NCBI GenBank assembly: GCA_001803205.1
Contig: MHBE01000031.1
Location: 15,238 to 79,237 of the forward strand
DNA: 64,000 bases
DNA from: Lentisphaerae bacterium GWF2_38_69
GTDB lineage: Bacteria; Verrucomicrobiota; Lentisphaeria; Victivallales; GWF2-38-69
Reading direction: 5' to 3'
Shown: piece after piece, positions 1 through 64,000 of the stretch
How positions within the stretch are numbered: position 1 is the stretch's first letter
How the letters are laid out: the number at the start of each line of letters is the position of its first letter
Translations under genes and position numbers: made by a program
The notes under the pieces: model-generated
Seen by the model: the letters and a program-made list of their open reading frames with translations, nothing else
What the model was told of the DNA's origin: nothing
The model's database searches: none

Positions 1-588
1 GAAGATTGGCTGAAAAAGTAAATTGAAATCAAGTTTGCCAAATTCAGCTTCAAGTATTTTTATATCCTGTTTAGATACGGTTCTTACTTCACCCTTTATC
101 TGTATCAACTCCTTTTCAGAAATAAGATCAGTTTTGTTTAAAACAGCAAAATCCGCTTCCTTGAGCTGAGCATTGATAATCATGAACATTTTGGACATGC
201 CTAGATATTTTGCGCAGTTGACAATATTTATGATTCCCGCGCAATAGATTCCTGATGATTTGAAGTTGTCAATATCAGAGGCAATATCTTTGGGCACTGC
301 CAGTCCGGTTGCTTCAATGAGTATTACATCAGGTTTATAGTCATTAACGATCGCAAGAAGCGCTTTGATTATGTCAACTCTCAGAGAACAGCATATACAT
401 CCGGAAGTTAGTTCGAGCACTTCATATTCTCCGCGTTTTATGAGCCTGCCGTCAATGGATATATTTCCGAATTCATTAATGATCAGTGCAATTTTTTTAT
501 CTGAAGGAATATCTTCAAGAAGTTTATTCAGGAGCGTAGTTTTGCCTGAACCTAAAAATCCCGTAATCAAATATACCGGTGTAGACAT
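1..588 (-). CDS. CobW/COG0523-family G3E GTPase (metallochaperone-like), N-terminal 196 codons; C-terminus runs off the window
   Basis: Absent from the ORF track because it stays open to base 1. My reverse-strand translation from ATG 588-586 reads MSTPVYLITGFLGSGKTTLLNKLL...IINEFG...VLELTSGCICCSLRVD...ILIEATGL...AVLNKTDL. This gives a Walker A motif, the CobW-type GCICCS motif and NKxD, with no in-frame stop. Confidence 0.85.
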   Translation of the reverse strand, partial: MSTPVYLITGFLGSGKTTLLNKLLEDIPSDKKIALIINEFGNISIDGRLIKRGEYEVLELTSGCICCSLRVDIIKALLAIVNDYKPDVILIEATGLAVPKDIASDIDNFKSSGIYCAGIINIVNCAKYLGMSKMFMIINAQLKEADFAVLNKTDLISEKELIQIKGEVRTVSKQDIKILEAEFGKLDFNLLFQPIF

Positions 589-748
589 TTTCAATTCCTT
601 GCTTTGTGCTGTGTGAAGAAAGTAAATCTGTACCTGAGTATTGTATTTGCAAGTATCAAACAGATGATTCTATCTTTCAAACTCTAAATCCTTTTGCAGT
701 CGCTCCAAAGCAAACCGATAATTTATTAAGGAAGATAGAAGTGAAATT

Positions 749-1492
749 TTAAACGGGAATTAAACCGCAGACTTTTGAATGTTTTCTGTATGCAGCCGGG
801 GACATTGAGTAGGTATTTTTGAATTCTTTGTGAAAGTAGCTGATACTTTTAAATCCGAGTTCACTGGCAATTGTGAAGATTTTATCCTGAGTTCCTGAGA
901 GTTTTCTTGCAGCTGTTTCAAGTCTATATCCCAGGATAAGTTCTGAAGGAGTTTTTTTAAGATATTTTTTGCAAACTTTGCAGAGGTGTTCATGAGTACA
1001 CGGAGCCAGCGCAGACATTGCTTCGATTCCTGTTCTGAGATTTTCAGGATCTTTCAGTTTTCCGCATAGAGATTTTAGCCACTGAGGAACGGAACTGTTG
1101 TTTTCTCCGGAAAAATCATCGGACAGAAAGTATTTTGTAAAAATATTAACAAGAAAGACTTTGGCCTTTATGCGGGATAAAAGCGGATTGGTAATCTGAT
1201 ACGAGTTTATGCTAAGAAGTTCGTTAGCTGTTTCATCAATCTGATAATTCTGCATTTTAAAAACTACTGGAATCACCGAGCCTGTGAAGTTCTCCAAAAA
1301 TTGGTCATTGCCAAGATATCTGCTTACATCGATAAGAGAGTCGAGTTTTACGGCAAGATTGATAAGTTCGCATTTTTCATCCTTTAAGGGAGCGAAATAA
1401 TGGTGGTCAGAAGGCCTGATGAACACCAGATCGCCGGTCGAGAGAGTTTGGAGAGCACTATTTATATGATGATTTATTTTTCCATTGAGCAC
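749..1492 (-). CDS. AraC/XylS-family transcriptional regulator (cupin sensor + C-terminal HTH); true 5' end probably upstream of 1492
   Basis: C-terminal AraC HTH signature (IASELGFKSISYFHKEFKNTYSMSPAAYRK). The same frame stays open to 1681 and encodes the cupin HxH..E motif (KPHTHQFAEICF) without any ATG/GTG/TTG; see findings. Confidence 0.8.
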   Translation of the reverse strand: MLNGKINHHINSALQTLSTGDLVFIRPSDHHYFAPLKDEKCELINLAVKLDSLIDVSRYLGNDQFLENFTGSVIPVVFKMQNYQIDETANELLSINSYQITNPLLSRIKAKVFLVNIFTKYFLSDDFSGENNSSVPQWLKSLCGKLKDPENLRTGIEAMSALAPCTHEHLCKVCKKYLKKTPSELILGYRLETAARKLSGTQDKIFTIASELGFKSISYFHKEFKNTYSMSPAAYRKHSKVCGLIPV

Positions 1493-1706
1493 GAAACAAA
1501 TTTCAGCAAACTGATGAGTGTGGGGTTTTGTAGCTGAAATCAGCGATTGGTGGATGATATTGCCTCCGCTGGAGTAAATTGAAGAGCTTCCGTCTGAATT
1601 TTCCAGAGTGATAGTATGATACGATATATAGACATCTGCAGTATTTGAGATAAAATCATCAAAGACAATACAGATTTTAAATCAATAAATTAAGGGAGAA
1701 GAAATT

Positions 1707-2327
1707 ATGAATCAGAATTTATTCACTGCTGTATGTAAGGGCGACAGAAACAAAGTTAAGGAACTGGTAAATTCCGAACTTGCCGGCAATACATCGCCAA
1801 ATGTTATTCTAAATGAAAGTATGATTCCTGCGATCAGAAATATCGGAGAGCGTTTTTCCAAGCATGAAGTATTTGTTCCTGAGATGCTTATAGCAGCAAG
1901 AGCTATGCAGGCTGGGCTTGACATTCTTTCACCCGTTCTTGCCAAGGCAGGCCATAAAGCTCTTGGAAAAGTTGCAGTAGGAACTGTCAAAGGCGACCTT
2001 CACGACATTGGCAAGAATCTTGTGTCTATCATGCTGAAAGGCGCGGGGTATGAAGTCAACGATCTGGGAGTAAACTGCCCTGTAGAGAAATACGATGCTG
2101 CCGTACAGAACGGAGCTACAGTTGTACTTTGCAGCGCTCTTCTTACAACTACTATGACATATATGAAAGACATAGTTGATCATTTTAAATCAAATCCAAA
2201 TGTTAAGATCATAGTCGGAGGCGCTCCGGTAACAAAAGATTATGCCAACTCTATAAGCGCTCACGGTTATGGAAGCGATGCTTATGAAGCTGTACAATTA
2301 GTTGACTCTCTATTTAAATCTGCCTGA
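1707..2327 (+). CDS. Corrinoid (B12-binding) protein of a methyltransferase system (MtaC/MtbC/MttC-like)
   Basis: 206 aa with a helical cap followed by a Rossmann B12-binding domain carrying the DxHxxG motif (GDLHDIGKNLV). Good SD (gggagaag) upstream. Tightly coupled to the next gene. Confidence 0.85.
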   Translation: MNQNLFTAVCKGDRNKVKELVNSELAGNTSPNVILNESMIPAIRNIGERFSKHEVFVPEMLIAARAMQAGLDILSPVLAKAGHKALGKVAVGTVKGDLHDIGKNLVSIMLKGAGYEVNDLGVNCPVEKYDAAVQNGATVVLCSALLTTTMTYMKDIVDHFKSNPNVKIIVGGAPVTKDYANSISAHGYGSDAYEAVQLVDSLFKSA

Positions 2328-2329
2328 TA

Positions 2330-3388
2330 ATGCCTCAGACATCAAGGGAAATCGTTCGAAGATCTCTGGACTTTGATACTCCTGAAAGGATGCCCAGAGA
2401 TCTTTGGGTTTTGCCTGAGATGGAGAGAAAACACCCGGGAATCCTTAAGAAGATAAGAGAAGCTTATCCTTCTGATTTCGCATGGCTTCCCGGAACCTCT
2501 AATTTTAACTGGATATCTTCAGTATATAATGTTTCTCCCAGACTTAAGGGAAATCCATACAAAGCGGGGGAATATATTGACGAGTGGGGATGTGTTTTCG
2601 ACAATGTTTACGATGGGATAATTGGGGAAATCAAAAAACCTCTAATTGAAGACATTTCAGATATTAATAGAGTTATTCCGCCTTACGAAATTCTTCCTTC
2701 CGATTATGCAAAAGCGAGGGACTTTGTTAACTCCTTTTGCGGAAATTCGGATAAATTTGTCTTTGGTTCCTGCTGTCCGCGCCTCTGGGAAAGAATACAG
2801 TTTATTCTCGGTACGGAAAATGCCATGATGGACATTATGCTGTATGAAAATGAATTCAGAGATCTCCTCAGAATAATACATGATTTTAACCTTAAAGAAC
2901 TTGAGTTCTGGGCTTCGACTGATGTGGATGTGCTGATGTTCATGGATGACTGGGGCTGCCAGAACCAGCTTCTTCTGCGCCCGGAAATCTGGCGTAATAT
3001 TTTTAAGCCATTATACAAGGAATACTGTGATTTGGCGCATTCAAATGGCAAATACATATTTATGCACTCCGACGGCTATATAATAGATATTTATAAAGAC
3101 TTGATTGAAATAGGCGTCAATGCCGTTAATTCCCAGCTTTTCTGCATGGATATGAGACAGATAGCAAAAGAGGTTAAGAATAAGATTACATTTTGGGGTG
3201 AAATCGACAGACAGCATGTACTTGTTAGCAATGATCTGGAAAAGGGCAGGGCTGCTGTAAGAAAAGTTGCCGAATCACTTTATAATCCGAAAGGGGGAAT
3301 AATCGCACAGTTCGAATTGGGCACTGGAGCCAATCCTGATATGGCGATGGTTATTTATGATGAATGGGAAAAAATCCAGAAGCGTTAA
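2330..3388 (+). CDS. Uroporphyrinogen-decarboxylase (URO-D) family protein, methylcobamide methyltransferase-like
   Basis: 352 aa. URO-D/MtaA-like TIM-barrel pattern (...FMDDWGCQ...FMHSDGYI...FWGEIDRQ). Starts 2 nt after the corrinoid protein gene, the usual pairing for corrinoid methyltransferases. Confidence 0.65.
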   Translation: MPQTSREIVRRSLDFDTPERMPRDLWVLPEMERKHPGILKKIREAYPSDFAWLPGTSNFNWISSVYNVSPRLKGNPYKAGEYIDEWGCVFDNVYDGIIGEIKKPLIEDISDINRVIPPYEILPSDYAKARDFVNSFCGNSDKFVFGSCCPRLWERIQFILGTENAMMDIMLYENEFRDLLRIIHDFNLKELEFWASTDVDVLMFMDDWGCQNQLLLRPEIWRNIFKPLYKEYCDLAHSNGKYIFMHSDGYIIDIYKDLIEIGVNAVNSQLFCMDMRQIAKEVKNKITFWGEIDRQHVLVSNDLEKGRAAVRKVAESLYNPKGGIIAQFELGTGANPDMAMVIYDEWEKIQKR

Positions 3389-3392
3389 CTAT

Positions 3393-4118
3393 ATGAAAAC
3401 TAAAATATCAATTATTGTACTTTGTGTATGTCTGTTCTCTTTTTCACTCCTTGCAAAAGAATATCGCGATATAAATGTATATGTGACTTTTTCCAGTGGG
3501 TCAAAGGAGTATATGGTTTCATTTAACAACTACCTTGAAGCCCAGGGAATCCTGAAGAAATATAATATTGTACCTTTTATTAGAAGTCATCCTGTTCACC
3601 TTAGCTTGTATTTAACGACTTATGATGTAAAAAACCTGCCGGCAATAATTGAAACAGTGAAAAAACTTTCCGTATATATGAAAAGATTTAAAATCAAGGC
3701 TACAAACCTTGAAGCTTCTGCAGGGAATTGGGTTCTATACAATGTAGACAATTCCAAGTTAGAAGATGGCAATAACAATCCGCTTCAGGTATATGCTGAT
3801 GCTGCAGTCAATATTTTACAGAATTTCAGATACAAACAAGCCACCATCCCTTCATGGGCGAATGCCTATCCTGAAAAAAAACAGGCATTTTATCTATATG
3901 GAAGCCCAAATGTTTATATGCAGTTTAACCCTCATTTCAGCGTGTATGCTGCCAATATCCCAAAATCGCAGGAAAAAGAGTATCAATCTGATATTACTAA
4001 ATGCATAAAGGATTTTCCTTCAAGAAATATAGAGTCTGTAGCTCAAGCAATATGTGTAGGGTATGTCGACACCAACGGTCAGGTAACTGAAGAATTAGCT
4101 TCATTTCCTCTGAAATAG
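3393..4118 (+). CDS. Secreted hypothetical protein, 2H-phosphoesterase-like (two H-x-S-x motifs)
   Basis: I place the start at ATG 3393 (MKTKISIIVLCVCLFSFSLLAKE is a signal peptide). Two H-h-[ST]-h tetrapeptides, HPVHLSLY and NPHFSVYA, are spaced about 115 aa apart, as in the LigT/cyclic phosphodiesterase superfamily. Confidence 0.45.
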   Translation: MKTKISIIVLCVCLFSFSLLAKEYRDINVYVTFSSGSKEYMVSFNNYLEAQGILKKYNIVPFIRSHPVHLSLYLTTYDVKNLPAIIETVKKLSVYMKRFKIKATNLEASAGNWVLYNVDNSKLEDGNNNPLQVYADAAVNILQNFRYKQATIPSWANAYPEKKQAFYLYGSPNVYMQFNPHFSVYAANIPKSQEKEYQSDITKCIKDFPSRNIESVAQAICVGYVDTNGQVTEELASFPLK

Positions 4119-4149
4119 CCGCACTGGTATATCGTTTTTTAGAAGTGAC

Positions 4150-6039
4150 TTATTTTTTCTCTTTTTCGAGTTTATCGAGATATTCTAATAATATTCGAGT
4201 AACTTCCCTAATTCCTTCCGTGGTTTGATGAGCGCCATGACTTGACTTGATAACAATCTCGCTCTGGGTATTGTCGAGATGAGCGCTGGAGTAGGGGACT
4301 ACGCCATCAGAGCCTGACCTTTCTCCGGCTTTGTTTTCATTGCCGATAATAGTGTGGATTTCAAGATTATCTTTGAATGGAAGGTCAACTGAAGTTTTCA
4401 GATATCTATTGCTTGGTTTTAGACTGTCTATACCAGTGGGAATAGGGTTATCATCAGGTTTTAAACCTGAAGCAACGGCAGCTTTTTTTACCAATCCGGC
4501 TCCACCCTGAGTAACTTTGACAGGGAGGGTAATTAAGTAAGACCCGATTCTTGAAAATTTCCATGTCGCCATATCTGAACCTCTGTTAGGAGCAGATATC
4601 AGAATCACACATCCTATAAATGGTATAGGTTTGAATATCCCAATATTTTTAAGATAAATTTTTTCTTTATCATCAAGATTGAGTTCATCCAGACTGTTTG
4701 CTTCTAAAGCTTTCTCGGCAAACTTTGTGCCCTGGCTATCCTGCACTGCTAGTCTGGAGAGCACTCCGCCCATACTATGACCGATTAGAACCATGTGGTT
4801 AAAACAGAAATCCCTGCTTTGAGGATCATATTTCTGGTGTAAATCCATTATTGCAGTCCTGAACTGATATTCTGAATAGAAAATAGGCTGACCGGTAGGG
4901 TAGGTGTAAAGCCAGAACTGATAGTTTTCCCGTATCCTCTGATTTCCTAAAAGAGTGTTGAGCATTTCTGTCCAGGTTCTCGGATTTGACATAAGCCCGT
5001 GAGTCAGAAGAACAGGTATTTTGTTAGGATCATATGGCGAAAACATATATATCCCCTGCAAATTAGCCATTGCCTCAGGATTGAACATATAATCTATCCC
5101 GCTAATCATTTCTTTGTAGGAGTCAATAAATTTTGCTATGGCAAGAGTGTAGTCTTTTGATAATGGGACTTCTTCAGAGTTAATTTTGATGTATTCGCTT
5201 TTAAAGCTGTCATAGAATTCAGGCTGAGCTTTTATTGAGGATTTGCTCAAATCAAAACTTTCAAATTTTATAAGAAAAGTAAAAGGGTAAATCATGCTTA
5301 AGAGCGCTATATCTTTATCTTTTACTGGAGCATATTTCTGCAAACCCAGCATAGGTACGCCTAAACCACCTACATAACTGTGTGACTGCATGTTTTTTGG
5401 CAGATAGTCGTATCCATTTACATAGTCAGTAAATCTGGTATATGACCATATCAGGTCAGAGTGAGCAGGGAGGAATTCTACTGTGCTTAGGACAAGAGGA
5501 AAAGTCTGAGTTTTTTCCAGGGATATATTGTTTTCAACGCAATAAGGGAAGATATTGGACATAGCATAATTATAGAAGCGGATATTAGCTGCGTAATCCA
5601 GAGAATTATATGCCGTTGGATTATGATTGAGCGACTTATCAAAAAGATATTTATATGAATAATAAGCAGCTGACATCCAGTATTTTATTGTTTCTTCGCC
5701 AGATGTTTGCTGTGCCTGATAAGTGCAAAGTTCTATAATAGCGCTGAGCGCATCAATTCTGCTGTTTTCCCCCGGAATAGTTTTATCATTGGGGTTTTCT
5801 ATGAATAAAGCCAAGCGTTCAATAACTTTCTGATGATCATTGTTGTAATATTCAGACAAAGAACATTTTACAAGAAAAAATTCAGTTTTGTAAGACAATT
5901 CGCCGGTCGTCAGGGCTGATTTTGACATTGCTGCAGCCCAGTTATCTCTGCCTACGCAAGTAAGATGCGAAGTTGTGCATCCTGACAGAATCAGGATCAG
6001 TATTAACAGCAAATTACGAAATTTATTTGTCTTTGTCAT
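4150..6039 (-). CDS. Lipoprotein with C-terminal alpha/beta-hydrolase (lipase/esterase, PGAP1/DUF676-like) domain
   Basis: Lipobox LILILSGC near the N-terminus, nucleophile elbow LIGHSMGG, and a later GSDGVVPYSSAHL segment. The roughly 330-aa N-terminal domain matches no family I recognise. Confidence 0.65.
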   Translation of the reverse strand: MTKTNKFRNLLLILILILSGCTTSHLTCVGRDNWAAAMSKSALTTGELSYKTEFFLVKCSLSEYYNNDHQKVIERLALFIENPNDKTIPGENSRIDALSAIIELCTYQAQQTSGEETIKYWMSAAYYSYKYLFDKSLNHNPTAYNSLDYAANIRFYNYAMSNIFPYCVENNISLEKTQTFPLVLSTVEFLPAHSDLIWSYTRFTDYVNGYDYLPKNMQSHSYVGGLGVPMLGLQKYAPVKDKDIALLSMIYPFTFLIKFESFDLSKSSIKAQPEFYDSFKSEYIKINSEEVPLSKDYTLAIAKFIDSYKEMISGIDYMFNPEAMANLQGIYMFSPYDPNKIPVLLTHGLMSNPRTWTEMLNTLLGNQRIRENYQFWLYTYPTGQPIFYSEYQFRTAIMDLHQKYDPQSRDFCFNHMVLIGHSMGGVLSRLAVQDSQGTKFAEKALEANSLDELNLDDKEKIYLKNIGIFKPIPFIGCVILISAPNRGSDMATWKFSRIGSYLITLPVKVTQGGAGLVKKAAVASGLKPDDNPIPTGIDSLKPSNRYLKTSVDLPFKDNLEIHTIIGNENKAGERSGSDGVVPYSSAHLDNTQSEIVIKSSHGAHQTTEGIREVTRILLEYLDKLEKEKK

Positions 6040-6114
6040 GTATTTTTCCTAATTGAAAGTTATTTACTTTGTGTGTTTCTCATACAAAGCAAAGAGGAAT
6101 TCAATAATTTGATA

Positions 6115-6678
6115 TTATTCCGATATGATAATAGCCTCAAAGACTTCGAATTTTGCGTCAATATGCTTCCATGCGTCAGGGCGCAGTCCGGCTTTCATAG
6201 ATAAATGCTGCAAAGTTTCCTCAAGCATCCAGCCCTGCTCGTGGGCTACCTGTGGAAGAAATACAGACTGATATCTGCCTAGCTTGAAAAGCACGCCGTG
6301 TTTGCCGATTTGAATATCTTTATATGAGGACACTGGAGTCATTGGCGTCAAAACCGAGATTTCAATCTTCAGACTGTTAAGTTCTTCAACTGATGAAACA
6401 GGCTGAAACCTGGGATCATGGAAAGCAGAATTGATGGCATTATGGATGATATTGTCATAGAGTGGTTCGTGAGCTATTATATTGCCGATACAGCCGCGAA
6501 GATTCCCGTCTTTTTTGTGAAGAGTGACAAAACATGACTGAGTTTGCGATAGATACTTGGGAGCTGCCTCTCTCTCTTTTATATGAGCAATACCTGTAAG
6601 TCTGTCTTTGATAGTTGTTCTGACAAGGGCGAGAATGAATTTCTGCTGTTCGGGTGTATAGGGTGATTGTGAATTCAT
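6115..6678 (-). CDS. AMMECR1-domain protein (AmmeMemoRadiSam system protein A-like)
   Basis: 187 aa with the characteristic LRGCIGNI segment and ...HDPRF...LEIEISVL... Confidence 0.8.
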   Translation of the reverse strand: MNSQSPYTPEQQKFILALVRTTIKDRLTGIAHIKEREAAPKYLSQTQSCFVTLHKKDGNLRGCIGNIIAHEPLYDNIIHNAINSAFHDPRFQPVSSVEELNSLKIEISVLTPMTPVSSYKDIQIGKHGVLFKLGRYQSVFLPQVAHEQGWMLEETLQHLSMKAGLRPDAWKHIDAKFEVFEAIIISE

Positions 6679-6700
6679 ATTTTTGTGAGGTTATTGTCTA

Positions 6701-7126
6701 TTATTGGGGGGAAATGTATTTTTTTAGTTTTGAGTATTTACAGATGATATCAAAGTGTTTATCCGTTGTATAGATGGAAAGATCGCGGACTATGCATATC
6801 TCTGCAATAATGAGATCGGGTAATGGAATTGTTATGCCGTTTTTTCTCATTTTACAGCCAAGAACTCCTGCGTTGATATAATCATTTGTCGTTGTTTCTA
6901 ATATATTTAATCCGCTGGAGTATTCTTCTATCAGAGTTGATTCCTTATCAGACTTGGCTCCAACGAAAAGTTCTGCCAGGATTATTCTGCAAATATAACC
7001 TTCCGATTTTCTGATGAGAGATATAACATGTTCAACATTAGAACTCTTTTTGTTTCTGAAACAATCAATCCAAATATTGGAATCAATTAAAACTCTATCT
7101 GTCACAGGAGGTCTCCCTGTAATCAT
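6701..7126 (-). CDS. vapC: PIN-domain ribonuclease toxin (VapC-like)
   Basis: 141 aa. N-terminal LIDSNIWID acidic motif and C-terminal ...YTTDKHF typical of PIN domains. Overlaps the small upstream antitoxin ORF. Confidence 0.75.
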   Translation of the reverse strand: MITGRPPVTDRVLIDSNIWIDCFRNKKSSNVEHVISLIRKSEGYICRIILAELFVGAKSDKESTLIEEYSSGLNILETTTNDYINAGVLGCKMRKNGITIPLPDLIIAEICIVRDLSIYTTDKHFDIICKYSKLKKYISPQ

Positions 7127-7304
7127 TTACTGAAAATGAATCATCAATTATTCCTTTGCCGAAGAGTCCGATAAGTGATTCTCTTTTTATCGTTCTAATA
7201 TATTCCATCAGAGCTTCATTGATTATTTCTGTCTTATTGCTTTTTCCCGTCAGCTTTACAGCTTCGCCGATGAGGTGTTCATTTAAATTTAATGTAGTTT
7301 TCAT
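7095..7304 (-). CDS. vapB: Type II antitoxin (VapB-like, DUF2191/Arc-MetJ-like)
   Basis: 69 aa, MKTTLNLNEHLIGEAVKLTG..., the typical N-terminus of VapB-type antitoxins. Lies immediately upstream of, and overlaps, the PIN gene. Confidence 0.65.
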   Translation of the reverse strand: MKTTLNLNEHLIGEAVKLTGKSNKTEIINEALMEYIRTIKRESLIGLFGKGIIDDSFSVNDYRETSCDR

Positions 7305-7395
7305 ACTTCAGATACTCCCAATAAGTATAGATTGAAAATCTGTAATAGTAATAAATATATTATATACAGAAATAAAGTAAATACAATTCATACTG

Positions 7396-8664
7396 CTAAT
7401 CTATTTTGTCGAGAATACCTTGAGCTGCCCTGATGCCGCTGGCCCATGCGCCAGTGATTCCTCTTGAAGTTCCGGCACCGTCACCAATAAGATATATGTC
7501 ATCGGTTACGGCAAAATATTCATCTATGAATTCAGGTTTATTTGCGTACATTTTAATCTCAGGATAATACATGATGGTTGAAGGGTGCAGAAGCCCTGGC
7601 ATAATGCTGTCAAGCAGTTTCATTGACTTCCATATGTCTCGCATGATTTTGGAAGGAGCTGCCAATCCCAGATCTCCTGCGGTGCAGTCGCAGGTATTTT
7701 TAAAATCGTACAGGTCTAGATTAAATGTTTCTAACCTGGATCGTTTTCCTGCTCTGAAATCACCGACTCTCTGCATAATAGGTTTGCCTCCGCCGATTTC
7801 ATTTGCCAATCTCGCAAGAAAGACAGCCATCTGCTGACCGCTTCGGACAGGAGCTTCGAGTCCTATTGATTTGAGCATGGCAAAGTTGACCAGGCCGTTC
7901 TGTCCTTTTTCTGTCGAAAGGGCATGTCCGTTAACCAGATGAAAATGATGATAATTTTCCTTGACGACAAGGGCAAAACCTGAGTTAGTGCAGAAAGTCC
8001 TTACTTTGCCTGGAAAGTAGAATTTCGGATCATAGTAGTCTTTAACTATAGGGTAGTGTTCGAACCTCGTTTCGACTCTTATTCCCACATCAAGGGTATT
8101 GTCGCTGTATTTAATATCAAGATAATTCATCACATCCTGGAGGAAGGAAAAACCTTTTCGTCCAGGAGCGATTATGAGTTTGTCGTATGAAATACTTTCA
8201 GAGTTCTCAATGTTGATTAATTTTTCCTTTGCGTCGATGTCATGCTTAATCTCTGTTTTTAGCCTTACTTCTACACCTTTGCTCCTGAGTATATCAAGAA
8301 GCGAGTCAATCAGAACTTTACTCTTATCGGTGCCGACATGGGATTGCCTAATATTAACCAATTTTGAGGAAACCCTTTCAGCTCTTTTCTGATATTTTTC
8401 CAGATCTGTCTTTGTCAGAAATTTCGGATTGAGGTGAGCTTCGACTATCTCAAGCATCTTTTCTGCTTCTTTCACTGTCCAGTATTCTTCGGTAAAACCA
8501 ATAGGGAAGGTGTAGTTTTGTTTGCAGTCGTTGAGAAGCCCCCCTGAACAAATCCTTTCCTTGTCAAGTATAAGCACCGAAAGGCTGTTTCTTTTTTCAA
8601 TAAGCTCAAATGCGGTGCCTAAACCCGCAGGGCCTGAACCTACAATTACAACATCATATTTCAT
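7396..8664 (-). CDS. FAD-dependent oxidoreductase (COG2509-like)
   Basis: N-terminal dinucleotide fold MKYDVVIVGSGPAGLG and C-terminal IGDGAGTSRGI motif. Confidence 0.7.
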   Translation of the reverse strand: MKYDVVIVGSGPAGLGTAFELIEKRNSLSVLILDKERICSGGLLNDCKQNYTFPIGFTEEYWTVKEAEKMLEIVEAHLNPKFLTKTDLEKYQKRAERVSSKLVNIRQSHVGTDKSKVLIDSLLDILRSKGVEVRLKTEIKHDIDAKEKLINIENSESISYDKLIIAPGRKGFSFLQDVMNYLDIKYSDNTLDVGIRVETRFEHYPIVKDYYDPKFYFPGKVRTFCTNSGFALVVKENYHHFHLVNGHALSTEKGQNGLVNFAMLKSIGLEAPVRSGQQMAVFLARLANEIGGGKPIMQRVGDFRAGKRSRLETFNLDLYDFKNTCDCTAGDLGLAAPSKIMRDIWKSMKLLDSIMPGLLHPSTIMYYPEIKMYANKPEFIDEYFAVTDDIYLIGDGAGTSRGITGAWASGIRAAQGILDKID

Positions 8665-8762
8665 TTGATGTTTCCAGGGTTAAATTTTAGAAGTATAATG
8701 AGTTTCTGATAATATTATAGTCAATAAAAAAACTGTATAAACCACAATAGGAGTTTTTCTGA

Positions 8763-8984
8763 GTGAAATCTTTGGCTTTGTCTGTAATCATCTTAGGAGT
8801 TGTCCTTATTGTAGCCGGGCTTATATTATTTTTTTACAACAAAATTCCATTTATCGGCAGGCTGCCTGGCGATATAAGAATAACAGGAGAAAATTCTTCT
8901 TTTTATTTCCCTATCACTAGCTGCATAATAATTAGTATAATTCTAAGCCTTCTCTTAAGTTTTATCGGAAAATTCTTCAAGTAA
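8763..8984 (+). CDS. Small membrane protein, DUF2905-like
   Basis: 73 aa with two TM helices flanking the conserved GRLPGDIRI segment. Confidence 0.6.
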   Translation: MKSLALSVIILGVVLIVAGLILFFYNKIPFIGRLPGDIRITGENSSFYFPITSCIIISIILSLLLSFIGKFFK

Positions 8985-8990
8985 AATAAA

Positions 8991-9027
8991 AATCCCTGAC
9001 ACTCTCAGAGAAAGTCTGTCAGGGATT
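8991..9027 (-). terminator. Rho-independent terminator downstream of the oxidoreductase operon
   Basis: 11-bp stem aatccctgaca / tgtcagggatt with a 15-nt loop. On the minus strand it is followed by tttatttta. Confidence 0.55.
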
Positions 9028-9042
9028 AAAATTAATTATATT

Positions 9043-9579
9043 TTATTTCTTTACCATGTCATACCCCAGCTGGAAAGCTTTCGTATTTAGGTCTTTGAAC
9101 TTAGGATTAACTCTGTCTATAACGGCTTTGAGCACGGATTCGGGTTTTAGTACCGGCAATATCTTAATCACGGCTCCAAGCATGCAGACATTAAGGACTA
9201 TCTGATTGCCGAGTTTTTCCATAACTGTATCATATAACGGCAATTCTTTAATGATTGAGTCGCTGTTTACATTTGGAACGACATGCCTTGGATCAGTAAT
9301 AATAAGGCCGCCTGGAAGAACTATATTTGAATATTTGTTATATGATTCCTGGGTCAGGCAGACGAGCAGATTTGGGTGAGTTACTTTCGGATAGTTTATC
9401 TGAGTATCGGAAATAACCACATCGCTTCTGGTAGCTCCGCCTCTTGCTTCAGGTCCGTAGGATTGGGTCTGAACTGCGTGAAGATTTTCGTAAATAACGG
9501 CTGCTTCCGCAAGTATTACTGCAGCTGTTATTACACCCTGACCGCCTGAACCTGAAAATACTATTTTATGTTTTTCCAT
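9043..9579 (-). CDS. 2-oxoacid:ferredoxin oxidoreductase, gamma subunit
   Basis: 178 aa. FSGSGGQGVITAA motif of OFOR gamma subunits. Last gene of the delta-alpha-beta-gamma operon. Confidence 0.85.
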   Translation of the reverse strand: MEKHKIVFSGSGGQGVITAAVILAEAAVIYENLHAVQTQSYGPEARGGATRSDVVISDTQINYPKVTHPNLLVCLTQESYNKYSNIVLPGGLIITDPRHVVPNVNSDSIIKELPLYDTVMEKLGNQIVLNVCMLGAVIKILPVLKPESVLKAVIDRVNPKFKDLNTKAFQLGYDMVKK

Positions 9580-9585
9580 AAATTA

Positions 9586-10395
9586 TTAACTCTCCTTTCC
9601 CTTTGAGGCCATTTCAATAATCTTGTCATAATTTTCACAGTATTCAGAGCTTTCTTTCTGCACGAAGATGCCTCTTTCTATGAGAGTAGGATCAGCCTTC
9701 TTTGCATCTGAGCCTATTGAAGTGGTTCTGTCCTTGAAGAAATCCATCATTTCAGAAGCCCCTTTCATCTTGTTCTTTCTGCCGAAATAAGTTGGGCACT
9801 GTGAAAGGATTTCAACGACTGAGAATCCTTTGTGCTGAATTGCTTTCTTCATTATTGAAACAATTTCAGCATAATGATAGGCCGTAGTTCTTGCTACGAA
9901 AGTTCCTCCGGCTCCTTTGGCAAGCTCAACTGTATCAAATGCGTAGTCTATATTTCCAAGCGGAGCTGTAGTAGCCATTACTCCCTGCCCGGAAAGAGGA
10001 GAGAACTGTCCGCCTGTCATGCCGTAGATTCTGTTATTCATAATGACAGCAGTCATATTGATATTTCTTCTGCAGGCATGAATGAAATGGTTTCCGCCGA
10101 TAGCCATTGCATCGCCATCGCCCATTGGGACTATTACATTAAGAGAAGGTTTACTGAATTTGACGCCTGTGGCAAAAGCCAACGCTCTGCCATGAAGTGT
10201 GTGTAAAGTGTGAAAATCAGTGTAACCGACTATTCTGGAAGAACATCCTATACCTGAAACCATTACTACATCTTTTTTCTGAAGCTGGAGCTCTTCAATT
10301 GCTGAAAGGATTCCCTTAAGTATGATTCCATGGCCGCATCCGCCGCACCAGATATGAGGGAAAAAGCGTTTTCTTATATAATCTTGAACTGGCAT
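9586..10395 (-). CDS. 2-oxoacid:ferredoxin oxidoreductase, beta (TPP-binding) subunit
   Basis: WCGGCGHG N-terminal motif and GDGD...GGNH TPP-binding motif. Confidence 0.9.
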   Translation of the reverse strand: MPVQDYIRKRFFPHIWCGGCGHGIILKGILSAIEELQLQKKDVVMVSGIGCSSRIVGYTDFHTLHTLHGRALAFATGVKFSKPSLNVIVPMGDGDAMAIGGNHFIHACRRNINMTAVIMNNRIYGMTGGQFSPLSGQGVMATTAPLGNIDYAFDTVELAKGAGGTFVARTTAYHYAEIVSIMKKAIQHKGFSVVEILSQCPTYFGRKNKMKGASEMMDFFKDRTTSIGSDAKKADPTLIERGIFVQKESSEYCENYDKIIEMASKGKES

Positions 10396-10396
10396 A

Positions 10397-11545
10397 TTAA
10401 AACCCCCTTCCTTCTATGACTCTTAATACATTCTTGACATCATCGACATTAATAAGCGTTCCGTCGTACCTATTGCAGAGAAATACATGGTTTGGATATT
10501 TCACGGAGGCTTTTACCTGCTCCATGACCTGACCCATGTTCATTTCTACAACTATTACCCGCTTGGCCTGATCGCAGTATTTCGCTACTGTCTCTCGCGG
10601 AAAAGGCCAGAGTGTCTGAAGCTCAAGCAGTCCTACTTTGCGTTCTCTTTCCCTGGAGTAATTCATTACTTCCATTGCAGTTCTGGCTGAGGCTCCGTAT
10701 GAAACCAGTACAGTTTCGGCATCGTCAAGAAAATACTGTTTTGTTTTGCAAATCTGGTTTGGGTGCGTATCAATTTTATCTATAAGGTGGCGCATAAGGT
10801 TGTGAACTAATTCTGGCTTTTCTGAAGGAAAACCCCACATATCATGGAATAGTCCCGTGACATTGTAACGGTGTTCTCCTCCGAAATCAGACATGGGAAG
10901 CCTGCCGTCAGTTCTTGGCAGGTAAGGATGGTAATCTGTGCCTGGAGGAACAGAAGTTCTCAGCCTTTCGATGACCGGAATCTTTCCCTGTTCAGGAATT
11001 ACAAGCTTTTCTCTCATATGGCCTACTACTTCGTCAAAAAGAAGAATAACAGGTGTTCTGAAGGTTTCGGCAATATTGAAAGCATCTATTGTTATTTCAA
11101 AAATGTCCTGAATATTTGAAGCTGTCATAGCTACGATTGAATGATCCCCGTGAGTTCCCCATCTTGCCTGCATAACATCACTCTGAGCTACATGCGTAGG
11201 ATTGCCGGTAGAAGGCCCGCCGCGCTGAACATTTACGATCACGCAGGGGATTTCTGCCATTATAGCGTAACCAAGAGCTTCCTGTTTAAGCGAAAAACCC
11301 GGACCGCTTGTAGCTGTCAAAGTTTTTGAGCCTGTAAGAGATGCTCCGATAATAGCGCACATTGAGGCAATCTCATCCTCCATCTGTATGAATTTGCCGC
11401 CGCCTTTAGGTAATCTCGATGCGAGGAGTTCGGCAACTTCAGTTGACGGAGTAATAGGATAACCAGCGAAGAAGTTACATCCGGCGTAAAGCGCTCCTTC
11501 CACGCAAGCCTCATTGCCTTGTACAAACTTTACTTTCCCTTCCAT
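10397..11545 (-). CDS. 2-oxoacid:ferredoxin oxidoreductase, alpha subunit
   Basis: 382 aa with GNEA...GYPITPS...TSGPG motifs. Separated from the beta gene by 1 nt. Confidence 0.9.
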   Translation of the reverse strand: MEGKVKFVQGNEACVEGALYAGCNFFAGYPITPSTEVAELLASRLPKGGGKFIQMEDEIASMCAIIGASLTGSKTLTATSGPGFSLKQEALGYAIMAEIPCVIVNVQRGGPSTGNPTHVAQSDVMQARWGTHGDHSIVAMTASNIQDIFEITIDAFNIAETFRTPVILLFDEVVGHMREKLVIPEQGKIPVIERLRTSVPPGTDYHPYLPRTDGRLPMSDFGGEHRYNVTGLFHDMWGFPSEKPELVHNLMRHLIDKIDTHPNQICKTKQYFLDDAETVLVSYGASARTAMEVMNYSRERERKVGLLELQTLWPFPRETVAKYCDQAKRVIVVEMNMGQVMEQVKASVKYPNHVFLCNRYDGTLINVDDVKNVLRVIEGRGF

Positions 11546-11550
11546 ATTTC

Positions 11551-11766
11551 CTATTCTTCCTTATCTTTAAATGTTACTTGAATAGCAAAATCAGGGCATC
11601 TTAGTTCGCAAAGTCTGCATCCTATGCAGTCTTGAAGCCTTACAACAACAGCTTTGCCGTCTTTGCCCATTTCCAGAACCTTTTTGGGGCAGAAGTGCAC
11701 GCATATCCCGCACCCTTTGCACCAGGCTTTATTGATTATGACATTGTCCACATTTCTTTTTGCCAT
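11551..11766 (-). CDS. 2-oxoacid:ferredoxin oxidoreductase, delta subunit (2x[4Fe-4S] ferredoxin)
   Basis: 71 aa with two CxxCxxCxxxCP motifs (CKGCGICVHFCP, CIGCRLCELRCP). Confidence 0.85.
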   Translation of the reverse strand: MAKRNVDNVIINKAWCKGCGICVHFCPKKVLEMGKDGKAVVVRLQDCIGCRLCELRCPDFAIQVTFKDKEE

Positions 11767-11906
11767 AATAGAGTCCTTGTAGTTTGTGTTTTTGATTGAA
11801 ACATCAGATGCTAGTCTAACTATAGTTGGTATTGCAAAATATCCAATAGTAAGAGCAAAGGCATTTTATTATGAATTGTTGTACGCGCGCTCAATAAGGC
11901 ATTTAG

Positions 11907-12638
11907 TCAGCTCTTTGATAAAGACATTGAAATTTCCTTATCAGACATGTATTTCCAGTGACCGGTTTTAAGGTTGCCCAACTTAAGCGAACCTATACAT
12001 ATTCTGGTCAAGGATCTAACTTCTGCTCCTGTGAAGGCAATCATTCTGCGGATTTCCCTTTTTTTACCTTCGCCCATAGTAAAAATATATTTATTGTCAG
12101 ATATCTCATTTATGAAAAGAGCTTTAAGTAGTTCCCCCTGGTCAAATACCCCTTCAAGGAGTTTTTTAAGTTTTGAAGCGGGAATTTTTGTTGAAGTAAC
12201 AACTTCATATTGTTTTGTAATGGAATTGCTTGGATGGGTGAGCTTATTTGCATAATCTCCGTCATTAGTGAAGATAATGAGGCCTTCGCTGTCTTTATCA
12301 AGTCTTCCTACATTAAATACTCTATAGGGACAATTGATAAGATCCAGTGCTTTTTTATCGGCATGAGGGTCAGAAGTTGTGCAGATATAACCTCTAGGTT
12401 TGTTTAACGCGATATAAACATATTTTTCAATAGAAATTTCCCTGTCGTTCACTGCAACTGAGTCATTAATCTGAACAATGTGGCTAGGTTCATTTACAGT
12501 TTTGCCATTGACAGAGACTTTGTTTTGTCTTATTAATTCGAAAGAACTTCGCCGGGATCCGACACCGCATAAGCAGATTAACTTTAAAAGTTTCAATGGG
12601 AAAATATTTAAATTCTGGTTATTATTTACATCTATCAT
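11907..12638 (-). CDS. Pseudouridine synthase, RsuA/RluB family
   Basis: S4-like N-terminus (GVGSRRSSFELIRQNKVSVNG) and catalytic-Asp motif GRLDKDSEGLIIFTNDG. Confidence 0.85.
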   Translation of the reverse strand: MIDVNNNQNLNIFPLKLLKLICLCGVGSRRSSFELIRQNKVSVNGKTVNEPSHIVQINDSVAVNDREISIEKYVYIALNKPRGYICTTSDPHADKKALDLINCPYRVFNVGRLDKDSEGLIIFTNDGDYANKLTHPSNSITKQYEVVTSTKIPASKLKKLLEGVFDQGELLKALFINEISDNKYIFTMGEGKKREIRRMIAFTGAEVRSLTRICIGSLKLGNLKTGHWKYMSDKEISMSLSKS

Positions 12639-12936
12639 TTGAGGAGTTTCATTTTGGTTTCATTGTTTGAATACAATTATACCCATAGATCTATATTTTT
12701 CTTTTGTCAACATTAACTTTGATATGACGAATCTTCCTGAAAGGTTTTCTTTTTTCTGAAGCATATTTCAATTTAGCCCAGCCGCCGGCGGAGCCTGAAA
12801 TTTCACAATGAAACTTTTATTGATTTCTTTTGAATATTGAATACACTATAAATCAGTCAAGCGTTATTACCTTTTCATTTTTATTGATTAAATACAAAAT
12901 TTAAATTAGAATTGAAAGTTATCACAGGAGATTAAT

Positions 12937-14916
12937 ATGTCGGAAATAGACCATTCTCATGGACATGACCATGAGCATCCTCACACTCATTCTGACTGTC
13001 AAGATTATGTAAACGCTGTTAATGACTACAGAAAAACATTTCCGTCAAAACAGGATGTCATAGCCAAAACTCCAGATAAGGGAGTGAGGGATATGCTTCT
13101 GAAGATGGATGAAATCGGATGCGAAAATAGTTTTGACAGATTCGACAAACAGAAACCTCAGTGCAATTTCGGTTTGGCTGGAGTGTGTTGCAGAATATGT
13201 TGCATGGGGCCTTGTAAAATCACAAATAAATCGCCGAAAGGCGTTTGCGGTGCAGACGCTCATTTGATTGTAGCCCGAAATATGCTTAGAAGCATAGCTG
13301 CCGGAGCCGCCGCTCATGGTATTCACGGGAGAGAGATGGTTATTGCTCTTCGCAAAGCAGCAGCAGGCGAACTTAAACTGCCTATTGTCGGCAAAGACCT
13401 TCTCTATAAATGCTGTTCTGCTCTCGGAATAAAAACAGAGAATAAAAGTCTGAAAGATATTGTCTTCGAGTTTACTGATATACTTCTTGACGATATGTCC
13501 AGAACAAAACCTGAAAAGTTCAAACTCATTGAAGCTTTTGCCACAGAGGAGAGGAAGAAAGTCTGGAAGGATATGGACATAATTCCTATCAGCGGTTACC
13601 ATGAAGTTTTTGAAGCGCTTCACAGAACGAATTGTGGTACAGACGGAGACTGGGAAAATGTAATGAAGCAGTTTGGCAGATGCGGGCTTTCTTTTCTTTT
13701 TAATGGCGTTCTTACTCCGGCTCTAGCAAGTGATATCCTTCTCGGAGGATCAGCCAGAAGGACGGCAAAGACGAATATCGGCGCGCTGAAAAAAGGTTAT
13801 GTGAATATTGCTGTCCACGGACATCTTCCGGCTATAGTCAGTCAGATAATCAAATTTGGAAGGACAGATGAATTTATTAATATGGCAAAGAGCAAAGGGG
13901 CATTGGGAATAGAATTTTATGGAATTTGTTGTACTGGTCTTTCTGCCATGTACAGATACGGCGGAGTAGTTCCTCTTTCCAATGCCGTTGGAGCAGAACT
14001 TGTTCTTGGTACCGGCGCACTCGATTTGTGGGTAGCAGACATTCAGGATGTATTCCCTGGTATAATGGAAGTAGCAAAATGCTTCAAGACCACAGTTGTT
14101 ACAACTAGCGATTCTGCCAGGCTTCCGGGAGCAGAACATTACGCTTATGACCGATACCATTCAAATATGTCTGAAACTGAAGCTATAGCCAGAAAGATTG
14201 TGACAAGAGCCATTGAAAGCTTTGCTGCAAGAAGAGATATCCCTGTTACTATCCCGCCTTACGAAATAGAGGCAGAAGTTGGTTTTTCCCCCGAGCATGT
14301 CGAAGAAAGATATACTTACAAGGGAATGGTTGAGGCTTTAAAAGACGGAAGAATCCTTGGGATAGTAAACATGGTAGGATGCACGAATCCCAGAGTTATT
14401 TTTGAAAAAGCAATTGTCGATATAGCTGAAAAACTTATAGCCAATAATGTGCTAATACTCACTAATGGATGTGCCTCATTTTCACTGCTTAAGCTTGGAT
14501 TCTGCAGCAAATCGGCTATTGAAAAAACAGGTTCCGGACTAAAAAGTTTCCTTAAGGACGAACCGCCTGTATGGCACATGGGGGAATGCATTGACAATGC
14601 AAAGTGCGCGGAAGTTTTCGGCAAAGTTGCAGCCGAGGCTGGCAAGGCTGTTAAGGATATGCCATATGCCTTCACAAGCCCGGAATGGTCAAATGAGAAA
14701 GGAATAGGCGCTTCTTTTGCTTTCCGCCTTAATGGAATGAGTTCATTCCATTGTGTTTATCCACCCGTGCAAGGCTCTGATAAAGTCATGGATTTCATGT
14801 TCAATGCCAAAAATACGCTAGGTTCTACTATGACAGTCGATACTAATCCCGATACTTTGGCTGATAAGATTATCCAGCACATAAAGGATAAACGAAAAGA
14901 ACTAGGATGGAAATAA
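12937..14916 (+). CDS. cooS: Anaerobic Ni-dependent carbon monoxide dehydrogenase catalytic subunit
   Basis: 659 aa. D/B-cluster cysteine pattern CNFGLAGVCCRICCMGPC...GVCGA and overall CooS length. SD ggag 8 nt upstream. Histidine-rich N-terminal tail. Confidence 0.9.
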   Translation: MSEIDHSHGHDHEHPHTHSDCQDYVNAVNDYRKTFPSKQDVIAKTPDKGVRDMLLKMDEIGCENSFDRFDKQKPQCNFGLAGVCCRICCMGPCKITNKSPKGVCGADAHLIVARNMLRSIAAGAAAHGIHGREMVIALRKAAAGELKLPIVGKDLLYKCCSALGIKTENKSLKDIVFEFTDILLDDMSRTKPEKFKLIEAFATEERKKVWKDMDIIPISGYHEVFEALHRTNCGTDGDWENVMKQFGRCGLSFLFNGVLTPALASDILLGGSARRTAKTNIGALKKGYVNIAVHGHLPAIVSQIIKFGRTDEFINMAKSKGALGIEFYGICCTGLSAMYRYGGVVPLSNAVGAELVLGTGALDLWVADIQDVFPGIMEVAKCFKTTVVTTSDSARLPGAEHYAYDRYHSNMSETEAIARKIVTRAIESFAARRDIPVTIPPYEIEAEVGFSPEHVEERYTYKGMVEALKDGRILGIVNMVGCTNPRVIFEKAIVDIAEKLIANNVLILTNGCASFSLLKLGFCSKSAIEKTGSGLKSFLKDEPPVWHMGECIDNAKCAEVFGKVAAEAGKAVKDMPYAFTSPEWSNEKGIGASFAFRLNGMSSFHCVYPPVQGSDKVMDFMFNAKNTLGSTMTVDTNPDTLADKIIQHIKDKRKELGWK

Positions 14917-14958
14917 CATTCAGCATATTTTCTAAAACAATTTATGAGGTGTAATTAA

Positions 14959-15321
14959 ATGTTTGTGAAGAATAAGAATGACTTTCAATTAAAGGTAGCA
15001 GAAACCGGATGCCTGACAGCCAGAATGATTGAGAATATTGAGTCTGATTATTCAGTTATGTACAATCGTTTGGATGCTGGAAAGTCGTCAATTGAACATT
15101 CTCACGATGACTGTGATGAACTCTACTATATCATTGACGGCTCAGGCACTCTGCAACTTGGCAATGAACAAAGAAGAATAAGCTCAGGCGACCTTGTCGT
15201 AATTCCGAAGGGTGCGTTTCATTTTCTAACAAATGAAGGAGATACACCAGTAGAATTCCTTACTATTGGGTTCTCTGGAGATCTGTATAATGGCTGGAAA
15301 TGGTTTCATATCAAGAAGTAA
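14959..15321 (+). CDS. Cupin-domain protein
   Basis: 120 aa with cupin motifs SIEHSHDDCDELYYIIDGSG and GDLVVIPKGAFH. Confidence 0.7.
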   Translation: MFVKNKNDFQLKVAETGCLTARMIENIESDYSVMYNRLDAGKSSIEHSHDDCDELYYIIDGSGTLQLGNEQRRISSGDLVVIPKGAFHFLTNEGDTPVEFLTIGFSGDLYNGWKWFHIKK

Positions 15322-15327
15322 AATGCA

Positions 15328-16260
15328 ATGCTTATAATTAATGTGCTAGTTCCTGTATTCGGACTTGTTCTTATAGGCACTGTTGCTTACAGGATGAATA
15401 TACTTGGGAGAAACTCCAATAGGGTACTTTCCAATTTTGTCTATTTTATAGCACTTCCGTCAACTCTTTTCCTGAGTGGCGCAAGAACTCCAATAGCAAG
15501 ATATATGGATTCGTGGCCTTTTCTGGCCGCCTATCTTATAGCGACCGCAATTATTTTTCTGATAGTTTACCTTAAAAAGAACGATGATAAAAAGGCAAAG
15601 ATTATTAATGCCATGAGCGCCGCTTCTCCCAATACTGCCTTCATGGGGATTCCTGTAATCCTGGCTATCTTCGGGCCGCGAGGAATGCTTGAAGTAATTA
15701 TGAGCACGCTGATTCTAACTGTGGTTGTAGTAGTCGGCGTAATTCTTCTGGATTCAGATCACCATGGCGCAAAAGGCATGGAACTTAGAAAGATACTCGC
15801 CATACTTTACAAAAACCCGCTGGTTGTATCGATACTTCTAGGAATTTTCTTTTCATTAACGAATCTTAAGCTCCCAAAGTGTATTGATGATCTTTTTTCT
15901 TATATTTCTGCTACAACCGGAACTCTTTCTCTCATAGCAATAGGTATGACTCTTACTTTCACTATTCCTAAAAACATCCTTAAGCTCATCTGGATTGACG
16001 GAATGAAACTTATCGCGATGCCTCTTATTACTCTTCTTTTCCTCAAAATTTTTAACGCAACAGAATTTATGCTTGCGACCGGGCTGGTGCTTTCTTCTAT
16101 GCCTGTAGCAGTAACGAGTTATATCGTAGCTCAGAGATATAATACCCAGGTCAGGGAGAGTTCTGATATTGTTATTTCCAGTACAGTTTTTTCTATAATT
16201 ACACTGACAATTATAATGACGGTAATTACGGCTTTCTTTCCCGGAACTATTGCAAACTAA
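15328..16260 (+). CDS. AEC (auxin efflux carrier) family transporter
   Basis: 310 aa, about 10 TM helices. N-terminal VLVPVFGLVLIG...LSNFVYFIALP pattern typical of the AEC/Mem_trans family. Confidence 0.8.
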   Translation: MLIINVLVPVFGLVLIGTVAYRMNILGRNSNRVLSNFVYFIALPSTLFLSGARTPIARYMDSWPFLAAYLIATAIIFLIVYLKKNDDKKAKIINAMSAASPNTAFMGIPVILAIFGPRGMLEVIMSTLILTVVVVVGVILLDSDHHGAKGMELRKILAILYKNPLVVSILLGIFFSLTNLKLPKCIDDLFSYISATTGTLSLIAIGMTLTFTIPKNILKLIWIDGMKLIAMPLITLLFLKIFNATEFMLATGLVLSSMPVAVTSYIVAQRYNTQVRESSDIVISSTVFSIITLTIIMTVITAFFPGTIAN

Positions 16261-16414
16261 GAGTGCAGTTTAAAGACAGTTTGTAGCAAAAAGAAAAGTC
16301 AATATTTGTAAACGAATTAAGCTTTCCTTTCAGGTGGATTTTAACCTATGATCCTTATTGCAATTTCGGAATATTCAGGATAATATGATTTGAGAGATTT
16401 TGGATATTTGATGG

Positions 16415-16834
16415 ATGTTCCTTTTTGAGAAGTTTACAGCTTTGATTCTTCATAATAAGGAAATGGGAGATGTCATTAAAAAAAATACTAATGGAAGAAA
16501 AGAAGGGGATGTGATATGTCCGTGCCATAACGGAGCTGGAGAATCTTTATGTGTTTATCATATTGATACAGGGTATCTTAATTACAAGGGAAGTGGATGG
16601 GAGGTAGTTTTGCGTCTGCCTTTTAATGTTGTGTTTGCTCCCCTTTACTCTATCATTTTCCAGAGGCTTCACGGGATGACTGAGTTTCCCAGTTGCGGAA
16701 TGGGGCTTGCATTCTGTAAAAGCATTGTCGAAAGGCATGGTGGTGAAATCTGGTTTGAATCAGCTCCCGGAGAAGGGAGTGTCTTTTATGAAAAACCTTT
16801 GCTGAATACCCCGTTGCTTTGCGGCTTGGGATAG
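16415..16834 (+). pseudogene. Decayed remnant of a sensor histidine kinase ATPase (HATPase_c) domain
   Basis: Only the last approximately 50 aa look kinase-like: IFQRLHG...[32 protein letters not shown] (G2 box and C-terminal strand). The N and G1 boxes are degenerate, and there is no DHp/His box or room for one. Confidence 0.5.
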
Positions 16835-16890
16835 TCAAGTTCAAGGAATTTCTTCACAGCCATACCATAAGTGGGCTGGCGGCTGTGCTT

Positions 16891-18672
16891 TTATTTTGCA
16901 AACCAGCTTGTCTCTTTCTGTCCCTGACTTGTCATATAGACAAAACGGTATGTGTTCCATCGGCTTTGAGAAATGGGGGACACAAAAGAGTAAGCGCCAT
17001 TACCGATACTCTTCATAAACCAGCCGCCGATAATGTTTTTATCCTTTGCAAGATGCACAATTATATAAGATGTAATAGCTGAAGAGTTAACAGAAATATT
17101 GCCTTTTTCTAGTTTATAATTTATATCACCAGCATTCGAGTACCCGCTTTCAGTGTTTGCAGTGGGTGTTTGAGAATTGTTTCCCTCCAAAGCTGGGATT
17201 GTGATTATCAACTCTTTCTGATTCGGCTCCCAGATAGAGGACTCCTGACCGTTCACATCATCATAAGAAAAGGCGTAGCATCTGCTTTCAGCAGCTACAG
17301 AGTGAAGAAGTTGGGCATATTTATTGTAGTAACCTTTATTTAGAGAATCAGATTTATAGTATTTGCTTCTTTCCCACCATATTGAAGAGCTGTGAAGCAC
17401 TCCTCTGTTGCCTGCTGCAGCAATAAAAGCCTGGACTTTTCGCTCAATTTCAGTTCCCTTTGCAAGTGTGCCGTCTCCAGCGAAAACTTCCTGCGAAGTC
17501 GGTTTACTGATTGTGAAGAACTGACTTCCGAAAGCTGGATGGGCAGCATGAGCATGAAGGAGATTATCCTTCTTCACATAACCACTTACAGTCCAACCTT
17601 CAAAAGTAGTATTAACAGGATAAACTTTTAAATTATTCCAGGCAGAGTCTATGGAAGGATTTAGATAGTTTGCCGGAATTTTTCCAGTTAGAGTCCCGAT
17701 TGTGCCTCCAAGAAGTCTGATATTTTGACCGTTGCTGTCTTTTACAATGCAGTTATTTAATGGATAACCTAGTGTTGATGCTTTTGAAAATATTTCAGAT
17801 CTAGAGAAGTTGTAGCCTCTTGAAATTGATGTCCCATTGGTCATGTTCATTTGTATGCCAAAGGGAATACTGAAAAAGTCCACATTCGAAGTGTTGACAA
17901 AGAGGTTTTCTCCAGGTTTCCATGTCATTTCAACAATATCATAAATTGTACCTACACTTGATGTAATCTGTCCTTCTGCCGCAGCAGTAGGTTCTGCCAG
18001 TCCTTGAGGTTCGCTATTCACATGAAAAGGAAGGGGTTTATCTATCGAAATATAGAGCCTGCCTGAAACAAAGCGTGGAACATAAATTTGATAGGTATTG
18101 TCTGTTGTTTTAGGCAATCTGGAAAGTTGATAACTATATTGAGGACAAGTTCCTGATGTGCCATTGTCGGAAACCTTTATAGGAAGCATGGTTTTTGAGT
18201 CGAATGCCAGGTAAGCCATTACATTCTCATTTTGCGGCAATCTGGCAATCATTGATAGGTAAACAGAATTATCACTCTTTCCTGATTTATTTACAATTTT
18301 AATAGGAAATAAGTCATTAGGCGGAGTTGTTTGATCTGGGGCAACAGCGTCTTTTGCAAACCACACAGTTTCTTTCTGACCTTCTTTTGTCATATAGACA
18401 AATCTGTATTCGTTCCAAACGCTCTCAGGCAGGGGGGATTTTAGAGTAAAAGCACTGCTGCTTTGTCTTTGCATAAACCACCCACCAAGAATTCCTTTGG
18501 CTTTTGCCAGATGAACTATGACATAATCTGTTATTAAAGGCGAGCTTGCTGTAATAATTCCATTTTCAAAGTTGTTATCTATTGTGCTGCCTTCTGCATT
18601 AATACAGCAAAGAGAACTAATTGACAGCATTAAAAATAGTGCTGCAATGATTGAACTTATTCTATTTTTCAT
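16891..18672 (-). CDS. Secreted GH64-like beta-1,3-glucanase flanked by two copies of a CBM-like domain
   Basis: Start taken at ATG 18672 (MKNRISSIIAALFLMLSISS signal peptide). The core resembles GH64 (SGRLYISIDKPL, YDIVEMTW, NVDFFSIPF, KPTSQEVF, NKYAQLLH, YAFSYDDVNGQ). N- and C-terminal roughly 60-aa repeats are 38/61 identical by hand alignment. Confidence 0.55.
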   Translation of the reverse strand: MKNRISSIIAALFLMLSISSLCCINAEGSTIDNNFENGIITASSPLITDYVIVHLAKAKGILGGWFMQRQSSSAFTLKSPLPESVWNEYRFVYMTKEGQKETVWFAKDAVAPDQTTPPNDLFPIKIVNKSGKSDNSVYLSMIARLPQNENVMAYLAFDSKTMLPIKVSDNGTSGTCPQYSYQLSRLPKTTDNTYQIYVPRFVSGRLYISIDKPLPFHVNSEPQGLAEPTAAAEGQITSSVGTIYDIVEMTWKPGENLFVNTSNVDFFSIPFGIQMNMTNGTSISRGYNFSRSEIFSKASTLGYPLNNCIVKDSNGQNIRLLGGTIGTLTGKIPANYLNPSIDSAWNNLKVYPVNTTFEGWTVSGYVKKDNLLHAHAAHPAFGSQFFTISKPTSQEVFAGDGTLAKGTEIERKVQAFIAAAGNRGVLHSSSIWWERSKYYKSDSLNKGYYNKYAQLLHSVAAESRCYAFSYDDVNGQESSIWEPNQKELIITIPALEGNNSQTPTANTESGYSNAGDINYKLEKGNISVNSSAITSYIIVHLAKDKNIIGGWFMKSIGNGAYSFVSPISQSRWNTYRFVYMTSQGQKETSWFAK

Positions 18673-18983
18673 ATTCAAAACTCCTGATTTTTGGCAATAT
18701 GACACCATATATATATCATAAGTTTATATATGTAGTTTGAAAAACCCAATACCTGTTTGGTCGCTAAGTAAGAAAATGGTGCAAAAAAGTAGTCTGTGAT
18801 TTGTTAAAGTCTTGTCTTTAAAATGATAAAAGCAACGCTAAAGAATGATTAATTGCTTTACCTGCTCCAGTATATAAAAATGCAACTTTCATGCACTCAT
18901 ATTGCAATTTGAGACTCTTTACGATAAACTCGAATTGAATTCCTATAAAATTTCTTTAAACAATCAATCATAAACGAGGTAAA

Positions 18984-19391
18984 TTGCTTATGCCAAAAAT
19001 TGACCACATCGGCATAGCCGTAAAATCAATCAAAGAAGCTCTCAAGCTATATTCTGGACTGCTTGGTATTACGCCTGCAGGAGAGGAAACAATTGAAGCA
19101 AGGGGTCTAAGAGTCTGCTTTATAAATGTAGGAGATACCAGAATCGAACTTCTCCAGCCAACCAGAGAGGATTCAGAAGTTTCAAAGTTTCTGGAAACAA
19201 AAGGTGAAGGGATGCATCATATAGCTTATGCAGTTGAAAATATTCAGGAGTATATCGACAAAGCCAAAACTATAGGCCTTAAACCCCTTAGCGAGACGCC
19301 TAAACCCGGTGCTCACAATACGCTCGTAGTTTTTATGCATCCGAAAACAACTAACGGCGTATTAACTGAAATCTGCCAACATCAACACTAA
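18984..19391 (+). CDS. Methylmalonyl-CoA epimerase (VOC/glyoxalase fold)
   Basis: 135 aa with IDHIGIAV...IELLQP...GEGMHHIAY motifs. Directly precedes the carboxyltransferase. Confidence 0.8.
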   Translation: MLMPKIDHIGIAVKSIKEALKLYSGLLGITPAGEETIEARGLRVCFINVGDTRIELLQPTREDSEVSKFLETKGEGMHHIAYAVENIQEYIDKAKTIGLKPLSETPKPGAHNTLVVFMHPKTTNGVLTEICQHQH

Positions 19392-19410
19392 TTTTCAGGG
19401 AGATAAGAAA

Positions 19411-20970
19411 ATGTCAGAAGCTGAAAACATGATAAGCCTTACAGCCGAGCTAAAGGCAAAGAAAGAGAAACTGAGTCTGGGCGGCGGGCAAGCGGCAATA
19501 GACAAACAGCACGCTCAAGGTAAACTAACTGCCAGAGAAAGAATAAATCTCCTTGTAGATGAAGGGACTTTTGAGGAAGTAGATAAATTTGTCAGACACA
19601 GATGCGTTTATTTTGGTCAGGATAAAAAGGAAATACCTTACGATTCAGTGGTAACGGGTTTCGGTAAAATTCATGGAAAGAAAGTAGCAGTATTTTCTCA
19701 GGACTTTACAGTGCTTGGGGGATCCCTGGGAGAAATGCATGCAAAAAAAATTATGAAAATTCAGGATTTGGCAATGAGATACAGCATGCCCGTAATCGGA
19801 ATTAATGATTCGGGAGGCGCCAGAATCCAGGAAGGAGTCGATGCCTTATACGGTTACGGCGGAATATTCCTTAGAAACACCGCGGCTTCTGGAGTTATAC
19901 CACAAATATCAGTTATTGCAGGACCATGCGCTGGAGGGGCTGTTTACTCTCCTGCCATTACTGATTTTATAATAATGGTGGATGAACTTTCCCAGATGTT
20001 CATCACAGGACCGCTGGTTGTAAAGGCGGTTACTAATGAGGATATTGATAAGAACTCTCTTGGCGGGGCAATGGTACATAACAGCGTAAGCGGTGTGGCT
20101 CATTTCGCTGCTAAAAGCGACGAAGAAGCTCTCAATATTGTCAGAAAAATCTTATCCTATGTCCCATCGTCAAATCAAAGCAAACCTGATGACATGCCTT
20201 ATGATGTTAACTTCAAGGTAAGTGAAAAGATTTATAAGATTGTTCCATTGAATCCGAAGAAAGCGTACGATATGAGAGACATTCTGAATCTTGTTTTTGA
20301 TAAGGACAGCTTATTTGAAGTACAGCCCTTATTCGCTCAGAATATGATTACCGCTTTTGCCAGGATAAGCGGCAAAGCTGTAGGAATCATAGCCAATCAG
20401 CCAAATATTTTGGCAGGAGTGCTAGACATTGACGCTTCAGATAAATCATCGCGTTTCATAAGATTCTGCGATGCTTTTAATATTCCGATTATTACATTTG
20501 TTGATACCCCGGGATTCCTTCCAGGAGTAGGGCAGGAGCATGGCGGAGTCATCAGGCATGGAGCCAAGCTACTCTACGCTTATTCCGAAGCAACGGTACC
20601 GATGGTTTCAATCATCCTTAGAAAATCATACGGAGGCGCTTACATAGCAATGGCCTCTCAGCATCTTGGAGCTGATTTTGTTTACGCATGGCCTAATGCA
20701 GAGATAGCAGTAATGGGAGCAGATGGCGCTGCGAATATTATCTTTGCCAAGGATATTTCAACATCCGCAACTCCAGAAGAAACCAGACAAGCCAGGATAA
20801 AAGAATACAAGGACATGTTCAACAATCCTTACTGTGCGGCTTCAAGAGGATATATCGAAGGCGTGATCGATCCGAAAGAGACTCGCGATATTATTATTAC
20901 AGCGCTGGATATTTCCTCGACAAAGTGCGTTAGAAAGCCAGCTAGAAAACACGGCAATATACCTTTATAA
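19411..20970 (+). CDS. Methylmalonyl-CoA carboxyltransferase (12S) / propionyl-CoA carboxylase beta-type subunit
   Basis: 519 aa. Carboxyl_trans pattern (GGGQAAIDKQHAQGKLTARERI..., DSGGARIQEG, GPCAGGAVYSPA, FVDTPGFLPG, RKSYGGAY). Confidence 0.9.
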   Translation: MSEAENMISLTAELKAKKEKLSLGGGQAAIDKQHAQGKLTARERINLLVDEGTFEEVDKFVRHRCVYFGQDKKEIPYDSVVTGFGKIHGKKVAVFSQDFTVLGGSLGEMHAKKIMKIQDLAMRYSMPVIGINDSGGARIQEGVDALYGYGGIFLRNTAASGVIPQISVIAGPCAGGAVYSPAITDFIIMVDELSQMFITGPLVVKAVTNEDIDKNSLGGAMVHNSVSGVAHFAAKSDEEALNIVRKILSYVPSSNQSKPDDMPYDVNFKVSEKIYKIVPLNPKKAYDMRDILNLVFDKDSLFEVQPLFAQNMITAFARISGKAVGIIANQPNILAGVLDIDASDKSSRFIRFCDAFNIPIITFVDTPGFLPGVGQEHGGVIRHGAKLLYAYSEATVPMVSIILRKSYGGAYIAMASQHLGADFVYAWPNAEIAVMGADGAANIIFAKDISTSATPEETRQARIKEYKDMFNNPYCAASRGYIEGVIDPKETRDIIITALDISSTKCVRKPARKHGNIPL

Positions 20971-20982
20971 AGCAGGTGGGAT

Positions 20983-21144
20983 ATGTCAAAGTGTTGTTGT
21001 AACGATCAATCTGAGATTTCCAATGATGAGGCCGCTGTAATTTATACGGCCATATCTGCATTTCTCGGAAAAACCGACTTTAAAATAACTTCCATTGCTC
21101 ATCAGGGAAGCGACAAAAAGTCTGCGCTCCGGAAGTTAAATTAA
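20983..21144 (+). CDS. Unannotated 53-aa ORF; possible small subunit of the biotin-dependent carboxyltransferase/decarboxylase complex
   Basis: Below the ORF-track size cutoff. Sequence MSKCCCNDQSEISNDEAAVIYTAISAFLGKTDFKITSIAHQGSDKKSALRKLN. It fills the gap between the carboxyltransferase and biotin-carrier genes. The EAAVIYTAISAFL segment resembles the alanine-rich linker of OadG/MmdD-type small subunits, but there is no TM helix. Confidence 0.35.
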   Translation: MSKCCCNDQSEISNDEAAVIYTAISAFLGKTDFKITSIAHQGSDKKSALRKLN

Positions 21145-21165
21145 CTGATTTAAATTGAGGGGAAA

Positions 21166-21531
21166 ATGAAAAAAACTTTTAATGTCAAGGTCAATGATAA
21201 ATCATACTGCGTGGAAGTGGAAGAAACTTCCTGTGCATGTATTTCGCCGAGAGAGCTTCCTTCTGAGCTAGCAGCCAGAATAGCCCATATTTCAGCAAAA
21301 AAGGACACTTCCGGTTCTCTTTGCGTAAATGCTCCACTTCCTGGTTTGATTGTAGAAGTTTTAGTCAAGGAAGGGCAAAACGTAAAATCTGGAGATAAAT
21401 TGCTCGTCCTTGAAGCAATGAAGATGGAAAACTCTATCCTTGCTCCAATTACCGGCGTAATTGAAAAAATTCTTGTAAAAGAGGGCGAGTCTGTAAATGG
21501 CAAACATACAATGATTCAACTCAAACATTGA
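21166..21531 (+). CDS. Biotin carboxyl carrier protein (biotinyl domain)
   Basis: 121 aa with the biotinylation motif LEAMKMEN in a lipoyl/biotinyl fold. Confidence 0.85.
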   Translation: MKKTFNVKVNDKSYCVEVEETSCACISPRELPSELAARIAHISAKKDTSGSLCVNAPLPGLIVEVLVKEGQNVKSGDKLLVLEAMKMENSILAPITGVIEKILVKEGESVNGKHTMIQLKH

Positions 21532-21540
21532 TTTCTCTTA

Positions 21541-22053
21541 TTGATGTTTATTAAAAGATTTAAAAGAGAAATTAAACGCGCTTCTATAAAGCTCATAGGT
21601 TCGAAAGATTCTATTTACTCGTCTTCAATGGGGGTTGCCATCGGTTTGTTTTGTTCGGTGGCAGTCCCCTTTCTCCAGTTTGCTCTTGCCATCATAATTG
21701 CTTATTTCTTGAAGGCAAGCAAGACTCTAGCAGTGATTTTTACTTTTTTCTCAAATCCATATACGACTCCTTTTCTCTATGTCTCTGCATGTCTGCTTGG
21801 CGCTTCTATTTTGAGAGTAGATATTACAATTGTTGAAATAAAATCATCTTTCAAGGATATTTATTCCTCATTTAGTTTTGAAGCAATAAGTCATATCGGG
21901 TGGAAGCTTTTTATATCTTATATGGTAGGCGGACCGATCATTGGCGCTGCTTTAGGACTTGCAGGATATTTCTTGTCTGCTAAATTTATTATAGTTCATC
22001 AAAGGAACCGTATAGAGAAAAGAAAGAAGAGAGTATCTAAAAACCATATTTAA
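21541..22053 (+). CDS. DUF2062-like membrane protein
   Basis: 170 aa. Basic N-terminus, 3-4 TM helices and the FSNPYTTPF segment typical of DUF2062. Confidence 0.5.
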   Translation: MMFIKRFKREIKRASIKLIGSKDSIYSSSMGVAIGLFCSVAVPFLQFALAIIIAYFLKASKTLAVIFTFFSNPYTTPFLYVSACLLGASILRVDITIVEIKSSFKDIYSSFSFEAISHIGWKLFISYMVGGPIIGAALGLAGYFLSAKFIIVHQRNRIEKRKKRVSKNHI

Positions 22054-23475
22054 ATGGAGTGTGAAAACATGGCTGTTTTTATCAAGAATATCCAGACACT
22101 GGTTACTATGGACGAAAATTTTACAGTCCTATCTGGAGTAGATGTAAAAATAGAGGGTAACAAGATTGCTGAGATTGGGAAAAATCTGTCAATATCTGAA
22201 GCTGCAAAGATTATAGATGGAAGCAATAAGGTAGTCTATCCTGGTTTTATAAACACACACCATCATTTTTATCAGACGCTAACAAGAAATATTCCGGCCA
22301 TTCAGAGCGTTAAACTTTTCGACTGGCTGGTGCTCCTTTATGAAATATGGACTGAATTAAATGAAGAATTTGTGGAATTAAGCACTAAGATTGCAGTTGG
22401 AGAACTCCTTCTTTCAGGGTGCACTACTTCTACAGACCACTATTATGTTTTCCCCAAGGGAAAGCCCAATGAACTCCTTGATATAGAGATAGATATTGCA
22501 AGAAAAATGGGGATGAGGTTTTATCCTTGCAGAGGCAGCATGACCAGAGGTCGTTCAAATGGAGGGCTCCCGCCTGATACAGTTGTTCAGTCTCCTGAAG
22601 AGATAATGAAGGACTGTGACAGGATAATAAAAAAATATCACAGCACAGATCCTTTCGCAATGACCAGGATAATTCTGGCTCCATGCTCTCCTTTCTCTGT
22701 AACTACTGATATTCTCAAGGACACCTCAAAATATGCAAGAAATAAAGGCGTTATGATGCATACTCACCTTTGCGAGACAAAGGATGAAGAAGATTACTGC
22801 TTAAAAATGCATGGTAAACGCCCTCTGGAATACATGAATGGCTGCGGATGGTTGGGAAATGATGTTTTCTTTGCTCATGGAATTCATTTTAATGATGAAG
22901 AAATCAAAGTTCTTGCTAAAACTCAAACAGGTATAGCCCATTGCCCGGCTTCAAATATGCGATTAGGCTCTGGTATATGCAGAGTTCCTGATCTTCTTGA
23001 TGCAGGAGTCAAAGTCGGACTGGCCGTGGACGGGAGCGCAAGTAACGACGCAGGTAATTATGTCAGGGAAATCCAGCTTGCGTTGCTGATTAACAGAATA
23101 GGCTCATCTGAAGAACGCATGACCCCCCAGAAAGCTTTGTATATTGCAACAAATGGGGGAGCAAAAGTTTTCAATAATCAAAATATAGGTTCTATCAAGG
23201 TTGGTCAGGCTGCCGATTTGGCAATTTTCAATCTGGAAAGATTAGATTTTGCCGGAGCTATGTCAGATCCTATGTCGGCTATTGTATTTTGCGGGGCAGG
23301 CATGAGAACTGATTTTACTATTGTTAATGGCAAGGTGGTTGTTGAGAATGGCAGGCTCGTGGGAATTGATGAGAAAGAAATTTTCCATAGAGCAAATGCT
23401 TTTACAAAAAAGATACTTGAGAAGACTTCAGCCAGAACAAAAATCGATTACTACAAGTATAAATCCAACTTCTGA
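22054..23475 (+). CDS. Amidohydrolase-superfamily deaminase (8-oxoguanine deaminase / chlorohydrolase-like, COG0402)
   Basis: PGFINTHHHFYQT metal-binding HxH, GCTTSTDHYY, GGLPPD, APCSPFSV, HTHLCET, GIAHCPASNMRLGSG and AVDGSASND motifs. Confidence 0.7.
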   Translation: MECENMAVFIKNIQTLVTMDENFTVLSGVDVKIEGNKIAEIGKNLSISEAAKIIDGSNKVVYPGFINTHHHFYQTLTRNIPAIQSVKLFDWLVLLYEIWTELNEEFVELSTKIAVGELLLSGCTTSTDHYYVFPKGKPNELLDIEIDIARKMGMRFYPCRGSMTRGRSNGGLPPDTVVQSPEEIMKDCDRIIKKYHSTDPFAMTRIILAPCSPFSVTTDILKDTSKYARNKGVMMHTHLCETKDEEDYCLKMHGKRPLEYMNGCGWLGNDVFFAHGIHFNDEEIKVLAKTQTGIAHCPASNMRLGSGICRVPDLLDAGVKVGLAVDGSASNDAGNYVREIQLALLINRIGSSEERMTPQKALYIATNGGAKVFNNQNIGSIKVGQAADLAIFNLERLDFAGAMSDPMSAIVFCGAGMRTDFTIVNGKVVVENGRLVGIDEKEIFHRANAFTKKILEKTSARTKIDYYKYKSNF

Positions 23476-23478
23476 GAG

Positions 23479-25974
23479 TTATTGCTCGAAAGGAATTCCC
23501 AGCATTTTCGGCAAATTATGGGTTAGATTCCCGAGGCCTAGAAAGTATTCGTGCAGCTGTTTTCTGGTTCCACAGATATTTACAGCACCGATTAATTTTC
23601 CGTCTTCGGTGAGGTTATCCATTTTGCCTATTGCCATAAATCCGTGTCTTTGAATCTCCGTAGACGGACTTACAAACATCTCAGCATCTTTGAGAATCGT
23701 AATGCCGGCAGTTCCTATAACTTCCCCTATTGTTCCGGGGAATATCTTATTAAATATGTAGCTTATCGATGGATGCAATAAAGATACAAGTTCGAAGAAT
23801 TCATAAGTTTCGCTTTTGCCTATCCTTGTAAGGAAGAGTCTCCGGTTGAATTCATGCTGGAAGTTAAGGAATCCTTCAAAAGGATCTCGCCTGTTATAGA
23901 ACTTAACCGGCCTTATCGATAGAATTCCAAGGCTTCTTTCCTGAGGAAAGTCGTTGTATACGCTTGTATCAACAGGGAAAAGAAACTTTATATTTCTGAA
24001 GAATTTTCTCTGGCTGAGCCCCCAGATAATGAGACTTGCTACAGTAGCTTGCCCATGCATCTGGTTTACATATTTTTCATTAAGGAATTTTCTGAATTTA
24101 AGAAAGTTCTCAAAATCTATAAAAATTCTTGCTCGGAAAAGCATATTGCCGAAATAAATAATTTCAGGTTTGGAGGCTATAGAATGAAATGGCGGATAGA
24201 TTATTTTTCCTCTGTCTCCAAGTTCGGCTTTAAGAGAATGCATCATCTCCTGCATGGGCAGTCCGTCTACAGGCACATGATGATACTGTACCCAGATATC
24301 GCATTCAGAAAGGTCTTCCAGTAAACGGCATTTGATGTTCAGAAGTCCGAATCCAGGATGCTTAGAAAGCTTCGTGTTTGGAGTTTTTAATCTCTTTTTG
24401 AGTCTTTGATCTTTATCTGTTTCTCTTATGACTTCGAATGTGATAAAAGAAGCATTGACCAACCTCCTGATCAGAAGTTTCAATTCATGTCTTCCAGCAT
24501 GTGAGACTCTGATTTGTTTGGCAGAAAACTGAAGGCTTCTAAGGATAAACCATGCTTTAATGTGGTCTTTTTTTAACGCAGATTCATTATAGTTAAAGAA
24601 AATAATAAATCTTCTAAGTACTTTTTTGATAATTCTTTGATCCAGATGCGGGAAAGAGCGTCTCGTATTATCAAAATGAGGTATCAGCTTCCTTAGTTTG
24701 CCGTCCCCTGAAAATTCGGCCTCAACTATATCGGTAAAATAAGTCAGGTCTCTATGAGTTTTAAAAGGCGACCATCTGATTGACCAATGGGTTGCCGGGG
24801 TTTTGCTGAGAAAATCCAAAAGCCTTTTAATGATAATCGTTCGAGCCTCGGTTATAGTCTGAGGCTTGGGATAACCATCATAGTAGTTAAGCCTGAAGGT
24901 GGCCAGCATGAATTTTGATTGTTCATTTCTTAAAAAGGTACCGCATATTTTTCGCCATCCATCTTCTTTTACTTTAAATCCTATCTTACGCATAAACTGA
25001 AGCGTTTTAACTATTCCCATAAGAAGAACTGAACCAAATGACCATTTGTCAATGATTTTTCTCATCCTGATCTTATCATTGTTATGATAAAGGTGATGAA
25101 TAGCTTCTCTGTTTATATTTTCTGGATTAGAAGTGTCTTTCTTGTTTAAGGAGTTCAGGAATTCGATTATAATCTCAGCAGTCTTCTCCGGACACTCCTC
25201 CTGTGGCGAATGGCCGCATTTATCGATTATAAAAAGTTCACATTTCAGATCGTCTCTGAATAAATAGGCATCACTTAAGCTTATGACTTTATCATTATCT
25301 CCCCAGATGATAACAGAAGGTATCTTTATTTCCTGCAATTTTTTCCGGAAGGATTTTTCATTGGCTATGCCGATTTGCCTGGCTGCGGAAATAATACATT
25401 TTCTATAGTTTTCCGATTTCAGGTTTTCGCTATATACCCTGAGAGTTCTTTCGGATACCTTTTCTTTATCGCTGAATACCTGGTGAAGAACATGCAATGC
25501 CAGAGCTCTTGGGTCAGCTATTTTAAGAATAGGATTGTCAGGAGATAAAGAAGAAAGTTCATCAATAAAATCAGGTAATTTTTCGAAGAGTCCGGCGCTG
25601 TCTATGAGAATCAGAGCTGAAATTTTCTTTCTGAATTCCTCATCGAACAAACTTATAGCCGAGACAGCTCCCCCCATTGAGTGTCCGATAATGATAATGT
25701 TCTTAAGTTTCAGGAGTCTAATGAACTCTTTGATGATTATAGCCTGATCGAAAGGAGAGAGATTGTCATCACATATTTTTTCTGAATAGCCAAAGCTTTT
25801 AAGGTCAATTGTAATAAACCTGTAGTTTTGCGGCAATAGTGAAATAAGCTGCTGCCATGTATAAGAAAATGAGGCAAAACCATGAATGAAAAGAAGCGCC
25901 TTTCCGGAGCCTTTGTCCGTATAGGCGATCTTAATATCGTTTACAAGTATATATTTAAAGTCTTTTGAATTCAT
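23479..25974 (-). CDS. Fusion protein: N-terminal alpha/beta hydrolase + C-terminal HHxxxDG acyltransferase-like domain
   Basis: Start taken at MNSKDFKY (25974). N-terminal LFIHGF...IIIGHSMGG...CGHSPQEE hydrolase fold. About 300 aa further on lies VQYHHVPVDGLP, the HHxxxDG catalytic motif of CAT/WS-DGAT/condensation-type acyltransferases. Confidence 0.6.
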   Translation of the reverse strand: MNSKDFKYILVNDIKIAYTDKGSGKALLFIHGFASFSYTWQQLISLLPQNYRFITIDLKSFGYSEKICDDNLSPFDQAIIIKEFIRLLKLKNIIIIGHSMGGAVSAISLFDEEFRKKISALILIDSAGLFEKLPDFIDELSSLSPDNPILKIADPRALALHVLHQVFSDKEKVSERTLRVYSENLKSENYRKCIISAARQIGIANEKSFRKKLQEIKIPSVIIWGDNDKVISLSDAYLFRDDLKCELFIIDKCGHSPQEECPEKTAEIIIEFLNSLNKKDTSNPENINREAIHHLYHNNDKIRMRKIIDKWSFGSVLLMGIVKTLQFMRKIGFKVKEDGWRKICGTFLRNEQSKFMLATFRLNYYDGYPKPQTITEARTIIIKRLLDFLSKTPATHWSIRWSPFKTHRDLTYFTDIVEAEFSGDGKLRKLIPHFDNTRRSFPHLDQRIIKKVLRRFIIFFNYNESALKKDHIKAWFILRSLQFSAKQIRVSHAGRHELKLLIRRLVNASFITFEVIRETDKDQRLKKRLKTPNTKLSKHPGFGLLNIKCRLLEDLSECDIWVQYHHVPVDGLPMQEMMHSLKAELGDRGKIIYPPFHSIASKPEIIYFGNMLFRARIFIDFENFLKFRKFLNEKYVNQMHGQATVASLIIWGLSQRKFFRNIKFLFPVDTSVYNDFPQERSLGILSIRPVKFYNRRDPFEGFLNFQHEFNRRLFLTRIGKSETYEFFELVSLLHPSISYIFNKIFPGTIGEVIGTAGITILKDAEMFVSPSTEIQRHGFMAIGKMDNLTEDGKLIGAVNICGTRKQLHEYFLGLGNLTHNLPKMLGIPFEQ

Positions 25975-26018
25975 TGAAGTTATAAATATTATAACAAAGC
26001 AATGTAGATTCGGCAAAC

Positions 26019-26747
26019 TCAGGATAAATTTTTCTTAAGGAAATCCAATGAACAGTGCCAGCAGTCATTCCAGTCATCAGGGAGCATGAAGTGGTCTGAA
26101 AGTTTATATTCTTTGTACAAGAAACGGTCAGCGTAACTTTCATATCTTTTTTTCAGGATAGAATGAAGATGTCTGGTTTCCTTATTGGATATATATTGGT
26201 CTTTGCCTGCATTGACGGACAGGAGATTGTGTTTCGAGAAAGATTTAAGATAGTTGCCGCTTTCATACAGGCAGTATTTAGGTGTTCCGAGAATGGCAGC
26301 AGAACATTTGATTTTAGGATAAATGGAAAGAGCTTTATAAACAATAAAAGCTCCCATTGAGATACCCAGAATTCCAATCCTTCTGTTCTGTACGCCTAAG
26401 TTTTTATTTAAGAAATCAGTCAGAACAGGAAGTTCAAGAGCGGTAGCATTCACAGCCTTCAGCATATTTTTAAACATATCAGGATTATTATGATTAAAGA
26501 GATTTTCCAAATCAGGGTTCAGTCTTTCACCATGCCATACGCAGTCTATGCCTATAGCCAGCAATCCCGCTTCTGCAATACTTTTTAACTCTTTCTCATG
26601 AATTTCCTTTGAAGCAGATGAGCCGTGATACATTATGACTGCCCCCTTTGTTTTACCTCTTAAGACTGATTCTTTAGCGTAAAGCAGGGCAGGGATTTCT
26701 TCTATTCGTAACTTTTTAATTAGCATAGATACTATTCTCTGTATCAT
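26019..26747 (-). CDS. Alpha/beta hydrolase (dienelactone hydrolase / S9-like)
   Basis: 242 aa with nucleophile elbow LGISMGA, followed downstream by ...NAGKDQYI... and ...LSDHFM.... Confidence 0.65.
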   Translation of the reverse strand: MIQRIVSMLIKKLRIEEIPALLYAKESVLRGKTKGAVIMYHGSSASKEIHEKELKSIAEAGLLAIGIDCVWHGERLNPDLENLFNHNNPDMFKNMLKAVNATALELPVLTDFLNKNLGVQNRRIGILGISMGAFIVYKALSIYPKIKCSAAILGTPKYCLYESGNYLKSFSKHNLLSVNAGKDQYISNKETRHLHSILKKRYESYADRFLYKEYKLSDHFMLPDDWNDCWHCSLDFLKKNLS

Positions 26748-26855
26748 CGTTTAATAATCTCTAACTAATTTTAATCTTGTTCTCAAGTTTTAAAGACACA
26801 GAGCAATAGACGATATAATATATGAAATTGTTTAAATTTAAATCCTGAGGTAAAT

Positions 26856-28127
26856 ATGAGTAGAATAAAATCCGAAAAGATATTCAACAAAGCCCTAAAA
26901 TACCTGCCTGGAGGAGTCAATAGTCCTGTTCGTTCATTCAGGGAAATTGGCATATGTCCTCCAGTCATAGCCAGGGCTGAAGGAGCATATCTTTATGATG
27001 TTGACGATAATGCATATTTGGATTTCTGTAATTCATGGGGTGTCCATATCCTCGGTCATGGTTATCCTTCTGTACTTGAGACTGTAAAGCGTTCTTTAAA
27101 TGACGGTTTTTCTTATGGCGCGTGCTCAGAAATTGAAGTCAGGATGGCAGAAAGAGTAATTTCGAGTTTTCTTTCTATGGAAAAAGTAAGGTTCGTAAGC
27201 TCCGGGACTGAGGCTGTGATGAGCGCAATTAGATTAGCAAGAGCTTTTACTGGCAGAAAAAAGATTATTAAATTCGATGGATGCTATCATGGGCACTCGG
27301 ATTCTCTTCTTGTCAATGCAGGATCCGGTGTATCTCATTTGCCCCAATCCAGTTCTAAAGGAGTCCTTTCTGAATTTGTTGAGCATACCATAAGCCTACC
27401 CTTTAATGATGAGAGCGCAATCGGCGAAACTTTCAAACGCTATGGCAAGGATATTGCGGCTGTGATAGTCGAACCAATACCTGCCAATATGGGACTGATA
27501 CTCCCTGACGAAGATTTCCTGAGGTTTCTGAAACATTTAACAAAATCTAATAAGGCTTTACTAATATTAGATGAAGTTATTACCGGTTTCAGATTATGTA
27601 ACGGCGGAGTACAAAGTTTGTATAGAGTAAAACCGGACATTACTACTTTGGGTAAAATAATCGGCGGGGGATTTCCAGTAGGAGCTTTCGGTGCTAGAGC
27701 TGAGATTATGGACATGCTTGCACCTCTTGGCAGTGTCTATCAGGCAGGAACTCTTTCTGGCAATCCAATTGCTTTAGGAGCAGGATTGGCCGTACTGACA
27801 AAGTTGTCTGAATCCGGTTTTCATAATAATCTTAATGCCAAAGCTCTTAATTTTTATGAAAAACTTGAACCTGTACTCAAAAAACACGGTGCAAGTTTAG
27901 CTTACAGCGGTTCTATGTTCACAATATTCATGAGAGAAAATGCTCCGTCAAATTACTCTGAAGCTAAAACTTCTGACAGCAAGAAATTTGCTGATTTTTA
28001 TATCAAACTTCTCAACAAAGGCATTTATCTTTCACCTTCCCAATTTGAAACCAACTTTGTATCTGAAGTTATGACAGAAAAAGAATTAGATTCATTTATT
28101 GAAAAAGCCTCATCTATTAAAATATGA
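26856..28127 (+). CDS. hemL: Glutamate-1-semialdehyde 2,1-aminomutase
   Basis: 423 aa. YLPGGVNSPVRSF N-terminus, DEVITGFR, and PLP-lysine motif TTLGKIIGGGFPVGAFG. Confidence 0.92.
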   Translation: MSRIKSEKIFNKALKYLPGGVNSPVRSFREIGICPPVIARAEGAYLYDVDDNAYLDFCNSWGVHILGHGYPSVLETVKRSLNDGFSYGACSEIEVRMAERVISSFLSMEKVRFVSSGTEAVMSAIRLARAFTGRKKIIKFDGCYHGHSDSLLVNAGSGVSHLPQSSSKGVLSEFVEHTISLPFNDESAIGETFKRYGKDIAAVIVEPIPANMGLILPDEDFLRFLKHLTKSNKALLILDEVITGFRLCNGGVQSLYRVKPDITTLGKIIGGGFPVGAFGARAEIMDMLAPLGSVYQAGTLSGNPIALGAGLAVLTKLSESGFHNNLNAKALNFYEKLEPVLKKHGASLAYSGSMFTIFMRENAPSNYSEAKTSDSKKFADFYIKLLNKGIYLSPSQFETNFVSEVMTEKELDSFIEKASSIKI

Positions 28128-28539
28128 AGCTGATGAATATGTTTATTAATGCATGAATAAGGTTTACCCTGTTGCACGGATTAAGTAATTAAAATAAATC
28201 AATTACATGAACCAGAGAATTATATCCATCTTTTCTATAGGGAAAATCTTTATTTTCTCGACTTCGGCGTTGTTTTCAACCCAGAAATTGCATTTGAGTT
28301 TTGTATATCTTTGAATTTTTTGCAGTCAAATTTCATTAGTTTATCCCCTAATATAATATTATGTGAGATTTGGACTTTATTAAATCATAGCATAATTAAA
28401 CCCAAATAATAACTGATGTTTCTTTTGAGTTTCCACTCTTAGTCATTCATTGTTTAATGAACAAGAAATTAATTCTGTTAAAGATTTTGCTTTTTATTTT
28501 TAAAATTCCGAGTAAATATAAATTTCTTAAAGGAGAAAC

Positions 28540-30366
28540 ATGAAATCACTCAGATCATTTTTTGTCTTGATTGCACTTTTTAGCTTCTGCTGTATTGGTG
28601 CCCAAGCTGTAAATCTAAAAGTTGACAAAGCTACACCCGGCTGGACTGGAACAATTACTTTTCATGCCGATAAGGATGTAGATCTTGCCACAAGCCCGCT
28701 TACCTTCGATTTATCTAAGGGAACTACGGTATCGAGCGTATGGGGACTTGCAAATTCAAGTTTCAAACAGACTAACCAAACCGTATCGGTAACGACCTAT
28801 TCATGGTGGCCTGAAAACCAGGGCTATATATTAAAAGCCAATACCAAAGTTACTATTTCCTTTGGAGCAAATGCTGCAAGCTATACAATATACAATGTAA
28901 AAATTAACGGAGGAGGAATTGACCCGACTCCTGATATAACAGCACCAGTAGTAAACTTTATTAACCCCACAGATAAACAAATAATAGAGCAATCAACCCT
29001 GTCTCCCATTGACATAAAAATAACAGCTACTGACGATAGCGGAAGCGTAACTTCCACTATTACTGCAGGCGGAAAAACTTTTAACGGCACGACAGCCACT
29101 TTTACTCCAACTTCTTTCGGTTCTTACTCTATTGTCGCCAAAGCTACAGATCCAAGTGGAAATAAGACCAGTAAAACAATAACAATCACGGTATCAAAAA
29201 CTACAGAGCCAACTACTGACACTGGTAAGGTTTATTACCATTTGACTTTTCCTGTTTCCGTTAATGCAACTTCATCATTCATGCCTTTGAACGATAACTT
29301 CAAGGACTTGATTATGTCTAATTTTGTAGCTGGGGTATTATTGGGACATCTTATCAATCATGATTCTACTTACTACGCTCTTAAGTACAGCAAGGATTAT
29401 CTATATGGTTCATTGTTTGCTCAGCTGCTTCAGGAAGACCTTGATGCAAACATTTATTTAAAAACAACTGACTGGATTACTCCAAATGAATCCTACAGAA
29501 AAATTCTTTTGTCTCCCGGACAAGGCGGGCCTTATCAGCTCAATGACTACTCAAAGGCTCTAGAACACGGGTACGGGCTTATAAATTACGCAGTATTACA
29601 GAAATCACTTGGATATTCCGTTAAAGATCAGGGGGCAGCTCAGACAGCAAAGACAGGCCCTGACGCACTTGATAATAAATATTTCGGACCAATAGCTGCT
29701 GCTTATTTCCATTACAATGACCTTCTTAGGTTAGCATCAATCAATAAAGACCCATGGGGGCCTTCTGCTGCTTATTTCGCTGACTGCATGAAGAACTTCT
29801 CAACCTCTGACAACAGTCTTCTTGACATGGTGCTTAATGCTACTTATAACGCAGGTCCCTGGTCTGATATAAACACAGTTTTTATCAGAATCGGAGCTAA
29901 TATGAACAATTCAACCTATGCTGACAAGGTAGCTAATATAAATAACTACAGTCTGAATGACGCTCAGTATTCCGCCATTATAGGGCTCCAGGGAATGAAC
30001 GGAACTACATATATTCTGTATCCCAGGCAGATAAGGTTCTATCTGGACGAAATGTATAATAAAACAACGCTCTCAAAGAGCAGTTACACATTCCAGATGT
30101 CTCAGTTAAAGTTCGTTTTCAGCAAGTGCTACTCAACTCTTGCCTATGTTAACAGTAGCAAAAAGTATGTATTTATTAATCCTAATGACGCAGATAAGGC
30201 TTTCGATGATGCTCTGGTTTCATTAAAACTAACTGTAAACAGCAAACTCAATGTAAGCAATAAAAACGACAGGGATAAGATTTTTTCTGTCCTTGAGAAA
30301 GCTACAGCCAACCTTTCGGCCAATCTTCATATTGATTTTGGAAAGATAGTGACAACTGACCTATAA
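28540..30366 (+). CDS. Secreted multidomain protein: CBM2-like + Ig-like repeats + lysozyme/SLT(GH23)-like C-terminal domain
   Basis: Signal peptide MKSLRSFFVLIALFSFCCIGAQA. CBM2-like segment (PGWTGTITF...VWGLA...ISFGA...VKING). Ig-like repeats (ATDDSGSVTS / ATDPSGNKTS). SLT-like triad NES...GQGGPYQLN...ATYNAGPW. Strong SD aaaggag. Confidence 0.45.
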   Translation: MKSLRSFFVLIALFSFCCIGAQAVNLKVDKATPGWTGTITFHADKDVDLATSPLTFDLSKGTTVSSVWGLANSSFKQTNQTVSVTTYSWWPENQGYILKANTKVTISFGANAASYTIYNVKINGGGIDPTPDITAPVVNFINPTDKQIIEQSTLSPIDIKITATDDSGSVTSTITAGGKTFNGTTATFTPTSFGSYSIVAKATDPSGNKTSKTITITVSKTTEPTTDTGKVYYHLTFPVSVNATSSFMPLNDNFKDLIMSNFVAGVLLGHLINHDSTYYALKYSKDYLYGSLFAQLLQEDLDANIYLKTTDWITPNESYRKILLSPGQGGPYQLNDYSKALEHGYGLINYAVLQKSLGYSVKDQGAAQTAKTGPDALDNKYFGPIAAAYFHYNDLLRLASINKDPWGPSAAYFADCMKNFSTSDNSLLDMVLNATYNAGPWSDINTVFIRIGANMNNSTYADKVANINNYSLNDAQYSAIIGLQGMNGTTYILYPRQIRFYLDEMYNKTTLSKSSYTFQMSQLKFVFSKCYSTLAYVNSSKKYVFINPNDADKAFDDALVSLKLTVNSKLNVSNKNDRDKIFSVLEKATANLSANLHIDFGKIVTTDL

Positions 30367-30381
30367 TAAGGCGTAAATTTG

Positions 30382-30417
30382 GGCGGGCGGATTCAATCTT
30401 CCCGCCTTTTTTATTTT
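30382..30417 (+). terminator. Rho-independent terminator
   Basis: GC stem ggcggg (30382-30387) / cccgcc (30401-30406), followed by TTTTTTATTTT, 15 nt after the stop codon. Confidence 0.7.
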
Positions 30418-30546
30418 ATGAATACTGATTATGAACGAATATTCTGTTTGGTATTTTTCTGTGATCGCTCTGATAAGAGTGTATGAATCCTAAAAAAACT
30501 GTTTTAATTAAATTTCCAGGAAGTTACTGATAAGCCTTAATTGTAG

Positions 30547-32433
30547 CTATTTAAATAATTCCATAATACCTATGCTAATCCAGGGAACATAAGTTATTAA
30601 TATAAGTACCAGAAAGAAAAGCAGCAGAAAAGGAAGAACATAAAGCGCAATACGCATTAGAGGTTTATTGAATCTAAAGGCAGAGAGAAAGAGATTCATT
30701 CCCACTGGTGGAGTAAGATATCCTATTTGTAAGTTGACAATAAAGATTATTCCGAGATGAACAGGATTTATCCCGAATAGAGCAGATATTGGAAGAATAA
30801 GGGGCACGACTATTATCAATGCAGAATATATATCCATCAGACATCCTGCTAGGAGCAGAGCTATATTCAATGCTATAAGGAATTCCCATTTTGACCATGA
30901 TTGCTGTATAACCCATTGTGCGGCTTTGGCCGGAACCTGTGCGTCAACCAGATAGTTAGTCAATCCCATTGCAACACCCAGCACTATAAGAACTCCACCC
31001 ACAAGAACTGAACATTTTACAAGAAGCGCAAAAAGTTTTTTTATTCCTAAGTCTCTATATATGAGTACTTCTACAACAAGGGAATAAAGAACGGTTAATG
31101 CGGCGGCTTCGACTATTGTGCAAAATCCGCCGAAAATCCCTACAAGTGCTACTACCGGAATGAGCAGTTCCCATTTTGCCAGCCAAATTGATTTGATTAA
31201 CGCATCGGTCTTGAATGGTGTTATCTCGCTATTTCCAAGCTTCTTTCTCCCTTTCCATAAGCACATCATGCAGACTGGAAGTACAAGTAAAATTCCCGGT
31301 AATATACCAGCCTTGAATAAATCCAGTATAGAGATTTTTGCAATAACAGCGTACAATATCACAACTAGACTTGGAGGAAAAAGCAATCCAATACTGCCTG
31401 TAGCAGTGAGCAATCCGATTGAAAATTTCTCATCTGCTCCACTACTTAGTAGGACAGGAAGCAGTAGTCCTCCAAGCGCTAATATGGTAATTCCTGATGC
31501 CCCAGTAAATGTAGTAAAAAAAGCACAAAGCATTGTAACGGCCACAGCGACTCCTCCAGGAAACCATCCGAAAAGTGACTGAAATACTCTGATAAATCGT
31601 TCGCTGGCATTGCTTTCTGACAAGATAAAACCAGCTAATGTAAAGAGAGGAATTGTAGGGAAGACTGGAGACACTACTATTCTGTACATCTCTACAGGGA
31701 TTGCGGATGTCGTTACTCCGTCAGACCAGAAAAGAAGGAGTGCTGCACCTCCGATGAAGACAAAAATAGGAGCTCCGAGCGCAGCAGAAACTATCAGTAT
31801 GATTATTCCAATCAAAGCAAAACCAGACGGAGCCTCAGGGTAGATGATTGAAAGGAGAATTACACAAGGCAAACTAAGCGCTATTATTATTTTAGACCAG
31901 ATGCTCTTATTAGGAAAAGTTGTTATAAAAAGCAAAGCCATCAATCCAAAGCCTAAAGGCATAATGCTTTCGGCTATCCAGATGGGTATAAGTCCTCCAA
32001 CTTTAAGGGTATTTCCTAATTCAAAAAGACCGAAAGGTTCAAGCCAGTTTTCAATAAAACCCGGTATCAAGTGCCTAAAACTTTCTGAAATCCCCGGAGA
32101 TTCTGCAGTGATTAACTCTATCCCAGCTCCGCAGAGAGACCAGCAGACTGCAGCAGATAGAAATGAAGTCCAGTGTTCAGCAAAAACGCGAAGAAATTTT
32201 GGTAAAAATGTAAAGTCTCCTGCTATTCTTAGATGCTTATTGTCTCTCGCTGCCAGAACTGCTCCTAAAAGCCCGACCCATAAGGTCAGATGTTGCAAAA
32301 AATCAGCTACTCCTATTGTAGAATAACCGAAAAATAACCTTCCTGCCATTTCAGAGCAGGGGAGAAATGCCATCAGGAGCAGAAGCAGCGCGGCTATTGA
32401 GTTCCCTGTCCAGTTGAATATCTTTGGCAGCAT
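30547..32433 (-). CDS. TRAP transporter, fused small/large permease (DctQ-DctM fusion)
   Basis: 628 aa, highly hydrophobic. DctQ-like N-terminus, then a DctM-like 12-TM body (FTGASGITILALGG..., LTPPVGMNLF). Confidence 0.85.
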   Translation of the reverse strand: MLPKIFNWTGNSIAALLLLLMAFLPCSEMAGRLFFGYSTIGVADFLQHLTLWVGLLGAVLAARDNKHLRIAGDFTFLPKFLRVFAEHWTSFLSAAVCWSLCGAGIELITAESPGISESFRHLIPGFIENWLEPFGLFELGNTLKVGGLIPIWIAESIMPLGFGLMALLFITTFPNKSIWSKIIIALSLPCVILLSIIYPEAPSGFALIGIIILIVSAALGAPIFVFIGGAALLLFWSDGVTTSAIPVEMYRIVVSPVFPTIPLFTLAGFILSESNASERFIRVFQSLFGWFPGGVAVAVTMLCAFFTTFTGASGITILALGGLLLPVLLSSGADEKFSIGLLTATGSIGLLFPPSLVVILYAVIAKISILDLFKAGILPGILLVLPVCMMCLWKGRKKLGNSEITPFKTDALIKSIWLAKWELLIPVVALVGIFGGFCTIVEAAALTVLYSLVVEVLIYRDLGIKKLFALLVKCSVLVGGVLIVLGVAMGLTNYLVDAQVPAKAAQWVIQQSWSKWEFLIALNIALLLAGCLMDIYSALIIVVPLILPISALFGINPVHLGIIFIVNLQIGYLTPPVGMNLFLSAFRFNKPLMRIALYVLPFLLLFFLVLILITYVPWISIGIMELFK

Positions 32434-32444
32434 CGAATCAGAGG

Positions 32445-33458
32445 TTAATTTTTATCTTTATTTAGCTTGCGATATTCTTTTAGAGCGGCATTTACCTTGT
32501 CGAAGGTTCCCTTTGTGAAGCGGCGCCCGACAAAGAGGGGGATTCCGAACTTATCAATACTTTCCTGCCATAGAGCTGTTTCTTCTGGAGTAAGAATATT
32601 CACTTTCAGATTATGTTTTTTCATGACAGCAATTGCTTCATTTTCAAGTTTAATATCGTCTCCCCATATCCTGATGCCTGTATTCTGAGCGCTTTTTAGA
32701 AGTTTCGGCTTTAATTCATCAGGAATCTGGTTCCAGGCTTTCTCTGTAATCATGATTACACCCGGAAGAGACTGCCAACGGAGAGCGCACATATTCGGAG
32801 CCTGGTTGTACCATTGAAAACCAAGCGCTGCCTGCGGGGGAGCGGCAAAGGCTGTTATAAGACCTGTTTGCAAACTTGGAAGGAGGTCTGTCACACTAAG
32901 AGGAATAGGATTGAACCCTGCGTCTTTGAGCATTTGGAAATAGACAGGTTCGGAACCCCAGTAAAACAGTTTTTGTTTTTTCATGTCATCTGGAGTGCGA
33001 ACTTTGTCTTTTGAGAAAAAATGAACCCATCCTGCATTTGTCCAACAGAGAACCTTGAAGCCTTTTTTCTGAATTTCTTCATTGAAGAAAGGAGATAGTT
33101 TTTCTAGAACATATTCAAGCTCGTCATCGGTTTTAATATTGTTAGGAAAAGTCAGGGCTGTAACATCAGAGTAAAAATAGGCCACGCTTGAGGTGGCAAT
33201 CGCCGCTGCCTGAATCTGCCCGATACGCATTTTCCTTATAAGGTCGGGATCGTCTCCTGCTACACCGCCCGCATAAATCTGTATGACAATCTTGCCATTG
33301 CTTATGTCCTTCCAGTCCTGAGCCATTTGCAGAAGCTCTTTATGCCATTGCGAACCATCAGGGGCGACCGTGGCTAGTTTAATAGTCTGGGAATAAGTTG
33401 ATAATGAAAAGAAAAAAACAGACGACAACAGCAATAATAGAAGTTTCCTATAGATCAT
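32445..33458 (-). CDS. TRAP transporter substrate-binding protein (DctP/TatP-like)
   Basis: 337 aa with a signal peptide and DctP-family pattern. ATGA overlap with the upstream TPR lipoprotein gene. Confidence 0.85.
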   Translation of the reverse strand: MIYRKLLLLLLSSVFFFSLSTYSQTIKLATVAPDGSQWHKELLQMAQDWKDISNGKIVIQIYAGGVAGDDPDLIRKMRIGQIQAAAIATSSVAYFYSDVTALTFPNNIKTDDELEYVLEKLSPFFNEEIQKKGFKVLCWTNAGWVHFFSKDKVRTPDDMKKQKLFYWGSEPVYFQMLKDAGFNPIPLSVTDLLPSLQTGLITAFAAPPQAALGFQWYNQAPNMCALRWQSLPGVIMITEKAWNQIPDELKPKLLKSAQNTGIRIWGDDIKLENEAIAVMKKHNLKVNILTPEETALWQESIDKFGIPLFVGRRFTKGTFDKVNAALKEYRKLNKDKN

Positions 33459-34393
33459 TCTTTTACCTCCTCAAAGTCTATAAAAAGTAGTTCTTTTTGA
33501 GTTTGGAGCCATGCGGCTCTCTCTTGAGCGATTGTATTTACAAGGCGCCATTTCATAACTTCATTAGGATTAACAGCAAGAGCTTTGTTCAGCATCTCGT
33601 CGAAAAGCTTTATGTCTTGTCTTTTTACTGCTACAGACTCTGCATAAACGACATATGGATATGCGCGGTTTCCGTGAGTGTATGCTACGACTTCTTCCAG
33701 GTACTTTTTTGAATCAGCCATGTTTTCCTTTGTCGCATTTGGTTTTCTTGCTCCATAGGCTATGAAGAATTCGAGTATCGCTCCGTCCTTATAGTATCTG
33801 TCAAGTTCCATAGCTCTCTGCATTATGGCGACTGCTACAGGAAGCTCAGCAATATTTTCCATATTATTTATATTAGATGATATTCCGCCTGTCCATCCGG
33901 CTGCAGCCCAGTATAGAGCCGGAACATCTTCGACTGTTGTTTGGGCTAGAGTTAATTCTTTGTCAATCCTTACATTTCTGCTGAAATCAGGGTATTTGGA
34001 TTCTAATGCTGACAAGGCGTAATCTCTGCCTCTCAAACTCAGGTTTTGCGCTCTGTGAGACAAATGTTTTGACTGGGTATAATTTGTATTTTTGGTTATT
34101 TGAGCTAGTTGAGCCAGGTTCCCCTGGGCATAAGAGACATAACCTGTAGCGAGGATGATTTTAAGTTTGTTGTTGCAGGGATCCTGAGAGAGCATTACTT
34201 CCATAGTTTTGAGAGCTACTGGCATTGAGTCCCATATAAGTTCAGGATCATTTTCAGAATTTATTACATACAATGTTTTCTCATTTGAAAAGCCATTTTC
34301 CATTTGAGAGATAAATGTCTTTTTGATAATTGAACTGCAGGAAGTTAGAATCAATACCGATATTAAACTCAAGAACACAGGATATTTTTTCAT
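33455..34393 (-). CDS. TatT-like TPR lipoprotein (T-component of TPR-protein-associated TRAP transporters)
   Basis: Lipobox LILTSCSS and an all-helical 312-aa protein. The C-terminal YYKDGAILEFFIAYGA...YAESVAVKRQD..FDEMLNKAL matches my recollection of the TatT family. Lies first in the operon with the P and QM genes. Confidence 0.6.
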   Translation of the reverse strand: MKKYPVFLSLISVLILTSCSSIIKKTFISQMENGFSNEKTLYVINSENDPELIWDSMPVALKTMEVMLSQDPCNNKLKIILATGYVSYAQGNLAQLAQITKNTNYTQSKHLSHRAQNLSLRGRDYALSALESKYPDFSRNVRIDKELTLAQTTVEDVPALYWAAAGWTGGISSNINNMENIAELPVAVAIMQRAMELDRYYKDGAILEFFIAYGARKPNATKENMADSKKYLEEVVAYTHGNRAYPYVVYAESVAVKRQDIKLFDEMLNKALAVNPNEVMKWRLVNTIAQERAAWLQTQKELLFIDFEEVKE

Positions 34394-34672
34394 AAATTCG
34401 CTATTGGTTTAGAGGAGTTGAAATAAATAGTATTATAAGAAAAACGCTCTATTTTTACAATAACTCTTAAAGAAGAATTCTAGACAAAATTATAGGAACA
34501 ATGAAAGAGTAAATCTAAAGTGTTTGAGTTACAATTAAAGAAAAGAATTAGCTGGATAAACATTCGTTATAATCGTTATTATTATTTCTTATTGTCTTAT
34601 AATAAATTGAATGTTAATGTTTTAAGATTTTAAAATTTCATTAAGACAAACAAACAACTAATAGGTGAGAAA

Positions 34673-35071
34673 ATGTCAGAACAACTCATGGAGAAAGCAG
34701 ATACAGTGAGATTCGATAATTATAAAGTGATAAAGCCGGAAGACCTGAATCATTACGGATATTTATTCGGAGGCAAACTTTTGCAATGGGTGGATGAATT
34801 CTCATGGATTGCCGCGAGTATTGAATTTCCAAATCATAGTTTTGTTACATTGGAAATGGACAAAGTAGAATTCAGAAGAAGCGTCAGGCAAGGTGCGATC
34901 CTTCAATTCGCTATAGAAAAAATATATCAGGGTAGAGCTTCGGTGAAGTATCAGGTAAAAGTCTTTGTCAAAAATGATCCTGCTGAAAATCATCATGAAA
35001 TCTTCAGAACTAATGTTACTTTCGTTAGCGTTGATAGTAATCAGAAGATAAGGCCTATTTTTACTCATTAG
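34673..35071 (+). CDS. Acyl-CoA thioesterase (hotdog fold, YciA/BFIT-like)
   Basis: 132 aa with NHYGYLFGGKLLQWVDE...VTLEMDKVEFRRSV, the typical hotdog thioesterase motif. Confidence 0.8.
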   Translation: MSEQLMEKADTVRFDNYKVIKPEDLNHYGYLFGGKLLQWVDEFSWIAASIEFPNHSFVTLEMDKVEFRRSVRQGAILQFAIEKIYQGRASVKYQVKVFVKNDPAENHHEIFRTNVTFVSVDSNQKIRPIFTH

Positions 35072-35123
35072 ACTATAATGATAGAAGAATCTATTTTTTG
35101 ATTAAATGGGAGTTGTTTAATTC

Positions 35124-35658
35124 ATGATTAAAACTGCAATGTCAGTACCTACTCTTGTAGCTGTTACTTCTCTTGCGGTAGTTAATGCCGTTCTTTTTAC
35201 TTCAGCATTGCCTCTATTTATCTTTCTTCATACAGCCTGATGTATTTGGAAGATTCATAAGCGGTTTTGGTATTGCTTCAGGACTTGTTATTGGATTTAC
35301 TATGATAAATGATGTTTACGGACTGAAGAGAGCAAGAAAAGTTACAATTACAGGCTTTGTAATTGCTACTTCAATAGGAGCTCTCTATGCTACTATAACT
35401 CTTCTTTCGTTTGTAGCTGTTAATATGCTGCAAATGAGTATTTTCAGCTTTGGAATATCATCACATACTGACAAGGCAAGCGCATCATCGGTAATAACCT
35501 TTATTTTTATGATTATAACTTTTGCTGCAGTAAACTATATCGGATTAATAAAAATCAACATAAGCTACCTGATACCCATTACTGTTATATCTCTGTCTGC
35601 CATAGGCTTGGTATTGCAGAGAATTATCGCGAATAATAAGTCAATGTCGATGGATTAA
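35124..35658 (+). pseudogene. Possible degraded membrane-transporter (MFS-like) remnant, split over two frames
   Basis: ATG 35124 gives MIKTAMSVPTLVAVTSLAVVNAVLFTSALPLF..., which stops at about 35238. The next frame continues FGRFISGFGIASGLVIGFTMINDVYG, an MFS TM4-like motif. The total is far too short for an MFS protein. Confidence 0.3.
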
Positions 35659-35713
35659 AAATTACCGAGACTTGGATATCTTCGTATCTGCAAATTGTGT
35701 AAAACAATTATAT

Positions 35714-36310
35714 TTATCCGGCAAAAGAGGAAAACTCATCACAGTCAGGATCGTTGTTCCATTTATACTCCATAATTGAGGCTATTTCTTTTGCATTATG
35801 AGCGCCTTTGAGTTTTGCTATAAAAGCAAGAGCCATGTCAGTTCCTGCAGAAATGCCTGAGCTTGTGAAGATGTTTCCGTCTTCAACCCAACGGGCTTTT
35901 TTTATCCAGTTCACCTTGTTATTAAGAGATGCTGGAAAATCAAAGGCTCTTTTGTTTGATGTAGCTTTTCTGCCATCGAGAAGATTTGTTTTTGCGAGAA
36001 TAGCCGAACCGGTACAGACACTCAAAATATATTCAGCTTGTTTTCCGAGTTCCTGAATCATATCGATAAAACTTTTATTTTTTATTTCTTCTCTTGTACC
36101 CCAGCCTCCTGGAATAAAAAGAATATCAGTGCAGCCTAAAGCTTCATTAAGATTTCGTGTCTGAATTTGAAGATTATCTCTGTTTACGGTAAGTCCACCC
36201 TTAAGGCTGTAAAAGTTAATGGAAAAATCATCGACTTTGCCAAACGCTTCCACCGGCCCGAAAACATCGAGCGTTTCAAAATTCTCATAAAGAATAACAG
36301 ATATTCTCAT
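35714..36310 (-). CDS. DJ-1/PfpI-family protein
   Basis: 198 aa with nucleophile-elbow cysteine ILSVCTGSAILA and the IPGGWG motif. Confidence 0.85.
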   Translation of the reverse strand: MRISVILYENFETLDVFGPVEAFGKVDDFSINFYSLKGGLTVNRDNLQIQTRNLNEALGCTDILFIPGGWGTREEIKNKSFIDMIQELGKQAEYILSVCTGSAILAKTNLLDGRKATSNKRAFDFPASLNNKVNWIKKARWVEDGNIFTSSGISAGTDMALAFIAKLKGAHNAKEIASIMEYKWNNDPDCDEFSSFAG

Positions 36311-36319
36311 AGATAATTT

Positions 36320-37459
36320 TCATATATTTGAATATAAAGATTTTGTTATCTCTTCAGCAAGTTTCCATCCGCCAAGAGCGGTATTTGTAAGAATTACACT
36401 AGAAATGCCCTTGACTGGGTCAATGAAAAATTGATTGCCATAAACTCCGCCCCATTTTAATGTGCCACTGCTAAGAGGAGTTGCTGCAGCATTTGGATTT
36501 CTGACGATCGAAAAACCAGCGCTAAAACCAAGTCCTGGTCCGGCTGAAATCTCTTTGAGCTGAGAGACTGCATCACTCGTCATAAGATTTAATGATTCAT
36601 TATTCACGATAGGGCTGTTCCCGTTTCTTATAGCCTCAAGAAATACGATATAATCTTTTGCTGTACCTGCCATCCCTGCGCCTCCCGAAGGATAGGCATT
36701 TGGATTGGTAATTCTGTTTGGTGAATAGTGTATTAAGCCGTATCCCTCGAGTCTGACACTGTCCCTTGCTTTCATAGGGCGGGGTTGGTTGCCATTATCA
36801 GCATAAGGTTTGGACAATCTTAAGGATTTTTCTCTATCTACAAAAAAGAGTGTGTCTTTCATCCCGAGCAAATTAGTTACATACTTGGAAACTATTTCCG
36901 GCAGAGGAAGATTACATGCTTTTTCCAAAAGGTAACCAAAAACATCTGTAGCAAGCGAATAACCCCAGCTTGTACTGGGTTTGTAGATGAGCGGAACTTT
37001 TGCTATTCTCTTTAGGTTTTCTTCAATGGAGAGGACTGATTCATCCATACCGTCGGAAATTCCGTATGATGAATATGGTTCATTATCTGGAGTATTGAAG
37101 GAGTATGTAAGCCCTGCGGTATGTGTAAGAAGTTGCCAAACAGTGATATTTGCTTCAGTTCCGTCTGATAGTTTAGGCGCAAAATTTGGGAGATATATCC
37201 TTATATTATCATCAAGTCTAAGCTGCTTTCTTTCGACTGCTGCAAGAGCTGCGGCTAAAACGATAGGTTTCGTCATACTTGCCAGACGAAAAATTGTATT
37301 GGAATTCACAGCTGTACGAATCTCTCTGTCGGCAAAACCTTCATGAGCTTCAAATATTATTTCTCCGTGTCTGGCTATTAATACGCTTGTACCGACCAGA
37401 TTTCCTTTATTTATATGTTCCTTAATTATCGAGAAAAGAGTTTTGTTCCGGCAGTTCAT
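36320..37459 (-). CDS. Serine hydrolase, beta-lactamase/transpeptidase-like (class C/esterase family)
   Basis: 379 aa with the S-x-x-K motif (ASMTKPI), followed by a YS.. segment and the C-terminal WGGVYG motif. Confidence 0.85.
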   Translation of the reverse strand: MNCRNKTLFSIIKEHINKGNLVGTSVLIARHGEIIFEAHEGFADREIRTAVNSNTIFRLASMTKPIVLAAALAAVERKQLRLDDNIRIYLPNFAPKLSDGTEANITVWQLLTHTAGLTYSFNTPDNEPYSSYGISDGMDESVLSIEENLKRIAKVPLIYKPSTSWGYSLATDVFGYLLEKACNLPLPEIVSKYVTNLLGMKDTLFFVDREKSLRLSKPYADNGNQPRPMKARDSVRLEGYGLIHYSPNRITNPNAYPSGGAGMAGTAKDYIVFLEAIRNGNSPIVNNESLNLMTSDAVSQLKEISAGPGLGFSAGFSIVRNPNAAATPLSSGTLKWGGVYGNQFFIDPVKGISSVILTNTALGGWKLAEEITKSLYSNI

Positions 37460-38048
37460 ATCTACTCCATATTATAAGACACAATGCAAGAATTATATAA
37501 AAGAAATAATTCGATTACAATAGATTTAAGCTACGAAAGCTTAGAATTTAGTCCAATCGGCAATGGAGACTGAAACATATAATGCGCTCCAAGAACTGGA
37601 CAGGTATGATATGTGTAAAATTTCCCTGATATAATCAATAAAAAAATCAGGAGGACAAAATGAAGAGAACACTAAAACTGCATCAGTTTAGCATTAGGCA
37701 AAGAAGTTACCACTCATAGTACGGCAATTCAAAACTAAACACCTTTTCCTTTGTTCTCAGACATAATGAAGTAGTTGATTAGTTTGTTCGCAAAATACTC
37801 AAAATCCAAATAACTACACTCGAGACGAGTATGCTGCAATGTAGCACGGGTCTCCCACCTGTGTCAGTTTTCTGAATTGCTCGTGCTTTTGATTTATGCC
37901 GTGGATTATAGGTTGATTTGCTCAAAAATAACTGTATTGGCTCTGTCTGCCTTTAGAATTGAGTAAGGAGGAATGGATTAATTTCTTTATTCATGCTTAC
38001 GGAAGCATCCTATGTATATTTGGGAGTATAAACTTTTTTATCGTAGGT

Positions 38049-38735
38049 TTATAGATAATAGTGTCTTAAAGGATTGCTTGCCGAATCAAGTTCATATACT
38101 AAAGGTTTACCTGTCGGTATATTGAGGCTAGATATATCATTGTCTGAAACCTTATCCAGATGCTTGACCAGCGCTCTAAGTGTATTTCCATGTGCCGCAA
38201 TGATGACTTTTTTCCCTGATTTAATTTCTGGCAGAATAGAGTTTTTCCAGAAGGGGAGGAATCTTTCATAAGTATCTTTTAAGCACTCAGTCAAGGGAAT
38301 TTCTTCATTGGTCAGACTGGAATATTTAATGTCCTTTCCGGGATATCTTTTGTCGTCAGTTGTAAGGGGAGGAGGTCTGACACTGTAACTTCTTCGCCAT
38401 ATCTGAATTTGTTCATCTCCGAAATTCTCAGCAGTCTGGCTTTTATTTAATCCCTCAAGCGCTCCGTAGTGCCTTTCATTCAGCTTCCATGATTTTTCTA
38501 CATGGATCCACATTAGGTCCATTTCCTGCAATACTATCCAGAGTGTTCTTATCGCCCTTTTCAGAAAAGAAGTATAGGCTAAATCAAAACTAAAACCTTT
38601 TGCCTTTAGTGTTTTTCCTGCTTGATAAGCCTCAGAAATCCCTTTTGCAGCAAGGTCAACATCTTGCCAGCCTGTAAATCTGTTCTCTTCATTCCAAAGG
38701 CTCTCGCCATGTCTTATTAATACAAGCGTATTCAT
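38049..38735 (-). CDS. gpmA: 2,3-bisphosphoglycerate-dependent phosphoglycerate mutase
   Basis: [18 protein letters not shown]..., ERHYGAL and [10 protein letters not shown] motifs. Confidence 0.92.
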
Positions 38736-38852
38736 ATTGAATTCCCGGTTAGTTGTTTATCTTTTTATCAAAATTATAAGGATAAAGGTTTTTGATTTTA
38801 TAACTTCTTAAGAGAAAAACTCAAAATCTAAAGTACAATTGGGAGCAGAGGC

Positions 38853-39527
38853 ATGTTTTTTAATTTTAAACAGAGTTGGAAGATGATGGATGCAAAAAAT
38901 TACAGCGCAGAAGAGGAACGGATTAATTTTCTTACTCATGCTTTCGGAAGCATTCTGAGCATATTCGGCTTCATAAACTTCTTTGTCGTAGGTTATGGAA
39001 AAGGCAATCTGAAAGACTTTATCGGATTGCTTGTTTTTGGAATATCACTTTTTCTGCTCTATTTTTTTTCTGCTCTTTATCACTTTGTTAAGAAGCCTGA
39101 AACCAAACAGTTTTTCAGGAAACTGGATCATTCGGCAATTTTTATTCTTATAGCAGGCAGCTACACGCCTCTCATGCTAATGACCCTTCATCCGGCTTTG
39201 GGAGTTTCCATGATAATAATTTGCTGGATTCTTGCGGCAGTTGGGATTCTTTCTGAGTTCTATCCTATCTTTAAATCAAGAAAGTGGGCGATTGTCCTAT
39301 ATCTGGTGATGGGCTGGATGGCAGTATTTGTGATAAAACCAATTATAGAAAGTGTTTCCCTTCTAAACCTGGTTCTTATTGTCGCAGGAGGCGTAATTTA
39401 TACCTTGGGAGTTATTTTTTATGTAAGACGGAAAATGTATCACAATCATGGCATCTGGCACTTTTTTGTTCTGGGAGGAAGCATCTGCCATTATTTTGCA
39501 TTTCTTGGAATTTTCATAAATGGCTGA
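38853..39527 (+). CDS. Hemolysin III / PAQR-family membrane protein
   Basis: 7-TM protein with SALYH...LDHSAIF...HFFVLGGS motifs. The start may be one of the downstream Met codons (MMDAK...). Confidence 0.85.
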   Translation: MFFNFKQSWKMMDAKNYSAEEERINFLTHAFGSILSIFGFINFFVVGYGKGNLKDFIGLLVFGISLFLLYFFSALYHFVKKPETKQFFRKLDHSAIFILIAGSYTPLMLMTLHPALGVSMIIICWILAAVGILSEFYPIFKSRKWAIVLYLVMGWMAVFVIKPIIESVSLLNLVLIVAGGVIYTLGVIFYVRRKMYHNHGIWHFFVLGGSICHYFAFLGIFING

Positions 39528-39565
39528 TAGTTTATATTTGAAATAAAACACAAATAAACCGATTT

Positions 39566-39877
39566 ATGACAGACGATTGGATAGATATTCAGAAAAATAA
39601 ATCTCATATCGAAAGGGAGAAGAAAAAGGCTGCTGAAATGCGGAAAAGCAACTGGTGGCAGAATCTTCTTCAGAAGGGAATATGTCACTATTGCCGAAAG
39701 AAATTTACGCCCGAAGAGTTAACCATGGATCATGTAGTTCCTCTCTCAAGAGGAGGCAAAAGCTCCAGAGGTAATATTGTTCTATGCTGTAAGGAGTGTA
39801 ATAATAACAAAAAATACCTTACTCCTGTCGAACTTATATTAAAAGAGCTCGAGAAAAATTATAATAGGCAGGAATAA
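39566..39877 (+). CDS. Small stand-alone HNH endonuclease-domain protein
   Basis: 103 aa with CHYC...MDHVVPLSRGG...GNIVLCCKECNNNK (HNH with CxxC zinc knuckles). Confidence 0.8.
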   Translation: MTDDWIDIQKNKSHIEREKKKAAEMRKSNWWQNLLQKGICHYCRKKFTPEELTMDHVVPLSRGGKSSRGNIVLCCKECNNNKKYLTPVELILKELEKNYNRQE

Positions 39878-39916
39878 TCTGGTATAAGAGTATTAATCAC
39901 GAAAGATATTGCCTTC

Positions 39917-42715
39917 TCAATCTTCCAAATACATTATGTCCTGGATATAGAAAGAATCAGGATGAGTCTCGTCATACTTTACACGGGCAAGAATTTTTTG
40001 AGAGGATGTAACTTCATCTGCGTTAATATCAAATCTTCCTTTTTTTACATTAACTTCCTGATTGCTCTTGTAAATGCTGGCAGTACCCTCATCAGGACCT
40101 ATGTCCTTAAGCGTTTGGCCAACAGCTATTATCGTATATAAATCAGGAGTTTCAACTTTCGTCAGATTAATAAATTTTCCAATTAACTCTTCTTTTGAGG
40201 CATCGGTAGTTTGTCCTGACTGTGTGGTAAGTTCAGAAACCTCATTTACAATTTGAGCCCTTGTGACGAAAGGACTTCCTCCCGTGGTTCCGTTCTGATC
40301 GAGAACTTCTTGGGCTATGGTATTGGCAGTAGAGACAGAAATAGCTGAACCTCCGCTGGCAGGATCATTGCCTGTACTGCTTTTTATATTACTTCCAATT
40401 TTTATCTGATCAAATAGTGTTCTTAAGACTGAAACATTATCTGAATTCAAATTTATTTTCCCTAGAGTGGCAGAATTTGAGGTCATTTTTACCTGGTCAA
40501 GAATATTTGCATCGCCCAGGATGTATGTGCCTCCTCCCGCGCTAGGGCCAAAACCGTTTCCATCAGCTGCCTCATTGTATTTTTTCAGGTTTAGCGTCTG
40601 GAAGGCTTTTGCTCTGTGTATAAATCCCAGTTCCCACGGCGATTTCATAGGAGCATTGCGGATGAAGGCTGTGGAAATACCCGTAGGATCCGTAGCTGTT
40701 TCAAGATCGTAGGTAGTGCCATTAAAAATTGACCTGGCTAAAGTGTAGGAAGTGTTCACTGAACCTATTGTGGCGTTAGCTGCTGTCTGGCTTGAAGTCT
40801 GATTAAGGTTAGCAGTGGAAGTCCCAGGCGTGCTGATCCAATCTTCCTGTTTTAGATTCTGCCTCGGGTCTTTTACCTGATAGTCTAAGGTTATGTATGC
40901 TGTATTAGTAGTATTGCTAGTACCGTTAACAGTAAAGAATGGAGTTTCAGGAGTAACGAGCATCGTAGGCATTTCTGAATAGTCGTAAAGTGTATTGCCA
41001 TCAGTGCTCATCAGTTTTATCTTCAAACTTTTAACAGTTACAGCCATTTTTATTCTGAGAGTTTTGACATTATTTACATTAATATTTGTCCCTTTGGTCT
41101 TTGTATCATTCAGACCAACTTGAAGCGGCGTTGCAGGAGAGATAGAATAATAGGTTTTTGAGCTAATAGAAGGAGTGTCGAATGAGACGGTAGTAGTGTC
41201 TGTTCCGGAAGTTCCAAACATATAAGTTGAAGTTCCGTACCAGAATTGATATGAGAAATCAGGTTCTACATAAATTTTGTAGACCCTTGAGTTAATTCCG
41301 TCATAGAGATTGACAAGCTCTACAGTTAGAGTGGGTGTAACATCGAAGTCGTATGTATATGGACTTGTCGATGTCCTCTTAATGACTGCTTTAAATTGAA
41401 TCATTACTTCGTTTATATACGGAACTTTTTCCAGGCCAAGATAGCCGGGGACAGATGGTGAATCAGTAGTAGGAATATCGTCAATATCGCAGTAATCAAT
41501 AAGATTTGCTATGATCTGGGGTTTTGTAGAATTAGGATCGTTCCACTCTATCAACCATTGTAAATAGTTCTGAGAATTTTTTGCAGCATTACCTATGGCA
41601 TTAACAGCAACTCCATTTGGATCCTGGCTAGATAAGGTATCCCAGTCCGTTCTGGAAAGGTTAAACCTTTCTTGCATTTCGCCTTGTTCTTTTATCAAAT
41701 CTTTATTTTCATCGATCCAGTATTTTTCATCATCAGGAGTGGAATTAACATAAAAAACCTTCTTAAAGTATTCTCTTATTGAGTCATTGTCCTGAGTTAT
41801 TCCGAGTGTACTGAAAAGCTGTTCATAATCTTCCCAGTCCCCAGCGCTGCCAGTATCCACCAATCCAGCCTGACTGCAGGTATTTACGCTCATTTTTGTA
41901 GGGTATTCTGCAGCAGGGGGGAAAGAATCCGCATCGTATTCTAAGCTCATAAGGCATAATTCATTAATATCCCTTCCAGGTCTGCCTGAGACATATGAAC
42001 CATCCGATGCTACAGAGCTATTGCCCCCACCGTAATTATCTTCAGAAGGAGGATTTTTATTGTATTCGGATGCATTATACCCTGAATCTATGACTGCCCA
42101 GGGATCTATTTTTCCTTTATCAGGGAGAACCACATAGGCAATTCTGCCAAAAATTTGTGTATCCGTATAGGTCTGATGCTGAGGGCTTTTAATATAAACC
42201 CAGGACAGAGCGGAAGTATCGCTAATATCGTAAGCTGTGTTAGACGGATAATCTACTGGAATCTCAAGATAAGTGATGCCATTGATTACAGTTGTAAGCT
42301 GTGATGCAAGATCATCTCCAAGAATAGCTCTTTTCTCGGCATCGGTCAGGGATGCGTCATTAGCGATATCTGCATCATGGCTTACAATTTCATTCATATT
42401 CTCCTGTGGGTCAGTAGACTTGTATTTCATATTAGCCATTGCCCTGTTAAAGGCTGTTTGAGCTAGAGCCCTGGCTATATTTATATCCTGAAAGTTGACT
42501 GCAGATTTCCTTTCAATCATGGAAGTTGTGACAAACGCTATCCCAACCATCAGAAGAAGCGCTGAAATACCGATGGCAAGAATTGTTGCCATTCCAGAGT
42601 TGTGGTTAGGGGATAGGGGACTGGGATTGGGGGAATGGGATTGTGTTTTGCGATTCATGAAAAAGAAAAAGCGAATTGTAGATTTTAGATTGCTGATTTT
42701 AGATTTCAAATTCAT
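39917..42715 (-). CDS. Giant GspK/PilX-like minor pseudopilin (arm 1)
   Basis: Leader ending ...NHNSG, then MATILAIGISALLLMVGIAFVTTS (GspK-type hydrophobic N-terminus with no Glu+5). GspK-like IIANLIDYCDIDD...YLGLEKVPYINE and ELGFIHRAKAF blocks. Paralogue of 47584..49740. 932 aa. Confidence 0.65.
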   Translation of the reverse strand: MNLKSKISNLKSTIRFFFFMNRKTQSHSPNPSPLSPNHNSGMATILAIGISALLLMVGIAFVTTSMIERKSAVNFQDINIARALAQTAFNRAMANMKYKSTDPQENMNEIVSHDADIANDASLTDAEKRAILGDDLASQLTTVINGITYLEIPVDYPSNTAYDISDTSALSWVYIKSPQHQTYTDTQIFGRIAYVVLPDKGKIDPWAVIDSGYNASEYNKNPPSEDNYGGGNSSVASDGSYVSGRPGRDINELCLMSLEYDADSFPPAAEYPTKMSVNTCSQAGLVDTGSAGDWEDYEQLFSTLGITQDNDSIREYFKKVFYVNSTPDDEKYWIDENKDLIKEQGEMQERFNLSRTDWDTLSSQDPNGVAVNAIGNAAKNSQNYLQWLIEWNDPNSTKPQIIANLIDYCDIDDIPTTDSPSVPGYLGLEKVPYINEVMIQFKAVIKRTSTSPYTYDFDVTPTLTVELVNLYDGINSRVYKIYVEPDFSYQFWYGTSTYMFGTSGTDTTTVSFDTPSISSKTYYSISPATPLQVGLNDTKTKGTNINVNNVKTLRIKMAVTVKSLKIKLMSTDGNTLYDYSEMPTMLVTPETPFFTVNGTSNTTNTAYITLDYQVKDPRQNLKQEDWISTPGTSTANLNQTSSQTAANATIGSVNTSYTLARSIFNGTTYDLETATDPTGISTAFIRNAPMKSPWELGFIHRAKAFQTLNLKKYNEAADGNGFGPSAGGGTYILGDANILDQVKMTSNSATLGKINLNSDNVSVLRTLFDQIKIGSNIKSSTGNDPASGGSAISVSTANTIAQEVLDQNGTTGGSPFVTRAQIVNEVSELTTQSGQTTDASKEELIGKFINLTKVETPDLYTIIAVGQTLKDIGPDEGTASIYKSNQEVNVKKGRFDINADEVTSSQKILARVKYDETHPDSFYIQDIMYLED

Positions 42716-42740
42716 AAAACAGTTAATAGTTGTCAGTTGC
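42671..42740 (-). repeat. 70-nt heptamer-periodic element spanning the arm-1 K-gene start codon
   Basis: Minus strand reads GCAACTG ACAACTA TTAACTG TTTTATG AATTTGA AATCTAA AATCAGC AATCTAA AATCTAC AATTCGC. 58/70 positions are identical to 47559..47628 by hand alignment. Confidence 0.8.
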
Positions 42741-42859
42741 TAGGTGATAGAATTATAATATGAAAAACTCTTTTTAAAACAAGGAACTACACAAAACAAC
42801 AATACTTTAACATAAAACCCAACACTCAAAATTTAACATTTGCCTTGCTCTCATTCTTC

Positions 42860-43723
42860 CTACTGCCCTCTGTCTCCGAGCAATACTGTCCTTGTAAAAG
42901 TAAGTTGCTTCGCTTCACGAAAATCCCTGGCTATTTCAGGCTCACCGGTATATTCAGGAGCGTGATATACGGTTGAACCGCATAGAGAAATCCATTTGTC
43001 CCATGAAGATTTATCCAATAGAGTCAGGTTAATAGTTACAGTTGTAGGGAATTGCGAAGCAGAGCAGGCGTTATTAGCTTTGGAGGTGGTCTGATCCGGC
43101 GGCAATACGCTGTTTGCGTCTGAATCGGTATCGCAAACAAAAGATACATCCAGCACATTCGGGATTAAATTCCGGTAATCCTGGGAAGAAGTCGAATTGG
43201 CGGTTAATGAAGCAGTAGGAACAGCCTCTGTCGTGTACCCTACTGTCAAGTTGTTCTGCCAGTTCCATCTTGTGTCAGTTTCGTCTTCATCTGTTATATT
43301 TCCAGTAATGCTTCTTCTTAGCCAGCCTTCATGCTCATCATTGTGATTAGCCGCATAATATAATTGGTACTTCAGTTCATATTTATTGGAAGTGCAATTG
43401 TTATTAGGCGGAATAGGAGAATAGGTGACAAACGCAAGAAGCTCATTGCTGAATTCATTCCAGTTAGCTCCCGGGGACATTTTTGCATGATGCCAGAAAG
43501 GGGCACTGGAATCTTCAGTCTTATATATTGCAGACTCCAAATCCCGTGTCATCAAATCTATGGCAATTCTTGCGTTTTCAAAAACCTCCTGCCTGGCATT
43601 TGTGATCGCCCAGGTATTCTGGTAGGATGAAAATAAAGTAAACGATACCGTTATGAGCAGTGACAGAATTGCCATGGACATAACAAGTTCAGTAAGTGTA
43701 AATAATGAAATTCTGCGAAGCAT
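42860..43723 (-). CDS. GspJ/PilW-like minor pseudopilin (arm 1)
   Basis: Class III signal-peptide core LFTLTELVMSMAILSLL, then QEVFENARIAIDLMTRDLESA, a GspJ-type helix. Paralogue of 46646..47491 (shared KYQLYYAA, SSQDY..LIP, FR....TF.R.V..G.RGQ). Confidence 0.7.
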   Translation of the reverse strand: MLRRISLFTLTELVMSMAILSLLITVSFTLFSSYQNTWAITNARQEVFENARIAIDLMTRDLESAIYKTEDSSAPFWHHAKMSPGANWNEFSNELLAFVTYSPIPPNNNCTSNKYELKYQLYYAANHNDEHEGWLRRSITGNITDEDETDTRWNWQNNLTVGYTTEAVPTASLTANSTSSQDYRNLIPNVLDVSFVCDTDSDANSVLPPDQTTSKANNACSASQFPTTVTINLTLLDKSSWDKWISLCGSTVYHAPEYTGEPEIARDFREAKQLTFTRTVLLGDRGQ

Positions 43724-43772
43724 TATAAAATTTTAAATATAGCACTCTGGATATCTCCAGAATGGTATTAAT

Positions 43773-45296
43773 TTATTTACTTATTTCTGACATATTATAG
43801 TATTCATTGTAAAATCTTAACTTTTGCCTCTTGCTGTAGTCCATCTGAGAGAGAGGCCAGCTGAGTTCGGCATTGACGCCTATTCCAGTTGAAATATTAC
43901 TGCTGCTGTCTGGATTTGGGGTAGGAGTTACTATCGGATCTGTTGTTCCATCATCTATAGAACCAATTGAAGGCAGTATCTGAATCTGCCATTGACCCAT
44001 TCCAGAATTATTTTTCCAGATTTTAACACTCAGGGCATTTGCGGTCTTTGAATTTATTTTTATATTTTTGCCATCAATTATTATATCTTGATTACCAACA
44101 TTTAATGTGGCATTGTCTCCATTCTTGGTTTTCATCTTCAGAGTATTGGCAGAAAATGTTTTGGAGTTTGGTGCTATATATTGAGCTTCATCTGGGTTAT
44201 TTCCTTTACTGATATTTTTCATCATATTTCTGTCCAGAATGACGCCCGTATCTGAACTTAATTCAAAAGCATAATCATTGTTAGTAGGTGAGATTCCAAT
44301 TCCCGTTACTGAAGTTTTTATTGAATCTGTTGGAACAGGATCAATATTGGTCAATATTACCAAATCCTGGTAGTCTTTGACAATACCATCAACATCAAAA
44401 AGATATATTATCTGGTCATTGGCGATGGCAATATTCTCTCCGTCATCATCCAGATATGGCTGAACTAAAGTCGCATTGGATTTCTGTCCATAATAGGGAG
44501 CATCAGTAGGTAGTGGAGACCCATTTTTTAAAGTATGAACCTTGCTTGTGTTTGTAGATAGCGATGAATAAGAAGTCCCTCCAAGGGTACCATAAGCTTC
44601 GCTGACAAAAGTTGTTCCAGCTGGAAGATTAGAGAGGTCAAATTCTCCTGAAGTACTTTCTACCGGAACATTTTGACCAAAAGGATATATTGTGTATTCA
44701 TTTTTGCCAGGTTCTTTAATTTTAACTCTAAAATATACATTATCTGGCCATTCAGAACCTATTGCTTTGAATTTGACATTTGCGTTAGATGTATTTGTAA
44801 CAGTTCCGCTTGTTATATTAAAAGCAGAAGGCTCTTCCGGAGGTGCTTGAGCAGTTCCAGGTTTCTTCAGTATATTTGAATTCATGCCAGGTGGAATGCT
44901 CTGCCAGACAACAAGCTGCGCTGAATAGTCTTCAGTGCTGGAGGTTGATTTGGATATTATATAGACACCGGGAACATTGGTGTCATAAATATCTGTAGAC
45001 ACCTTGTCTTGTTTTACTGCTTCTGTAATAACTGGCTGAGCTGAATTGTTCTGAGAAAAAAGATCACTGTATTCCGGGAGATCTGCCAAAGCACTGAAGT
45101 CCTTCTCTGAGAGATTCGCAAAGTAAGCCTTGGCATCTCCAGTAAAAATTCCTGCATAGTTCTCTCCAATAGCGTCTTTCTTTTCTTTAATTCCTGTTGG
45201 CATTAAAGTTACTACAGCAGTAGCCCCTATAGCAAGTATACCAACAGCAATTGCTACTTCCACCAGGGTAAAGAGTTTTATATTCAATGTCTTCAT
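43773..45296 (-). CDS. Oversized GspI/PilV-like minor pseudopilin (arm 1)
   Basis: N-terminus MKTLNIKLFTLVEVAIAVGILAIGATAVVTLMPTGIKEKKDA. The C-terminal GIGVNAELSWPL...RFYNEYY is shared with 45584..46645. 507 aa. SD gagg upstream. Confidence 0.55.
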   Translation of the reverse strand: MKTLNIKLFTLVEVAIAVGILAIGATAVVTLMPTGIKEKKDAIGENYAGIFTGDAKAYFANLSEKDFSALADLPEYSDLFSQNNSAQPVITEAVKQDKVSTDIYDTNVPGVYIISKSTSSTEDYSAQLVVWQSIPPGMNSNILKKPGTAQAPPEEPSAFNITSGTVTNTSNANVKFKAIGSEWPDNVYFRVKIKEPGKNEYTIYPFGQNVPVESTSGEFDLSNLPAGTTFVSEAYGTLGGTSYSSLSTNTSKVHTLKNGSPLPTDAPYYGQKSNATLVQPYLDDDGENIAIANDQIIYLFDVDGIVKDYQDLVILTNIDPVPTDSIKTSVTGIGISPTNNDYAFELSSDTGVILDRNMMKNISKGNNPDEAQYIAPNSKTFSANTLKMKTKNGDNATLNVGNQDIIIDGKNIKINSKTANALSVKIWKNNSGMGQWQIQILPSIGSIDDGTTDPIVTPTPNPDSSSNISTGIGVNAELSWPLSQMDYSKRQKLRFYNEYYNMSEISK

Positions 45297-45327
45297 GGCA
45301 GTGCCTCATTTTATCTTTATGTATATA

Positions 45328-45356
45328 ATTATAGCAAAATTTCACTAAAAAGACAA
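45328..45356 (-). promoter_or_regulatory. Putative sigma70-type promoter for arm 1 (minus strand)
   Basis: Minus strand reads TTGTCT - 17 nt - TGcTATAAT (extended -10), ending about 30 nt upstream of the arm-1 start codon. Confidence 0.35.
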
Positions 45357-45407
45357 TACCTTCAGGATATTATAAATAAAGCAGATATAGAATATATGTC
45401 GTGTTTA

Positions 45408-45425
45408 TTTCATATTAATATGGAA
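45408..45425. promoter_or_regulatory. Near-perfect 18-bp palindrome (core CATATTAATATG) between the two divergent promoters; candidate operator
   Basis: tttCATATTAATATGgaa. The 12-bp core is a perfect palindrome and two of the three flanking pairs also match. Confidence 0.25.
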
Positions 45426-45534
45426 CATGGCATAAATGCGAAATTGCGCTCATTAAGAGTTTTAATGTCCTTATTATATTTGACTTATTCTAAACCTTCC
45501 TGCGTAAATTATGTTTATTGTAAAATATCTAGTA

Positions 45535-45563
45535 TTGGAGAAACAAGGCGTTCGGGCTATAAT
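45535..45563 (+). promoter_or_regulatory. Putative sigma70-type promoter for arm 2 (plus strand)
   Basis: TTGGAG - 17 nt - TATAAT, ending 20 nt upstream of ATG 45584. Confidence 0.3.
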
Positions 45564-45583
45564 TTTCAAAAAATAGGCATGAT

Positions 45584-46645
45584 ATGAGATTGTTAAAATA
45601 TTTTTCACTTATAGAAATGACATTGGGCATATCGATACTTGTCGTAGGTGCCACATCTGCATTGTCATTAATACCTGTGGGAATTAAAGACTCTAATGAA
45701 TCCACCGGTAAAAATTATGCATCTGTCTCCAGCCAGAGTATATACTCATACATATTAGGGCAGGCAGAAAGGTCTGCAGCCAGTTTTTCTGACCTCAAAA
45801 ATAGTATTCCTACCGAGTATCCGACTAATTCGCTTGCTTATGATGATTCATTTACCTCATTAGGCAATAATATTTACCAATCAGGCAATATTTATGCAGT
45901 TAAATATTATACAGGCAACCGTTTGGACTTTAATGCCGAAGTCAAAATATGGCAAACGCCTGTTTATTACACCTATAGGAATCTCAATGGCACCAATGTC
46001 CCTTCTTTTTCAGGCGTTACTGATGCGCAAATTAGCGATCCAGAACCGGATCCGACCCCAGCCCCTGATCTTGTAATTACTAATACAAGAGATGCTACAT
46101 TTAATTTCCTGATTTATTTAAAAACTCTTGATGGAACACCGTCATGGTCACAATTAAGCTTGACAACTTCGGACACTTCCACTTACTTTATTCCTGCAAA
46201 TGCTCAAACTTATGACAATGTGACAAGTGTCTCTTATAAATTTGACCCGGGATCAGGATTTACCTATGGAGGCTCTACATATGGTACTATGGTTTTGAAT
46301 AGCACAGAACCAATTGAAATGGATACAGGTAATAACGGTTTTACTTATTTTCCAAATTCTAGTGATTGGGGTATTTTTCTGATTTATTTGGGATTTATGC
46401 CTCCAGATTGGAGCGGCGCTTCGCTTTCTCTATATGTAAATAATAACGGACCTGGACTAGGAACAGGCTATAATCCCCCTGCGCAAGTGGTTTATAGCGG
46501 CAATGGAAACATATACGATAAATCGTTATATTCTGAAAGCCCAGGAACAGGTATAGGAATCAATGTAGAAGTCAGCTGGCCTATTGAAAAGGTTTATGAG
46601 CAAAGACTCAAATACAAATATTATTTTGAAGTTTATAAACCGTAA
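45584..46645 (+). CDS. Oversized GspI/PilV-like minor pseudopilin (arm 2)
   Basis: MRLLKYFSLIEMTLGISILVVGATSALSLIPVGIKDSNES and C-terminal GIGINVEVSWPI...KYYFEVY. Paralogue of 43773..45296. 353 aa. Confidence 0.55.
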   Translation: MRLLKYFSLIEMTLGISILVVGATSALSLIPVGIKDSNESTGKNYASVSSQSIYSYILGQAERSAASFSDLKNSIPTEYPTNSLAYDDSFTSLGNNIYQSGNIYAVKYYTGNRLDFNAEVKIWQTPVYYTYRNLNGTNVPSFSGVTDAQISDPEPDPTPAPDLVITNTRDATFNFLIYLKTLDGTPSWSQLSLTTSDTSTYFIPANAQTYDNVTSVSYKFDPGSGFTYGGSTYGTMVLNSTEPIEMDTGNNGFTYFPNSSDWGIFLIYLGFMPPDWSGASLSLYVNNNGPGLGTGYNPPAQVVYSGNGNIYDKSLYSESPGTGIGINVEVSWPIEKVYEQRLKYKYYFEVYKP

Positions 46646-47491
46646 ATGGATATTCGCAGCCGCTTGAAAATTAGATACTTTTCTTTAATTGAACTTATTG
46701 CTGCCATGTCGATCTTCATTTTGTTTCTAACTGTTGCTTTTCAATTTGTCTCCACTACTCAAAATGCGATTAGCATCTCAGGAAAAAGAAGGGGGCTTAC
46801 TGAAGACGCCAGAATTGCGCTGGATATAATTGCAAGGGATCTCCAGAACTCATATTACGGTAACGAATCTGGTAATTATGCTCAATTTTGGCATTGGGGA
46901 CAAGATGAAAATGGAACTCCATTGAGGCCATCTGCCTGGGGCGAATACAGAAATGAGCTAATAGCTTTTATTTCCAATACGCCTATTCCTCCTGAAGACT
47001 GTACTTCAAAGCTTTGTGAAGTAAAATATCAGCTTTATTATGCCGCTTCTCATGACTCTAATGAAGGTTGGCTTATCAGAAGCGTCACTGGTGATATTGA
47101 TGGAGCGAAATGGAATTTTAAAGATAATCTAGAGGCTGGCTATAGTTCTTCAGCTTCAGCTTTTAGTGCTGACAACGCTTCATCCCAGGACTACCAGAAA
47201 TTAATTCCTCATGTCGTTGATTTAAGGTTTGATTGTTATGATATTGACGGAGACACAATTCGTGCGGATGATAATGTAACCACATCAGCCAGAGATATTC
47301 CTCCCGGTTCGTTCCCTTATTTAGTAAATATCACAATTACTCTTATGGATGATGAATCCTGGATGAAATGGAAAGAACTTTCAGGAACAGCTCCGTATCC
47401 TGATGATTCGGGGGCAGCCAAAACATTCAGAGAGAATAATCAGCAGACTTTCGTAAGAGCTGTTCACATAGGCAACAGGGGACAAAATTGA
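46646..47491 (+). CDS. GspJ/PilW-like minor pseudopilin (arm 2)
   Basis: MDIRSRLKIRYFSLIELIAAMSIFILFL...EDARIALDIIARDLQNS. Starts immediately after the stop codon of the I-like gene. Confidence 0.7.
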   Translation: MDIRSRLKIRYFSLIELIAAMSIFILFLTVAFQFVSTTQNAISISGKRRGLTEDARIALDIIARDLQNSYYGNESGNYAQFWHWGQDENGTPLRPSAWGEYRNELIAFISNTPIPPEDCTSKLCEVKYQLYYAASHDSNEGWLIRSVTGDIDGAKWNFKDNLEAGYSSSASAFSADNASSQDYQKLIPHVVDLRFDCYDIDGDTIRADDNVTTSARDIPPGSFPYLVNITITLMDDESWMKWKELSGTAPYPDDSGAAKTFRENNQQTFVRAVHIGNRGQN

Positions 47492-47558
47492 GAATGAAGG
47501 AAAGTGTTCAGTTTTGAGTGTTGAGTTTTGAGTTAAAGCATTATAATTATATCAGTTA

Positions 47559-47628
47559 ACAACTGATAACTATCAACTGTTCTATGAATTTAAAATTTAA
47601 AATCTGCAATCTGAAATCTGTAATCCGT
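47559..47628 (+). repeat. 70-nt heptamer-periodic element spanning the arm-2 K-gene start codon
   Basis: ACAACTG ATAACTA TCAACTG TTCTATG AATTTAA AATTTAA AATCTGC AATCTGA AATCTGT AATCCGT. Confidence 0.8.
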
Positions 47629-49740
47629 CTTTCCCTATCCCCGAACCGCGAGCCACGAACCACGAGTTACGAATCAGGTATTTCCACAATAATAGCCATC
47701 GGAATTACCACTATGCTTCTGGGTATTGCCGTGGCCTTTGTCTCGACTTCAATTATAGAAAAAAAAGCCACTTCTAACAATATGGACATAAACACTGCTA
47801 GATTCATGGCTTATGCCGCGTATCAACGGGCAAAAGAGTCAATCATCAATTCGAACGCACTTTATCAGGATATTTATCCTGTTGATACAAGCAGGAATTT
47901 AGATGACGAAGAAAGAGCTGACCTTATAGCAAATTTGGAAACAGTCATTACCAGTAGTGAAACTACCGATACATACATTGTAACAGACACAGGTATTACA
48001 TGGTCTTATCAGCAATCTACTGATAATGAGCCAAATAGATGGCTGAGCCGCCTCTCGTATGCCGCAATGGCAGATCCTGATACTCCCGAAGCTAAAGAAG
48101 CATTCTGGATCCCGTCTTCAGCCTCTGATACTACAATAGATGATTCAGAACTCTACCACAGATTCGACCTTATGAATTATACATGGGATGAGGCTACTGT
48201 AACTTCATTTTTGGGGGGAGATACTATCAATTTTGATGACAATCCTGGTGCTACAACATCAACTGTTATTCCCTGGTTGAAAAACTGGGAAGATTTCGGG
48301 GATATGGGAAGCGCAACTGCAGCCAGAAACCAGATTATTGCTAATTTAATTGATTATTGTGACTCAGATAGTGCTGCTACGACTGACTATGATGGCGTAA
48401 CCTCGCCAACATATGTAGGCCTTGAAAAATGTCCTTATATAAATGAAATAGTGTTAAAATGCTATGTTTATGTGTCCTATGTGGGATCTTCAAGCGGTGG
48501 GCCAGGATTCAGATTGCGTCTTTATGTGACTCCTTCTGTCGAACAGGTAAATTTGTATGATGAATCAGCTTCTCAAAAAGTCGAAGTTGATGTGACTGCT
48601 ATGTATACAATAACTTTCTCTTGGTATAGTGGTTCCTGGCCCACTTGCGAAGAAAGTCTTGCAGCGACCTCGCCTGATACTACTGTTACAACAAATTCTA
48701 AAAGCTATAGCGCATCAACTATGGAAGAATTTTATGGAGCGACAGTTAGTTCAGTATCTGACAATATTTTTTTTCAGGTATCAAGCTTTAGAATTACAAA
48801 TATCACAGTTAAGCTATTTGACTCCAGTAATAATTTGCAGGATTATTCCATAGTTTTAGATTCGCCAGTGACATGTGATGAAGCAAATGTTTCTGGAGGT
48901 TTTGGACATTCTGCTACATCACCTGTGTTTTTTCTCAGATATGAAGCAAATGACTCTCGACAGAATTTGCTCTCAAACGACTGGACATATTCTACTACAG
49001 ATTCTTCTTTAGGTTCTGACAACTCAAATTTTAATCCAAATCCCGGAGGAGACACAGATGCAGAACCAACCGCAACTCATCCCTGGGAAATTTCCACTGC
49101 TTATATTGCCGATACCAATATGCAGTCGGCAGCAGAACTTGGATATATTCACAGGGCTAAAGCATTTCAGACTATCAATCTTAAGACATTCAATGATACT
49201 GAAGGGTTGCTAGATACCGCAGGGGGAAATGCCTATGCTGACGGAGATGCCAATATCCTGGATCAGGTTAAACTAGACACTGATATTTCTCGAAACGAAT
49301 ATATCAATCTTAACTCTAGGGACAGATATCTTTTTTCCTCATTAACTGAACTCTATGGAGAAGGAATATCGACAGAAACGGCTGTTAGCGCTTTAAATAT
49401 TGCCAGACCCTTGGCTCTTTATCAGTCAAGAGCATCCATTCTTGCAAATTCAGATTTGGCAGATGTGCCTTTGGAACTTTCATCAATTCTTTATCCTGTC
49501 CAGGAAACTGACACGGAAAGGGAACAAGTTATAGGTGATGTGATAACAGGTTGTGAAGCGATGAATCAATCCTATTTCATAATTGGATTAGGGGAATCTT
49601 TCAGAGATGTAGTTAATTATAAGCAGTACGATGCAGATATTGATATCGTTTCTTCCTCTCAGAAAGTCCTCACCAAAATGCAGAAAACAATAGGATCTGA
49701 TTCTAGCAAGGTAGTAGAATTCCAGTATCTATCAGATTAA
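47584..49740 (+). CDS. Giant GspK/PilX-like minor pseudopilin (arm 2)
   Basis: Leader MNLKFKICNLKSVIR...SYESG, then ISTIIAIGITTMLLGIAVAFVSTS. IIANLIDYCDSDS...YVGLEKCPYINE and ELGYIHRAKAF blocks. 718 aa. Confidence 0.65.
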   Translation: MNLKFKICNLKSVIRLSLSPNREPRTTSYESGISTIIAIGITTMLLGIAVAFVSTSIIEKKATSNNMDINTARFMAYAAYQRAKESIINSNALYQDIYPVDTSRNLDDEERADLIANLETVITSSETTDTYIVTDTGITWSYQQSTDNEPNRWLSRLSYAAMADPDTPEAKEAFWIPSSASDTTIDDSELYHRFDLMNYTWDEATVTSFLGGDTINFDDNPGATTSTVIPWLKNWEDFGDMGSATAARNQIIANLIDYCDSDSAATTDYDGVTSPTYVGLEKCPYINEIVLKCYVYVSYVGSSSGGPGFRLRLYVTPSVEQVNLYDESASQKVEVDVTAMYTITFSWYSGSWPTCEESLAATSPDTTVTTNSKSYSASTMEEFYGATVSSVSDNIFFQVSSFRITNITVKLFDSSNNLQDYSIVLDSPVTCDEANVSGGFGHSATSPVFFLRYEANDSRQNLLSNDWTYSTTDSSLGSDNSNFNPNPGGDTDAEPTATHPWEISTAYIADTNMQSAAELGYIHRAKAFQTINLKTFNDTEGLLDTAGGNAYADGDANILDQVKLDTDISRNEYINLNSRDRYLFSSLTELYGEGISTETAVSALNIARPLALYQSRASILANSDLADVPLELSSILYPVQETDTEREQVIGDVITGCEAMNQSYFIIGLGESFRDVVNYKQYDADIDIVSSSQKVLTKMQKTIGSDSSKVVEFQYLSD

Positions 49741-49764
49741 GAATTTAAAATATTATATTTATTA

Positions 49765-50391
49765 GTGCTTAAAATTGAAAAAATTGGACAAGTAAAGTCA
49801 CTATTGAAAGTGACTTTTGACAATGGCTCATCCTTGCTGTTCTTGCCTGATATCGTATATGGAAGAAGCCTTAAAGAAGGAAATTCATACGAAGAATCAG
49901 TAATAAATGCCTTGATTGCGCAAAACGATGAAAGCCTCTGTTTTCAATCTTTGCTGAAGATTCTGAAAACAAGGATGCACTCGACCGGAGAACTAAGACG
50001 AAAACTTGCAGCTAAAAAGTTTAACTTTTCCTTAATTGAACACGCTATACAAAAAGCTTTGGAGACAGGAGTTACCAGGGACGAGAATGCTGCTGAGTGC
50101 TATAAAAACGAACTTTCTGCTAAAGGCTACGGCTCTTTCAGGATCAGGGACGCGATGAGAAGGAAAGGCTTCTCTGAAGATATAATTGATAATTTTATCA
50201 CAACAGATACTTCTGCTTCTGATGAGGAAAACGAAAATGCTAAAAGGATATTCGAGAAAAAGCTCGCATCTCTTAAAAAAGATAAATCGCTTCTTAAGCA
50301 TAAACTAAGAGAGAAACTTTTTCGGTTCATGCAAAGTAAAGGGTATTCTTCGGAAACTATTTTATCTCTAATAAAGGACTTTTCTGATTAG
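49765..50391 (+). CDS. recX: RecX-like regulatory protein
   Basis: 208 aa with a GTG start. Three-helix-repeat pattern (...SLCFQSLLKILKTRMHSTGELRRKL...GYGSFRIRDAMRRKGF...LFRFMQSKGYS) typical of RecX. Confidence 0.7.
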   Translation: MLKIEKIGQVKSLLKVTFDNGSSLLFLPDIVYGRSLKEGNSYEESVINALIAQNDESLCFQSLLKILKTRMHSTGELRRKLAAKKFNFSLIEHAIQKALETGVTRDENAAECYKNELSAKGYGSFRIRDAMRRKGFSEDIIDNFITTDTSASDEENENAKRIFEKKLASLKKDKSLLKHKLREKLFRFMQSKGYSSETILSLIKDFSD

Positions 50392-50467
50392 GGATTAGAC
50401 TTTCTTACTCTCAGATGTAATTTTTGTTTTCCTTTTATTTAGAATTTTACAATCACATTTATTTTCA

Positions 50468-52276
50468 ATGGATAAAAATTATATTCGAAACTTCTCAATC
50501 GTAGCACATATTGATCATGGTAAATCCACTCTAGCGGACAGATTTCTTGAAGCTACAAATGCGATAGACAAAAGAGACATTCAGGCTCAGGTTCTCGATA
50601 GTATGGATCTTGAGAGAGAAAGAGGTATCACAATTAAATCGCATCCGGTCAGAATGACTTACAAAGCTTCCGACGGAAAGGTGTATGAATTTAACCTTAT
50701 TGACACTCCCGGTCATGTGGACTTTACTTACGAGGTCAGCAGATCTCTGGCTGCCTGCGAAGGAGCCCTCCTTCTTGTCGATGCTGCCCAGGGTATTCAG
50801 GCTCAGACTGTAGCCAATGCAAAACTTGCGATGAAGCAAAAACTTGTCATTATACCAGTTATCAATAAGATTGATCTTCCTTCAGCCAATATTGACCTTT
50901 GCTATCAGCAACTGGAAGAGGTTCTTGCTATTCCGAGAGAAGAAGTGATACTTACCAGCGCAAAGGATGGAACAGGCGTTATTGAAATCCTCGAAACTGT
51001 CGTTAAAAGAGTTCCTCCTCCCATGACTTCTTCTGATATAAAAGGAACTAATGCTCTTATCTTTGATTCTCAGTACAACGCCTACAGAGGTGTCGTTAAT
51101 TATGTGAAAGTTGAGAAAGGTTTCCTGAAACGAGGCCACAAAATCCGTCTCTTCAGCAATGATCTGGAGAGCGATATAAAGGAAGTAGGATATTTTAAGC
51201 CCGGCGGAATGGTTCCTCTTGAAGAACTAACTGAAGGTTCAGTAGGTTATGTGATTCCCAATATAAAATCTCCAGCTGACACAAAAATAGGTGATACGAT
51301 AACAAGAATAGACGACCTTTCACTGCGCCAGCTTCCGGGATTCAAGGAAATAAAACCCTTGGTTTTCAGCGGAATATATCCTATAGATACAGCAGATTAT
51401 GAACAACTTAAGTTCAGTATGGCAAAACTGCAGCTCAATGATTCAGCTTTTATTTACCAGGCAGAAAGCTGTGTAGCCCTTGGTTTCGGATTCAGATGCG
51501 GTTTTCTCGGCCTTCTGCATATGGAAATTATTCAGGAAAGACTTCGCAGAGAGTACGACATGGATATCATTGCTACTTACCCCAGCGTAGTTTACAGAGT
51601 TTTTCCAAAAAGCGGGGATATGATGCTCATTGATAATCCGATTCATCTGCCTGATCCGACACTGATAGAGAGAATCGAAGAGCCTCTTATAAAGGCCAGC
51701 ATAATGATCCCGAATATTTACATCGGAGAGGTGATGAATCTCGTCATGCATAAGAGAGGTGAATGCCAATGCACAGAATCCGTTGATGGAAATCATGTGA
51801 TTATTACTGCAATTCTTCCTCTTCACGAGATACTTATAGATTTTCATGACAAACTCAAATCATGTACAAAAGGTTACGGGAGCATGGATTATGAAGAATC
51901 CGGTTATAGAGCTGACGATATGGTAAAACTTGATATACTTGTTCACGGTGAACCGGTTGATGCCTTTTCCTCGATAGTTCACAGAAGCTTTGCAGAATAT
52001 AGAGGAAGACAAATTGCCGAAAAACTCAAAGATGTTATTCCTCCGCAAATGTTCCAGGTGCCTATTCAGGCCGCCATAGGAGGAAAAGTCATCGCCAGGG
52101 AAACTGTCCGGCAGTTGAGGAAGAATGTTCTTGCCAAATGTTACGGAGGAGATATTACGCGTAAGAGGAAACTCCTTGAAAAACAGAAAGAGGGCAAGAA
52201 AAAGATGAAACAGGTCGGTAAAGTCAACATTCCACAGGAAGCATTCGTAGAAATTCTAAAATCTGATACAAACTGA
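50468..52276 (+). CDS. lepA: Elongation factor 4 (translational GTPase LepA)
   Basis: IRNFSIVAHIDHGKSTLADR, DTPGHVDF and NKID G-motifs, with the LepA-specific C-terminus ...AKCYGGDITRKRKLLEKQKEGKKKMK. Confidence 0.95.
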   Translation: MDKNYIRNFSIVAHIDHGKSTLADRFLEATNAIDKRDIQAQVLDSMDLERERGITIKSHPVRMTYKASDGKVYEFNLIDTPGHVDFTYEVSRSLAACEGALLLVDAAQGIQAQTVANAKLAMKQKLVIIPVINKIDLPSANIDLCYQQLEEVLAIPREEVILTSAKDGTGVIEILETVVKRVPPPMTSSDIKGTNALIFDSQYNAYRGVVNYVKVEKGFLKRGHKIRLFSNDLESDIKEVGYFKPGGMVPLEELTEGSVGYVIPNIKSPADTKIGDTITRIDDLSLRQLPGFKEIKPLVFSGIYPIDTADYEQLKFSMAKLQLNDSAFIYQAESCVALGFGFRCGFLGLLHMEIIQERLRREYDMDIIATYPSVVYRVFPKSGDMMLIDNPIHLPDPTLIERIEEPLIKASIMIPNIYIGEVMNLVMHKRGECQCTESVDGNHVIITAILPLHEILIDFHDKLKSCTKGYGSMDYEESGYRADDMVKLDILVHGEPVDAFSSIVHRSFAEYRGRQIAEKLKDVIPPQMFQVPIQAAIGGKVIARETVRQLRKNVLAKCYGGDITRKRKLLEKQKEGKKKMKQVGKVNIPQEAFVEILKSDTN

Positions 52277-53481
52277 TGTTAATAAAATATTTTAAAAACA
52301 GGCGCATAAAGAAGGAGCATTCTCATTTCCGTAAAAGAATCGAATCGCTTTTAAAAAGAGATGATGATATTTTTTCAGATTCCGAGAAGAACAGTTTAAT
52401 TGAAATTGCCGGAAAAGCGGCATTGTTGAAAACTTTTGATAATTCGAGAGCAGAAAAAGAATACAATAATTTGTCGAATAAACTGATTAAGCTTTTTCCA
52501 GAAAAGAGATTTAAGTTCATAAGAGAATATGCGGAAATCCTGGTTGTGGCTCTAACTGTGGCATTTGGCGTCAGGGCTCTCTATACACAACCCTTCAAAA
52601 TTCCCACGAGCAGCATGCAGCCTACACTTTTCGGTATACATTATGTGAATAAACCTGTAATTCCCAATATTCCTCAACCTCTTAATTATCTCCTTTTTTC
52701 TACTTTGAGAGCAGATTTGACAGTTCAGCAGAATGGGGCTTTTCAAGGTATCTATCCTCCATTTGATAAGTTCTTTATATTCCCGTGGACAGCATTACAG
52801 ATAGGTGGCATGAAATATGAACTTCCCGGCGCTCCACAGAAAGTCACAGAATACTGTTTTGGCAAATTCCAGCAGATGCCTGAAACTTTTAAACCTGGAG
52901 ATGTCCTGTGCGATGGATGGCTGTCTGACGGAGATCATCTTTTTGTAAACCGTTTGGCATACCATTTTTCAGAACCAGCCAGAGGCGACATTATTGTATT
53001 TACTACAAATGACTTGTATAACGATTCAACCGGCGAACCACTTTCTAGAATAGGATATTATTATGTAAAGAGGCTCGTAGGAATGCCAGGAGATACATTA
53101 AAGATAGAAAACAGCATGTTAATGGTAAAACCTAAGGGGAGCGATAAGTTTGTACCAATTACAAGTTTTGGTGTAGAAGCCTTCAAACGAGTATATTCTG
53201 GAAAGGGAGGATATCAACCTTATCTTCCTGTAGGAAGGCTTGCATTAGGTTCGGAGGTTAAAATCCCTGAAAAATCTTATTTTATGATGGGAGACAATAC
53301 TCTCTGGAGCGCGGACAGCAGATATTGGGGTTTTGTCCCAAGAGCAAACATTGTTGGAAAAGCTTCCTTTGTTTTCTGGCCTTTGTCTAGAAGGTTCGGT
53401 ATTACAGATTCAAGAAATGAACTCGATGTGCCTACTTCAGTCGGCCCAAACGGTTACATCAAAGCAATGACCCTTCAATAA
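52276..53481 (+). CDS. lepB: Signal peptidase I
   Basis: PTSSMQPTL (catalytic Ser), VKRLVGMPGD and GDNTLWSADSRYWGFVP motifs. ATGA overlap with lepA. Confidence 0.85.
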   Translation: MLIKYFKNRRIKKEHSHFRKRIESLLKRDDDIFSDSEKNSLIEIAGKAALLKTFDNSRAEKEYNNLSNKLIKLFPEKRFKFIREYAEILVVALTVAFGVRALYTQPFKIPTSSMQPTLFGIHYVNKPVIPNIPQPLNYLLFSTLRADLTVQQNGAFQGIYPPFDKFFIFPWTALQIGGMKYELPGAPQKVTEYCFGKFQQMPETFKPGDVLCDGWLSDGDHLFVNRLAYHFSEPARGDIIVFTTNDLYNDSTGEPLSRIGYYYVKRLVGMPGDTLKIENSMLMVKPKGSDKFVPITSFGVEAFKRVYSGKGGYQPYLPVGRLALGSEVKIPEKSYFMMGDNTLWSADSRYWGFVPRANIVGKASFVFWPLSRRFGITDSRNELDVPTSVGPNGYIKAMTLQ

Positions 53482-53602
53482 GACTCAATATCGAAATAAA
53501 TCAGGATGCACAAAAGTTACAATATTTTCATGCGCACTCGTTTTGGGTTTAAAGTTTCAACTTCTGATATTGTTATAAATTTAGGTTTTAAATAAGAAAG
53601 AT

Positions 53603-55360
53603 ATGCAGCTTAAAAGCACATTCAGAGAAAATGAAGCACATTTCATCTCTTTTAAGTTTCTTATTTTAAAGCTGATTATCCTTTTCCTATCGGGATCTAT
53701 CTTCTCTCTGGCATTTCCTGCTTACAGTATAAGTTTTTTAGGATGGATAGGTGTTATCCCTCTTTACTTATTTATTAAAGATTTAAGATGTTACAAATCT
53801 TTTCTTTATGGATTTGTATGGGGATATGGATGGGCAATAGCTTCGTTTTTCTGGTTAAGAAGCATCGAACCTTTTATTCCCTATGTTATGGGACTGGTGC
53901 TTGCTATGTTTCCTGCAGTATGGGCCTTTCTTGTATCAATAACCAGAAAGAATATTCTCATCCCAAATCCAATAAGATTGCTTGGATATACTGAATCAAA
54001 AAAATATCTGATTGAAAACAGGCTTCATTTTAAGAAAGTATGTGCAGTTTTGGTTTTCAGCGCTTTCTGGTGTTTTCTCGAATGGACGAGAAGCTGGATA
54101 TTCACTGGTTTGCCTTGGAATTATCTGGCAGTTACCCAGTATCAGCATCCTATAATGATTCAAATATCTTCCTGCACAGGCAATTACGGTGTGAGTTTTG
54201 TGGTAATTTTTACAAATATCGCAATAGCTGAATTTATTATATCTCTATTTAACTCTATTAAATACAAACTTGCCTATTACATACCTTTAGTTATCTATGC
54301 TGCCTTATTCATTATTATTCTAAACGCTGCATTTGGCTATCTTGCTATCAGAAAATTTAATAATTCAAAAACTGAAGATATAAAACTGAAAGCCCTTCTA
54401 GTCCAGGGAGATATCCCGCAAATAAGGTACTATTCAGCTCAACAGGCAATGGATGCCCTAACAGTTTACTCTAAGTATTCAGAGAAACTGCTATCAAAAA
54501 AACCCGATATACTTATCTGGCCTGAAAGCGCTGTTCCTCAGCCACTTTTCAGTGGTGATTTCTTAAGCCTTGAATACCGTTCCACTATTTCCAATCTAAT
54601 ACAAAAATACCATGTGCCGATTCTGCTTGGAACAATCTACTACTATAAATCAGCTTATTCTGAAGACTATAATGCTTATAATAGCGCTGTTTATATAAAC
54701 AGAGAAGATAAACTTGAAGCAGTTTACAACAAGATTCATCTTGTCCCATGGGGAGAATACACCCCCGGAGAAAACACTTTTCCTCTTAATTACATTTATC
54801 CCTGGATTAAAGATAAGTTTGGAATGGGAAGATCGCTTACGCCAGGTAACTCAAGCACCATATTCAATATCAAGGATGGAATTAGAGCCTCAGTCCTGAT
54901 CTGTTTTGAGGATTCATATTCTTATATTGCCCGAAGACATGTTCTGAATGGATCAAATTTACTTATTACAATAACAAATGATGCCTGGTTCCCTGACACA
55001 AATGAACCCTCTCAGCATCTCGCCGAAGCTGTCTTCAGGTCTGTAGAAACCAGAAGAACAATGATCCGTTCGGGCAATAACAGCGGAACATGTATAATTA
55101 ACCCTCTGGGCATAATTACAGAGTCGATTTTTTCTGAACAATCAGGAGACACCAGAATTTTGCTTCCTGACAAACAGGGCAGGGGAGCAGTTATTTTCGA
55201 TGTACCTGTAAACAAGAATCCACCACTCTCGTTCTATACAAAATATGGAGATAAATTCATATTGTTAATGAATCTTATAGCCTTATTCGGACTTATCTGG
55301 GGTTTTTTACAATGGAAAGAACGCAAGATGAAACTATACAGCTTAATAACTAAAGCATAG
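53603..55360 (+). CDS. lnt: Apolipoprotein N-acyltransferase
   Basis: 585 aa. Multi-TM N-terminal half plus a C-terminal nitrilase/CN-hydrolase domain (IWPESAVP, YNKIHLVPWGEY, VLICFED). Confidence 0.85.
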   Translation: MQLKSTFRENEAHFISFKFLILKLIILFLSGSIFSLAFPAYSISFLGWIGVIPLYLFIKDLRCYKSFLYGFVWGYGWAIASFFWLRSIEPFIPYVMGLVLAMFPAVWAFLVSITRKNILIPNPIRLLGYTESKKYLIENRLHFKKVCAVLVFSAFWCFLEWTRSWIFTGLPWNYLAVTQYQHPIMIQISSCTGNYGVSFVVIFTNIAIAEFIISLFNSIKYKLAYYIPLVIYAALFIIILNAAFGYLAIRKFNNSKTEDIKLKALLVQGDIPQIRYYSAQQAMDALTVYSKYSEKLLSKKPDILIWPESAVPQPLFSGDFLSLEYRSTISNLIQKYHVPILLGTIYYYKSAYSEDYNAYNSAVYINREDKLEAVYNKIHLVPWGEYTPGENTFPLNYIYPWIKDKFGMGRSLTPGNSSTIFNIKDGIRASVLICFEDSYSYIARRHVLNGSNLLITITNDAWFPDTNEPSQHLAEAVFRSVETRRTMIRSGNNSGTCIINPLGIITESIFSEQSGDTRILLPDKQGRGAVIFDVPVNKNPPLSFYTKYGDKFILLMNLIALFGLIWGFLQWKERKMKLYSLITKA

Positions 55361-55389
55361 ATGACAAAGATATAAACTGTAATGCATCA

Positions 55390-56230
55390 TCATGCTTTTA
55401 ATTTTAAACCGCTGACTACAATTTTGGGATAAACAACTATGTCAGTTTTTGATTTATTCACTTTTTTAAGATAAAACAAAAGCTCATCATAGTCTTTCCT
55501 TGTGAAATATTCAGGATCAACTTTATGGGAAAAAAGGCCATACATGCCAAATAAATTGAAAAACTGTCTCTGTGTGAGAGTAAATGATGACCACCAGGTC
55601 TTCACTTCAAAATGAATCTCTTTAAACCCGGCTTTTCCAAGAAGAGAGGGAAGTTTTTACCTATTGAATAGTCTGCGCCGTATTGTTCGAATTCCTTTCT
55701 ATGAACATTGAAATTTTTTTTTATCAAAGGGGTATCTGGATAAGAGTAGATCCAGTCATAATCAAGGTCTATTATACCTATTCTTGAATTGTCTTTTAAG
55801 GCATTGCGTGCCCAGGCTAAAAGTTTATCCTTGTCAGGAGAGCAGTATATTGCAAGACGCGCCATAATAAAACCGTATTTCTCATTAAGATCAAAATCAT
55901 CAGGACATCTGCCATGAATAAATTGAACATTGGAAAGGTTCATTTTTTTGCAGTATGTTGGGCTCGGGTAATTCGTTCTTTATTCGTTTCAATCCCAATA
56001 AACTGTTTTTCAGGATGACGCTCTGCCATTCTGCATAAAAAAGCTCCATTGCCTGTTCCAATATCCAGATTTTTTTTTGCAAGGATCAAACCATGCCGTT
56101 CAAGGGCTTCTGCTTCTGTCGGCCATGAACATTCGGCTTGAAGGGAAAGAATATGATCACTAAGGTTGCATAGACTGTATCTCTCCGGATCTTCAAAAAA
56201 TGTATTCACAATCTCTTCTTTTCTTGCCAT
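55390..56230 (-). pseudogene. Class I SAM-dependent methyltransferase split into three ORFs by two frameshifts at poly-A runs
   Basis: ORFs 55940..56230 (LDIGTGNGAF motif I), 55602..55943 and 55390..55605 are collinear parts of one methyltransferase. The junctions lie at T7 55943-55949 and T5 54-58 (55654-55658). Adding one base to each run restores a single frame. Confidence 0.7.
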
Positions 56231-56253
56231 AAACTAATACTATAATGATTTAA

Positions 56254-56997
56254 TCAATCCTTCTGAGCTATGATAATCAGGCGATTAGAACTTATGCCGT
56301 ACTCACTGCCGTTCAAACTGCCAAGCAGGCTGATTTTTTTAAATCCTGCATCCTCGAGATGTCTCTTTAATTCTTGTCCGGAGTAGAGCCAATGATCCAG
56401 ATGCATGTGCCGGACATCATGGTCTTTTATCAGTATCCAATGATTTCTTATTCTTCCCCAGCTGTCCGTAATATGATGTTTCTGAACTAAAAGAGTTCCA
56501 TCAGGCAAAGTTTCGCTGATCGTATCCCTATACATTTTTGCAACTATTTCTTTTCCCATTAAATCCATAATGAAAAATCCTTTACTCTTCAATGAACGAA
56601 AGATATTCGATAACATTTCAAGGTCATCGCTCTGATTCTCAGAGTATCCGAAAGAAGTGTACATATTTATGACAAGATCATAATAATCCGGCCTTATAAA
56701 TTTCCTGGCATCCTGAAGAATCCATTCTACTTCTACTTTTTCTTTTAAGGCTTCAGCTTTGGCTTTTTCCAGATATATGGATGTGGTATCGACACCGGTA
56801 ACGGAAAAACCGTTTTTAGCAAACTGGATTGAATGCCGTCCAATTCCGCAGCATAAGTCCAGTACCATTCCATCATTTTTACCCGTAAGATTTAGTATTG
56901 CCTGAACTTCATCCGCAGCGGCTGCAATTCTCTTTTCAGAAAAAAGAAACGGTTCTAGAGCTTTCCACAAATCTTCATTTTTAAACCATTCTTTCAT
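56254..56997 (-). CDS. Class I SAM-dependent methyltransferase
   Basis: 247 aa. Motif I VLDLCCGIGRHS, followed by the acidic loop VTGVDTT and INMYTSFGY. Confidence 0.85.
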   Translation of the reverse strand: MKEWFKNEDLWKALEPFLFSEKRIAAAADEVQAILNLTGKNDGMVLDLCCGIGRHSIQFAKNGFSVTGVDTTSIYLEKAKAEALKEKVEVEWILQDARKFIRPDYYDLVINMYTSFGYSENQSDDLEMLSNIFRSLKSKGFFIMDLMGKEIVAKMYRDTISETLPDGTLLVQKHHITDSWGRIRNHWILIKDHDVRHMHLDHWLYSGQELKRHLEDAGFKKISLLGSLNGSEYGISSNRLIIIAQKD

Positions 56998-57331
56998 TTT
57001 TCATCTCTTGGTATCTGTCAAACTGATCAAAAAATGTCATATCCGCATATCCTGCATAAATCCTGGCCGAATGTTTGATGCCTTTTGGAATAAAATATCT
57101 GTCGCCTTTTACAAAAACATGGTTGGTGCCAGCTATCGTTAGTTCAATTTTGCCTTCTAGAATCACTCCCCATTGACGTTCATGAGAATGCTCAGGTAAA
57201 AAAACATCCTGGCTAAACTCCATAAAAAGAATCTGATGTTTTGCTCCTTGAGAAAGAAATGCTTCCAGACCTTGAATCGGAATATCAGCTTTGGGCAACC
57301 TTGAAATAGGTTCCAGAAATATCTTGTTCAT
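56981..57331 (-). CDS. Cupin-domain protein
   Basis: 116 aa with LPEHSHERQWGVILEGK...GDRYFIPKGIKH cupin motifs. Confidence 0.7.
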   Translation of the reverse strand: MNKIFLEPISRLPKADIPIQGLEAFLSQGAKHQILFMEFSQDVFLPEHSHERQWGVILEGKIELTIAGTNHVFVKGDRYFIPKGIKHSARIYAGYADMTFFDQFDRYQEMKNERMV

Positions 57332-57688
57332 TTTAAATTCTCCGCAAGTTATTGTTTGCGATTATATTTCAGAAAAGAAATAATTCAACTTCATATATTT
57401 ATGAAAAATACTCATGCCTTGTAATGCTTTTAGCTAAACTATATCGTGGTCTGGATTTAAACATAGCATAAGCAATTGTTTTGAAATATACAGATCAGTC
57501 CAGATGAGCGATGTGCCTTTATCATATATCGCGGCTTATCAGATAATTTCTTAATCAATTCGATATTCATTGCTGTTTTATTATTATTTATATTATGTTT
57601 ATATTCAGACATTATGAATATTCTATCTTGAAATAAGATTATGTCAAGAATAACATTTTGTAGGATAAGAACTTATAATCTAAATCTA

Positions 57689-58441
57689 AAGATGAAAAAC
57701 ATAAAAAAAACGAAAAAGATCAGAGCTGATGAACTGCTTGCCTATCAGCAGGATATTCCAATAGAAGAGGCCAGAAAGTTTATTCTTGCCGGTCTTGTAA
57801 GAATTAATTCTAACCAGATGGTCAAAAACTCATCTGAGATAATAGAGCAGGGGATTAACCTGACACTGGATGAATCGTTAAAATATGTCAGCCGCGGCGC
57901 ATTGAAAATCAAACCTTCCATTATGAAGTACCTTCCCGATATGGCAGGACTTATTGCCGCTGATATCGGAGCATCGACCGGAGGTTTTACAGACCTGATG
58001 CTTCAGTCCGGCGCATCCAAAGTGTATGCTGTTGATGTGGGCTACGGACAATTGCATTATAAACTCAGACAGGATGAGCGTGTTATCAACATAGAGCGGG
58101 TTAACGCCAGAGCTATAGACAATAAAATGGTACCGGAAATGGTTGATGTGATAACTATGGATCTGTCTTTCATCTCTGTTTTGAAAGTCCTTCCCAGTGT
58201 TAACAATATTTTAAAAGAGAACGGATGGGCTTTTATTCTAATTAAACCGCAATTCGAAGCCAGGTCATTCGAAGTAGGGAAGGGCGGGGTTGTACGGGAT
58301 AGAGAAGTAATAGAACGATGTCTCTCTTCAATATCTTCTTATATCCAAAAGAATTTGACATGGAATGTCCTTGATACAATCCCTTCCCCTATCCTCGGAC
58401 CGAAAGGCAATCAGGAATATATTTTAACTTGCAGAAAATAG
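57689..58441 (+). CDS. tlyA: TlyA-family rRNA 2'-O-methyltransferase (S4 domain + FtsJ-like methyltransferase)
   Basis: Start taken at MKNIKKTKKIRADELL (S4 domain). YVSRGALKI, AADIGASTGGFTD and DLSFIS motifs. Confidence 0.85.
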   Translation, partial: KMKNIKKTKKIRADELLAYQQDIPIEEARKFILAGLVRINSNQMVKNSSEIIEQGINLTLDESLKYVSRGALKIKPSIMKYLPDMAGLIAADIGASTGGFTDLMLQSGASKVYAVDVGYGQLHYKLRQDERVINIERVNARAIDNKMVPEMVDVITMDLSFISVLKVLPSVNNILKENGWAFILIKPQFEARSFEVGKGGVVRDREVIERCLSSISSYIQKNLTWNVLDTIPSPILGPKGNQEYILTCRK

Positions 58442-58442
58442 A

Positions 58443-58464
58443 AGCGGCGGAAAAATCCGCCGCT
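58443..58464. terminator. GC hairpin between the convergent tlyA and amt genes
   Basis: agcggcgg-aaaaat-ccgccgct (8-bp stem). A T-rich tract follows only on the minus strand (ttctatttt). Confidence 0.5.
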
Positions 58465-58501
58465 AACTTAAAAACCTATAACTTAACAATCAGAACCGTC
58501 T

Positions 58502-59725
58502 TTAGTTTTCCCTATATGCTACTTCTCCTAATATAGCCTGATCCAGTCCTTCAGCTTCTATCGTATCAGGCACACGCACCTGTACCATTTTGTTTACTAT
58601 CCAAAGAATAGCTAAAGTGACAACAAAAGCGTAAAGAGCTGTTATTACGACTGCAAAAATCTGAATCCATAGTTGATGAGGATTCCCGTCAAGAAGCCCG
58701 CTCACGCCGTTAATTTCCTTGTACGCAAAGACACCAACCAGAATTGATCCAAGTATTCCGCCGACGCCATGCACGCCCCATACATCAAGCGCGTCATCCC
58801 ATCCGATCCTTATTCTGATTCTAACAGCATAGAAACAGCCAATTCCGGCAAGCAGACCAATAATAAATGCCGCCCATGACGGAACATATCCGGCGCATGG
58901 TGTAATTGCGGCCAAACCTGCTACTGCTCCGGTCATGGCTCCAATCAAACTCGGTCGTCCTTCTCTTATCCATGAAATAAAAAGCCAGGTCAGCATAGCT
59001 ATTGAACCTGCAATATCTGTATTAACAAAGGCATGCGCAGCTACACCATTAGCAGCAAGTGCGCTTCCAGCATTAAACCCAAACCAGCCGAACCATAACA
59101 AACCTGTACCCAAAGCTACATACATTACATTATGTGGTTCTAAACTTTCACCAGGTTTCACATTTCTTCTGCCGACATAAATAACTGAAGCCAAAGCTGC
59201 CATTCCTGCGCTGACATGCACTACAATCCCGCCTGCGAAGTCTACAACTCCCATCTTCTGAAGGAAACCTCCTCCCCATAAAGAATGTGTAAATGGAATA
59301 TAAACAAGCAGACTCCAGAAAACTAAAAATATCAGATAACCTTTAAAAGTTACTCTGTCAGCGAAAGCACCGGTTATGAGGGCAGGAGTGATAACAGCAA
59401 ACATTTCCTGATATGAAAAGAAAGCAAGGAAAGGAATAGTGCTGCCATGATCAGGATGAGGCAAGAATCCTACATTATTTAACATGAAATACTGCGTAAT
59501 ATCTCCAATAGCTCCGTCTCCATTCCCAAATGCTATACTAAAGCCAAAAATAACCCATATAGTCGTTACGACCCCCATTGCTATGAAATTCTGCATCATT
59601 ATAGTCAATACATTTTTTCTTCGAACAAGTCCCCCATAGAAAAAGGCAAGTCCCGGAGTCATAAGACATACAAGAGCAGCACTGATAAGAATAAAAGCTG
59701 TATCACCTGCGTTAATTTGTCCCAT
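58502..59725 (-). CDS. amt: Ammonium transporter
   Basis: 407 aa, 11 TM helices, with DFAGGIVVH, FGWFGFNAGSA and WGVHGVGGILG signatures. Confidence 0.92.
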   Translation of the reverse strand: MGQINAGDTAFILISAALVCLMTPGLAFFYGGLVRRKNVLTIMMQNFIAMGVVTTIWVIFGFSIAFGNGDGAIGDITQYFMLNNVGFLPHPDHGSTIPFLAFFSYQEMFAVITPALITGAFADRVTFKGYLIFLVFWSLLVYIPFTHSLWGGGFLQKMGVVDFAGGIVVHVSAGMAALASVIYVGRRNVKPGESLEPHNVMYVALGTGLLWFGWFGFNAGSALAANGVAAHAFVNTDIAGSIAMLTWLFISWIREGRPSLIGAMTGAVAGLAAITPCAGYVPSWAAFIIGLLAGIGCFYAVRIRIRIGWDDALDVWGVHGVGGILGSILVGVFAYKEINGVSGLLDGNPHQLWIQIFAVVITALYAFVVTLAILWIVNKMVQVRVPDTIEAEGLDQAILGEVAYREN

Positions 59726-59740
59726 ATGAAGAATCCTTAT

Positions 59741-59775
59741 AAAAAAATGGTGTTAGATATCATTACCTAACACCA
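59741..59775 (-). terminator. Rho-independent terminator of the alcohol dehydrogenase gene
   Basis: 9-bp stem tggtgttag / ctaacacca, followed on the minus strand by TTTTTTT (plus strand A7 at 59741-59747). Confidence 0.7.
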
Positions 59776-59804
59776 AGATTAATAATTATATACTTAATAA
59801 ATTA

Positions 59805-60968
59805 TTATAGAGCGCCTTTATAAATATTGATTATATCCTGAAGAGTAGCTGTTCTTGGATTGGTAAATGAGCAGGCATCTTTCTGTGCGTTTTCGGACAT
59901 TGTCTTTAAATCCTGTTCTTTAACGCCAAGCTGTGTAAGATTCGCAGGAATCCCCACATCTCTTGAAAGTTGTTGAATTGCTTCAATTGCCATATCGGCT
60001 GCTCTTCTGGTAGATACGCCTTCTATATTTAATCCCATTGCTCTTGCAATATCGGCAAATCTATCAACCTTTGCAATTAAGTTAAATTTGCAGATATGCG
60101 GCAACAGTATGGCATTGCAAACACCGTGAGGAAGGTTGTAGAGCCCTCCTAATTGATGTGCCATTGCATGGACATAGCCAAGGCTTGCATTATTAAAAGC
60201 CATTCCTGCCAGATATTCTGCATATGCCATTTTATCGCGGGCAACCATATCTTTACCGAAAGCAACTGCGGCTCTTAGATTCTGCGAAATTAATTCGATA
60301 GCCTTGAAAGCGCAGGAGTCTGTTATAGGTGTAGCAATAATAGAAACATATGCCTCAACAGCATGGGTTAGGGCATCCATTCCTGTGGCTGCTGTAAGGG
60401 AAGGGGGCATTCCTACCATGAGTTCCGGGTCATTTACAGCCACATCAGGAGTAGTTCTCCAGTCAACTATGGCCATTTTAACATGTCTCTTAGTATCTGT
60501 TATAATACAGAAACGGGTCATTTCGCTGGCTGTGCCGGCTGTAGTATTAACTGCAATAAAAGGAGGCATTCTGTTCTTGGACTTATCTACGCCTTCATAA
60601 TCATTTATAATACCGCCGTTTGTCACGACTATTCCAATTCCTTTCCCACAGTCATGCGGACTGCCGCCGCCCAATGTCATTATAGAGTCGCAATCGTGGC
60701 CTTTGTAAACATCTACTCCCTTCATAACATTGTTATCAGTCGGGTTTGGAACTGTTTCATCATAGACGATAGGAGTAATCCCAACCTTTTTCATCAGATC
60801 GATAAATTGCTGAGTAACTCCTAATTGAGTCATCATTTTATCTGTTACTATAAGCGGTTTCTTGCAGCCTCTTTCGATAAATAAAGATGGAACTTCAGTG
60901 TGGGAGCCTACTCCCATTATTGATACACACGGGATAAAGAACTTTAATGTTTCTCTGCCTACTGACAT
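59805..60968 (-). CDS. Iron-containing alcohol dehydrogenase (DhaT/AdhB/FucO-like)
   Basis: 387 aa with GGGSPHDCGKGI, NTTAGTASE, ATGMDALTHAVEAY and YVHAMAHQLGGLYNLPHG motifs. Closest in pattern to 1,3-propanediol dehydrogenase-type enzymes. Confidence 0.9.
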   Translation of the reverse strand: MSVGRETLKFFIPCVSIMGVGSHTEVPSLFIERGCKKPLIVTDKMMTQLGVTQQFIDLMKKVGITPIVYDETVPNPTDNNVMKGVDVYKGHDCDSIMTLGGGSPHDCGKGIGIVVTNGGIINDYEGVDKSKNRMPPFIAVNTTAGTASEMTRFCIITDTKRHVKMAIVDWRTTPDVAVNDPELMVGMPPSLTAATGMDALTHAVEAYVSIIATPITDSCAFKAIELISQNLRAAVAFGKDMVARDKMAYAEYLAGMAFNNASLGYVHAMAHQLGGLYNLPHGVCNAILLPHICKFNLIAKVDRFADIARAMGLNIEGVSTRRAADMAIEAIQQLSRDVGIPANLTQLGVKEQDLKTMSENAQKDACSFTNPRTATLQDIINIYKGAL

Positions 60969-61399
60969 AAGATTTCTCCTCCTATTAAGAGTTTTTATTG
61001 CTAATGCTTTATATATGGGTAAATGCTTTGTAATGCAAAGCCATGAAAAATCAATCCGTATCGATCATAAACGCTCTGTTTATTCCAAATTATAATTTAT
61101 GAACATCTTCCTTACAAATTAACGACAGTTTTATAAACAAGTTATTAACATTATCAATTGATATATACATAAACATTTAATCACAAAATAATAACAAATA
61201 TCAATAAAAATAAATATGCCATAGTTGTATTATACATAATATATATTATGCGACGCTATGCATATAAGAAGCCAGGGGGGCAGAAAGCACTATAGAAAGA
61301 AAAAGAATGACTGTTCCCTAGTCGGATATGGGTTATAAATAAAAGCTGTTAAAACAAACAACTAACCGTTATAATACTTTTAACAAAAGGAGATTTACT

Positions 61400-61729
61400 A
61401 TGACACTAGGTTTCACTATAACTGAATGGTTCTCTGGATGGAGCTGTATAATACTTCTCTTTACAGGTGCAATAATATGGTGGTATACAAATGAAACCAA
61501 AAAGTTAAGATTTGAATCACAGAAGCAAGCAGAAGTATCTAACAAGCAATTCGAACTATCAAAGTTTCAGATGGTAAAAACTTTCAGAAATGGTTTTATT
61601 GATGTTGAGATATTCCCTGATGATTATGAAAAAATGCTATTGGCTTTCATTTTAGGCTCAGATGCTTTATGCTGCAATCCCGCATCTCCGGTGATCAAGT
61701 CGGGCGCTTTGGATGGCAGTCAGAATTAA
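61400..61729 (+). CDS. Hypothetical small membrane-anchored protein
   Basis: Strong SD (aaaggag) 8 nt upstream and one N-terminal TM helix. No family recognised. Confidence 0.5.
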   Translation: MTLGFTITEWFSGWSCIILLFTGAIIWWYTNETKKLRFESQKQAEVSNKQFELSKFQMVKTFRNGFIDVEIFPDDYEKMLLAFILGSDALCCNPASPVIKSGALDGSQN

Positions 61730-62119
61730 TTGTTTCTAAGCATTCAAAGATATATTCAGCTACTTTGAAGCTTTCATCATAATTAAATGAAACACATGGC
61801 ATGATAAAGATAATATTGTCATTAAAATCTCTTACAAACAAATTACTGCAAGAATCAATATTCTTATCTAAGAACTATACGCGCCAAGGATTATCTCTTT
61901 ATTATTAAAATACTTATTATGCTTTTCTCTGATTAATTCTTCCATCTTTACATCTCTTAAATAAAGGACTGGGCACATAGTATATAAATTTGATCCAATA
62001 TGCAATGATATAAAACAGCCCAAAGACCAAAAGAAATGACATTGGTGATAGACAAAGATAATTCAGACTTTATTTATAGAAATGGCACAAATAAACCTAA
62101 AATAAAGAGAAGGATTAGT

Positions 62120-62407
62120 ATGATGTCTGAAATCTTTGAAGTGAACTACAATGGCAAAATGTTTGAATTCGATGTCTATGTAATCGAGGACAAAAAAAAC
62201 GAAGAATACATATTCTATCCGAGTCTGAGGACATTAGAAGCTTGGCAGTATATTCAAAAAATAGAATATAAATTCATCAAACCATCCATTGCACATACAA
62301 AAATAAAAAAGGTGGGTACTGAAATGGATTATAGTCTAGTTAATAACACTTTTACTTTAATCAGACTTGATGTAGAAAATGATCCAAGCAAGTGGTTAAA
62401 TTTCTAG
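62120..62407 (+). CDS. Hypothetical small protein
   Basis: I prefer ATG 62120 (MMSEIFEV...), preceded by gaagga, over the track start at 62036. No family recognised. Confidence 0.4.
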   Translation: MMSEIFEVNYNGKMFEFDVYVIEDKKNEEYIFYPSLRTLEAWQYIQKIEYKFIKPSIAHTKIKKVGTEMDYSLVNNTFTLIRLDVENDPSKWLNF

Positions 62408-62683
62408 CTCCGCCCGTCATCGCTTCGCTTTTTATCTCCGCTAATATAGTGTCGCTCACCTGCTCCGAGTCCATACTCTTTGATTACATCATCCCCCTAT
62501 TCCCATCGCGCTAAACATAAATATGTTCAATTATACGACACTATACTTATGTCAAAAAGTAAAAGGATATTCTAAACGAAAACTAAACTATATTTATTGG
62601 AAGAAAAATAAATGGATATGGATATAATTCTAATACTTGATATTTGATTAAATTTAACAACATACACAAGGGAATGGATAATC

Positions 62684-63190
62684 ATGAAAAAATTATTAGT
62701 AGCTATTACCGTAATATCTATATCATTAATTGTTTATGCTGAGACTAGTAAAGAAAAACCTATCGTTATAGACTTTAATCTTGACTATTCGGTTACTGAC
62801 AATTCTGGAACTTACACATATTTTTTATTTATTAAACCTTCAGGTGAAAGCAATATAACATCTTTGAATAATGACACTGGAAAAAGACGAGCAGAGTTAA
62901 GTATTATTCAAAATATAAGTAAATCTTCTACTAATCAGAATTTTATATTATTCCCAATAGACATGAAAGGTAATCAAATTACAGATAAATTGCTTCTTAT
63001 ATTTACAAATATTACAGATTATAAATCTCAAATCTTTTGGTGTGATTTTACTAAAAAATCTTATGAAGAAATCGCTACGGTAGAGCATCCATCTACTCCT
63101 ATTGGCACATCGGTATCTAAAGGCAGATTATTCTTAATTTCTGGAACTGGACAAGGAACTTTTATTGACTACAGTTCCTATTTAAAGTGA
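62684..63190 (+). CDS. Hypothetical secreted protein
   Basis: Signal peptide MKKLLVAITVISISLIVYA. The beta-rich, Asn/Ser/Thr-rich 168-aa sequence matches no family I recognise. Confidence 0.5.
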   Translation: MKKLLVAITVISISLIVYAETSKEKPIVIDFNLDYSVTDNSGTYTYFLFIKPSGESNITSLNNDTGKRRAELSIIQNISKSSTNQNFILFPIDMKGNQITDKLLLIFTNITDYKSQIFWCDFTKKSYEEIATVEHPSTPIGTSVSKGRLFLISGTGQGTFIDYSSYLK

Positions 63191-63287
63191 AGTTCAACGG
63201 TATCAATATCAGGTTAGGTGGCGAATGACTCATCCATCCAGACCACTTCAGGAATAATAGATAAATAAAGAGCTACTCTCCAAAGGC

Positions 63288-63863
63288 CTAATTGAGTTTA
63301 TAGCTTTCAAGATAAAGCAAAAGAGTTCTGCCAATACAGATGATATCGCCCTGTTTGAGCTGACTCCTGGTTACACGCTGTTCATTTAATAAAACGCCGT
63401 TAGTGCTTTCAGTGTCAATAACCTCATAAGAACGATTGCTAACTTGCCTGAATTCACAATGTTTAGAACTGACTGAAGCGTCACTGATGGTAATATCTCT
63501 TAGGCTGCTTCTGCCGCATGAATGCAATTCTTTATCAAGCAGAAAAGCTTTTCCTTTGTTTTTGTCTGAAATAATTACAAGAATAGGATTTTTGCCGCTT
63601 ATTATAGCTGTATCGCTGATTTCTTCTGTCTTGACACTGCTGAACTCCATGAAATCCTTAGATGAGTCAAAAACAAGATATGGATAGCATATTTTTACAC
63701 AATCGGGACAGACGGAATGGCTTATCTGAAAAGGATTCAGGCTTTTTAAGTCAAAATCAGGAGCATGCCATTTGCCGTTAGAACTTTTGAGTTTTTTGCA
63801 GTTGCAGCAAACATTATAAATAGTTTTATCTGATGTGATTGCCTGTTCACTCTTTCCTTTCAC
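63288..63863 (-). CDS. FHA-domain protein with N-terminal CxxCKK...W...H.VCPDC zinc-ribbon-like module
   Basis: C-terminal FHA pattern (CGRSSLRDITISDASVSSKHCEF...STNGVLLNEQRV...GDIICIG). N-terminal VCCNCKKLKSSNGKWH...SHSVCPDC. Confidence 0.75.
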   Translation of the reverse strand: MKGKSEQAITSDKTIYNVCCNCKKLKSSNGKWHAPDFDLKSLNPFQISHSVCPDCVKICYPYLVFDSSKDFMEFSSVKTEEISDTAIISGKNPILVIISDKNKGKAFLLDKELHSCGRSSLRDITISDASVSSKHCEFRQVSNRSYEVIDTESTNGVLLNEQRVTRSQLKQGDIICIGRTLLLYLESYKLN

Positions 63864-64000
63864 TCAAACCTCAACATATTCGATTGCAGAGAACCTAAGA
63901 AACTTTACATTGAAAATATTTATACTTAAAATTATAGGCTTTTAAGAAGAAAAAAGCACTATCTGAGAGCTCTTTTTCGGAATCTGTCAGAACTTTTGCC

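Follow-up and report, generated by a model that had tools for sequence, protein, structure and literature searches.

The locus analysed here raises the question of what two mirrored sets of pseudopilin-like genes do in the absence of a fibre machinery beside them, and whether their arrangement represents a new type of system. The genes lie in a 64-kb stretch of DNA, hereafter the window, from the MAG of an uncultured Lentisphaeria bacterium. The ORF list of the window contains two paralogous I-J-K triads, six ORFs in all, that diverge from a 287-bp spacer; Im, Jm and Km designate the genes of the minus arm, and Ip, Jp and Kp those of the plus arm. The features of the locus are the following:

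39917..42715, minus strand: Km, K-like gene of the minus arm, 932 aa as the longest ORF (K-family profile, E 4e-277)
42680..42846, minus strand: J-K conserved non-coding element of the minus arm (blocks 42801-42846 and 42680-42759, the second of which enters the annotated K start)
42860..43723, minus strand: Jm, J-like gene of the minus arm, 287 aa, GspJ-type minor pseudopilin
43773..45296, minus strand: Im, I-like gene of the minus arm, 507 aa
45297..45583, no strand: divergent spacer between Im and Ip, 287 bp, AT-rich, presumed to contain both promoters
45584..46645, plus strand: Ip, I-like gene of the plus arm, 353 aa (I-family profile, E 6e-112)
46646..47491, plus strand: Jp, J-like gene of the plus arm, 281 aa
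47497..47619, plus strand: J-K conserved element of the plus arm (blocks 47497-47542 and 47540-47619)
47584..49740, plus strand: Kp, K-like gene of the plus arm, 718 aa, short variant

The coordinates, strands and motifs from which the sequence-only reading had derived this layout all checked out. The cores FTLVE, FTLTE, FSLIE and FSLIE were found in the I and J translations, the motif pair ARIAIDLMTRDLESA / ARIALDIIARDLQNS, corresponding to the GspJ-type second helix, was confirmed as well, and IIANLIDYCD...GLEK.PYINE and ELG.IHRAKAF were present in the K translations. In the whole window, the prepilin-like motif was limited to both I and both J ORFs.

The fold of J, the profile-profile alignments of K and the profile matches of I, J and K support the proposed identity of the six proteins as GspI/J/K-type minor pseudopilins, although no protein of the window scored above any curated family cut-off. 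Likewise, the HMM searches that had been suggested gave best matches to GspI/PilV, GspJ, GspK and Verru_Chthon families, but all of them were below the cut-offs. For J, we compared the AF2 model of Jm (pLDDT 70, moderate confidence) with the PDB using Foldseek. The best 9 matches were all XcpW/GspJ structures (XcpW chains; E 1.3e-05 to 6.5e-03, probability 0.99-1.0, target-normalised TM 0.54-0.63), suggesting that the modelled Jm has the GspJ/XcpW fold, as GspJ of the T2SS does. Jm matched the profiles TIGR02599 (1.1e-14) and gspJ (4.5e-04) over its N-terminal part only, and Jp matched them with values of 2.5e-07 and 0.022. The gspJ (TIGR01711) scores of Jm and Jp, 20.1 and 14.6 bits, are below the cut-off of 64.85, and Pfam T2SSJ matched neither protein. 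The hhalign comparison of Jm with E. coli GspJ gave a probability of 84%; when the J-family profile was run against PDB chain sequences, pilin N-termini alone were matched.

The K proteins start, as GspK does, with Gly and a hydrophobic N-terminus devoid of Glu+5, and they carry motifs of the DWIDxD/SELRxxxG/INVNTA type. When the K family was compared with a 34-sequence GspK profile using hhalign, the N-terminal helix was aligned with a probability of 92% (E 7e-07). K with its beta-sandwich spliced out was aligned colinearly with GspK positions 137-255 (probability 85%, E 6e-06), an alignment that is supportive and not blind, given that the splice was picked after the motifs had been seen. In this alignment, IIANLIDYCDxD is paired with DWIDxD, SPWELGxIHRG with SELRxvxG, and GKiNiNs..vL with INVNTA..lL. 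With the splice so chosen, hhalign recovered what is expected of GspK: a helix without Glu+5 and an alpha-domain with the DWIDxD...Y calcium-site region and SAM/HhH-like repeats. The 34-sequence profile was needed for this result, the comparison with the single E. coli GspK being weak (probability 16%). T2SS_GspK was matched by 19/37 K-family members and Verru_Chthon_A by 18/37, at the N- and C-terminal ends, and T2SSK_1st by 2/33; Km itself showed a weak PilX_N match at residues 52-89. No match of Km or Kp to NCBIfam or T2SSK was obtained at E up to 1, K-family members reach at most ~22 bits against a GspK cut-off of 130 (NF037980), and the K profile matched no PDB chain sequence.

Whereas GspK has ~330 aa, the K proteins have 718-932 aa and a variable beta-sandwich inside the alpha-domain. 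The AF2 model of Kp (pLDDT 79.8, pTM 0.75) predicts a long pilin-type N-terminal helix of 60 residues followed by a sheet, a beta-sandwich at 285-470, a helical domain and a C-terminal sheet, with the sheet split by the inserted domains. The whole-chain search of this model against the PDB with Foldseek returned no GspK, only weak matches of the beta-sandwich (E at least 3.8e-03). Km contains a large extra N-terminal sheet region in addition to the beta-sandwich insert, and Kp lacks ~115 residues of the N-terminal sheet region that most K-family members have. A comparison of regions across the family, which has 5,636 representative proteins, revealed that the beta-sandwich insert is the least conserved part of K; a CBM_2 domain was present in two K homologues.

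The I proteins are also larger than their T2SS counterpart (353-507 aa, compared with ~125 aa for GspI). In Im, a ~300-aa insert separates a GspI/PilV-type N-terminus from a conserved C-terminal strand motif. The matches of Im to TIGR02598 (3.5e-05) and PilV (0.047) were N-terminal only and sub-threshold, the TIGR02598 score of I being 24 bits against a cut-off of 51.4; Ip matched TIGR02598 with a value of 0.065. Verru_Chthon B was matched by 28/31 members of the I family, XpsI by 3/31 and GspI by 2/31, and this evidence is confined to the N-terminal segment. The hhalign comparison with the single E. coli GspI was weak (probability 9.5%). Among PDB chain sequences, the I profile matched PilA only (E 0.016) and Im alone had no match. 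The possibility that an H-like domain is hidden in the oversized I proteins was rejected, since the H profile matched no I protein of the window and no other large I protein; one small I protein (L072, E 0.0017) showed a marginal partial match.

The class III signal peptides that the sequence-only reading had assigned to I and J turned out to be atypical. The two I and the two J proteins all have F(+1), E(+5) and the hydrophobic helix, but position −1 is occupied by L, L, Y and Y, in contrast to the Gly of the T2SS proteins, and the N_methyl and TIGR02532 scores of the window proteins, like their other family scores, are below the cut-offs, in general far below those of the T2SS families. Across the phylum, Gly(-1) was found in only 1/59 I and 4/65 J proteins; the majority of G-, H-, I- and J-like proteins in Lentisphaerota lack it, but K does not. 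Canonical prepilin peptidases need Gly(-1); because it is missing, the processing of I and J and their incorporation into a fibre are not assured.

The three protein classes and their gene order are the same as in the T2SS tip GspI-GspJ-GspK (XcpV-W-X; PDB 5vtm, 6utu, 9a1f). In agreement with what had been claimed, motif and Pfam scans detected no secretin, ATPase, platform protein, prepilin peptidase, GspG or other major pilin, or GspH in the 64-kb window. The Pfam scan covered 36 of the 42 other ORFs of at least 150 aa and revealed no T2SS or type IV pilus machinery; three more ORFs had precomputed non-machinery Pfam matches or none, and the last three are shadow ORFs inside larger genes. 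The window thus differs from a T2SS locus in the lack of gspC-F, L, M, O, G and H in cis, and the genome differs in having several paralogous sets; the complement of a canonical gsp operon (GspD, E, F, G, H, L, M and O with I-J-K) is not present in these 64 kb. A PilY1/PilC-type domain was not found in or beside either arm, so the adjacent PilY1-type gene of the type IVa priming set (FimU-PilV-W-X-PilY1) is lacking too.

The genomes of relatives clarified this arrangement. In 32/54 testable Lentisphaerota loci, I-J-K makes up the distal end of a pseudopilin operon of the H-I-J-K or G-G'-H-I-J-K type, and two GspG-like genes are also located upstream in 12 of these 32 H-preceded loci, as in the GspG-H-I-J-K order of the T2SS. 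The G-like genes of relatives have gspG as their best match, and the H-like genes Verru_Chthon D/GspH. Secretin-like or GspE-like genes were found within 10 kb in only 3 distinct loci; therefore, separation from the machine is normal in Lentisphaerota. The sequence-only reading had considered the organisation undescribed and its mirrored layout a special unit. Neither idea was upheld: the triad represents the usual I-J-K end of a block of pseudopilin genes common in Lentisphaerota, orthologues are single elsewhere, and both tandem and divergent triad pairs exist in relatives. In the suggested survey of relatives, the mirrored layout proved not to be a conserved unit; a second mirrored pair is present in the same MAG.

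A cassette of families from PVC-group bacteria, to which Lentisphaerota also belong, provides the closest sequence matches. The Verru_Chthon families (TIGR02596 D, TIGR02598 B, TIGR02599 C, TIGR02600 A) are the best or joint-best matches of the H-like, I, J and K proteins, and relatives keep the gene order D-B-C-A. According to the TIGRFAMs descriptions, these families are named for their multi-copy occurrence. The differences are that the scores obtained here are 5-20% of the curated cut-offs (e.g., 54 vs. 256.5 bits for J), that the matches are restricted to the N-terminal helix and, in K, the C-terminal sheet, and that the D/H-like gene is lacking from both arms, so neither the cut-offs nor the four-gene set are reached. 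The Lentisphaerota I-J-K block is a distant counterpart of Verru_Chthon D-B-C-A, and the locus is an unannotated lineage-specific form of a known system, not a novel type. Our literature search yielded no paper on the Verru_Chthon cassette and nothing specific on Lentisphaerae pseudopilins.

The idea of multiple tip sets already has a studied precedent. Myxococcus xanthus has three minor-pilin/PilY1 clusters for one machine and one major pilin, and it was proposed that clusters 1-3 give tips with different properties (PMC7541494). As in that bacterium, several complete tip or priming sets per genome occur here away from the machine genes. However, each M. xanthus set belongs to a type IVa pilus and includes four minor pilins and PilY1, whereas here there are three GspI/J/K-type genes without PilY1, and any variable module would sit within K and I themselves.

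From these results, we consider it likely that the arms are two old paralogous T2SS-type minor-pseudopilin sets that provide tips for a machine encoded elsewhere in the genome. By analogy with GspI-J-K/XcpV-W-X, the I, J and K proteins of each set would come together in the inner membrane as a heterotrimeric tip complex. This complex would initiate a short fibre, using a platform and an ATPase whose genes lie elsewhere in the genome, and would remain at the fibre apex, with K uppermost. The K proteins are two to three times the size of GspK; their beta-sandwich in the alpha-domain and, in most members, the extra N-terminal sheet region may be exposed at the tip, and so may the large inserts of the I proteins. 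Counting both mirrored pairs, the genome encodes at least four tip sets, probably interchangeable, that would serve one common machine; differing in their exposed modules, these sets could produce fibres or pseudopili whose tips have different binding or substrate-handling properties.

An alternative that we regard as unlikely is that the triads are PilV/PilW/PilX-like minor pilins that prime a long, surface-exposed type IV pilus used for adhesion or motility, instead of a T2SS pseudopilus. The PilV matches of 13/31 I-family members (best 9e-07) and the PilX_N matches of 7/33 K-family members point in this direction; large exposed inserts and the occasional CBM_2 would also suit an adhesive tip better than a periplasmic piston, and the precedent from M. 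xanthus concerns a type IV pilus (PMC7541494). However, K carries GspK-specific alpha-domain motifs along with its T2SS_GspK matches, the J model matches GspJ-type structures only, the G-like genes of relatives match gspG best in an operon that follows the gsp order G-H-I-J-K, and no PilY1-like gene is adjacent. Proteins with pseudopilin-like N-termini are very numerous in Lentisphaerota and other PVC bacteria. It could be argued that such N-termini are mere membrane anchors or export signals and that the large I and K are cell-envelope proteins that do not enter a fibre, given that I and J, like the majority of G-, H-, I- and J-like proteins in the phylum, lack Gly(-1), that the subunits are oversized and that GspG, GspH and machinery are absent in cis. 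We find this very improbable, because I, J and K strictly co-occur in a fixed order, as predicted for a structural tip complex, are frequently linked to H- and G-like genes, and show similarity beyond the N-terminus in the GspJ fold of J and the GspK motifs of K.

It is least probable, to the point of being hardly credible, that an assembly artefact, or a recent inverted duplication without functional meaning, lies behind the mirrored pair. Only the J-K element could suggest a recent exchange, with 80 nt that are 86% identical across arms next to flanking proteins with only 30-44% identity. The arm proteins are just 25-44% identical. Jm and Jp share 41.6% identity over their full length (BLASTP, E 8e-69), close to the 40% that had been estimated by eye; Km and Kp are about 30-33% identical (E 4e-51 and 1e-21), and the similarity of Im and Ip is limited to the protein ends (N-terminus 25%, E 8e-14; last 31 residues 48%, E 4e-06). 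Because the arms are far too diverged, a mis-assembled repeat is excluded. Moreover, each arm clusters with orthologues from other genomes, the J protein of this neighbourhood was found on 7 contigs, with the same genes next to it at six of these places, and the second mirrored pair in the same MAG, linked to it by the common locus-tag prefix DD381, is a different one. Together, the divergence, the orthologue grouping and the repeated neighbourhood rule out an assembly artefact. The sequence-only reading had itself raised this possibility, with the duplication absent from relatives, and paired triads also occur elsewhere. Its proposal of two complete, divergent tip sets is borne out by the paralogous I, J and K in each arm; judged by their sequences, the arms are old paralogues whose orthologues are single in other genomes.

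If the T2SS-type reading is extended to the phylum, it is conceivable, though we advance it tentatively, that Lentisphaerota use one T2SS-derived fibre with exchangeable tips, in which the triads are cassettes with a fast-evolving binding module on K and I (the beta-sandwich, sometimes a CBM), together with a non-canonical prepilin-processing rule. Cells that have at least four triads might in that case present tips of differing ligand or substrate specificity, and such a rule would be implied by a Gly(-1) lost throughout the phylum from G-, H-, I- and J-like subunits, K excepted. In any case, the missing Gly(-1) poses a concrete question about prepilin peptidase specificity in Lentisphaerota. 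The so-far 'hypothetical' K family, none of whose representatives is above a Pfam/NCBIfam threshold, can be annotated as giant GspK-type tip subunits and its partner families as GspI/GspJ-type; the results also connect T2SS minor pseudopilins with the uncharacterised families of the Verru_Chthon cassette. That several diverged tip sets are located apart from the machine in PVC-group bacteria offers a testable route to the question of how different specificities could arise in T2SS-type fibres.

Finally, the two arms had been suggested to be alternately expressed, a proposal for which we obtained no evidence. There are no flanking inverted repeats >16 nt at the spacer, no recombinase in the 64-kb window, and no similarity between the spacer 45297..45583 and the equivalent spacer of the second mirrored pair; on these grounds, an invertible switch was rejected. 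A scan for promoters and terminators gave counts equal to those of shuffled sequence, i.e., at chance level. The shared cis element that had been noticed is real: the same element lies upstream of both K genes, which argues for common control and against exclusive control. It was not found in 69 related loci. Its 20-nt core has >119 metagenome matches, none of which adjoins I/J/K genes, and beyond the core there were short partial extensions only. The minus-arm copy shows a 7-nt periodicity. The first 20-30 codons of both K ORFs fall within this arm-conserved DNA and may be untranslated; for Km, Prodigal places the start at 42658, giving a protein of 913 aa.

The six open reading frames proposed by the sequence-only reading were found at exactly the coordinates and on the strands that it had assigned, and every motif that it quoted was recovered in their translations. 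They form a minus arm (proteins Im, Jm and Km) and a plus arm (Ip, Jp and Kp), named after the type II secretion (T2SS) pseudopilins GspI, GspJ and GspK:

39917-42715, minus strand, open reading frame, K-like gene of the minus arm
42860-43723, minus strand, open reading frame, J-like gene of the minus arm
43773-45296, minus strand, open reading frame, I-like gene of the minus arm
45297-45583, divergent spacer between the two I genes, 287 bp, AT-rich
45584-46645, plus strand, open reading frame, I-like gene of the plus arm
46646-47491, plus strand, open reading frame, J-like gene of the plus arm
47584-49740, plus strand, open reading frame, K-like gene of the plus arm

BLASTP comparisons bore out, pair by pair (I/I, J/J and K/K), that the two arms are paralogous. 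Jm and Jp share 41.6% identity over their full length (E 8e-69), Km and Kp 30-33% (E 4e-51), and the similarity of Im and Ip is confined to the N-terminus (25%) and the last 31 residues (48%). J and K are on record as the hypothetical proteins DD381_10950 and DD381_10930 ('MAG: Lentisphaeria bacterium'). The J protein is present on seven contigs, the longest of 90.8 kb, with identical neighbouring genes at six of these places. Because this neighbourhood recurs six times and the arms are only 25-44% identical, an assembly artefact, which the earlier reading had considered, is ruled out.

The assignment of the proteins to pseudopilin types was supported. Since none of the six reached the curated Pfam or NCBIfam cut-offs, they lie outside the curated GspI/J/K families; the sub-threshold matches, in turn, agree with one another. 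J matched protein C of the Verru_Chthon cassette (TIGR02599, 1.1e-14) and gspJ (4.5e-04). When an AlphaFold2 model of Jm, built from nine homologues (pLDDT 70), was compared with the PDB, the best nine matches were all chains of XcpW, the Pseudomonas aeruginosa GspJ homologue (9a1f_S, 6utu, 5vtm_W, 5bw0 and 3nje; E 1.3e-05 to 6.5e-03, probability 0.99-1.0, target-normalised TM 0.54-0.63), and no other PDB structure appeared at E < 0.3. Im matched, below threshold, cassette protein B (TIGR02598, 3.5e-05) and PilV (0.047). Among 31 I proteins from related loci, cassette protein B was matched by 28, PilV by 13, XpsI by three and GspI by two, always in the N-terminal segment.

Km and Kp gave no profile match of their own. 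Within the K family, NF037980 (T2SS_GspK) was matched by 19/37 members (best 2.1e-06) and TIGR02600 (Verru_Chthon_A) by 18/37 (best 1.9e-10); in a set of 33, PilX_N was matched by seven and T2SSK_1st by two. The matches fall in the N-terminal helix and, for Verru_Chthon_A, additionally in the C-terminal sheet. Compared profile to profile with an alignment of 34 GspK sequences, the K family matched over the N-terminal 78 columns (probability 92%, E 7e-07). Once an inserted beta-sandwich, with bounds taken from the model, was removed, K was also colinear with GspK positions 137-255 (probability 85%, E 6e-06), an alignment that is supportive rather than blind, given that the splice was picked after the motifs had been inspected. 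It pairs IIANLIDYCDxD...Y.GLEK.PY with DWIDxD...GAED.Y...PPY, NAPMxSPWELGxIHRG with ANxxLxxxSELRxvxG, and GKiNiNsxxxxvL with LxINVNTAxxxxL. The structure model of Kp (pLDDT 79.8, pTM 0.75) consists of a 60-residue N-terminal helix, a first sheet, the IIANLIDYCD helix, a beta-sandwich (285-470), a helical domain (516-654) and a closing C-terminal sheet; this predicted layout is the GspK plan plus one extra domain. A whole-chain Foldseek search with the K model did not retrieve GspK and returned only weak beta-sandwich matches. Conservation within K is lowest in the insert (mean majority frequency 0.34, versus 0.59-0.69 in the GspK-like segments). In the N-terminal sheet region, Kp is about 115 residues shorter than most family members. 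Two K homologues, P0024 and P0027 (the latter at 10001-12841 of the related locus L005), carry a CBM_2 domain; by eye, that of the L005 protein sits at the position of the insert, directly after the PYINE motif.

The absence of assembly machinery in cis, as previously claimed, held throughout the 64-kb window. A six-frame motif scan found prepilin-like N-termini only in the two I and two J reading frames, and no secretin, GspE/F-type ATPase or platform, prepilin peptidase, GspG or GspH was found among the 36 Pfam-scanned reading frames, out of 42 others of at least 150 aa. Three more were judged by precomputed Pfam matches (non-machinery or none), and the last three, shadow frames nested in larger genes, were left out. 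The other genes are metabolic and housekeeping (pyruvate:ferredoxin oxidoreductase, TRAP transporter, recX, lepA, lepB, lnt), and the window contains no tRNA or Rfam family. The TRAP transporter operon (30547-34393, minus strand) combines a TatT-type T-component (PF16811), DctP and a fused DctQM. A stand-alone HNH endonuclease gene (103 aa; 39566-39877, plus strand) directly adjoins the minus-arm K gene at its 3' end, with no connection to the triads seen.

An exhaustive profile search retrieved 5,636 representative K relatives at E <=0.001, 800 of them at E <=1e-30. Scanning one genome per species yielded 69 loci, nearly all from Lentisphaerota (Victivallales, Victivallis, Lentisphaera) and a few from MAGs labelled Verrucomicrobia or Kiritimatiellota. 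With all reading frames labelled by profiles for I, J, K and H and by the E. coli Gsp proteins, I-J-K proved an almost invariable unit, mostly in this order and on a single strand. Upstream sequence of at least 1.5 kb was available for 54 I genes. In 32 of them the gene immediately upstream is H-like (about 220 aa; best match Verru_Chthon cassette protein D, then GspH), and in 12 of these 32 it is itself preceded by two genes with gspG as best match. The usual arrangement is thus G-G'-H-I-J-K or H-I-J-K, colinear both with gspGHIJK and with the D-B-C-A order of the cassette. The remaining 22 I genes, including both window arms and their closest clade, have no H-like gene. I proteins of the clade lacking the H-like gene are large, reaching about 540 aa, versus about 200 aa elsewhere, and their inserts gave no H profile match. 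By eye, the large I proteins have a module in common, with the approximate pattern LNG..P......YL.DDG...L..NQ..YLF.......D.QDLVVL, placed mid-protein in Im (window 44400-44700, residues ~255-320) versus C-terminally in the L005 I protein (8463-9839); it had no Pfam or PDB sequence match.

A secretin-like or GspE-like gene occurred within 10 kb in three distinct loci only; a triad apart from its machine is the rule in the phylum and no peculiarity of the window. Secretin-family genes 2-9 kb from the triad in L004 (21133-22550, also with TPR repeats) and L074 (9465-11147) are possible markers of the machine used by the triads.

The class III signals of the window I and J proteins (N-termini at 43702 and 45272, minus strand, and 45602 and 46679, plus strand) have no Gly at -1. 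Across the 69 loci, Gly precedes the conserved Phe(+1) in 3/35 G-like, 4/35 H-like, 1/59 I and 4/65 J proteins; in K, Gly followed by a hydrophobic stretch is kept in 63 of 72. Canonical prepilin peptidases (PilD/GspO) need Gly at -1, with Ala or Ser there only rarely. In the phylum, processing must therefore differ or be absent at this site, and these signals suggest unusual prepilin processing in Lentisphaerota.

The analysis shows what the genes are, that the arms are paralogous, and in which surroundings and how widely the genes occur. By analogy, the triad genes would work like those of GspI/J/K. Drawing on the XcpW structures matched by the Jm model and on what is established about the tip complex, we infer that each triad would form a trimeric tip complex like GspI-J-K and XcpV-W-X, which would nucleate a fibre on a machine whose genes lie elsewhere and cap that fibre with K at the apex. 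The exposed parts would be the variable K beta-sandwich and the I inserts, and several triads per genome could thus supply one machine with tips of differing specificity. Likewise, Myxococcus xanthus has three minor-pilin/PilY1 clusters for one machine and one major pilin, for which differing tip specificities were proposed (PMC7541494). The triad organisation had been regarded as undescribed, but the I-J-K triad as such, its role and the idea of several tip sets per machine were already known. The novelty lies in recognising a large family of giant, so far unannotated GspK-type proteins that carry an inserted variable domain, in the I and J families that partner it, in their occurrence in Lentisphaerota as multiple copies detached from the machine, and in the non-Gly(-1) signal. 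The nearest named relatives, at scores far below cut-off, are the uncharacterised Verru_Chthon cassette families, on which a literature search found no papers.

The same MAG contains a second mirrored pair (L002 4333-13365; K-J-I minus, I-J-K plus, ~300-bp spacer), tied to it through protein DD381_02275. Elsewhere we found partly divergent clusters (L016, L019), tandem I-J-K I-J-K (L020, L067), the order I-K-J (L004, L011), a convergent J (L005) and lone K genes (L006, L010, L012). In neighbour-joining trees of J and K, the four triads of the MAG fall on deep, separate branches: the minus arm of the window clusters with L003 and L032, Jp of the window with the L004 J, and the L002 minus arm with L008 and L037. 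The closed genome OZ245791.1 has its counterparts of these triads as single sets, at 1.10, 1.68 and 1.93 Mb. The arms are thus old paralogues that lie side by side by chance in this lineage; they did not arise by recent inverted duplication and do not make up a conserved bipartite unit. Nothing supported their alternate or mutually exclusive expression, as had been suggested: no inverted repeat of more than 16 nt occurs in the 287-bp spacer, Pfam scans of the window reading frames found no recombinase, the central spacers of the window and L002 pairs are unrelated, and consensus promoter matches were no more frequent than in shuffled sequence.

The arms share an element made of 7-nt periodic repeats:

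42680-42846, minus strand, J-K intergenic element of the minus arm
47497-47619, plus strand, J-K intergenic element of the plus arm

This DNA is far better kept between the arms than the genes are (83-86%, versus 30-44% for the flanking proteins). Its first block, 46 nt directly after the J stop, is 83% identical, and the second, 80 nt at 86%, overlaps the annotated start of each K reading frame. The opening 20-30 codons of Km and Kp may belong to a leader RNA and not to the protein, since K homologues elsewhere begin about 10 residues ahead of the conserved Gly, J and K overlap without a spacer in L002 and L003, and the Prodigal start of Km is Met20. None of the 69 related loci has the element, and its 20-nt core, scanned against metagenomes, met unrelated sequences only. 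If it is functional, its presence ahead of each K gene would indicate that the two are controlled together.

Follow-up and report, generated by a model that had tools for sequence, protein, structure and literature searches.

STRR/TAACTGA-type repeats have been catalogued for decades in cyanobacteria, giant sulfur bacteria and Bacteroidetes, and to our knowledge no single tract among them has been clearly shown to function. For repeats of this class, binding by a trans-acting factor that would regulate initiation has been proposed. The name STRR was reportedly given in Cyanobacteria by Mazel et al. in 1990. Intergenic heptamer repeats of the TAACTGA type have been described from marine Beggiatoaceae, Cyanobacteria and some Bacteroidetes (MacGregor, 2015; PMC4679880). 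They are located a few nucleotides ahead of start codons, at positions that overlap the RBS to be expected there, and no structure is predicted for them; a role in the regulation of translation was proposed (PMC4679880). Heptamer repeats near start codons or promoters affect expression in Nostoc (recF/recO work; bioRxiv 10.1101/2022.06.06.494920). The hmw1A and hmw2A genes of Haemophilus influenzae are subject to phase variation by a heptanucleotide repeat, which acts through transcription and the 5′-UTR (PMC8262952; PMC12721329).

Here we describe a heptamer tract at the start of two pseudopilin-like genes of an uncultured Victivallales bacterium. The window, i.e., the whole 64,000-nt stretch of DNA that was analysed, carries two pilus-like gene clusters, arm 1 and arm 2, in mirror-image arrangement. 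The pseudopilin-like genes are called H, J and K by position, K being the third gene. Orthologues were found in a sister species (genome G002) and in a member of the same genus (genome G001). The features are as follows, in window positions.

39917–42715, minus strand: K1, K-like giant minor pseudopilin, 932 aa; orthologues G001 L047 and G002 C194+C204
42593–42715, minus strand: K1 leader codons, 41 aa, ending in NSG before the hydrophobic helix
42610–42643 (TRF): 3′ part of the K1 leader, an arm-specific array of CCCAATC/CCCCTAT units
42663–42761, minus strand: arm-1 core cassette, K1 ATG at 42715–42713 (three-way alignment A5; model R1, 97.4 bits)
42730–42759, plus strand: sigma-70-like site antisense to K1/J1, TTGTCA-18-TATAAT, 11/12, a consensus match only
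42762–42804, minus strand: arm-1 segment of ~43 nt, missing in arm 2 and conserved in the G002 orthologue
42805–42859, minus strand: arm-1 block 1, a purine-rich stretch after the J1 stop and then a GTTTTGAG-type heptamer array, outside the conserved core
42860–43723, minus strand: J1, J-like pseudopilin, 287 aa, with weak N-terminal matches, below cut-off, to GspJ and Verru_Chthon cassette C
43773–45296, minus strand: H1, first pseudopilin-like gene of arm 1, 507 aa
45584–46645, plus strand: H2, first pseudopilin-like gene of arm 2, 353 aa
46646–47491, plus strand: J2, J-like pseudopilin, 281 aa
47492–47538, plus strand: arm-2 block 1, a purine-rich stretch after the J2 stop and then a GTTTTGAG heptamer array (TRF 47503–47534)
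47540–47636, plus strand: arm-2 core cassette, K2 ATG at 47584 (alignment A5; model R1, 94.6 bits)
47540–47569, minus strand: sigma-70-like site antisense to K2/J2, TTATCA-18-TATAAT, 10/12, a consensus match
47584–49740, plus strand: K2, K-like protein, 718 aa, on a long branch and without close orthologue
47584–47679, plus strand: K2 leader codons, 32 aa, ending in ESG
47642–47665: 3′ part of the K2 leader, an arm-specific CGAACCA array

None of H, J and K matched a family model above its curated cut-off (GspJ/GspK, Verru_Chthon cassette B/C/D). H and J match the N-termini of Verru_Chthon cassettes B and C (TIGR02598/TIGR02599) and of GspJ, but all their scores are far under the cut-offs (H, 24 bits against 51.4 for TIGR02598; J, 54.5 bits against 256.5 for TIGR02599 and 20.1 bits against 64.85 for gspJ), and K has no match in Pfam or NCBIfam. 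The same genome holds two other J-K pairs, which are contiguous or overlapping and have GAGG-type Shine-Dalgarno (SD) sequences and leaders of 9–11 aa. In the K tree, K1, its G002 orthologue (C194) and the cassette-less G001 orthologue (L047) form one clade (100/99), and K2 falls outside a 98/98 clade that also includes two cassette-less K genes. Phylogenetically, arm 1 and arm 2 are non-sister paralogues. Synteny was of no use as a route to orthologues: in G001 the flanking genes, RecX and the left neighbour, are separated by 235 kb and are located away from any pseudopilin locus.

An earlier note on this DNA had reported three blocks common to both arms in the J-K spacer and across the K start. 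All three were recovered in a MAFFT alignment of the reverse complement of 42560–42900 with 47450–47720. The block over the K ATG, counted by hand as 58/70, reaches 60/70 matches in the best 70-column window (blastn, 69/80, 86%), and an 80-nt version of it has no third copy in the genome by blastn. Within the window, each sub-block is found only in the two arms (0 expected by shuffling), and ATTATAATT.TATCA is common to both. The note had overlooked that the whole stretch is heptamer-periodic and that the arms are not sister paralogues. Computed in 60-nt windows, identity is highest (83%) precisely over the spacer and the start of K; the second-best value in the J-spacer-K alignment is 72%. 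This is in agreement with the statement that the J and K coding DNA is more diverged than the shared stretch: codon-aligned nucleotide identity is 56% for J, 49% for K and 44% for H. Protein identity, given as about 40% in the note, is 42% for J, about 31% for K and 25% for H. Four-fold degenerate sites are identical between the arms at 39% (H), 38% (J) and 31% (K), with 29% expected from base composition. The note read this contrast as selection on the nucleotide sequence. A recent copy or gene conversion would leave the same pattern, so the two arms by themselves do not establish selection.

The sister species allows the two to be told apart. G002 has a single copy of the ~98-nt core cassette, which is conserved. 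In the core, arm 1 has 86% identity to G002 and 81% to arm 2, and G002 and arm 2 agree at 78% (against an identity of 32%, P is about 1e-21 to 1e-28). The alternative is that the stretch reflects history only, i.e., that gene conversion or template switching transferred a young piece of selfish or neutral heptamer DNA from one arm to the other, and that this piece is functionless and has simply not decayed so far. This would account for non-sister arms nonetheless sharing the stretch, and it fits with the abundance and quick turnover of heptamer arrays, with inverted arms at 4.7 kb, which favour intrachromosomal exchange, and with block 1, which is common to the arms and missing from the G002 orthologue. 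The sequence of a leader that is cleaved off would also be unconstrained; in another prepilin from Victivallales, heptamers encode a leader of 30 aa. However, a second species retains the core at the orthologous position, although the neighbouring H, J and K genes have reached saturation at their four-fold sites between arm 1 and G002 (31–32% identical). Other spacers of the operon are not conserved to this degree between the same genomes (H-J spacer 60%, H upstream region 50% identical), and nor are other arrays: when 15 of them were queried together with their flanks, the flanking genes matched in G002/G001 and the array mostly did not. Arm 1 is moreover nearer to G002 than to arm 2, which argues that the arm-to-arm copy is not recent. 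Copying thus explains how arm 2 could have acquired the cassette, not why the cassette persists, and as a full explanation it is largely refuted and in our view quite improbable. A recent gene-conversion patch without selection as a sufficient explanation was dropped after the G002 orthologue was found. We conclude that the core is probably not leftover similarity but a sequence on which purifying selection acts directly, as DNA or RNA. The core is kept in the G002 orthologue, whereas the orthologous K of the same-genus genome G001 is without the cassette.

The note's claim of selection is thereby borne out for the core, but not for block 1, where the arms share 38 matches over 55 columns. In this block the arms are 89% identical over 27 nt, and the arm-2 array is 96% identical over 29 nt to an array at C18:3803–3831. 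Because unrelated arrays on other contigs are as close as the other arm, there is no evidence for locus-specific conservation of block 1. Arrays of the GTTTTGAG unit are seen on many contigs and in 10/10 genomes of the family, and by this comparison block 1 is a generic genome-wide heptamer array. The extra ~45 nt noted in arm 1 is present between blocks 1 and 2 (~40–45 nt), and 60-nt windows over this segment (42762–42804) are 83–88% identical between arm 1 and G002. As it is kept in G002, the segment is an ancestral part of the arm-1 lineage; it was not inserted in arm 1.

The view that the whole shared stretch is generic repeat DNA is true for block 1 only. Among 251 Victivallales genomes, just three full-length cassettes were found (94–99 bits with model R1), everything else scoring ≤32 bits. 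In the sister species, an adhesin-like gene is preceded by a half-cassette (G002:C120). When metagenomes were scanned with a profile of the K1 orthologues, only the G002 population was recovered, as two contigs with a cassette identical to that of G002. An exact-pattern scan of 185,579 species genomes gave no match with a strict pattern, from which G002 itself differs at two specified bases. The three copies come from two species and have no power for covariation or per-position constraint. Constraint specific to the heptamer register was considered and rejected, since the variable core columns are spread evenly over the register, three sequences giving little power here.

On the gene strand, the cassette consists, 5′ to 3′, of the ATTATAAT palindrome, three TAACTGA-like heptamers, the ATG and five AAATCTN heptamers. 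The motif ATTATAAT(T)nTATCA is invariant, and the palindrome is −10-like. Unit order and number in arm 2 are as in arm 1, and in 3/3 copies the units agree in number, order and individuality; for example, the AAATCTN run has GCAATC as its third unit in every copy. Upstream of the ATG, the three units (CAACTGA/TAACTAT/CAACTGT) are each 1–2 bases off TAACTGA and stop 3–4 nt before the ATG in 3/3 copies. No SD sequence precedes this ATG, GGAG, GAGG and AGGA being absent upstream in 3/3 copies; about 38% of the genome's genes have a motif of this type upstream.

Like the TAACTGA repeats (PMC4679880), the cassette thus has forward 7-nt direct repeats that end a few nucleotides upstream of a start codon, in the place of the RBS, with no canonical SD and no predicted structure, and belongs to a kind of repeat dispersed over many unrelated genes. 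It differs in that the tract runs past the ATG into translated leader codons, in combining unlike units into a fixed array that is conserved across species and paralogues, and in its phylum, Lentisphaerota; this conservation gives evidence for selection that the published work was without. With the cyanobacterial STRR and contiguous heptamer repeats it has in common short arrays of several unit types in non-coding DNA, often beside starts or promoters. Those repeats are reported to influence downstream transcription or translation, whereas the cassette comes from another phylum with other units, extends across the start codon and supplies codons for a leader predicted to be cleaved.

Heptamers are common in this genome. 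There are 91 period-7 arrays with at least three copies (periods 6, 8 and 9: 20, 21 and 35). After merging, 50/133 arrays fall between genes and 27 at the ends of ORFs, though ORFs make up 89% of the genome. Many unit types coexist, strict TAACTGA-type triple repeats are not dominant, and arrays genome-wide show no preference for start over stop codons (27 vs 23 within 15 nt). With its period-7 tandem units, its relation to dispersed non-coding arrays, its position against a start without SD and its lack of structure, the cassette belongs by sequence to the STRR/TAACTGA heptamer-repeat class.

The resemblance to hmw1A/hmw2A, where 7-nt repeats also lie in the 5′ region of a gene for a surface structure, raises the possibility of a slipped-strand contingency locus, in which gain or loss of 7 nt shifts the K frame or promoter spacing. 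A surface-filament gene has the repeats in its 5′ coding region, a unit of 7 nt is not divisible by 3, and phase variation by heptanucleotide repeats is established (PMC8262952; PMC12721329). The hmw repeats, however, are perfect and vary in number. TRF detects period-7 arrays at 42675–42706, 47503–47534, 47587–47625 and 47642–47665 whose units are imperfect (72–88% matches), the three long-diverged cassettes keep the same unit number, order and variant, and all three leaders are in frame. Copy number is therefore not what selection acts on here, and we find a contingency locus barely credible.

The cassette spans the start of K, and the K frame is the sole open frame in all three leaders. These measure 123, 96 and 60 nt in arm 1, arm 2 and G002 (20–41 aa), with the frame kept in all, and end as NSG/MATILAIG, ESG/ISTIIAIG and ESG/MATILAIG, in each case with SG just before the hydrophobic helix. 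A prepilin peptidase gene (Peptidase_A24) is located at C53:4912–5265 (57 bits, over the cut-off). Because only the K frame is open, the leaders are in frame and end in SG, and the genome has a prepilin peptidase gene, the K ATG is predicted to be the one in use, and the leader is of prepilin type, with predicted cleavage. Leaders of type IV prepilins and T2SS minor pseudopilins usually have 6–25 aa. Those of K resemble them in the Gly before a hydrophobic N-terminal helix and in the presence of the peptidase, and differ in their length and in being largely a low-complexity translation of heptamers, the five AAATCTN units giving the first ~17 residues. In the K frame, codon differences are 11 synonymous vs 29 non-synonymous, and no other frame does better; the amino-acid sequence is therefore not what selection acts on. 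Nor is a small ORF conserved in a different frame or on the other strand, since all of these frames contain stops or show a non-synonymous excess.

RNA structure does not account for the conservation either. The long leaders have fold z-scores of 0.0 and +1.5 and the three cores of +1.1, −0.5 and −1.3, none of them significant. The cores have minimum free energies of −3.2, −6.7 and −11.9 kcal/mol, the genome mean for start windows being −12.0; the G002 core, at −11.9 kcal/mol, is not unusually unstructured. G content of the core is 7–10%. A 7-bp hairpin in arm 2 is absent from arm 1 and G002, and a search of Rfam gave no match at E ≤ 1. Judged by these folds, the locus does not behave as a structured leader, riboswitch or the attenuator suggested in the earlier note, and selection is not on RNA structure. 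A reading as a hairpin or palindromic element was discarded, as there is no inverted array pair and no significant fold at the locus, and a search of the genome for a trans-complementary RNA partner gave only AT-rich matches at chance level.

Could the conserved sequence be a promoter? The best sigma-70 matches at the cassette are on the opposite strand, and an antisense promoter (TTGTCA/TTGTCG/TTATCA-18-TATAAT) could fire into J and H, the AAATCTN tract being its A/T-rich upstream or activator-binding region, and so control the operon. These are the best promoter-like matches in the 5.5-kb region (11/12 and 10/12), and in the alignment of the arms their positions coincide. The site is also found in G002 (TTGTCG-18-TATAAT), the 18-nt spacing is invariant, and the ATTATAAT palindrome makes the −10 readable both ways. 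Against this, promoter-like matches in this AT-rich DNA are no more numerous than in shuffles (22 vs 18.2 ± 5.2). The −35 hexamer is among the less conserved parts of the core and differs in 3/3 copies, the side that would be transcribed is not common to arm 2, and the K frame and ATG inside the element are left unexplained. We regard this promoter as unlikely. On the forward strand, no good −35 match lies at a constant distance (15, 18 and 19 nt by eye).

The earlier note also proposed a recombination substrate. H1-J1 and H2-J2 lie between two ~98-nt inverted repeats that are 81% identical, and gene order in the family is fluid, with both H-J-K and H-K-J occurring; the copies might thus be crossover sites of a shufflon-like invertible segment that swaps the H-J pair joined to K. 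Yet no recombinase is encoded among 20 neighbours (10 ORFs at 28.5–39.9 kb, six pseudopilin-like genes and four downstream to 55.4 kb), and G002 conserves the cassette although it has a single copy. The closest relatives of H1, J1 and K1 all lie in one G001 locus, which gives no sign of swapping, and 81% identity makes a poor substrate for homologous recombination. An invertible segment is highly improbable on this evidence. Among the roles that had been put forward, an RNA leader or operator remains the best reading.

We propose, with about even confidence, that the ~98-nt tract is a cis-acting start-region cassette that controls expression of K at initiation, separately from the upstream J. 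From the sequences we infer that the cassette is bound and that control is exerted at the level of translation or transcription. Its building blocks are the 7-nt direct repeats with which many spacers of the genome are filled, and this instance has become fixed. The G-poor, unstructured, SD-less tract may serve as a landing or binding platform for the ribosome or S1, or for a regulator, protein or RNA, that reads the repeat; the ATTATAAT motif could add an internal promoter. A ribosome landing pad normally needs no ~85% conservation over 98 nt, and conservation of this extent points to a specific putative binder. Because the arms are not sister paralogues, we further infer that arm 2 probably acquired its cassette as a copy, which would have come from the arm-1 lineage.

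Taken together, identity in a start-codon tract has stayed at ~80–86% between two species and between old paralogues, whereas the synonymous sites around it were randomised and sibling arrays decayed. We take this as direct evolutionary evidence that a tract of this kind can be under selection as a cis-element. The cassette extends the heptamer-repeat phenomenon to Lentisphaerota and, at ~98 nt, is a compact, testable object. It also suggests that repeat DNA can be absorbed into a gene, because a prepilin leader that is cut off tolerates repeat-encoded sequence. More speculatively, a dedicated RNA- or DNA-reading factor with a 7-nt register might dock on the cassette and gate initiation of the tip pseudopilin K, a scenario we consider doubtful at present. 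If it is true, this would be the first STRR-like tract shown by evolutionary conservation to be a selected cis-regulatory element, and the half-cassette at G002:C120 would mark a small post-transcriptional regulon of surface structures in Victivallales.

The genome of the window is a 3.12-Mb draft with 37.6% G+C, in which the window is C31:15238-79237. Between 39.9 and 49.7 kb it carries two divergently transcribed pseudopilin-like triads, whose genes we letter H, J and K by their position in the triad.

43773-45296, - strand: H1, arm 1
42860-43723, - strand: J1, arm 1
39917-42715, - strand: K1, arm 1
45584-46645, + strand: H2, arm 2
46646-47491, + strand: J2, arm 2
47584-49740, + strand: K2, arm 2
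42805-42859, - strand, and 47492-47538, + strand: block 1, after each J stop
42663-42761, - strand, and 47540-47636, + strand: the ~98-nt core (cassette) with the K ATG

J has sub-threshold matches to GspJ and to ‘Verru_Chthon cassette’ protein C, H has one to ‘Verru_Chthon cassette’ protein B, and K gave no family match. The genes flanking the double-arm locus, RecX (49765-50391) and a gene at 38853-39527, are 235 kb apart in G001, a complete genome of the same genus, and no pseudopilin locus adjoins the counterpart of either. The position of the whole locus (39917-49740) is therefore not conserved.

The earlier note had described three blocks shared by the two J-K junctions and an extra segment in arm 1, and these are seen in an alignment of both junctions, the segment at ~40-45 nt. 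Its claim that the J-K spacer and K start are more alike than the coding flanks was verified with a 60-nt sliding window, which has its maximum, 83% identity, exactly over the spacer and K start, against 72% for the second-best window of the J-spacer-K alignment. By blastn 69/80 positions are identical, and at best 60 of 70 consecutive columns match. Compared with the identities of the coding sequences listed below, these values establish that the arm-to-arm conservation is real and well beyond chance.

Identity between arm 1 and arm 2: protein; codon-aligned nucleotide; four-fold degenerate sites (expected at four-fold sites from base composition alone, 29%)
H: 25%; 44%; 39%
J: 42%; 56%; 38%
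K: about 31%; 49%; 31%

The whole shared stretch has a 7-nt period. Each J stop is followed by a GTTTTGAG-type array, and three CAACTGA/TAACTAT/CAACTGT units precede each K ATG, which itself lies inside a TGAATTT unit with five AAATCTN units 3′ of it. Beyond these the arrays are arm-specific (CGAACCA in arm 2, CCCAATC/CCCCTAT in arm 1). The genome holds 91 period-7 arrays with at least three copies, vs 20–35 for neighbouring periods. Most are found in spacers or at the ends of ORFs, though ORFs make up 89% of the DNA, and similar arrays are present in every genome of the family. Genome-wide they show no preference for start over stop codons, adjoining both equally often.

As long as only the related loci in the source genome and G001 were considered, recent copying from one arm to the other seemed enough to explain this conservation. 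The source genome has a second divergent H-J-K triad pair outside the window (C32:41771-50803), which is without the heptamer cassette; in this pair J directly adjoins or overlaps K, the ribosome sites are of the ordinary GAGG type and the K leaders are 9–11 aa long. The arm-1 orthologue in G001 likewise has a plain 37-nt J-K spacer and an 11-aa K leader. TRF, however, detected an AAATCTA array 3′ of a J gene on contig JBAXXY010000194 of G002, a sister species in the same genus. The locus is orthologous to arm 1, to which its H is 45%, its J 48% and the N-terminal part of its K 61% identical (67–68% for the mature region), and its J-K spacer carries the cassette. The rest of this K is found on contig C204.

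Between arm 1 and G002 the four-fold sites are saturated (32%, 32% and 31% identical), whereas the cassette windows are 83–90% identical; identity is 60% in the H-J spacer and 50% upstream of H. Over the 98–99-nt core, identity is 86% for arm 1/G002, 81% for arm 1/arm 2 and 78% for G002/arm 2. As a control, 15 other arrays of the source genome, each with its flanks, were searched for in G002 and G001. The genes on either side find matches there, but most of the arrays have none at the orthologous site. Because the core is conserved against saturated four-fold sites and less-conserved spacers, and most sibling arrays do not match, it is, as judged from these alignments, under purifying selection, unlike those arrays. 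Selection on the nucleotide sequence, which the earlier note had proposed for the shared blocks of the spacer and K leader, thus holds for the ~98-nt core by virtue of the G002 orthologue, evidence not available from the two arms alone. It does not hold for block 1, which is absent from G002 and closer to an unrelated array on contig C18 than to the other arm's block 1, and is part of the generic genome-wide population of heptamer arrays. The ‘extra’ arm-1 segment is present in G002 and is therefore ancestral.

The cassette K ATG is very probably the start codon in use, because the K frame is the only one open through all three leaders, the leader lengths (123, 96 and 60 nt) all keep frame, every leader ends in SG directly before the hydrophobic helix, a prepilin peptidase gene is present, and K2 offers no alternative start codon (ATG, GTG or TTG) ahead of the helix. 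The purine-rich sequence after each J stop (47494-47517; 42836-42854, - strand) also contains an ATG. In arm 2 this reads ATGAAGGAAAGTG (M-K-E-S-…), much like the short leaders of K genes that have no cassette (e.g. MKNENG, MSKLINEKG), and it may be what is left of the original K start after insertion of the repeat tract displaced it.

Several candidates for the selected object were rejected. The peptide was one: codon differences in the K frame are 11 synonymous and 29 non-synonymous, and no other frame or strand of the core looks coding. RNA structure, as in the attenuator among the earlier note's suggestions, is not supported either. Folding of the leaders is not significant (z-scores 0.0 and +1.5; cores +1.1, -0.5 and -1.3), Rfam gave no match, and the one neat hairpin, in arm 2, is not conserved in the other copies. 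The core is G-poor (7–10% G), and two of its three copies are weakly structured compared with genomic start regions. No Shine-Dalgarno sequence is found in the tract; ~38% of genes show one. Repeat number was also rejected: neither the units nor their order differ among the three copies, with GCAATC always third of the AAATCTN run, which argues against slipped-strand switching. An invariant ATTATAAT palindrome in the core can be read as a -10 on both strands, with a -35 at constant distance (TTGTCA, TTGTCG or TTATCA at 18 nt) on the antisense strand only; promoter-like matches in this AT-rich DNA are not more frequent than in shuffles. The cassette may work in translation, as an internal promoter or as an antisense promoter.

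Outside the cassette, the H-J spacer of arm 1 has a 9-bp hairpin followed by a T-rich run (43743-43764, - strand; -13.7 kcal/mol), flagged as terminator-like. The same place in the G002 orthologue (L064, ~2229-2256) has an 11-bp hairpin of -17.3 kcal/mol whose stem is unrelated in sequence; what the two share is the position and the structure. The hairpin may be an attenuating terminator or a stabiliser setting the H:J:K ratio. Arm 2 is without an H-J spacer.

To assess the distribution of the cassette we used a sequence model of the core, which recovered no more than three full copies (94–99 bits) from 251 genomes of the order. All other matches score at most 32 bits and represent generic AAATCTN-type arrays before assorted genes. 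A metagenome scan re-found only the G002 population. In the trees, K1 groups with the K of G002-C194 and that of G001-L047, which is cassette-less, in one clade (100/99), and K2 lies outside a 98/98 clade that includes the cassette-less K genes of G003, a further genome, and G002-C135. As the simplest history we infer that the arm-1 lineage gained the cassette after its split from G001 and that arm 2 received a copy of it. This copying is not a recent event, since arm 1 resembles G002 more closely than it does arm 2.

Two of these lower-scoring matches stand out. At G002:C120:7290-7330 (L098), 40 nt closely repeat the cassette's 3′ half as found in G002 (AATCTAAAATCAGCAATCTAAAATCTAAAATTTGGATTT, 3 mismatches by eye). 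The near-copy stops 7 nt before an ORF that begins with MAIYELEQRILFDGAAAV, an N-terminus typical of giant adhesin-like proteins; this ORF has no orthologue in the source genome. In another Victivallales family, a prepilin-type gene (…KFTLIELLVVIAIIAIL; G051:C23, L082, ~1496-1600) has a 30-aa leader made from CAATTGC and AAATCGG arrays. In G052 (L079) an array lies ~20 nt upstream of another prepilin ATG. Gene order is H-K-J, not H-J-K, at L046 (G001) and at L049 and L050 (G003), and the J and K trees disagree on partners (K4 with the G001-L046 K; J4 with J1 and L047), suggesting that modules have been shuffled between loci.

Long TTTTCAA/TTTTCCA arrays, several with the insert GAGTGAGAGAAGGGAGAATAATGG, lie at many contig ends of the source genome (C4:168-425, C27:198-288, C40:85-414, C13:31649-31750, C52:67348-67485, C24:26920-27024, C51:69705-69798) and probably break the assembly. 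Another repeat, ~70 nt long and dispersed, is found at C13:8179-8290, C51:2487-2560, C38:13274-13370 and C47:13700-13816, with 79–89% identity to one locus in G002 (C8:1851-1928). Inside it is a hairpin (…GTAAAAAGC…TTTTTATTGCATGCTTTTTAC…), and TAACGGT/TAACAGT-type heptamers lie on its flanks. This could be a small element, mobile or REP-like, that brings heptamer arrays with it.

The anatomy of the cassette resembles that of the TAACTGA repeats of Beggiatoaceae, cyanobacteria and Bacteroidetes, which are forward-oriented, lie a few nt from the start codon at the expected ribosome site, have no predicted structure and have been proposed, as a proposal only, to regulate translation via S1, Csp or CsrA-like proteins (PMC4679880). 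Expression of recF and recO in Nostoc is influenced by ‘contiguous heptamer repeats’ located close to start codons or promoters (bioRxiv 10.1101/2022.06.06.494920). The heptanucleotide repeats of Haemophilus hmw, in contrast, work by copy-number change (PMC8262952, PMC12721329), which is not seen among the three cassette copies. Taken together, the best description of the element is a cassette in the start region of the K gene, built from heptamers and under selection, which extends the STRR/TAACTGA kind of repeat to a new phylum.

Follow-up and report, generated by a model that had tools for sequence, protein, structure and literature searches.

In each of two arms of the 64,000-nucleotide stretch of DNA analysed here (the window), a J gene is followed by a gene in the K position, and the J-K junction together with the whole K leader consists of three or four juxtaposed, decayed heptamer arrays. 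In arm 2, the J-like pseudopilin gene (46646 to 47491, forward strand, from the list of open reading frames) ends in ...GNRGQN-TGA, matches TIGR02599 (Verru_Chthon cassette protein C) and, weakly, gspJ at its N-terminus, and is 51% identical to the J gene of locus L018. Directly after its stop codon, TRF detects 4.4 units of an AGTTTTG/AGTGTTG tract (47503 to 47534, forward strand). This tract belongs to the commonest heptamer family of the genome, lies antisense to that family's usual AACTCAA orientation, and gives BLAST matches to arrays on eight contigs (C18, C27, C53, C12, C7, C45, C17 and C13). Further downstream, sequence inspection and a promoter scan identified a palindromic ATTATAAT (47540 to 47549), a -10-like box with TATAAT on both strands, which is located ~36 nt upstream of the K2 ATG and is conserved in arm 1 and in the orthologue from the congeneric genome G006. 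Three YAACTRN heptamers (ACAACTG, ATAACTA and TCAACTG; 47559 to 47579, forward strand), related but not identical to TAACTGA, occupy the position usual for a Shine-Dalgarno (SD) sequence. The putative K2 start codon (ATG, 47584 to 47586, forward strand), assigned from the only open frame and from gene calls, lies within the unit TTCTATG and is followed by six AATYTNN heptamers encoding NLKFKICNLKSVIR (47587 to 47628, forward strand; TRF and unit-position analysis). The remainder of the K2 leader (47629 to 47679, forward strand) keeps the same 7-nt register, contains a CGAACCA tract found by TRF (47642 to 47665), and ends in the Gly-1 codon GGT (47677 to 47679). The K2 open reading frame (P0002; 47584 to 49740, forward strand) encodes a 718-aa K-position pseudopilin-like protein. 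Here, K is a positional label only: K2 had no match to GspK in Pfam, NCBIfam or PDB-profile searches or, at E <= 1e-3, in a fold search, so its identification as GspK is unsupported. Look-ups of the exact products of P0003 and P0001 also gave no match.

Arm 1 is read from the reverse strand and carries tracts that match those of arm 2. K1 (P0001; 39917 to 42715) is a 932-aa paralogue with a 41-aa leader, its ten-heptamer tract occupies 42671 to 42740 with the ATG at 42715-42713, and the promoter scan places the arm-1 copy of ATTATAAT at 42752 to 42759. A TTTTGAG/TGTTGGG heptamer tract after the J1 stop codon (42808 to 42833, reverse strand) aligns by BLAST with the arm-2 tract at 89% over 27 nt. 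In addition, alignment with the G006 orthologue reveals a 63-nt insertion in the K1 leader (42602 to 42664, reverse strand, boundaries approximate), most of which is a CCCCAAT-type tract (TRF, 42610-42643). On the forward strand, this insertion contains a canonical G-quadruplex motif (42609-42633), one of 8 such motifs genome-wide.

The original prediction of ten tandem heptamers across each K start codon agrees with the sequence of both arms. The arm-2 units, at 47559-47628 on the forward strand, read ACAACTG ATAACTA TCAACTG TTCTATG AATTTAA AATTTAA AATCTGC AATCTGA AATCTGT AATCCGT, and those of arm 1, at 42740-42671 on the reverse strand, read GCAACTG ACAACTA TTAACTG TTTTATG AATTTGA AATCTAA AATCAGC AATCTAA AATCTAC AATTCGC. 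Lag-7 identity was 0.57 over 47492-47628 and 0.65 over the ten units, compared with ~0.29-0.30 in composition-preserving (mononucleotide) shuffles (z 6-10); lags 14 and 21 echoed this signal and no further lag was prominent. TRF recovered the K tracts independently, with matches of 72-88% and a longest identical run of ~2.4 units. Lag-7 identity of at least 0.55 over 130 nt was found at 14 loci in the 3.12-Mb genome, both K loci included. The periodic region is longer than had been proposed, as the arm-2 register continues through the CGAACCA tract to the Gly codon at 47677-47679, for a total of ~17 units.

Neither K gene has an SD 4-mer 4-13 nt upstream of its start codon, as had been noted from inspection. 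The accompanying statement that this sets them apart from most genes in the window is incorrect, because an SD precedes only 22 of the 56 window ORFs and 40% of genome ORFs, making its lack the majority state. The K initiation regions have minimum free energies (MFE) of -3.1 and -3.2 kcal/mol over 75 nt, so they rank within the 9% of genes, and the 6% of GC-matched random 75-mers, that have the least structure. The K tract RNA showed no structure beyond that of shuffles, and a search of the K locus against Rfam returned no match at E <= 1.

We infer the K transcript start and the start codon used from sequence, and the reading frame supports the assigned ATG. In all five K genes examined, the tract is open solely in the ATG frame, with TAA and TGA avoided in every third unit. 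If six units were picked from the non-K pool, the resulting array would be open in this frame with a probability of ~0.16, and none of the three longest non-K arrays is open in any frame. In K2, there is no other in-frame ATG, GTG or TTG before M44, which is inside the transmembrane helix, and the assigned ATG was chosen in the JGI, ENA and Logan gene calls. The 63-nt indel that distinguishes K1 from its G006 orthologue equals 9x7 and 21x3 nt and leaves the frame intact. If the ATG is used, the K2 and K1 leaders are indeed 32 and 41 aa long before the Gly-hydrophobic junction. The expectation of fewer than 10 aa, against which they had been judged unusually long, does not apply to this protein family, in which leaders span 6-43 aa with a median of 19; P0031, the sister of K1, has a 43-aa leader in which no clear heptamers are apparent.

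Several features make cleavage of the K leader by a prepilin peptidase plausible. The leader fits the prepilin-type description in being basic, ending in Gly and preceding a hydrophobic helix, Gly32 is invariant in 29 homologues, and a Peptidase_A24 gene is present in the genome (C53:4912-5265). An AF2 model of K2 predicts that residues 1-29 are disordered and that a helix extends over residues 30-89.

Related K genes can do without such arrays. The two paralogues on contig C32 and the orthologues in the congeneric genome G007 have none, and the array-free leaders are 9-11 aa long, or 26 aa in a third G007 gene. In both C32 paralogues, the start codon coincides with the J stop codon or is only a few nt from it. 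In the window, the arrays set the K ATG codons 92-144 nt away from the J stop codon and run on past the ATG, so that translation turns them into a long N-terminal leader preceding the invariant Gly. The presence of the tract at orthologous K genes is thus divided, in that the G006 orthologue has the cassette and the G007 orthologues lack it, which indicates that it is dispensable.

The search for similar arrays beside other genes, which the original prediction had called for, located them across the genome and the order, so the tract is not specific to K. TRF reports 199 period-7 rows in this genome, with arrays of up to 25 copies, and the unit families seen at K (AAATCNN, YAACTNN, AACTCAA and CCCCAAT) are dispersed over the whole of this Victivallales genome, beside many unrelated genes with no evident common function, and patchily across the order. 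Such arrays were present in 9 of the 10 genomes of the family and in 17 of 201 genomes of the order. They are mostly sense-oriented and within ~60 nt upstream of start codons: order-wide, an ORF start lies downstream on the AAATC strand for 20 of 39 arrays and on the other strand for 4 (p=0.0015), and the corresponding counts in this genome alone are 19 and 7. Arrays of at least three YAACNNN units number 14 in the genome compared to 3-5 in shuffles; at each K gene, 3 nt separate the end of this array from the ATG. Heptamer-coded leaders also occur in other prepilin-type genes (G046, G006:C44 and G002:C25). A metagenome scan with the permissive pattern ATGANNNNNAAATYTAAAATC revealed no new K genes among the matches listed; the one informative unrelated match was L088. 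A separate candidate, in which long TGGAAAA/TTGAAAA arrays with a boxA-like flank would be rRNA-operon leaders, was rejected after an Rfam search, as no rRNA is located beside the internal copy.

The K tracts belong to the LSSR/STRR class as decayed heptanucleotide arrays. Among the long simple repeats of bacteria, those with a heptanucleotide unit are the most frequent. Heptanucleotide LSSR (long simple-sequence repeats) have been attributed to replication slippage (Mrazek 2007, as cited in PMC4679880), and the cyanobacterial STRR sequences were named in PMC2670836. The window arrays share with this class their 7-nt period, the many families per genome, a mostly intergenic location, copy numbers of 2-25 and juxtaposition into composite clusters; they differ in that one composite has been kept as a conserved block where a gene begins. 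Our literature search found no report of heptanucleotide LSSR/STRR in Victivallales.

The core of the tract is conserved far beyond neutral sites. In comparisons of arm 1, arm 2 and the G006 orthologue, identity is 80-89% from -45 to -1 and 76-86% from +4 to +45 relative to the ATG; arm 1 and arm 2 agree at 82% and 81% of these two segments, and arm 1 and the G006 orthologue at 89% and 86%. Four-fold degenerate sites are saturated: their identity is 27-36% across all K pairs, where 29% is expected, and 32% between J1 and the G006 J. As a control, LepA is 86% identical in protein sequence between the two genomes, and its -45 to -1 region keeps only 21 of 45 positions (47%). With 80-89% identity in the core, compared with saturation at four-fold sites and 47% in a housekeeping 5' region, the core is better read as functional than as junk. 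Within the K tracts, variation follows heptamer position, with 8 of 10 positions varying in the variable dinucleotide and 6 of 25 in the core of the unit (p=0.006), and codon position had no effect (p=0.7). These comparisons favour the view that the tract from -45 to +45 behaves as a nucleotide-level cis-element, and the K core probably helps to control or start translation.

Deeper positional conservation of the coding tract with L018 and L020 was not upheld, since unrelated arrays of the same family are equally similar (62-71% for L018 and L020; 55-79% for unrelated arrays). The case for deep conservation thus draws on three sequences of a single genus, two of which share a genome, and gene conversion may have contributed to the likeness between the two arms. 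In an exact search for the cassette among 251 genomes of the order, it was found only in this genome (twice) and in G006, with all other matches unrelated. Outside the core, the tracts turn over between these genomes: the 63-nt insert is absent from the G006 orthologue, and the post-J AGTTTTG tract is replaced there by a different heptamer family.

From these observations, we propose, with a probability of roughly 0.45, that the core is a cis-acting module, specific to K, that provides a 5'UTR and SD-independent initiation. Heptamer arrays of the LSSR/STRR class, thought to arise by replication slippage, would have supplied the raw sequence, and ~90 nt of it (the TATAAT box, YAACTNN units, ATG and AATCNNN units) would have come under purifying selection at the nucleotide level. 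The resulting unstructured, A-rich and G-poor region would serve for SD-independent translation initiation and would make K independent of J. The prepilin peptidase encoded in the genome probably removes the leader, which would then be free to vary in sequence provided that its frame stays open. The peripheral tracts (post-J AGTTTTG, CGAACCA and the 63-nt CCCCAAT insert), with their quick turnover, are probably passengers.

It is also possible, though we consider it unlikely, that, in a broader form of the original idea, AAATC-N2 and YAACT-N2 units are spaced sites for a lineage-specific factor that binds single-stranded RNA or DNA, such as an oligomeric protein, ribosomal protein S1, a Csp-like protein or an sRNA, and that activates or represses K and other array-bearing genes. 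The arrays would then form the cis half of an unrecognised system for SD-independent initiation or translational control in Victivallales, with the K site embedded in a cleavable leader and flanking the ATG. If true, this would be the first defined function for the TAACTGA/STRR class, whose clustering upstream of start codons has, to our knowledge, been unexplained since its description. In support of this reading, the 5-nt core is kept while the 2-nt spacer varies, both in the K tracts and in the orthologous 5'UTR arrays of G049 and G055 (each 6.5 units long, with differing variable dinucleotides), and the sense, start-proximal orientation recurs across unrelated genes. The 80-89% identity of the core also exceeds what composition alone, or the need for an unstructured, A-rich initiation region, would demand, which hints at sequence-specific recognition. 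However, many unit families coexist in one genome and one factor cannot read all of them, the genes adjoining arrays share no evident function, and the constancy of the unit core in non-K arrays is built in by the AAATCNN pattern used to collect them.

Translational control has been proposed for the TAACTGA heptamer direct repeats found upstream of start codons in Beggiatoaceae, Cyanobacteria and Bacteroidetes (MacGregor 2015, PMC4679880). Like these repeats, the window arrays are sense tandem heptamers that end a few nt before start codons in place of an SD, lie beside genes of unrelated function, and now and then extend into the end of an ORF. The K tracts contain no exact TAACTGA; their units are CAACTGA, TAACTAT, CAACTGT and AATCNNN, and the first three, which precede the ATG, are 1-2 bases off TAACTGA. 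In contrast to the TAACTGA repeats, the window arrays come from the phylum Lentisphaerota, several unit families coexist with AAATCNN dominant, and the K arrays pass through the ATG and are translated; forward TAACTGA repeats have stops in all frames, whereas stops have been purged from one frame of the K tracts.

A more specific form of trans-acting control, following the logic of the TRAP and HutP attenuators, finds no counterpart here. The K tract resembles the targets of these Bacillus proteins in presenting short RNA motifs at fixed spacing, and HutP sites have a 7-nt period. However, neither family (PF09021, PF02081) had a match in this 95%-complete genome under conditions that detected the B. 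subtilis control, the K units contain no spaced (G/U)AG triplets, and no terminator or antiterminator structure occurs at K (MFE not below shuffles). The original idea of post-transcriptional control therefore survives as a nucleotide-level element, given the 76-89% identity of the core and variation that tracks the heptamer, and not as TRAP/HutP-type regulation.

It appears improbable that the tracts are neutral passengers, that is, slippage-born junk without a role, kept where the J-K junction and leader tolerate insertions. The array-free G007 and C32 genes, the turnover of the flanking tracts between this genome and G006, the similar arrays inside ordinary ORFs and signal peptides elsewhere (L026 and L088), and a coding tract no nearer to L018/L020 than to unrelated arrays are all consistent with this explanation. 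However, it is already strained by the conservation contrast, with the core at 80-89% identity between the two genomes, neutral sites at 29-32% and the housekeeping 5' region at 47%, and the strand bias of arrays relative to downstream genes argues against pure neutrality.

We also regard as doubtful that the tract acts as a DNA element, whether as an antisense or outward promoter into the J 3' end, as a recombination anchor between pseudopilin alleles, or as a heptad-repressor site like the heptad arrays bound by the RHH repressor omega of pSM19035. The putative antisense promoter would combine the palindromic TATAAT with a TTGTCA derived from reverse-complemented YAACTGA units. In arm 1, TTGTCA (42730-42735)-18-TATAAT on the forward strand (42730-42759), antisense to K1, matches at 11 of 12 positions; in arm 2, TTATCA-18-TATAAT on the reverse strand (47569-47540) matches at 10 of 12; and an equivalent TTGTCG-18-TATAAT is seen by eye in G006. 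These are the best sigma-70 matches in the 5.3-kb region and point away from K in both arms, and the K sense strand has no good -35. However, promoter-like matches in the region are no commoner than in shuffles (22 compared to 18.5), and the arrangement is not kept in L018. A recombination anchor would be expected to look as this block does, conserved and adjoining hyper-diverged coding sequence of J and K, but no silent cassettes or recombination were seen. The G-quadruplex motif is rare (8 in the genome), but its tract is absent from G006 and from arm 2. Quadruplex-forming GGGNATC and GGGGA(C/T)T heptamers with a preferred position near ORF starts are known from Xanthomonas and Nostoc (Rehm 2015, PMC4692102). 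The strand of the arm-1 63-nt tract antisense to K1 is similar in its units (GGGGATA GGGGACT GGGATTG GGGGAAT GGGATTG) and its position near an ORF start, and differs in lying inside a coding leader, in one arm of one AT-rich genome.

Finally, a phase-variation switch, in which slipped-strand gain or loss of heptamers toggles the K frame, is very improbable from the sequence, as the repeats are too imperfect for frequent slippage to be expected. Such a switch would resemble Neisseria opa, with CTCTT repeats in its signal-peptide coding region, or Haemophilus hmw, with 7-bp repeats between promoter and start codon, in that a unit whose length is not a multiple of three lies in the leader-coding (opa) or 5' (hmw) region of a surface-structure gene, here between the ATG and the mature protein; whole-array indels have occurred in evolution, and long near-perfect arrays elsewhere (to 25 copies, several at contig ends) could be hypermutable. 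However, opa and hmw repeats are long, perfect and variable within populations, while K units are degenerate, with at most ~2.4 identical in a row, far below the repeat numbers of known contingency loci. None of the five K tracts is out of frame, two independent assemblies agree exactly in the P0004 tracts, the exact P0002 product is found on 5 contigs with one checked ENA contig of this organism identical over 3357 nt, and the evolutionary indel is a frame-preserving 63 nt.

The arrays extend the start-proximal heptamer pattern, with a clear strand and position bias, to a new phylum, Lentisphaerota (order Victivallales). At K, an array is carried across the start codon and translated, with a signature of frame selection in its purged stops and its 63-nt (9x7) indel, and the conservation contrast favours a function, as DNA or RNA, for the core at least. 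The arrays also have practical consequences. Several long near-perfect arrays coincide with contig ends in this MAG, and gene callers mis-start genes with heptamer leaders: one database gene call for K2 begins at M44, inside the transmembrane helix.

The ten in-register heptamers that the original prediction placed across the K start codon were confirmed by sequence, by lag-7 autocorrelation and by TRF in both J-K pseudopilin gene sets, at 47559-47628 (+) in arm 2 (K2, protein P0002) and as a mirror copy at 42740-42671 (-) in arm 1 (K1). The arm-2 units read ACAACTG ATAACTA TCAACTG TTCTATG up to the ATG and AATTTAA AATTTAA AATCTGC AATCTGA AATCTGT AATCCGT after it. Lag-7 self-identity was 0.57 over 47492-47628 and 0.65 over the ten units, which corresponds to a z score of 6-10 because shuffled sequences reach only ~0.29-0.30; lags 14 and 21 echoed this signal and other lags were unremarkable. 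TRF detected the K tracts independently, and 7-nt periodicity of this level over 130 nt occurs at just 14 loci in the 3.12-Mb genome, both K loci included. The periodic region extends beyond the limits first proposed in both arms. By sequence and TRF, the arm-2 register persists to the Gly codon at 47677-47679 (+), a CGAACCA tract included, and a separate AGTTTTG tract follows the J stop at 47503-47534 (+); arm 1 has counterparts of these flanking tracts plus a CCCCAAT-type tract in the leader.

To assess translation of the tract, we compared the five K genes with an AATCNNN tract (arm 1, arm 2, the arm-1 orthologue in the congener G006, P0004 at locus L018 and P0005 at L020). The tract was open solely in the ATG frame in all five, with stops in both remaining frames. 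The common TA/TG dinucleotide at each third unit would create TAA or TGA in the ATG frame; the stop-prone units of the K genes carry instead AGC, TGC, AGA, CAA, CGC, CGT, GCA or GGA. The chance of a six-unit array from the non-K pool being open in that register is ~0.16, and none of the three longest non-K arrays is open in any frame. No alternative in-frame start that preserves the helix was found in arm 2 or L020, and arm 1 has a 63-nt insertion relative to its G006 orthologue, equal to nine heptamers or 21 codons. Frame-specific openness, the lack of an alternative start and this insertion argue firmly that the tract is translated within a prepilin-type leader and that its frame is under selection. 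One database entry for K2 (P0003, 675 aa) begins at M44 (47713), inside the hydrophobic helix, rather than at the ATG at 47584 (+); this is a likely mis-call brought about by a leader that is repeat-coded and has no Shine-Dalgarno (SD) sequence. The reported absence of an SD at either K gene was borne out, but it does not set them apart from most genes, as 34 of 56 window ORFs and 60% of genome ORFs also lack one. Similarly, the leader lengths of 32 and 41 aa were correct, but leaders in this family are not normally under 10 aa (range 6-43, median 19).

The source of this DNA is a Victivallales (Lentisphaerota) MAG (3.12 Mb, 37.6% GC) with at least four full-length K paralogues. Pfam, NCBIfam, PDB sequence-profile and fold searches gave no GspK match for K, and the name is a label by position. 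A prepilin-like architecture is supported by a Gly preceding the hydrophobic segment that is invariant in 29 homologues, an AlphaFold model (pLDDT 76) in which residues 1-29 are disordered and a helix (30-89) precedes a beta-rich body, a Peptidase_A24 prepilin peptidase encoded in the genome, and the similarity of the neighbouring J to Verru_Chthon cassette protein C. A second divergent pair of K paralogues, on contig C32 (41897-44452, -, and 48287-50797, +) and with J-like genes upstream, contains no heptamers; both genes start at or a few nt past the J stop (...RGQ(N)-stop), and their leaders are short (MSKLINEKG; MKKLLNNEENG). With this pair the genome supplies its own control for the cassette. 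Compared with these compact junctions, the J stop-to-ATG spacers of the window are 92 nt (arm 2) and 144 nt (arm 1), and nearly all of the added spacer and leader sequence is heptamer-periodic. Directly 3' of a sister of K1 in another MAG (P0031) lies a HigB-like toxin/HTH_3 antitoxin pair (L079, 4436-5035).

Four-fold degenerate sites at identical residues were 27-36% identical in all pairs of the five K genes (compositional expectation 29%), and the value for J1 against the J of G006 was 32%, so neutral divergence is saturated. Identity over -45 to -1 was nevertheless 82% (arm 1-arm 2), 89% (arm 1-G006) and 80% (arm 2-G006), and 76-86% over +4 to +45 in the same pairs, against a mean of 26% and a 99.9th percentile of 47% for random 45-mers from window pairs. 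For the control gene lepA, the -45 to -1 region was 47% identical (21/45) between this genome and each of G006 and a second congener, G007, with 86% protein identity and 36-40% identity at four-fold sites. This contrast argues for function, and the pattern indicates that the cassette core is under nucleotide-level purifying selection. Gene conversion between arms is possible as both lie in one genome; the arm 1-G006 comparison is free of this problem, and there the conserved block spans ~-95 to +45, while the tract directly after the J stop belongs to different heptamer families. Within the coding tract, the five genes differ mainly at the two variable heptamer positions (8/10 vs 6/25, p=0.006), with no concentration at third codon positions (p=0.7). 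The coding tract is no closer to L018/L020 (62-71% identical) than to unrelated same-family arrays (55-79%), so the case for conservation beyond the family motif is carried by arm 1, arm 2 and G006. On the K tree, the genes with heptamer leaders sit in a single well-supported clade of nine members, interleaved with tract-less genes, requiring at least three gains or losses of the tract. The K orthologues of G007 have no cassette, and the exact pattern occurs only in this genome and G006 among 251 order genomes.

The tract is not specific to K, as searches of the genome and order found the same kinds of arrays beside many unrelated genes (dnaE-, pheT- and ribE-like genes, transporters, glycosyltransferases). 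Period-7 arrays are scattered genome-wide (199 TRF rows, up to 25 copies), including between cistrons of a sugar-nucleotide cluster on C18 and abutting the ATG of a C47 membrane-protein gene. AAATCNN arrays occur in 9/10 family genomes and 17/201 sampled order genomes. Counting ORFs of at least 100 aa that start inside an array or at most 60 nt downstream, 20 of 39 arrays in relatives had a start on the AAATC strand and 4 on the opposite strand (p=0.0015); for all period-7 families in this genome the counts were 19 (A-rich strand) and 7 (T-rich strand; p=0.03). The K tract is a composite of heptanucleotide simple-repeat arrays from lineage-wide families. Other prepilin-type genes also have heptamer-coded leaders (G046, MKTYNLQNSKTISDLRLSNSQLKSKIGNLQSTLG followed by STFTLIELL; G006:C44; G002:C25, with CAACTAT units). 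In these genes (L214, G046:C328, ...LKSKIGNLQSTLG before STFTLIELL; L027, G006:C44; L057, G002:C25) and in L043 (G005:C77), arrays lie within or just before the leader-coding region, and it seems that arrays have landed repeatedly in cleaved leaders. At one gene junction on an unrelated 57%-GC metagenome contig (L088, Ga0114945_10008663), a TTTTGAG array is followed by an ATG and four AATCTAA units, so that a signal peptide is extended by MNLKSKIQNLK; these unit families therefore occur far outside Victivallales. That contig has tandem paralogous ABC substrate-binding genes with a different heptamer array at every junction.

Among described systems, the nearest are the TAACTGA heptamer direct repeats that lie immediately 5' of start codons in Beggiatoaceae, Cyanobacteria and Bacteroidetes (PMC4679880). 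They resemble the window tracts in where they lie, how they are oriented, in having no SD and in preceding a mix of unrelated genes; the pre-ATG units of the window are 1-2 bases off TAACTGA. Xanthomonas and Nostoc have GGGNATC and GGGGA(C/T)T repeats (PMC4692102) that the G-rich arm-1 tract matches. New here are the lineage, the strand-biased AAATCNN family, and an array that crosses the start codon into an apparently translated, disposable leader and shows the conservation contrast described above.

Heptamer LSSRs are usually explained by slippage (Mrazek 2007, as summarised in PMC4679880). We propose that the arrays arose in this way and could persist since both the J-K spacer and a probably cleaved leader are permissive. 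With a probability of roughly 0.45, the core would now work in cis, giving K its own 5'UTR and an unstructured, A-rich initiation region that needs no SD and frees K from coupling to J. The -30 to +45 region is unusually unstructured (-3.1 and -3.2 kcal/mol for the two K genes), within the least-structured 9% of genes and 6% of GC-matched random 75-mers; the tract had no RNA structure beyond shuffles and the locus no Rfam match. A sequence-specific trans-factor that reads the cassette is an unlikely but serious alternative, for which the high identity and the pattern of a core plus 2-nt spacer leave real room. A membrane-protein gene (M(I/V)WWNLY...) has orthologous 5'UTRs in G049 (L209, C366) and G055 (L210, C71), laid out as TATAAT, 6.5 AAATCNN units, 10 nt and ATG; these likewise keep unit number and change the variable dinucleotides. 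The TRAP/HutP-type logic suggested earlier is not supported, as neither family was found in the 95%-complete genome and the units contain no UAG/GAG triplets. That the arrays are pure passengers is improbable; this would fit the peripheral tracts but not the core. A DNA-level role appears slightly less probable still, although the best sigma-70 matches in both arms are directed away from K and the arm-1 insert is among just eight G4 motifs in the genome. Phase variation by slipped-strand change is the least likely reading, since units are degenerate, every tract examined is in frame, the P0004 tracts are the same in two independent assemblies, and the exact P0002 product occurs on five contigs, the one checked being identical over 3357 nt.

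The sigma-70-like matches lie within the two cassettes, at 42730-42759 (+; TTGTCA-18-TATAAT, 11/12) and 47569-47540 (-; TTATCA-18-TATAAT, 10/12), both antisense to J 3' ends and the best of the pseudopilin region, with a -35 derived from the reverse complement of YAACTGA units and a -10 from the palindrome ATTATAAT. The canonical G-quadruplex motif GGGGATAGGGGACTGGGATTGGGGG (42609-42633, +) sits in the K1 leader, on its template strand; 4 of the genome's 8 such motifs are within heptamer arrays. Near-perfect arrays of 14-25 copies at C18:54286-54461 (GAGTTGT/GAGTTAT, ending 5 nt short of a dnaG-like start that lies on the other strand), C47:77844-78021 (ATTGATG/ATTTATG) and C18:56934-57030 (TCAATTT) are, unlike the K tracts, long and perfect enough for hypermutability. 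Finally, four copies of a conserved 90-nt element (…GAGAACTTTCAACTGCAATTAAAAGAAGCCGATGTAAAAGATCGACCCTCCGGATCTTTAATTCATCACAAATAG), 96-100% identical, lie at contig ends (C52:67300-67640, C24:26880-27120, C51:69650-69913) and internally (C47:76061-76260), where no rRNA or other Rfam family lies beside it. The element looks boxB/boxA-like; every copy adjoins a 90-180-nt TGGAAAA/TTGAAAA/TTGATAA heptamer array, preceded in two of the four (C52, C51) by a TATAAT-like box.
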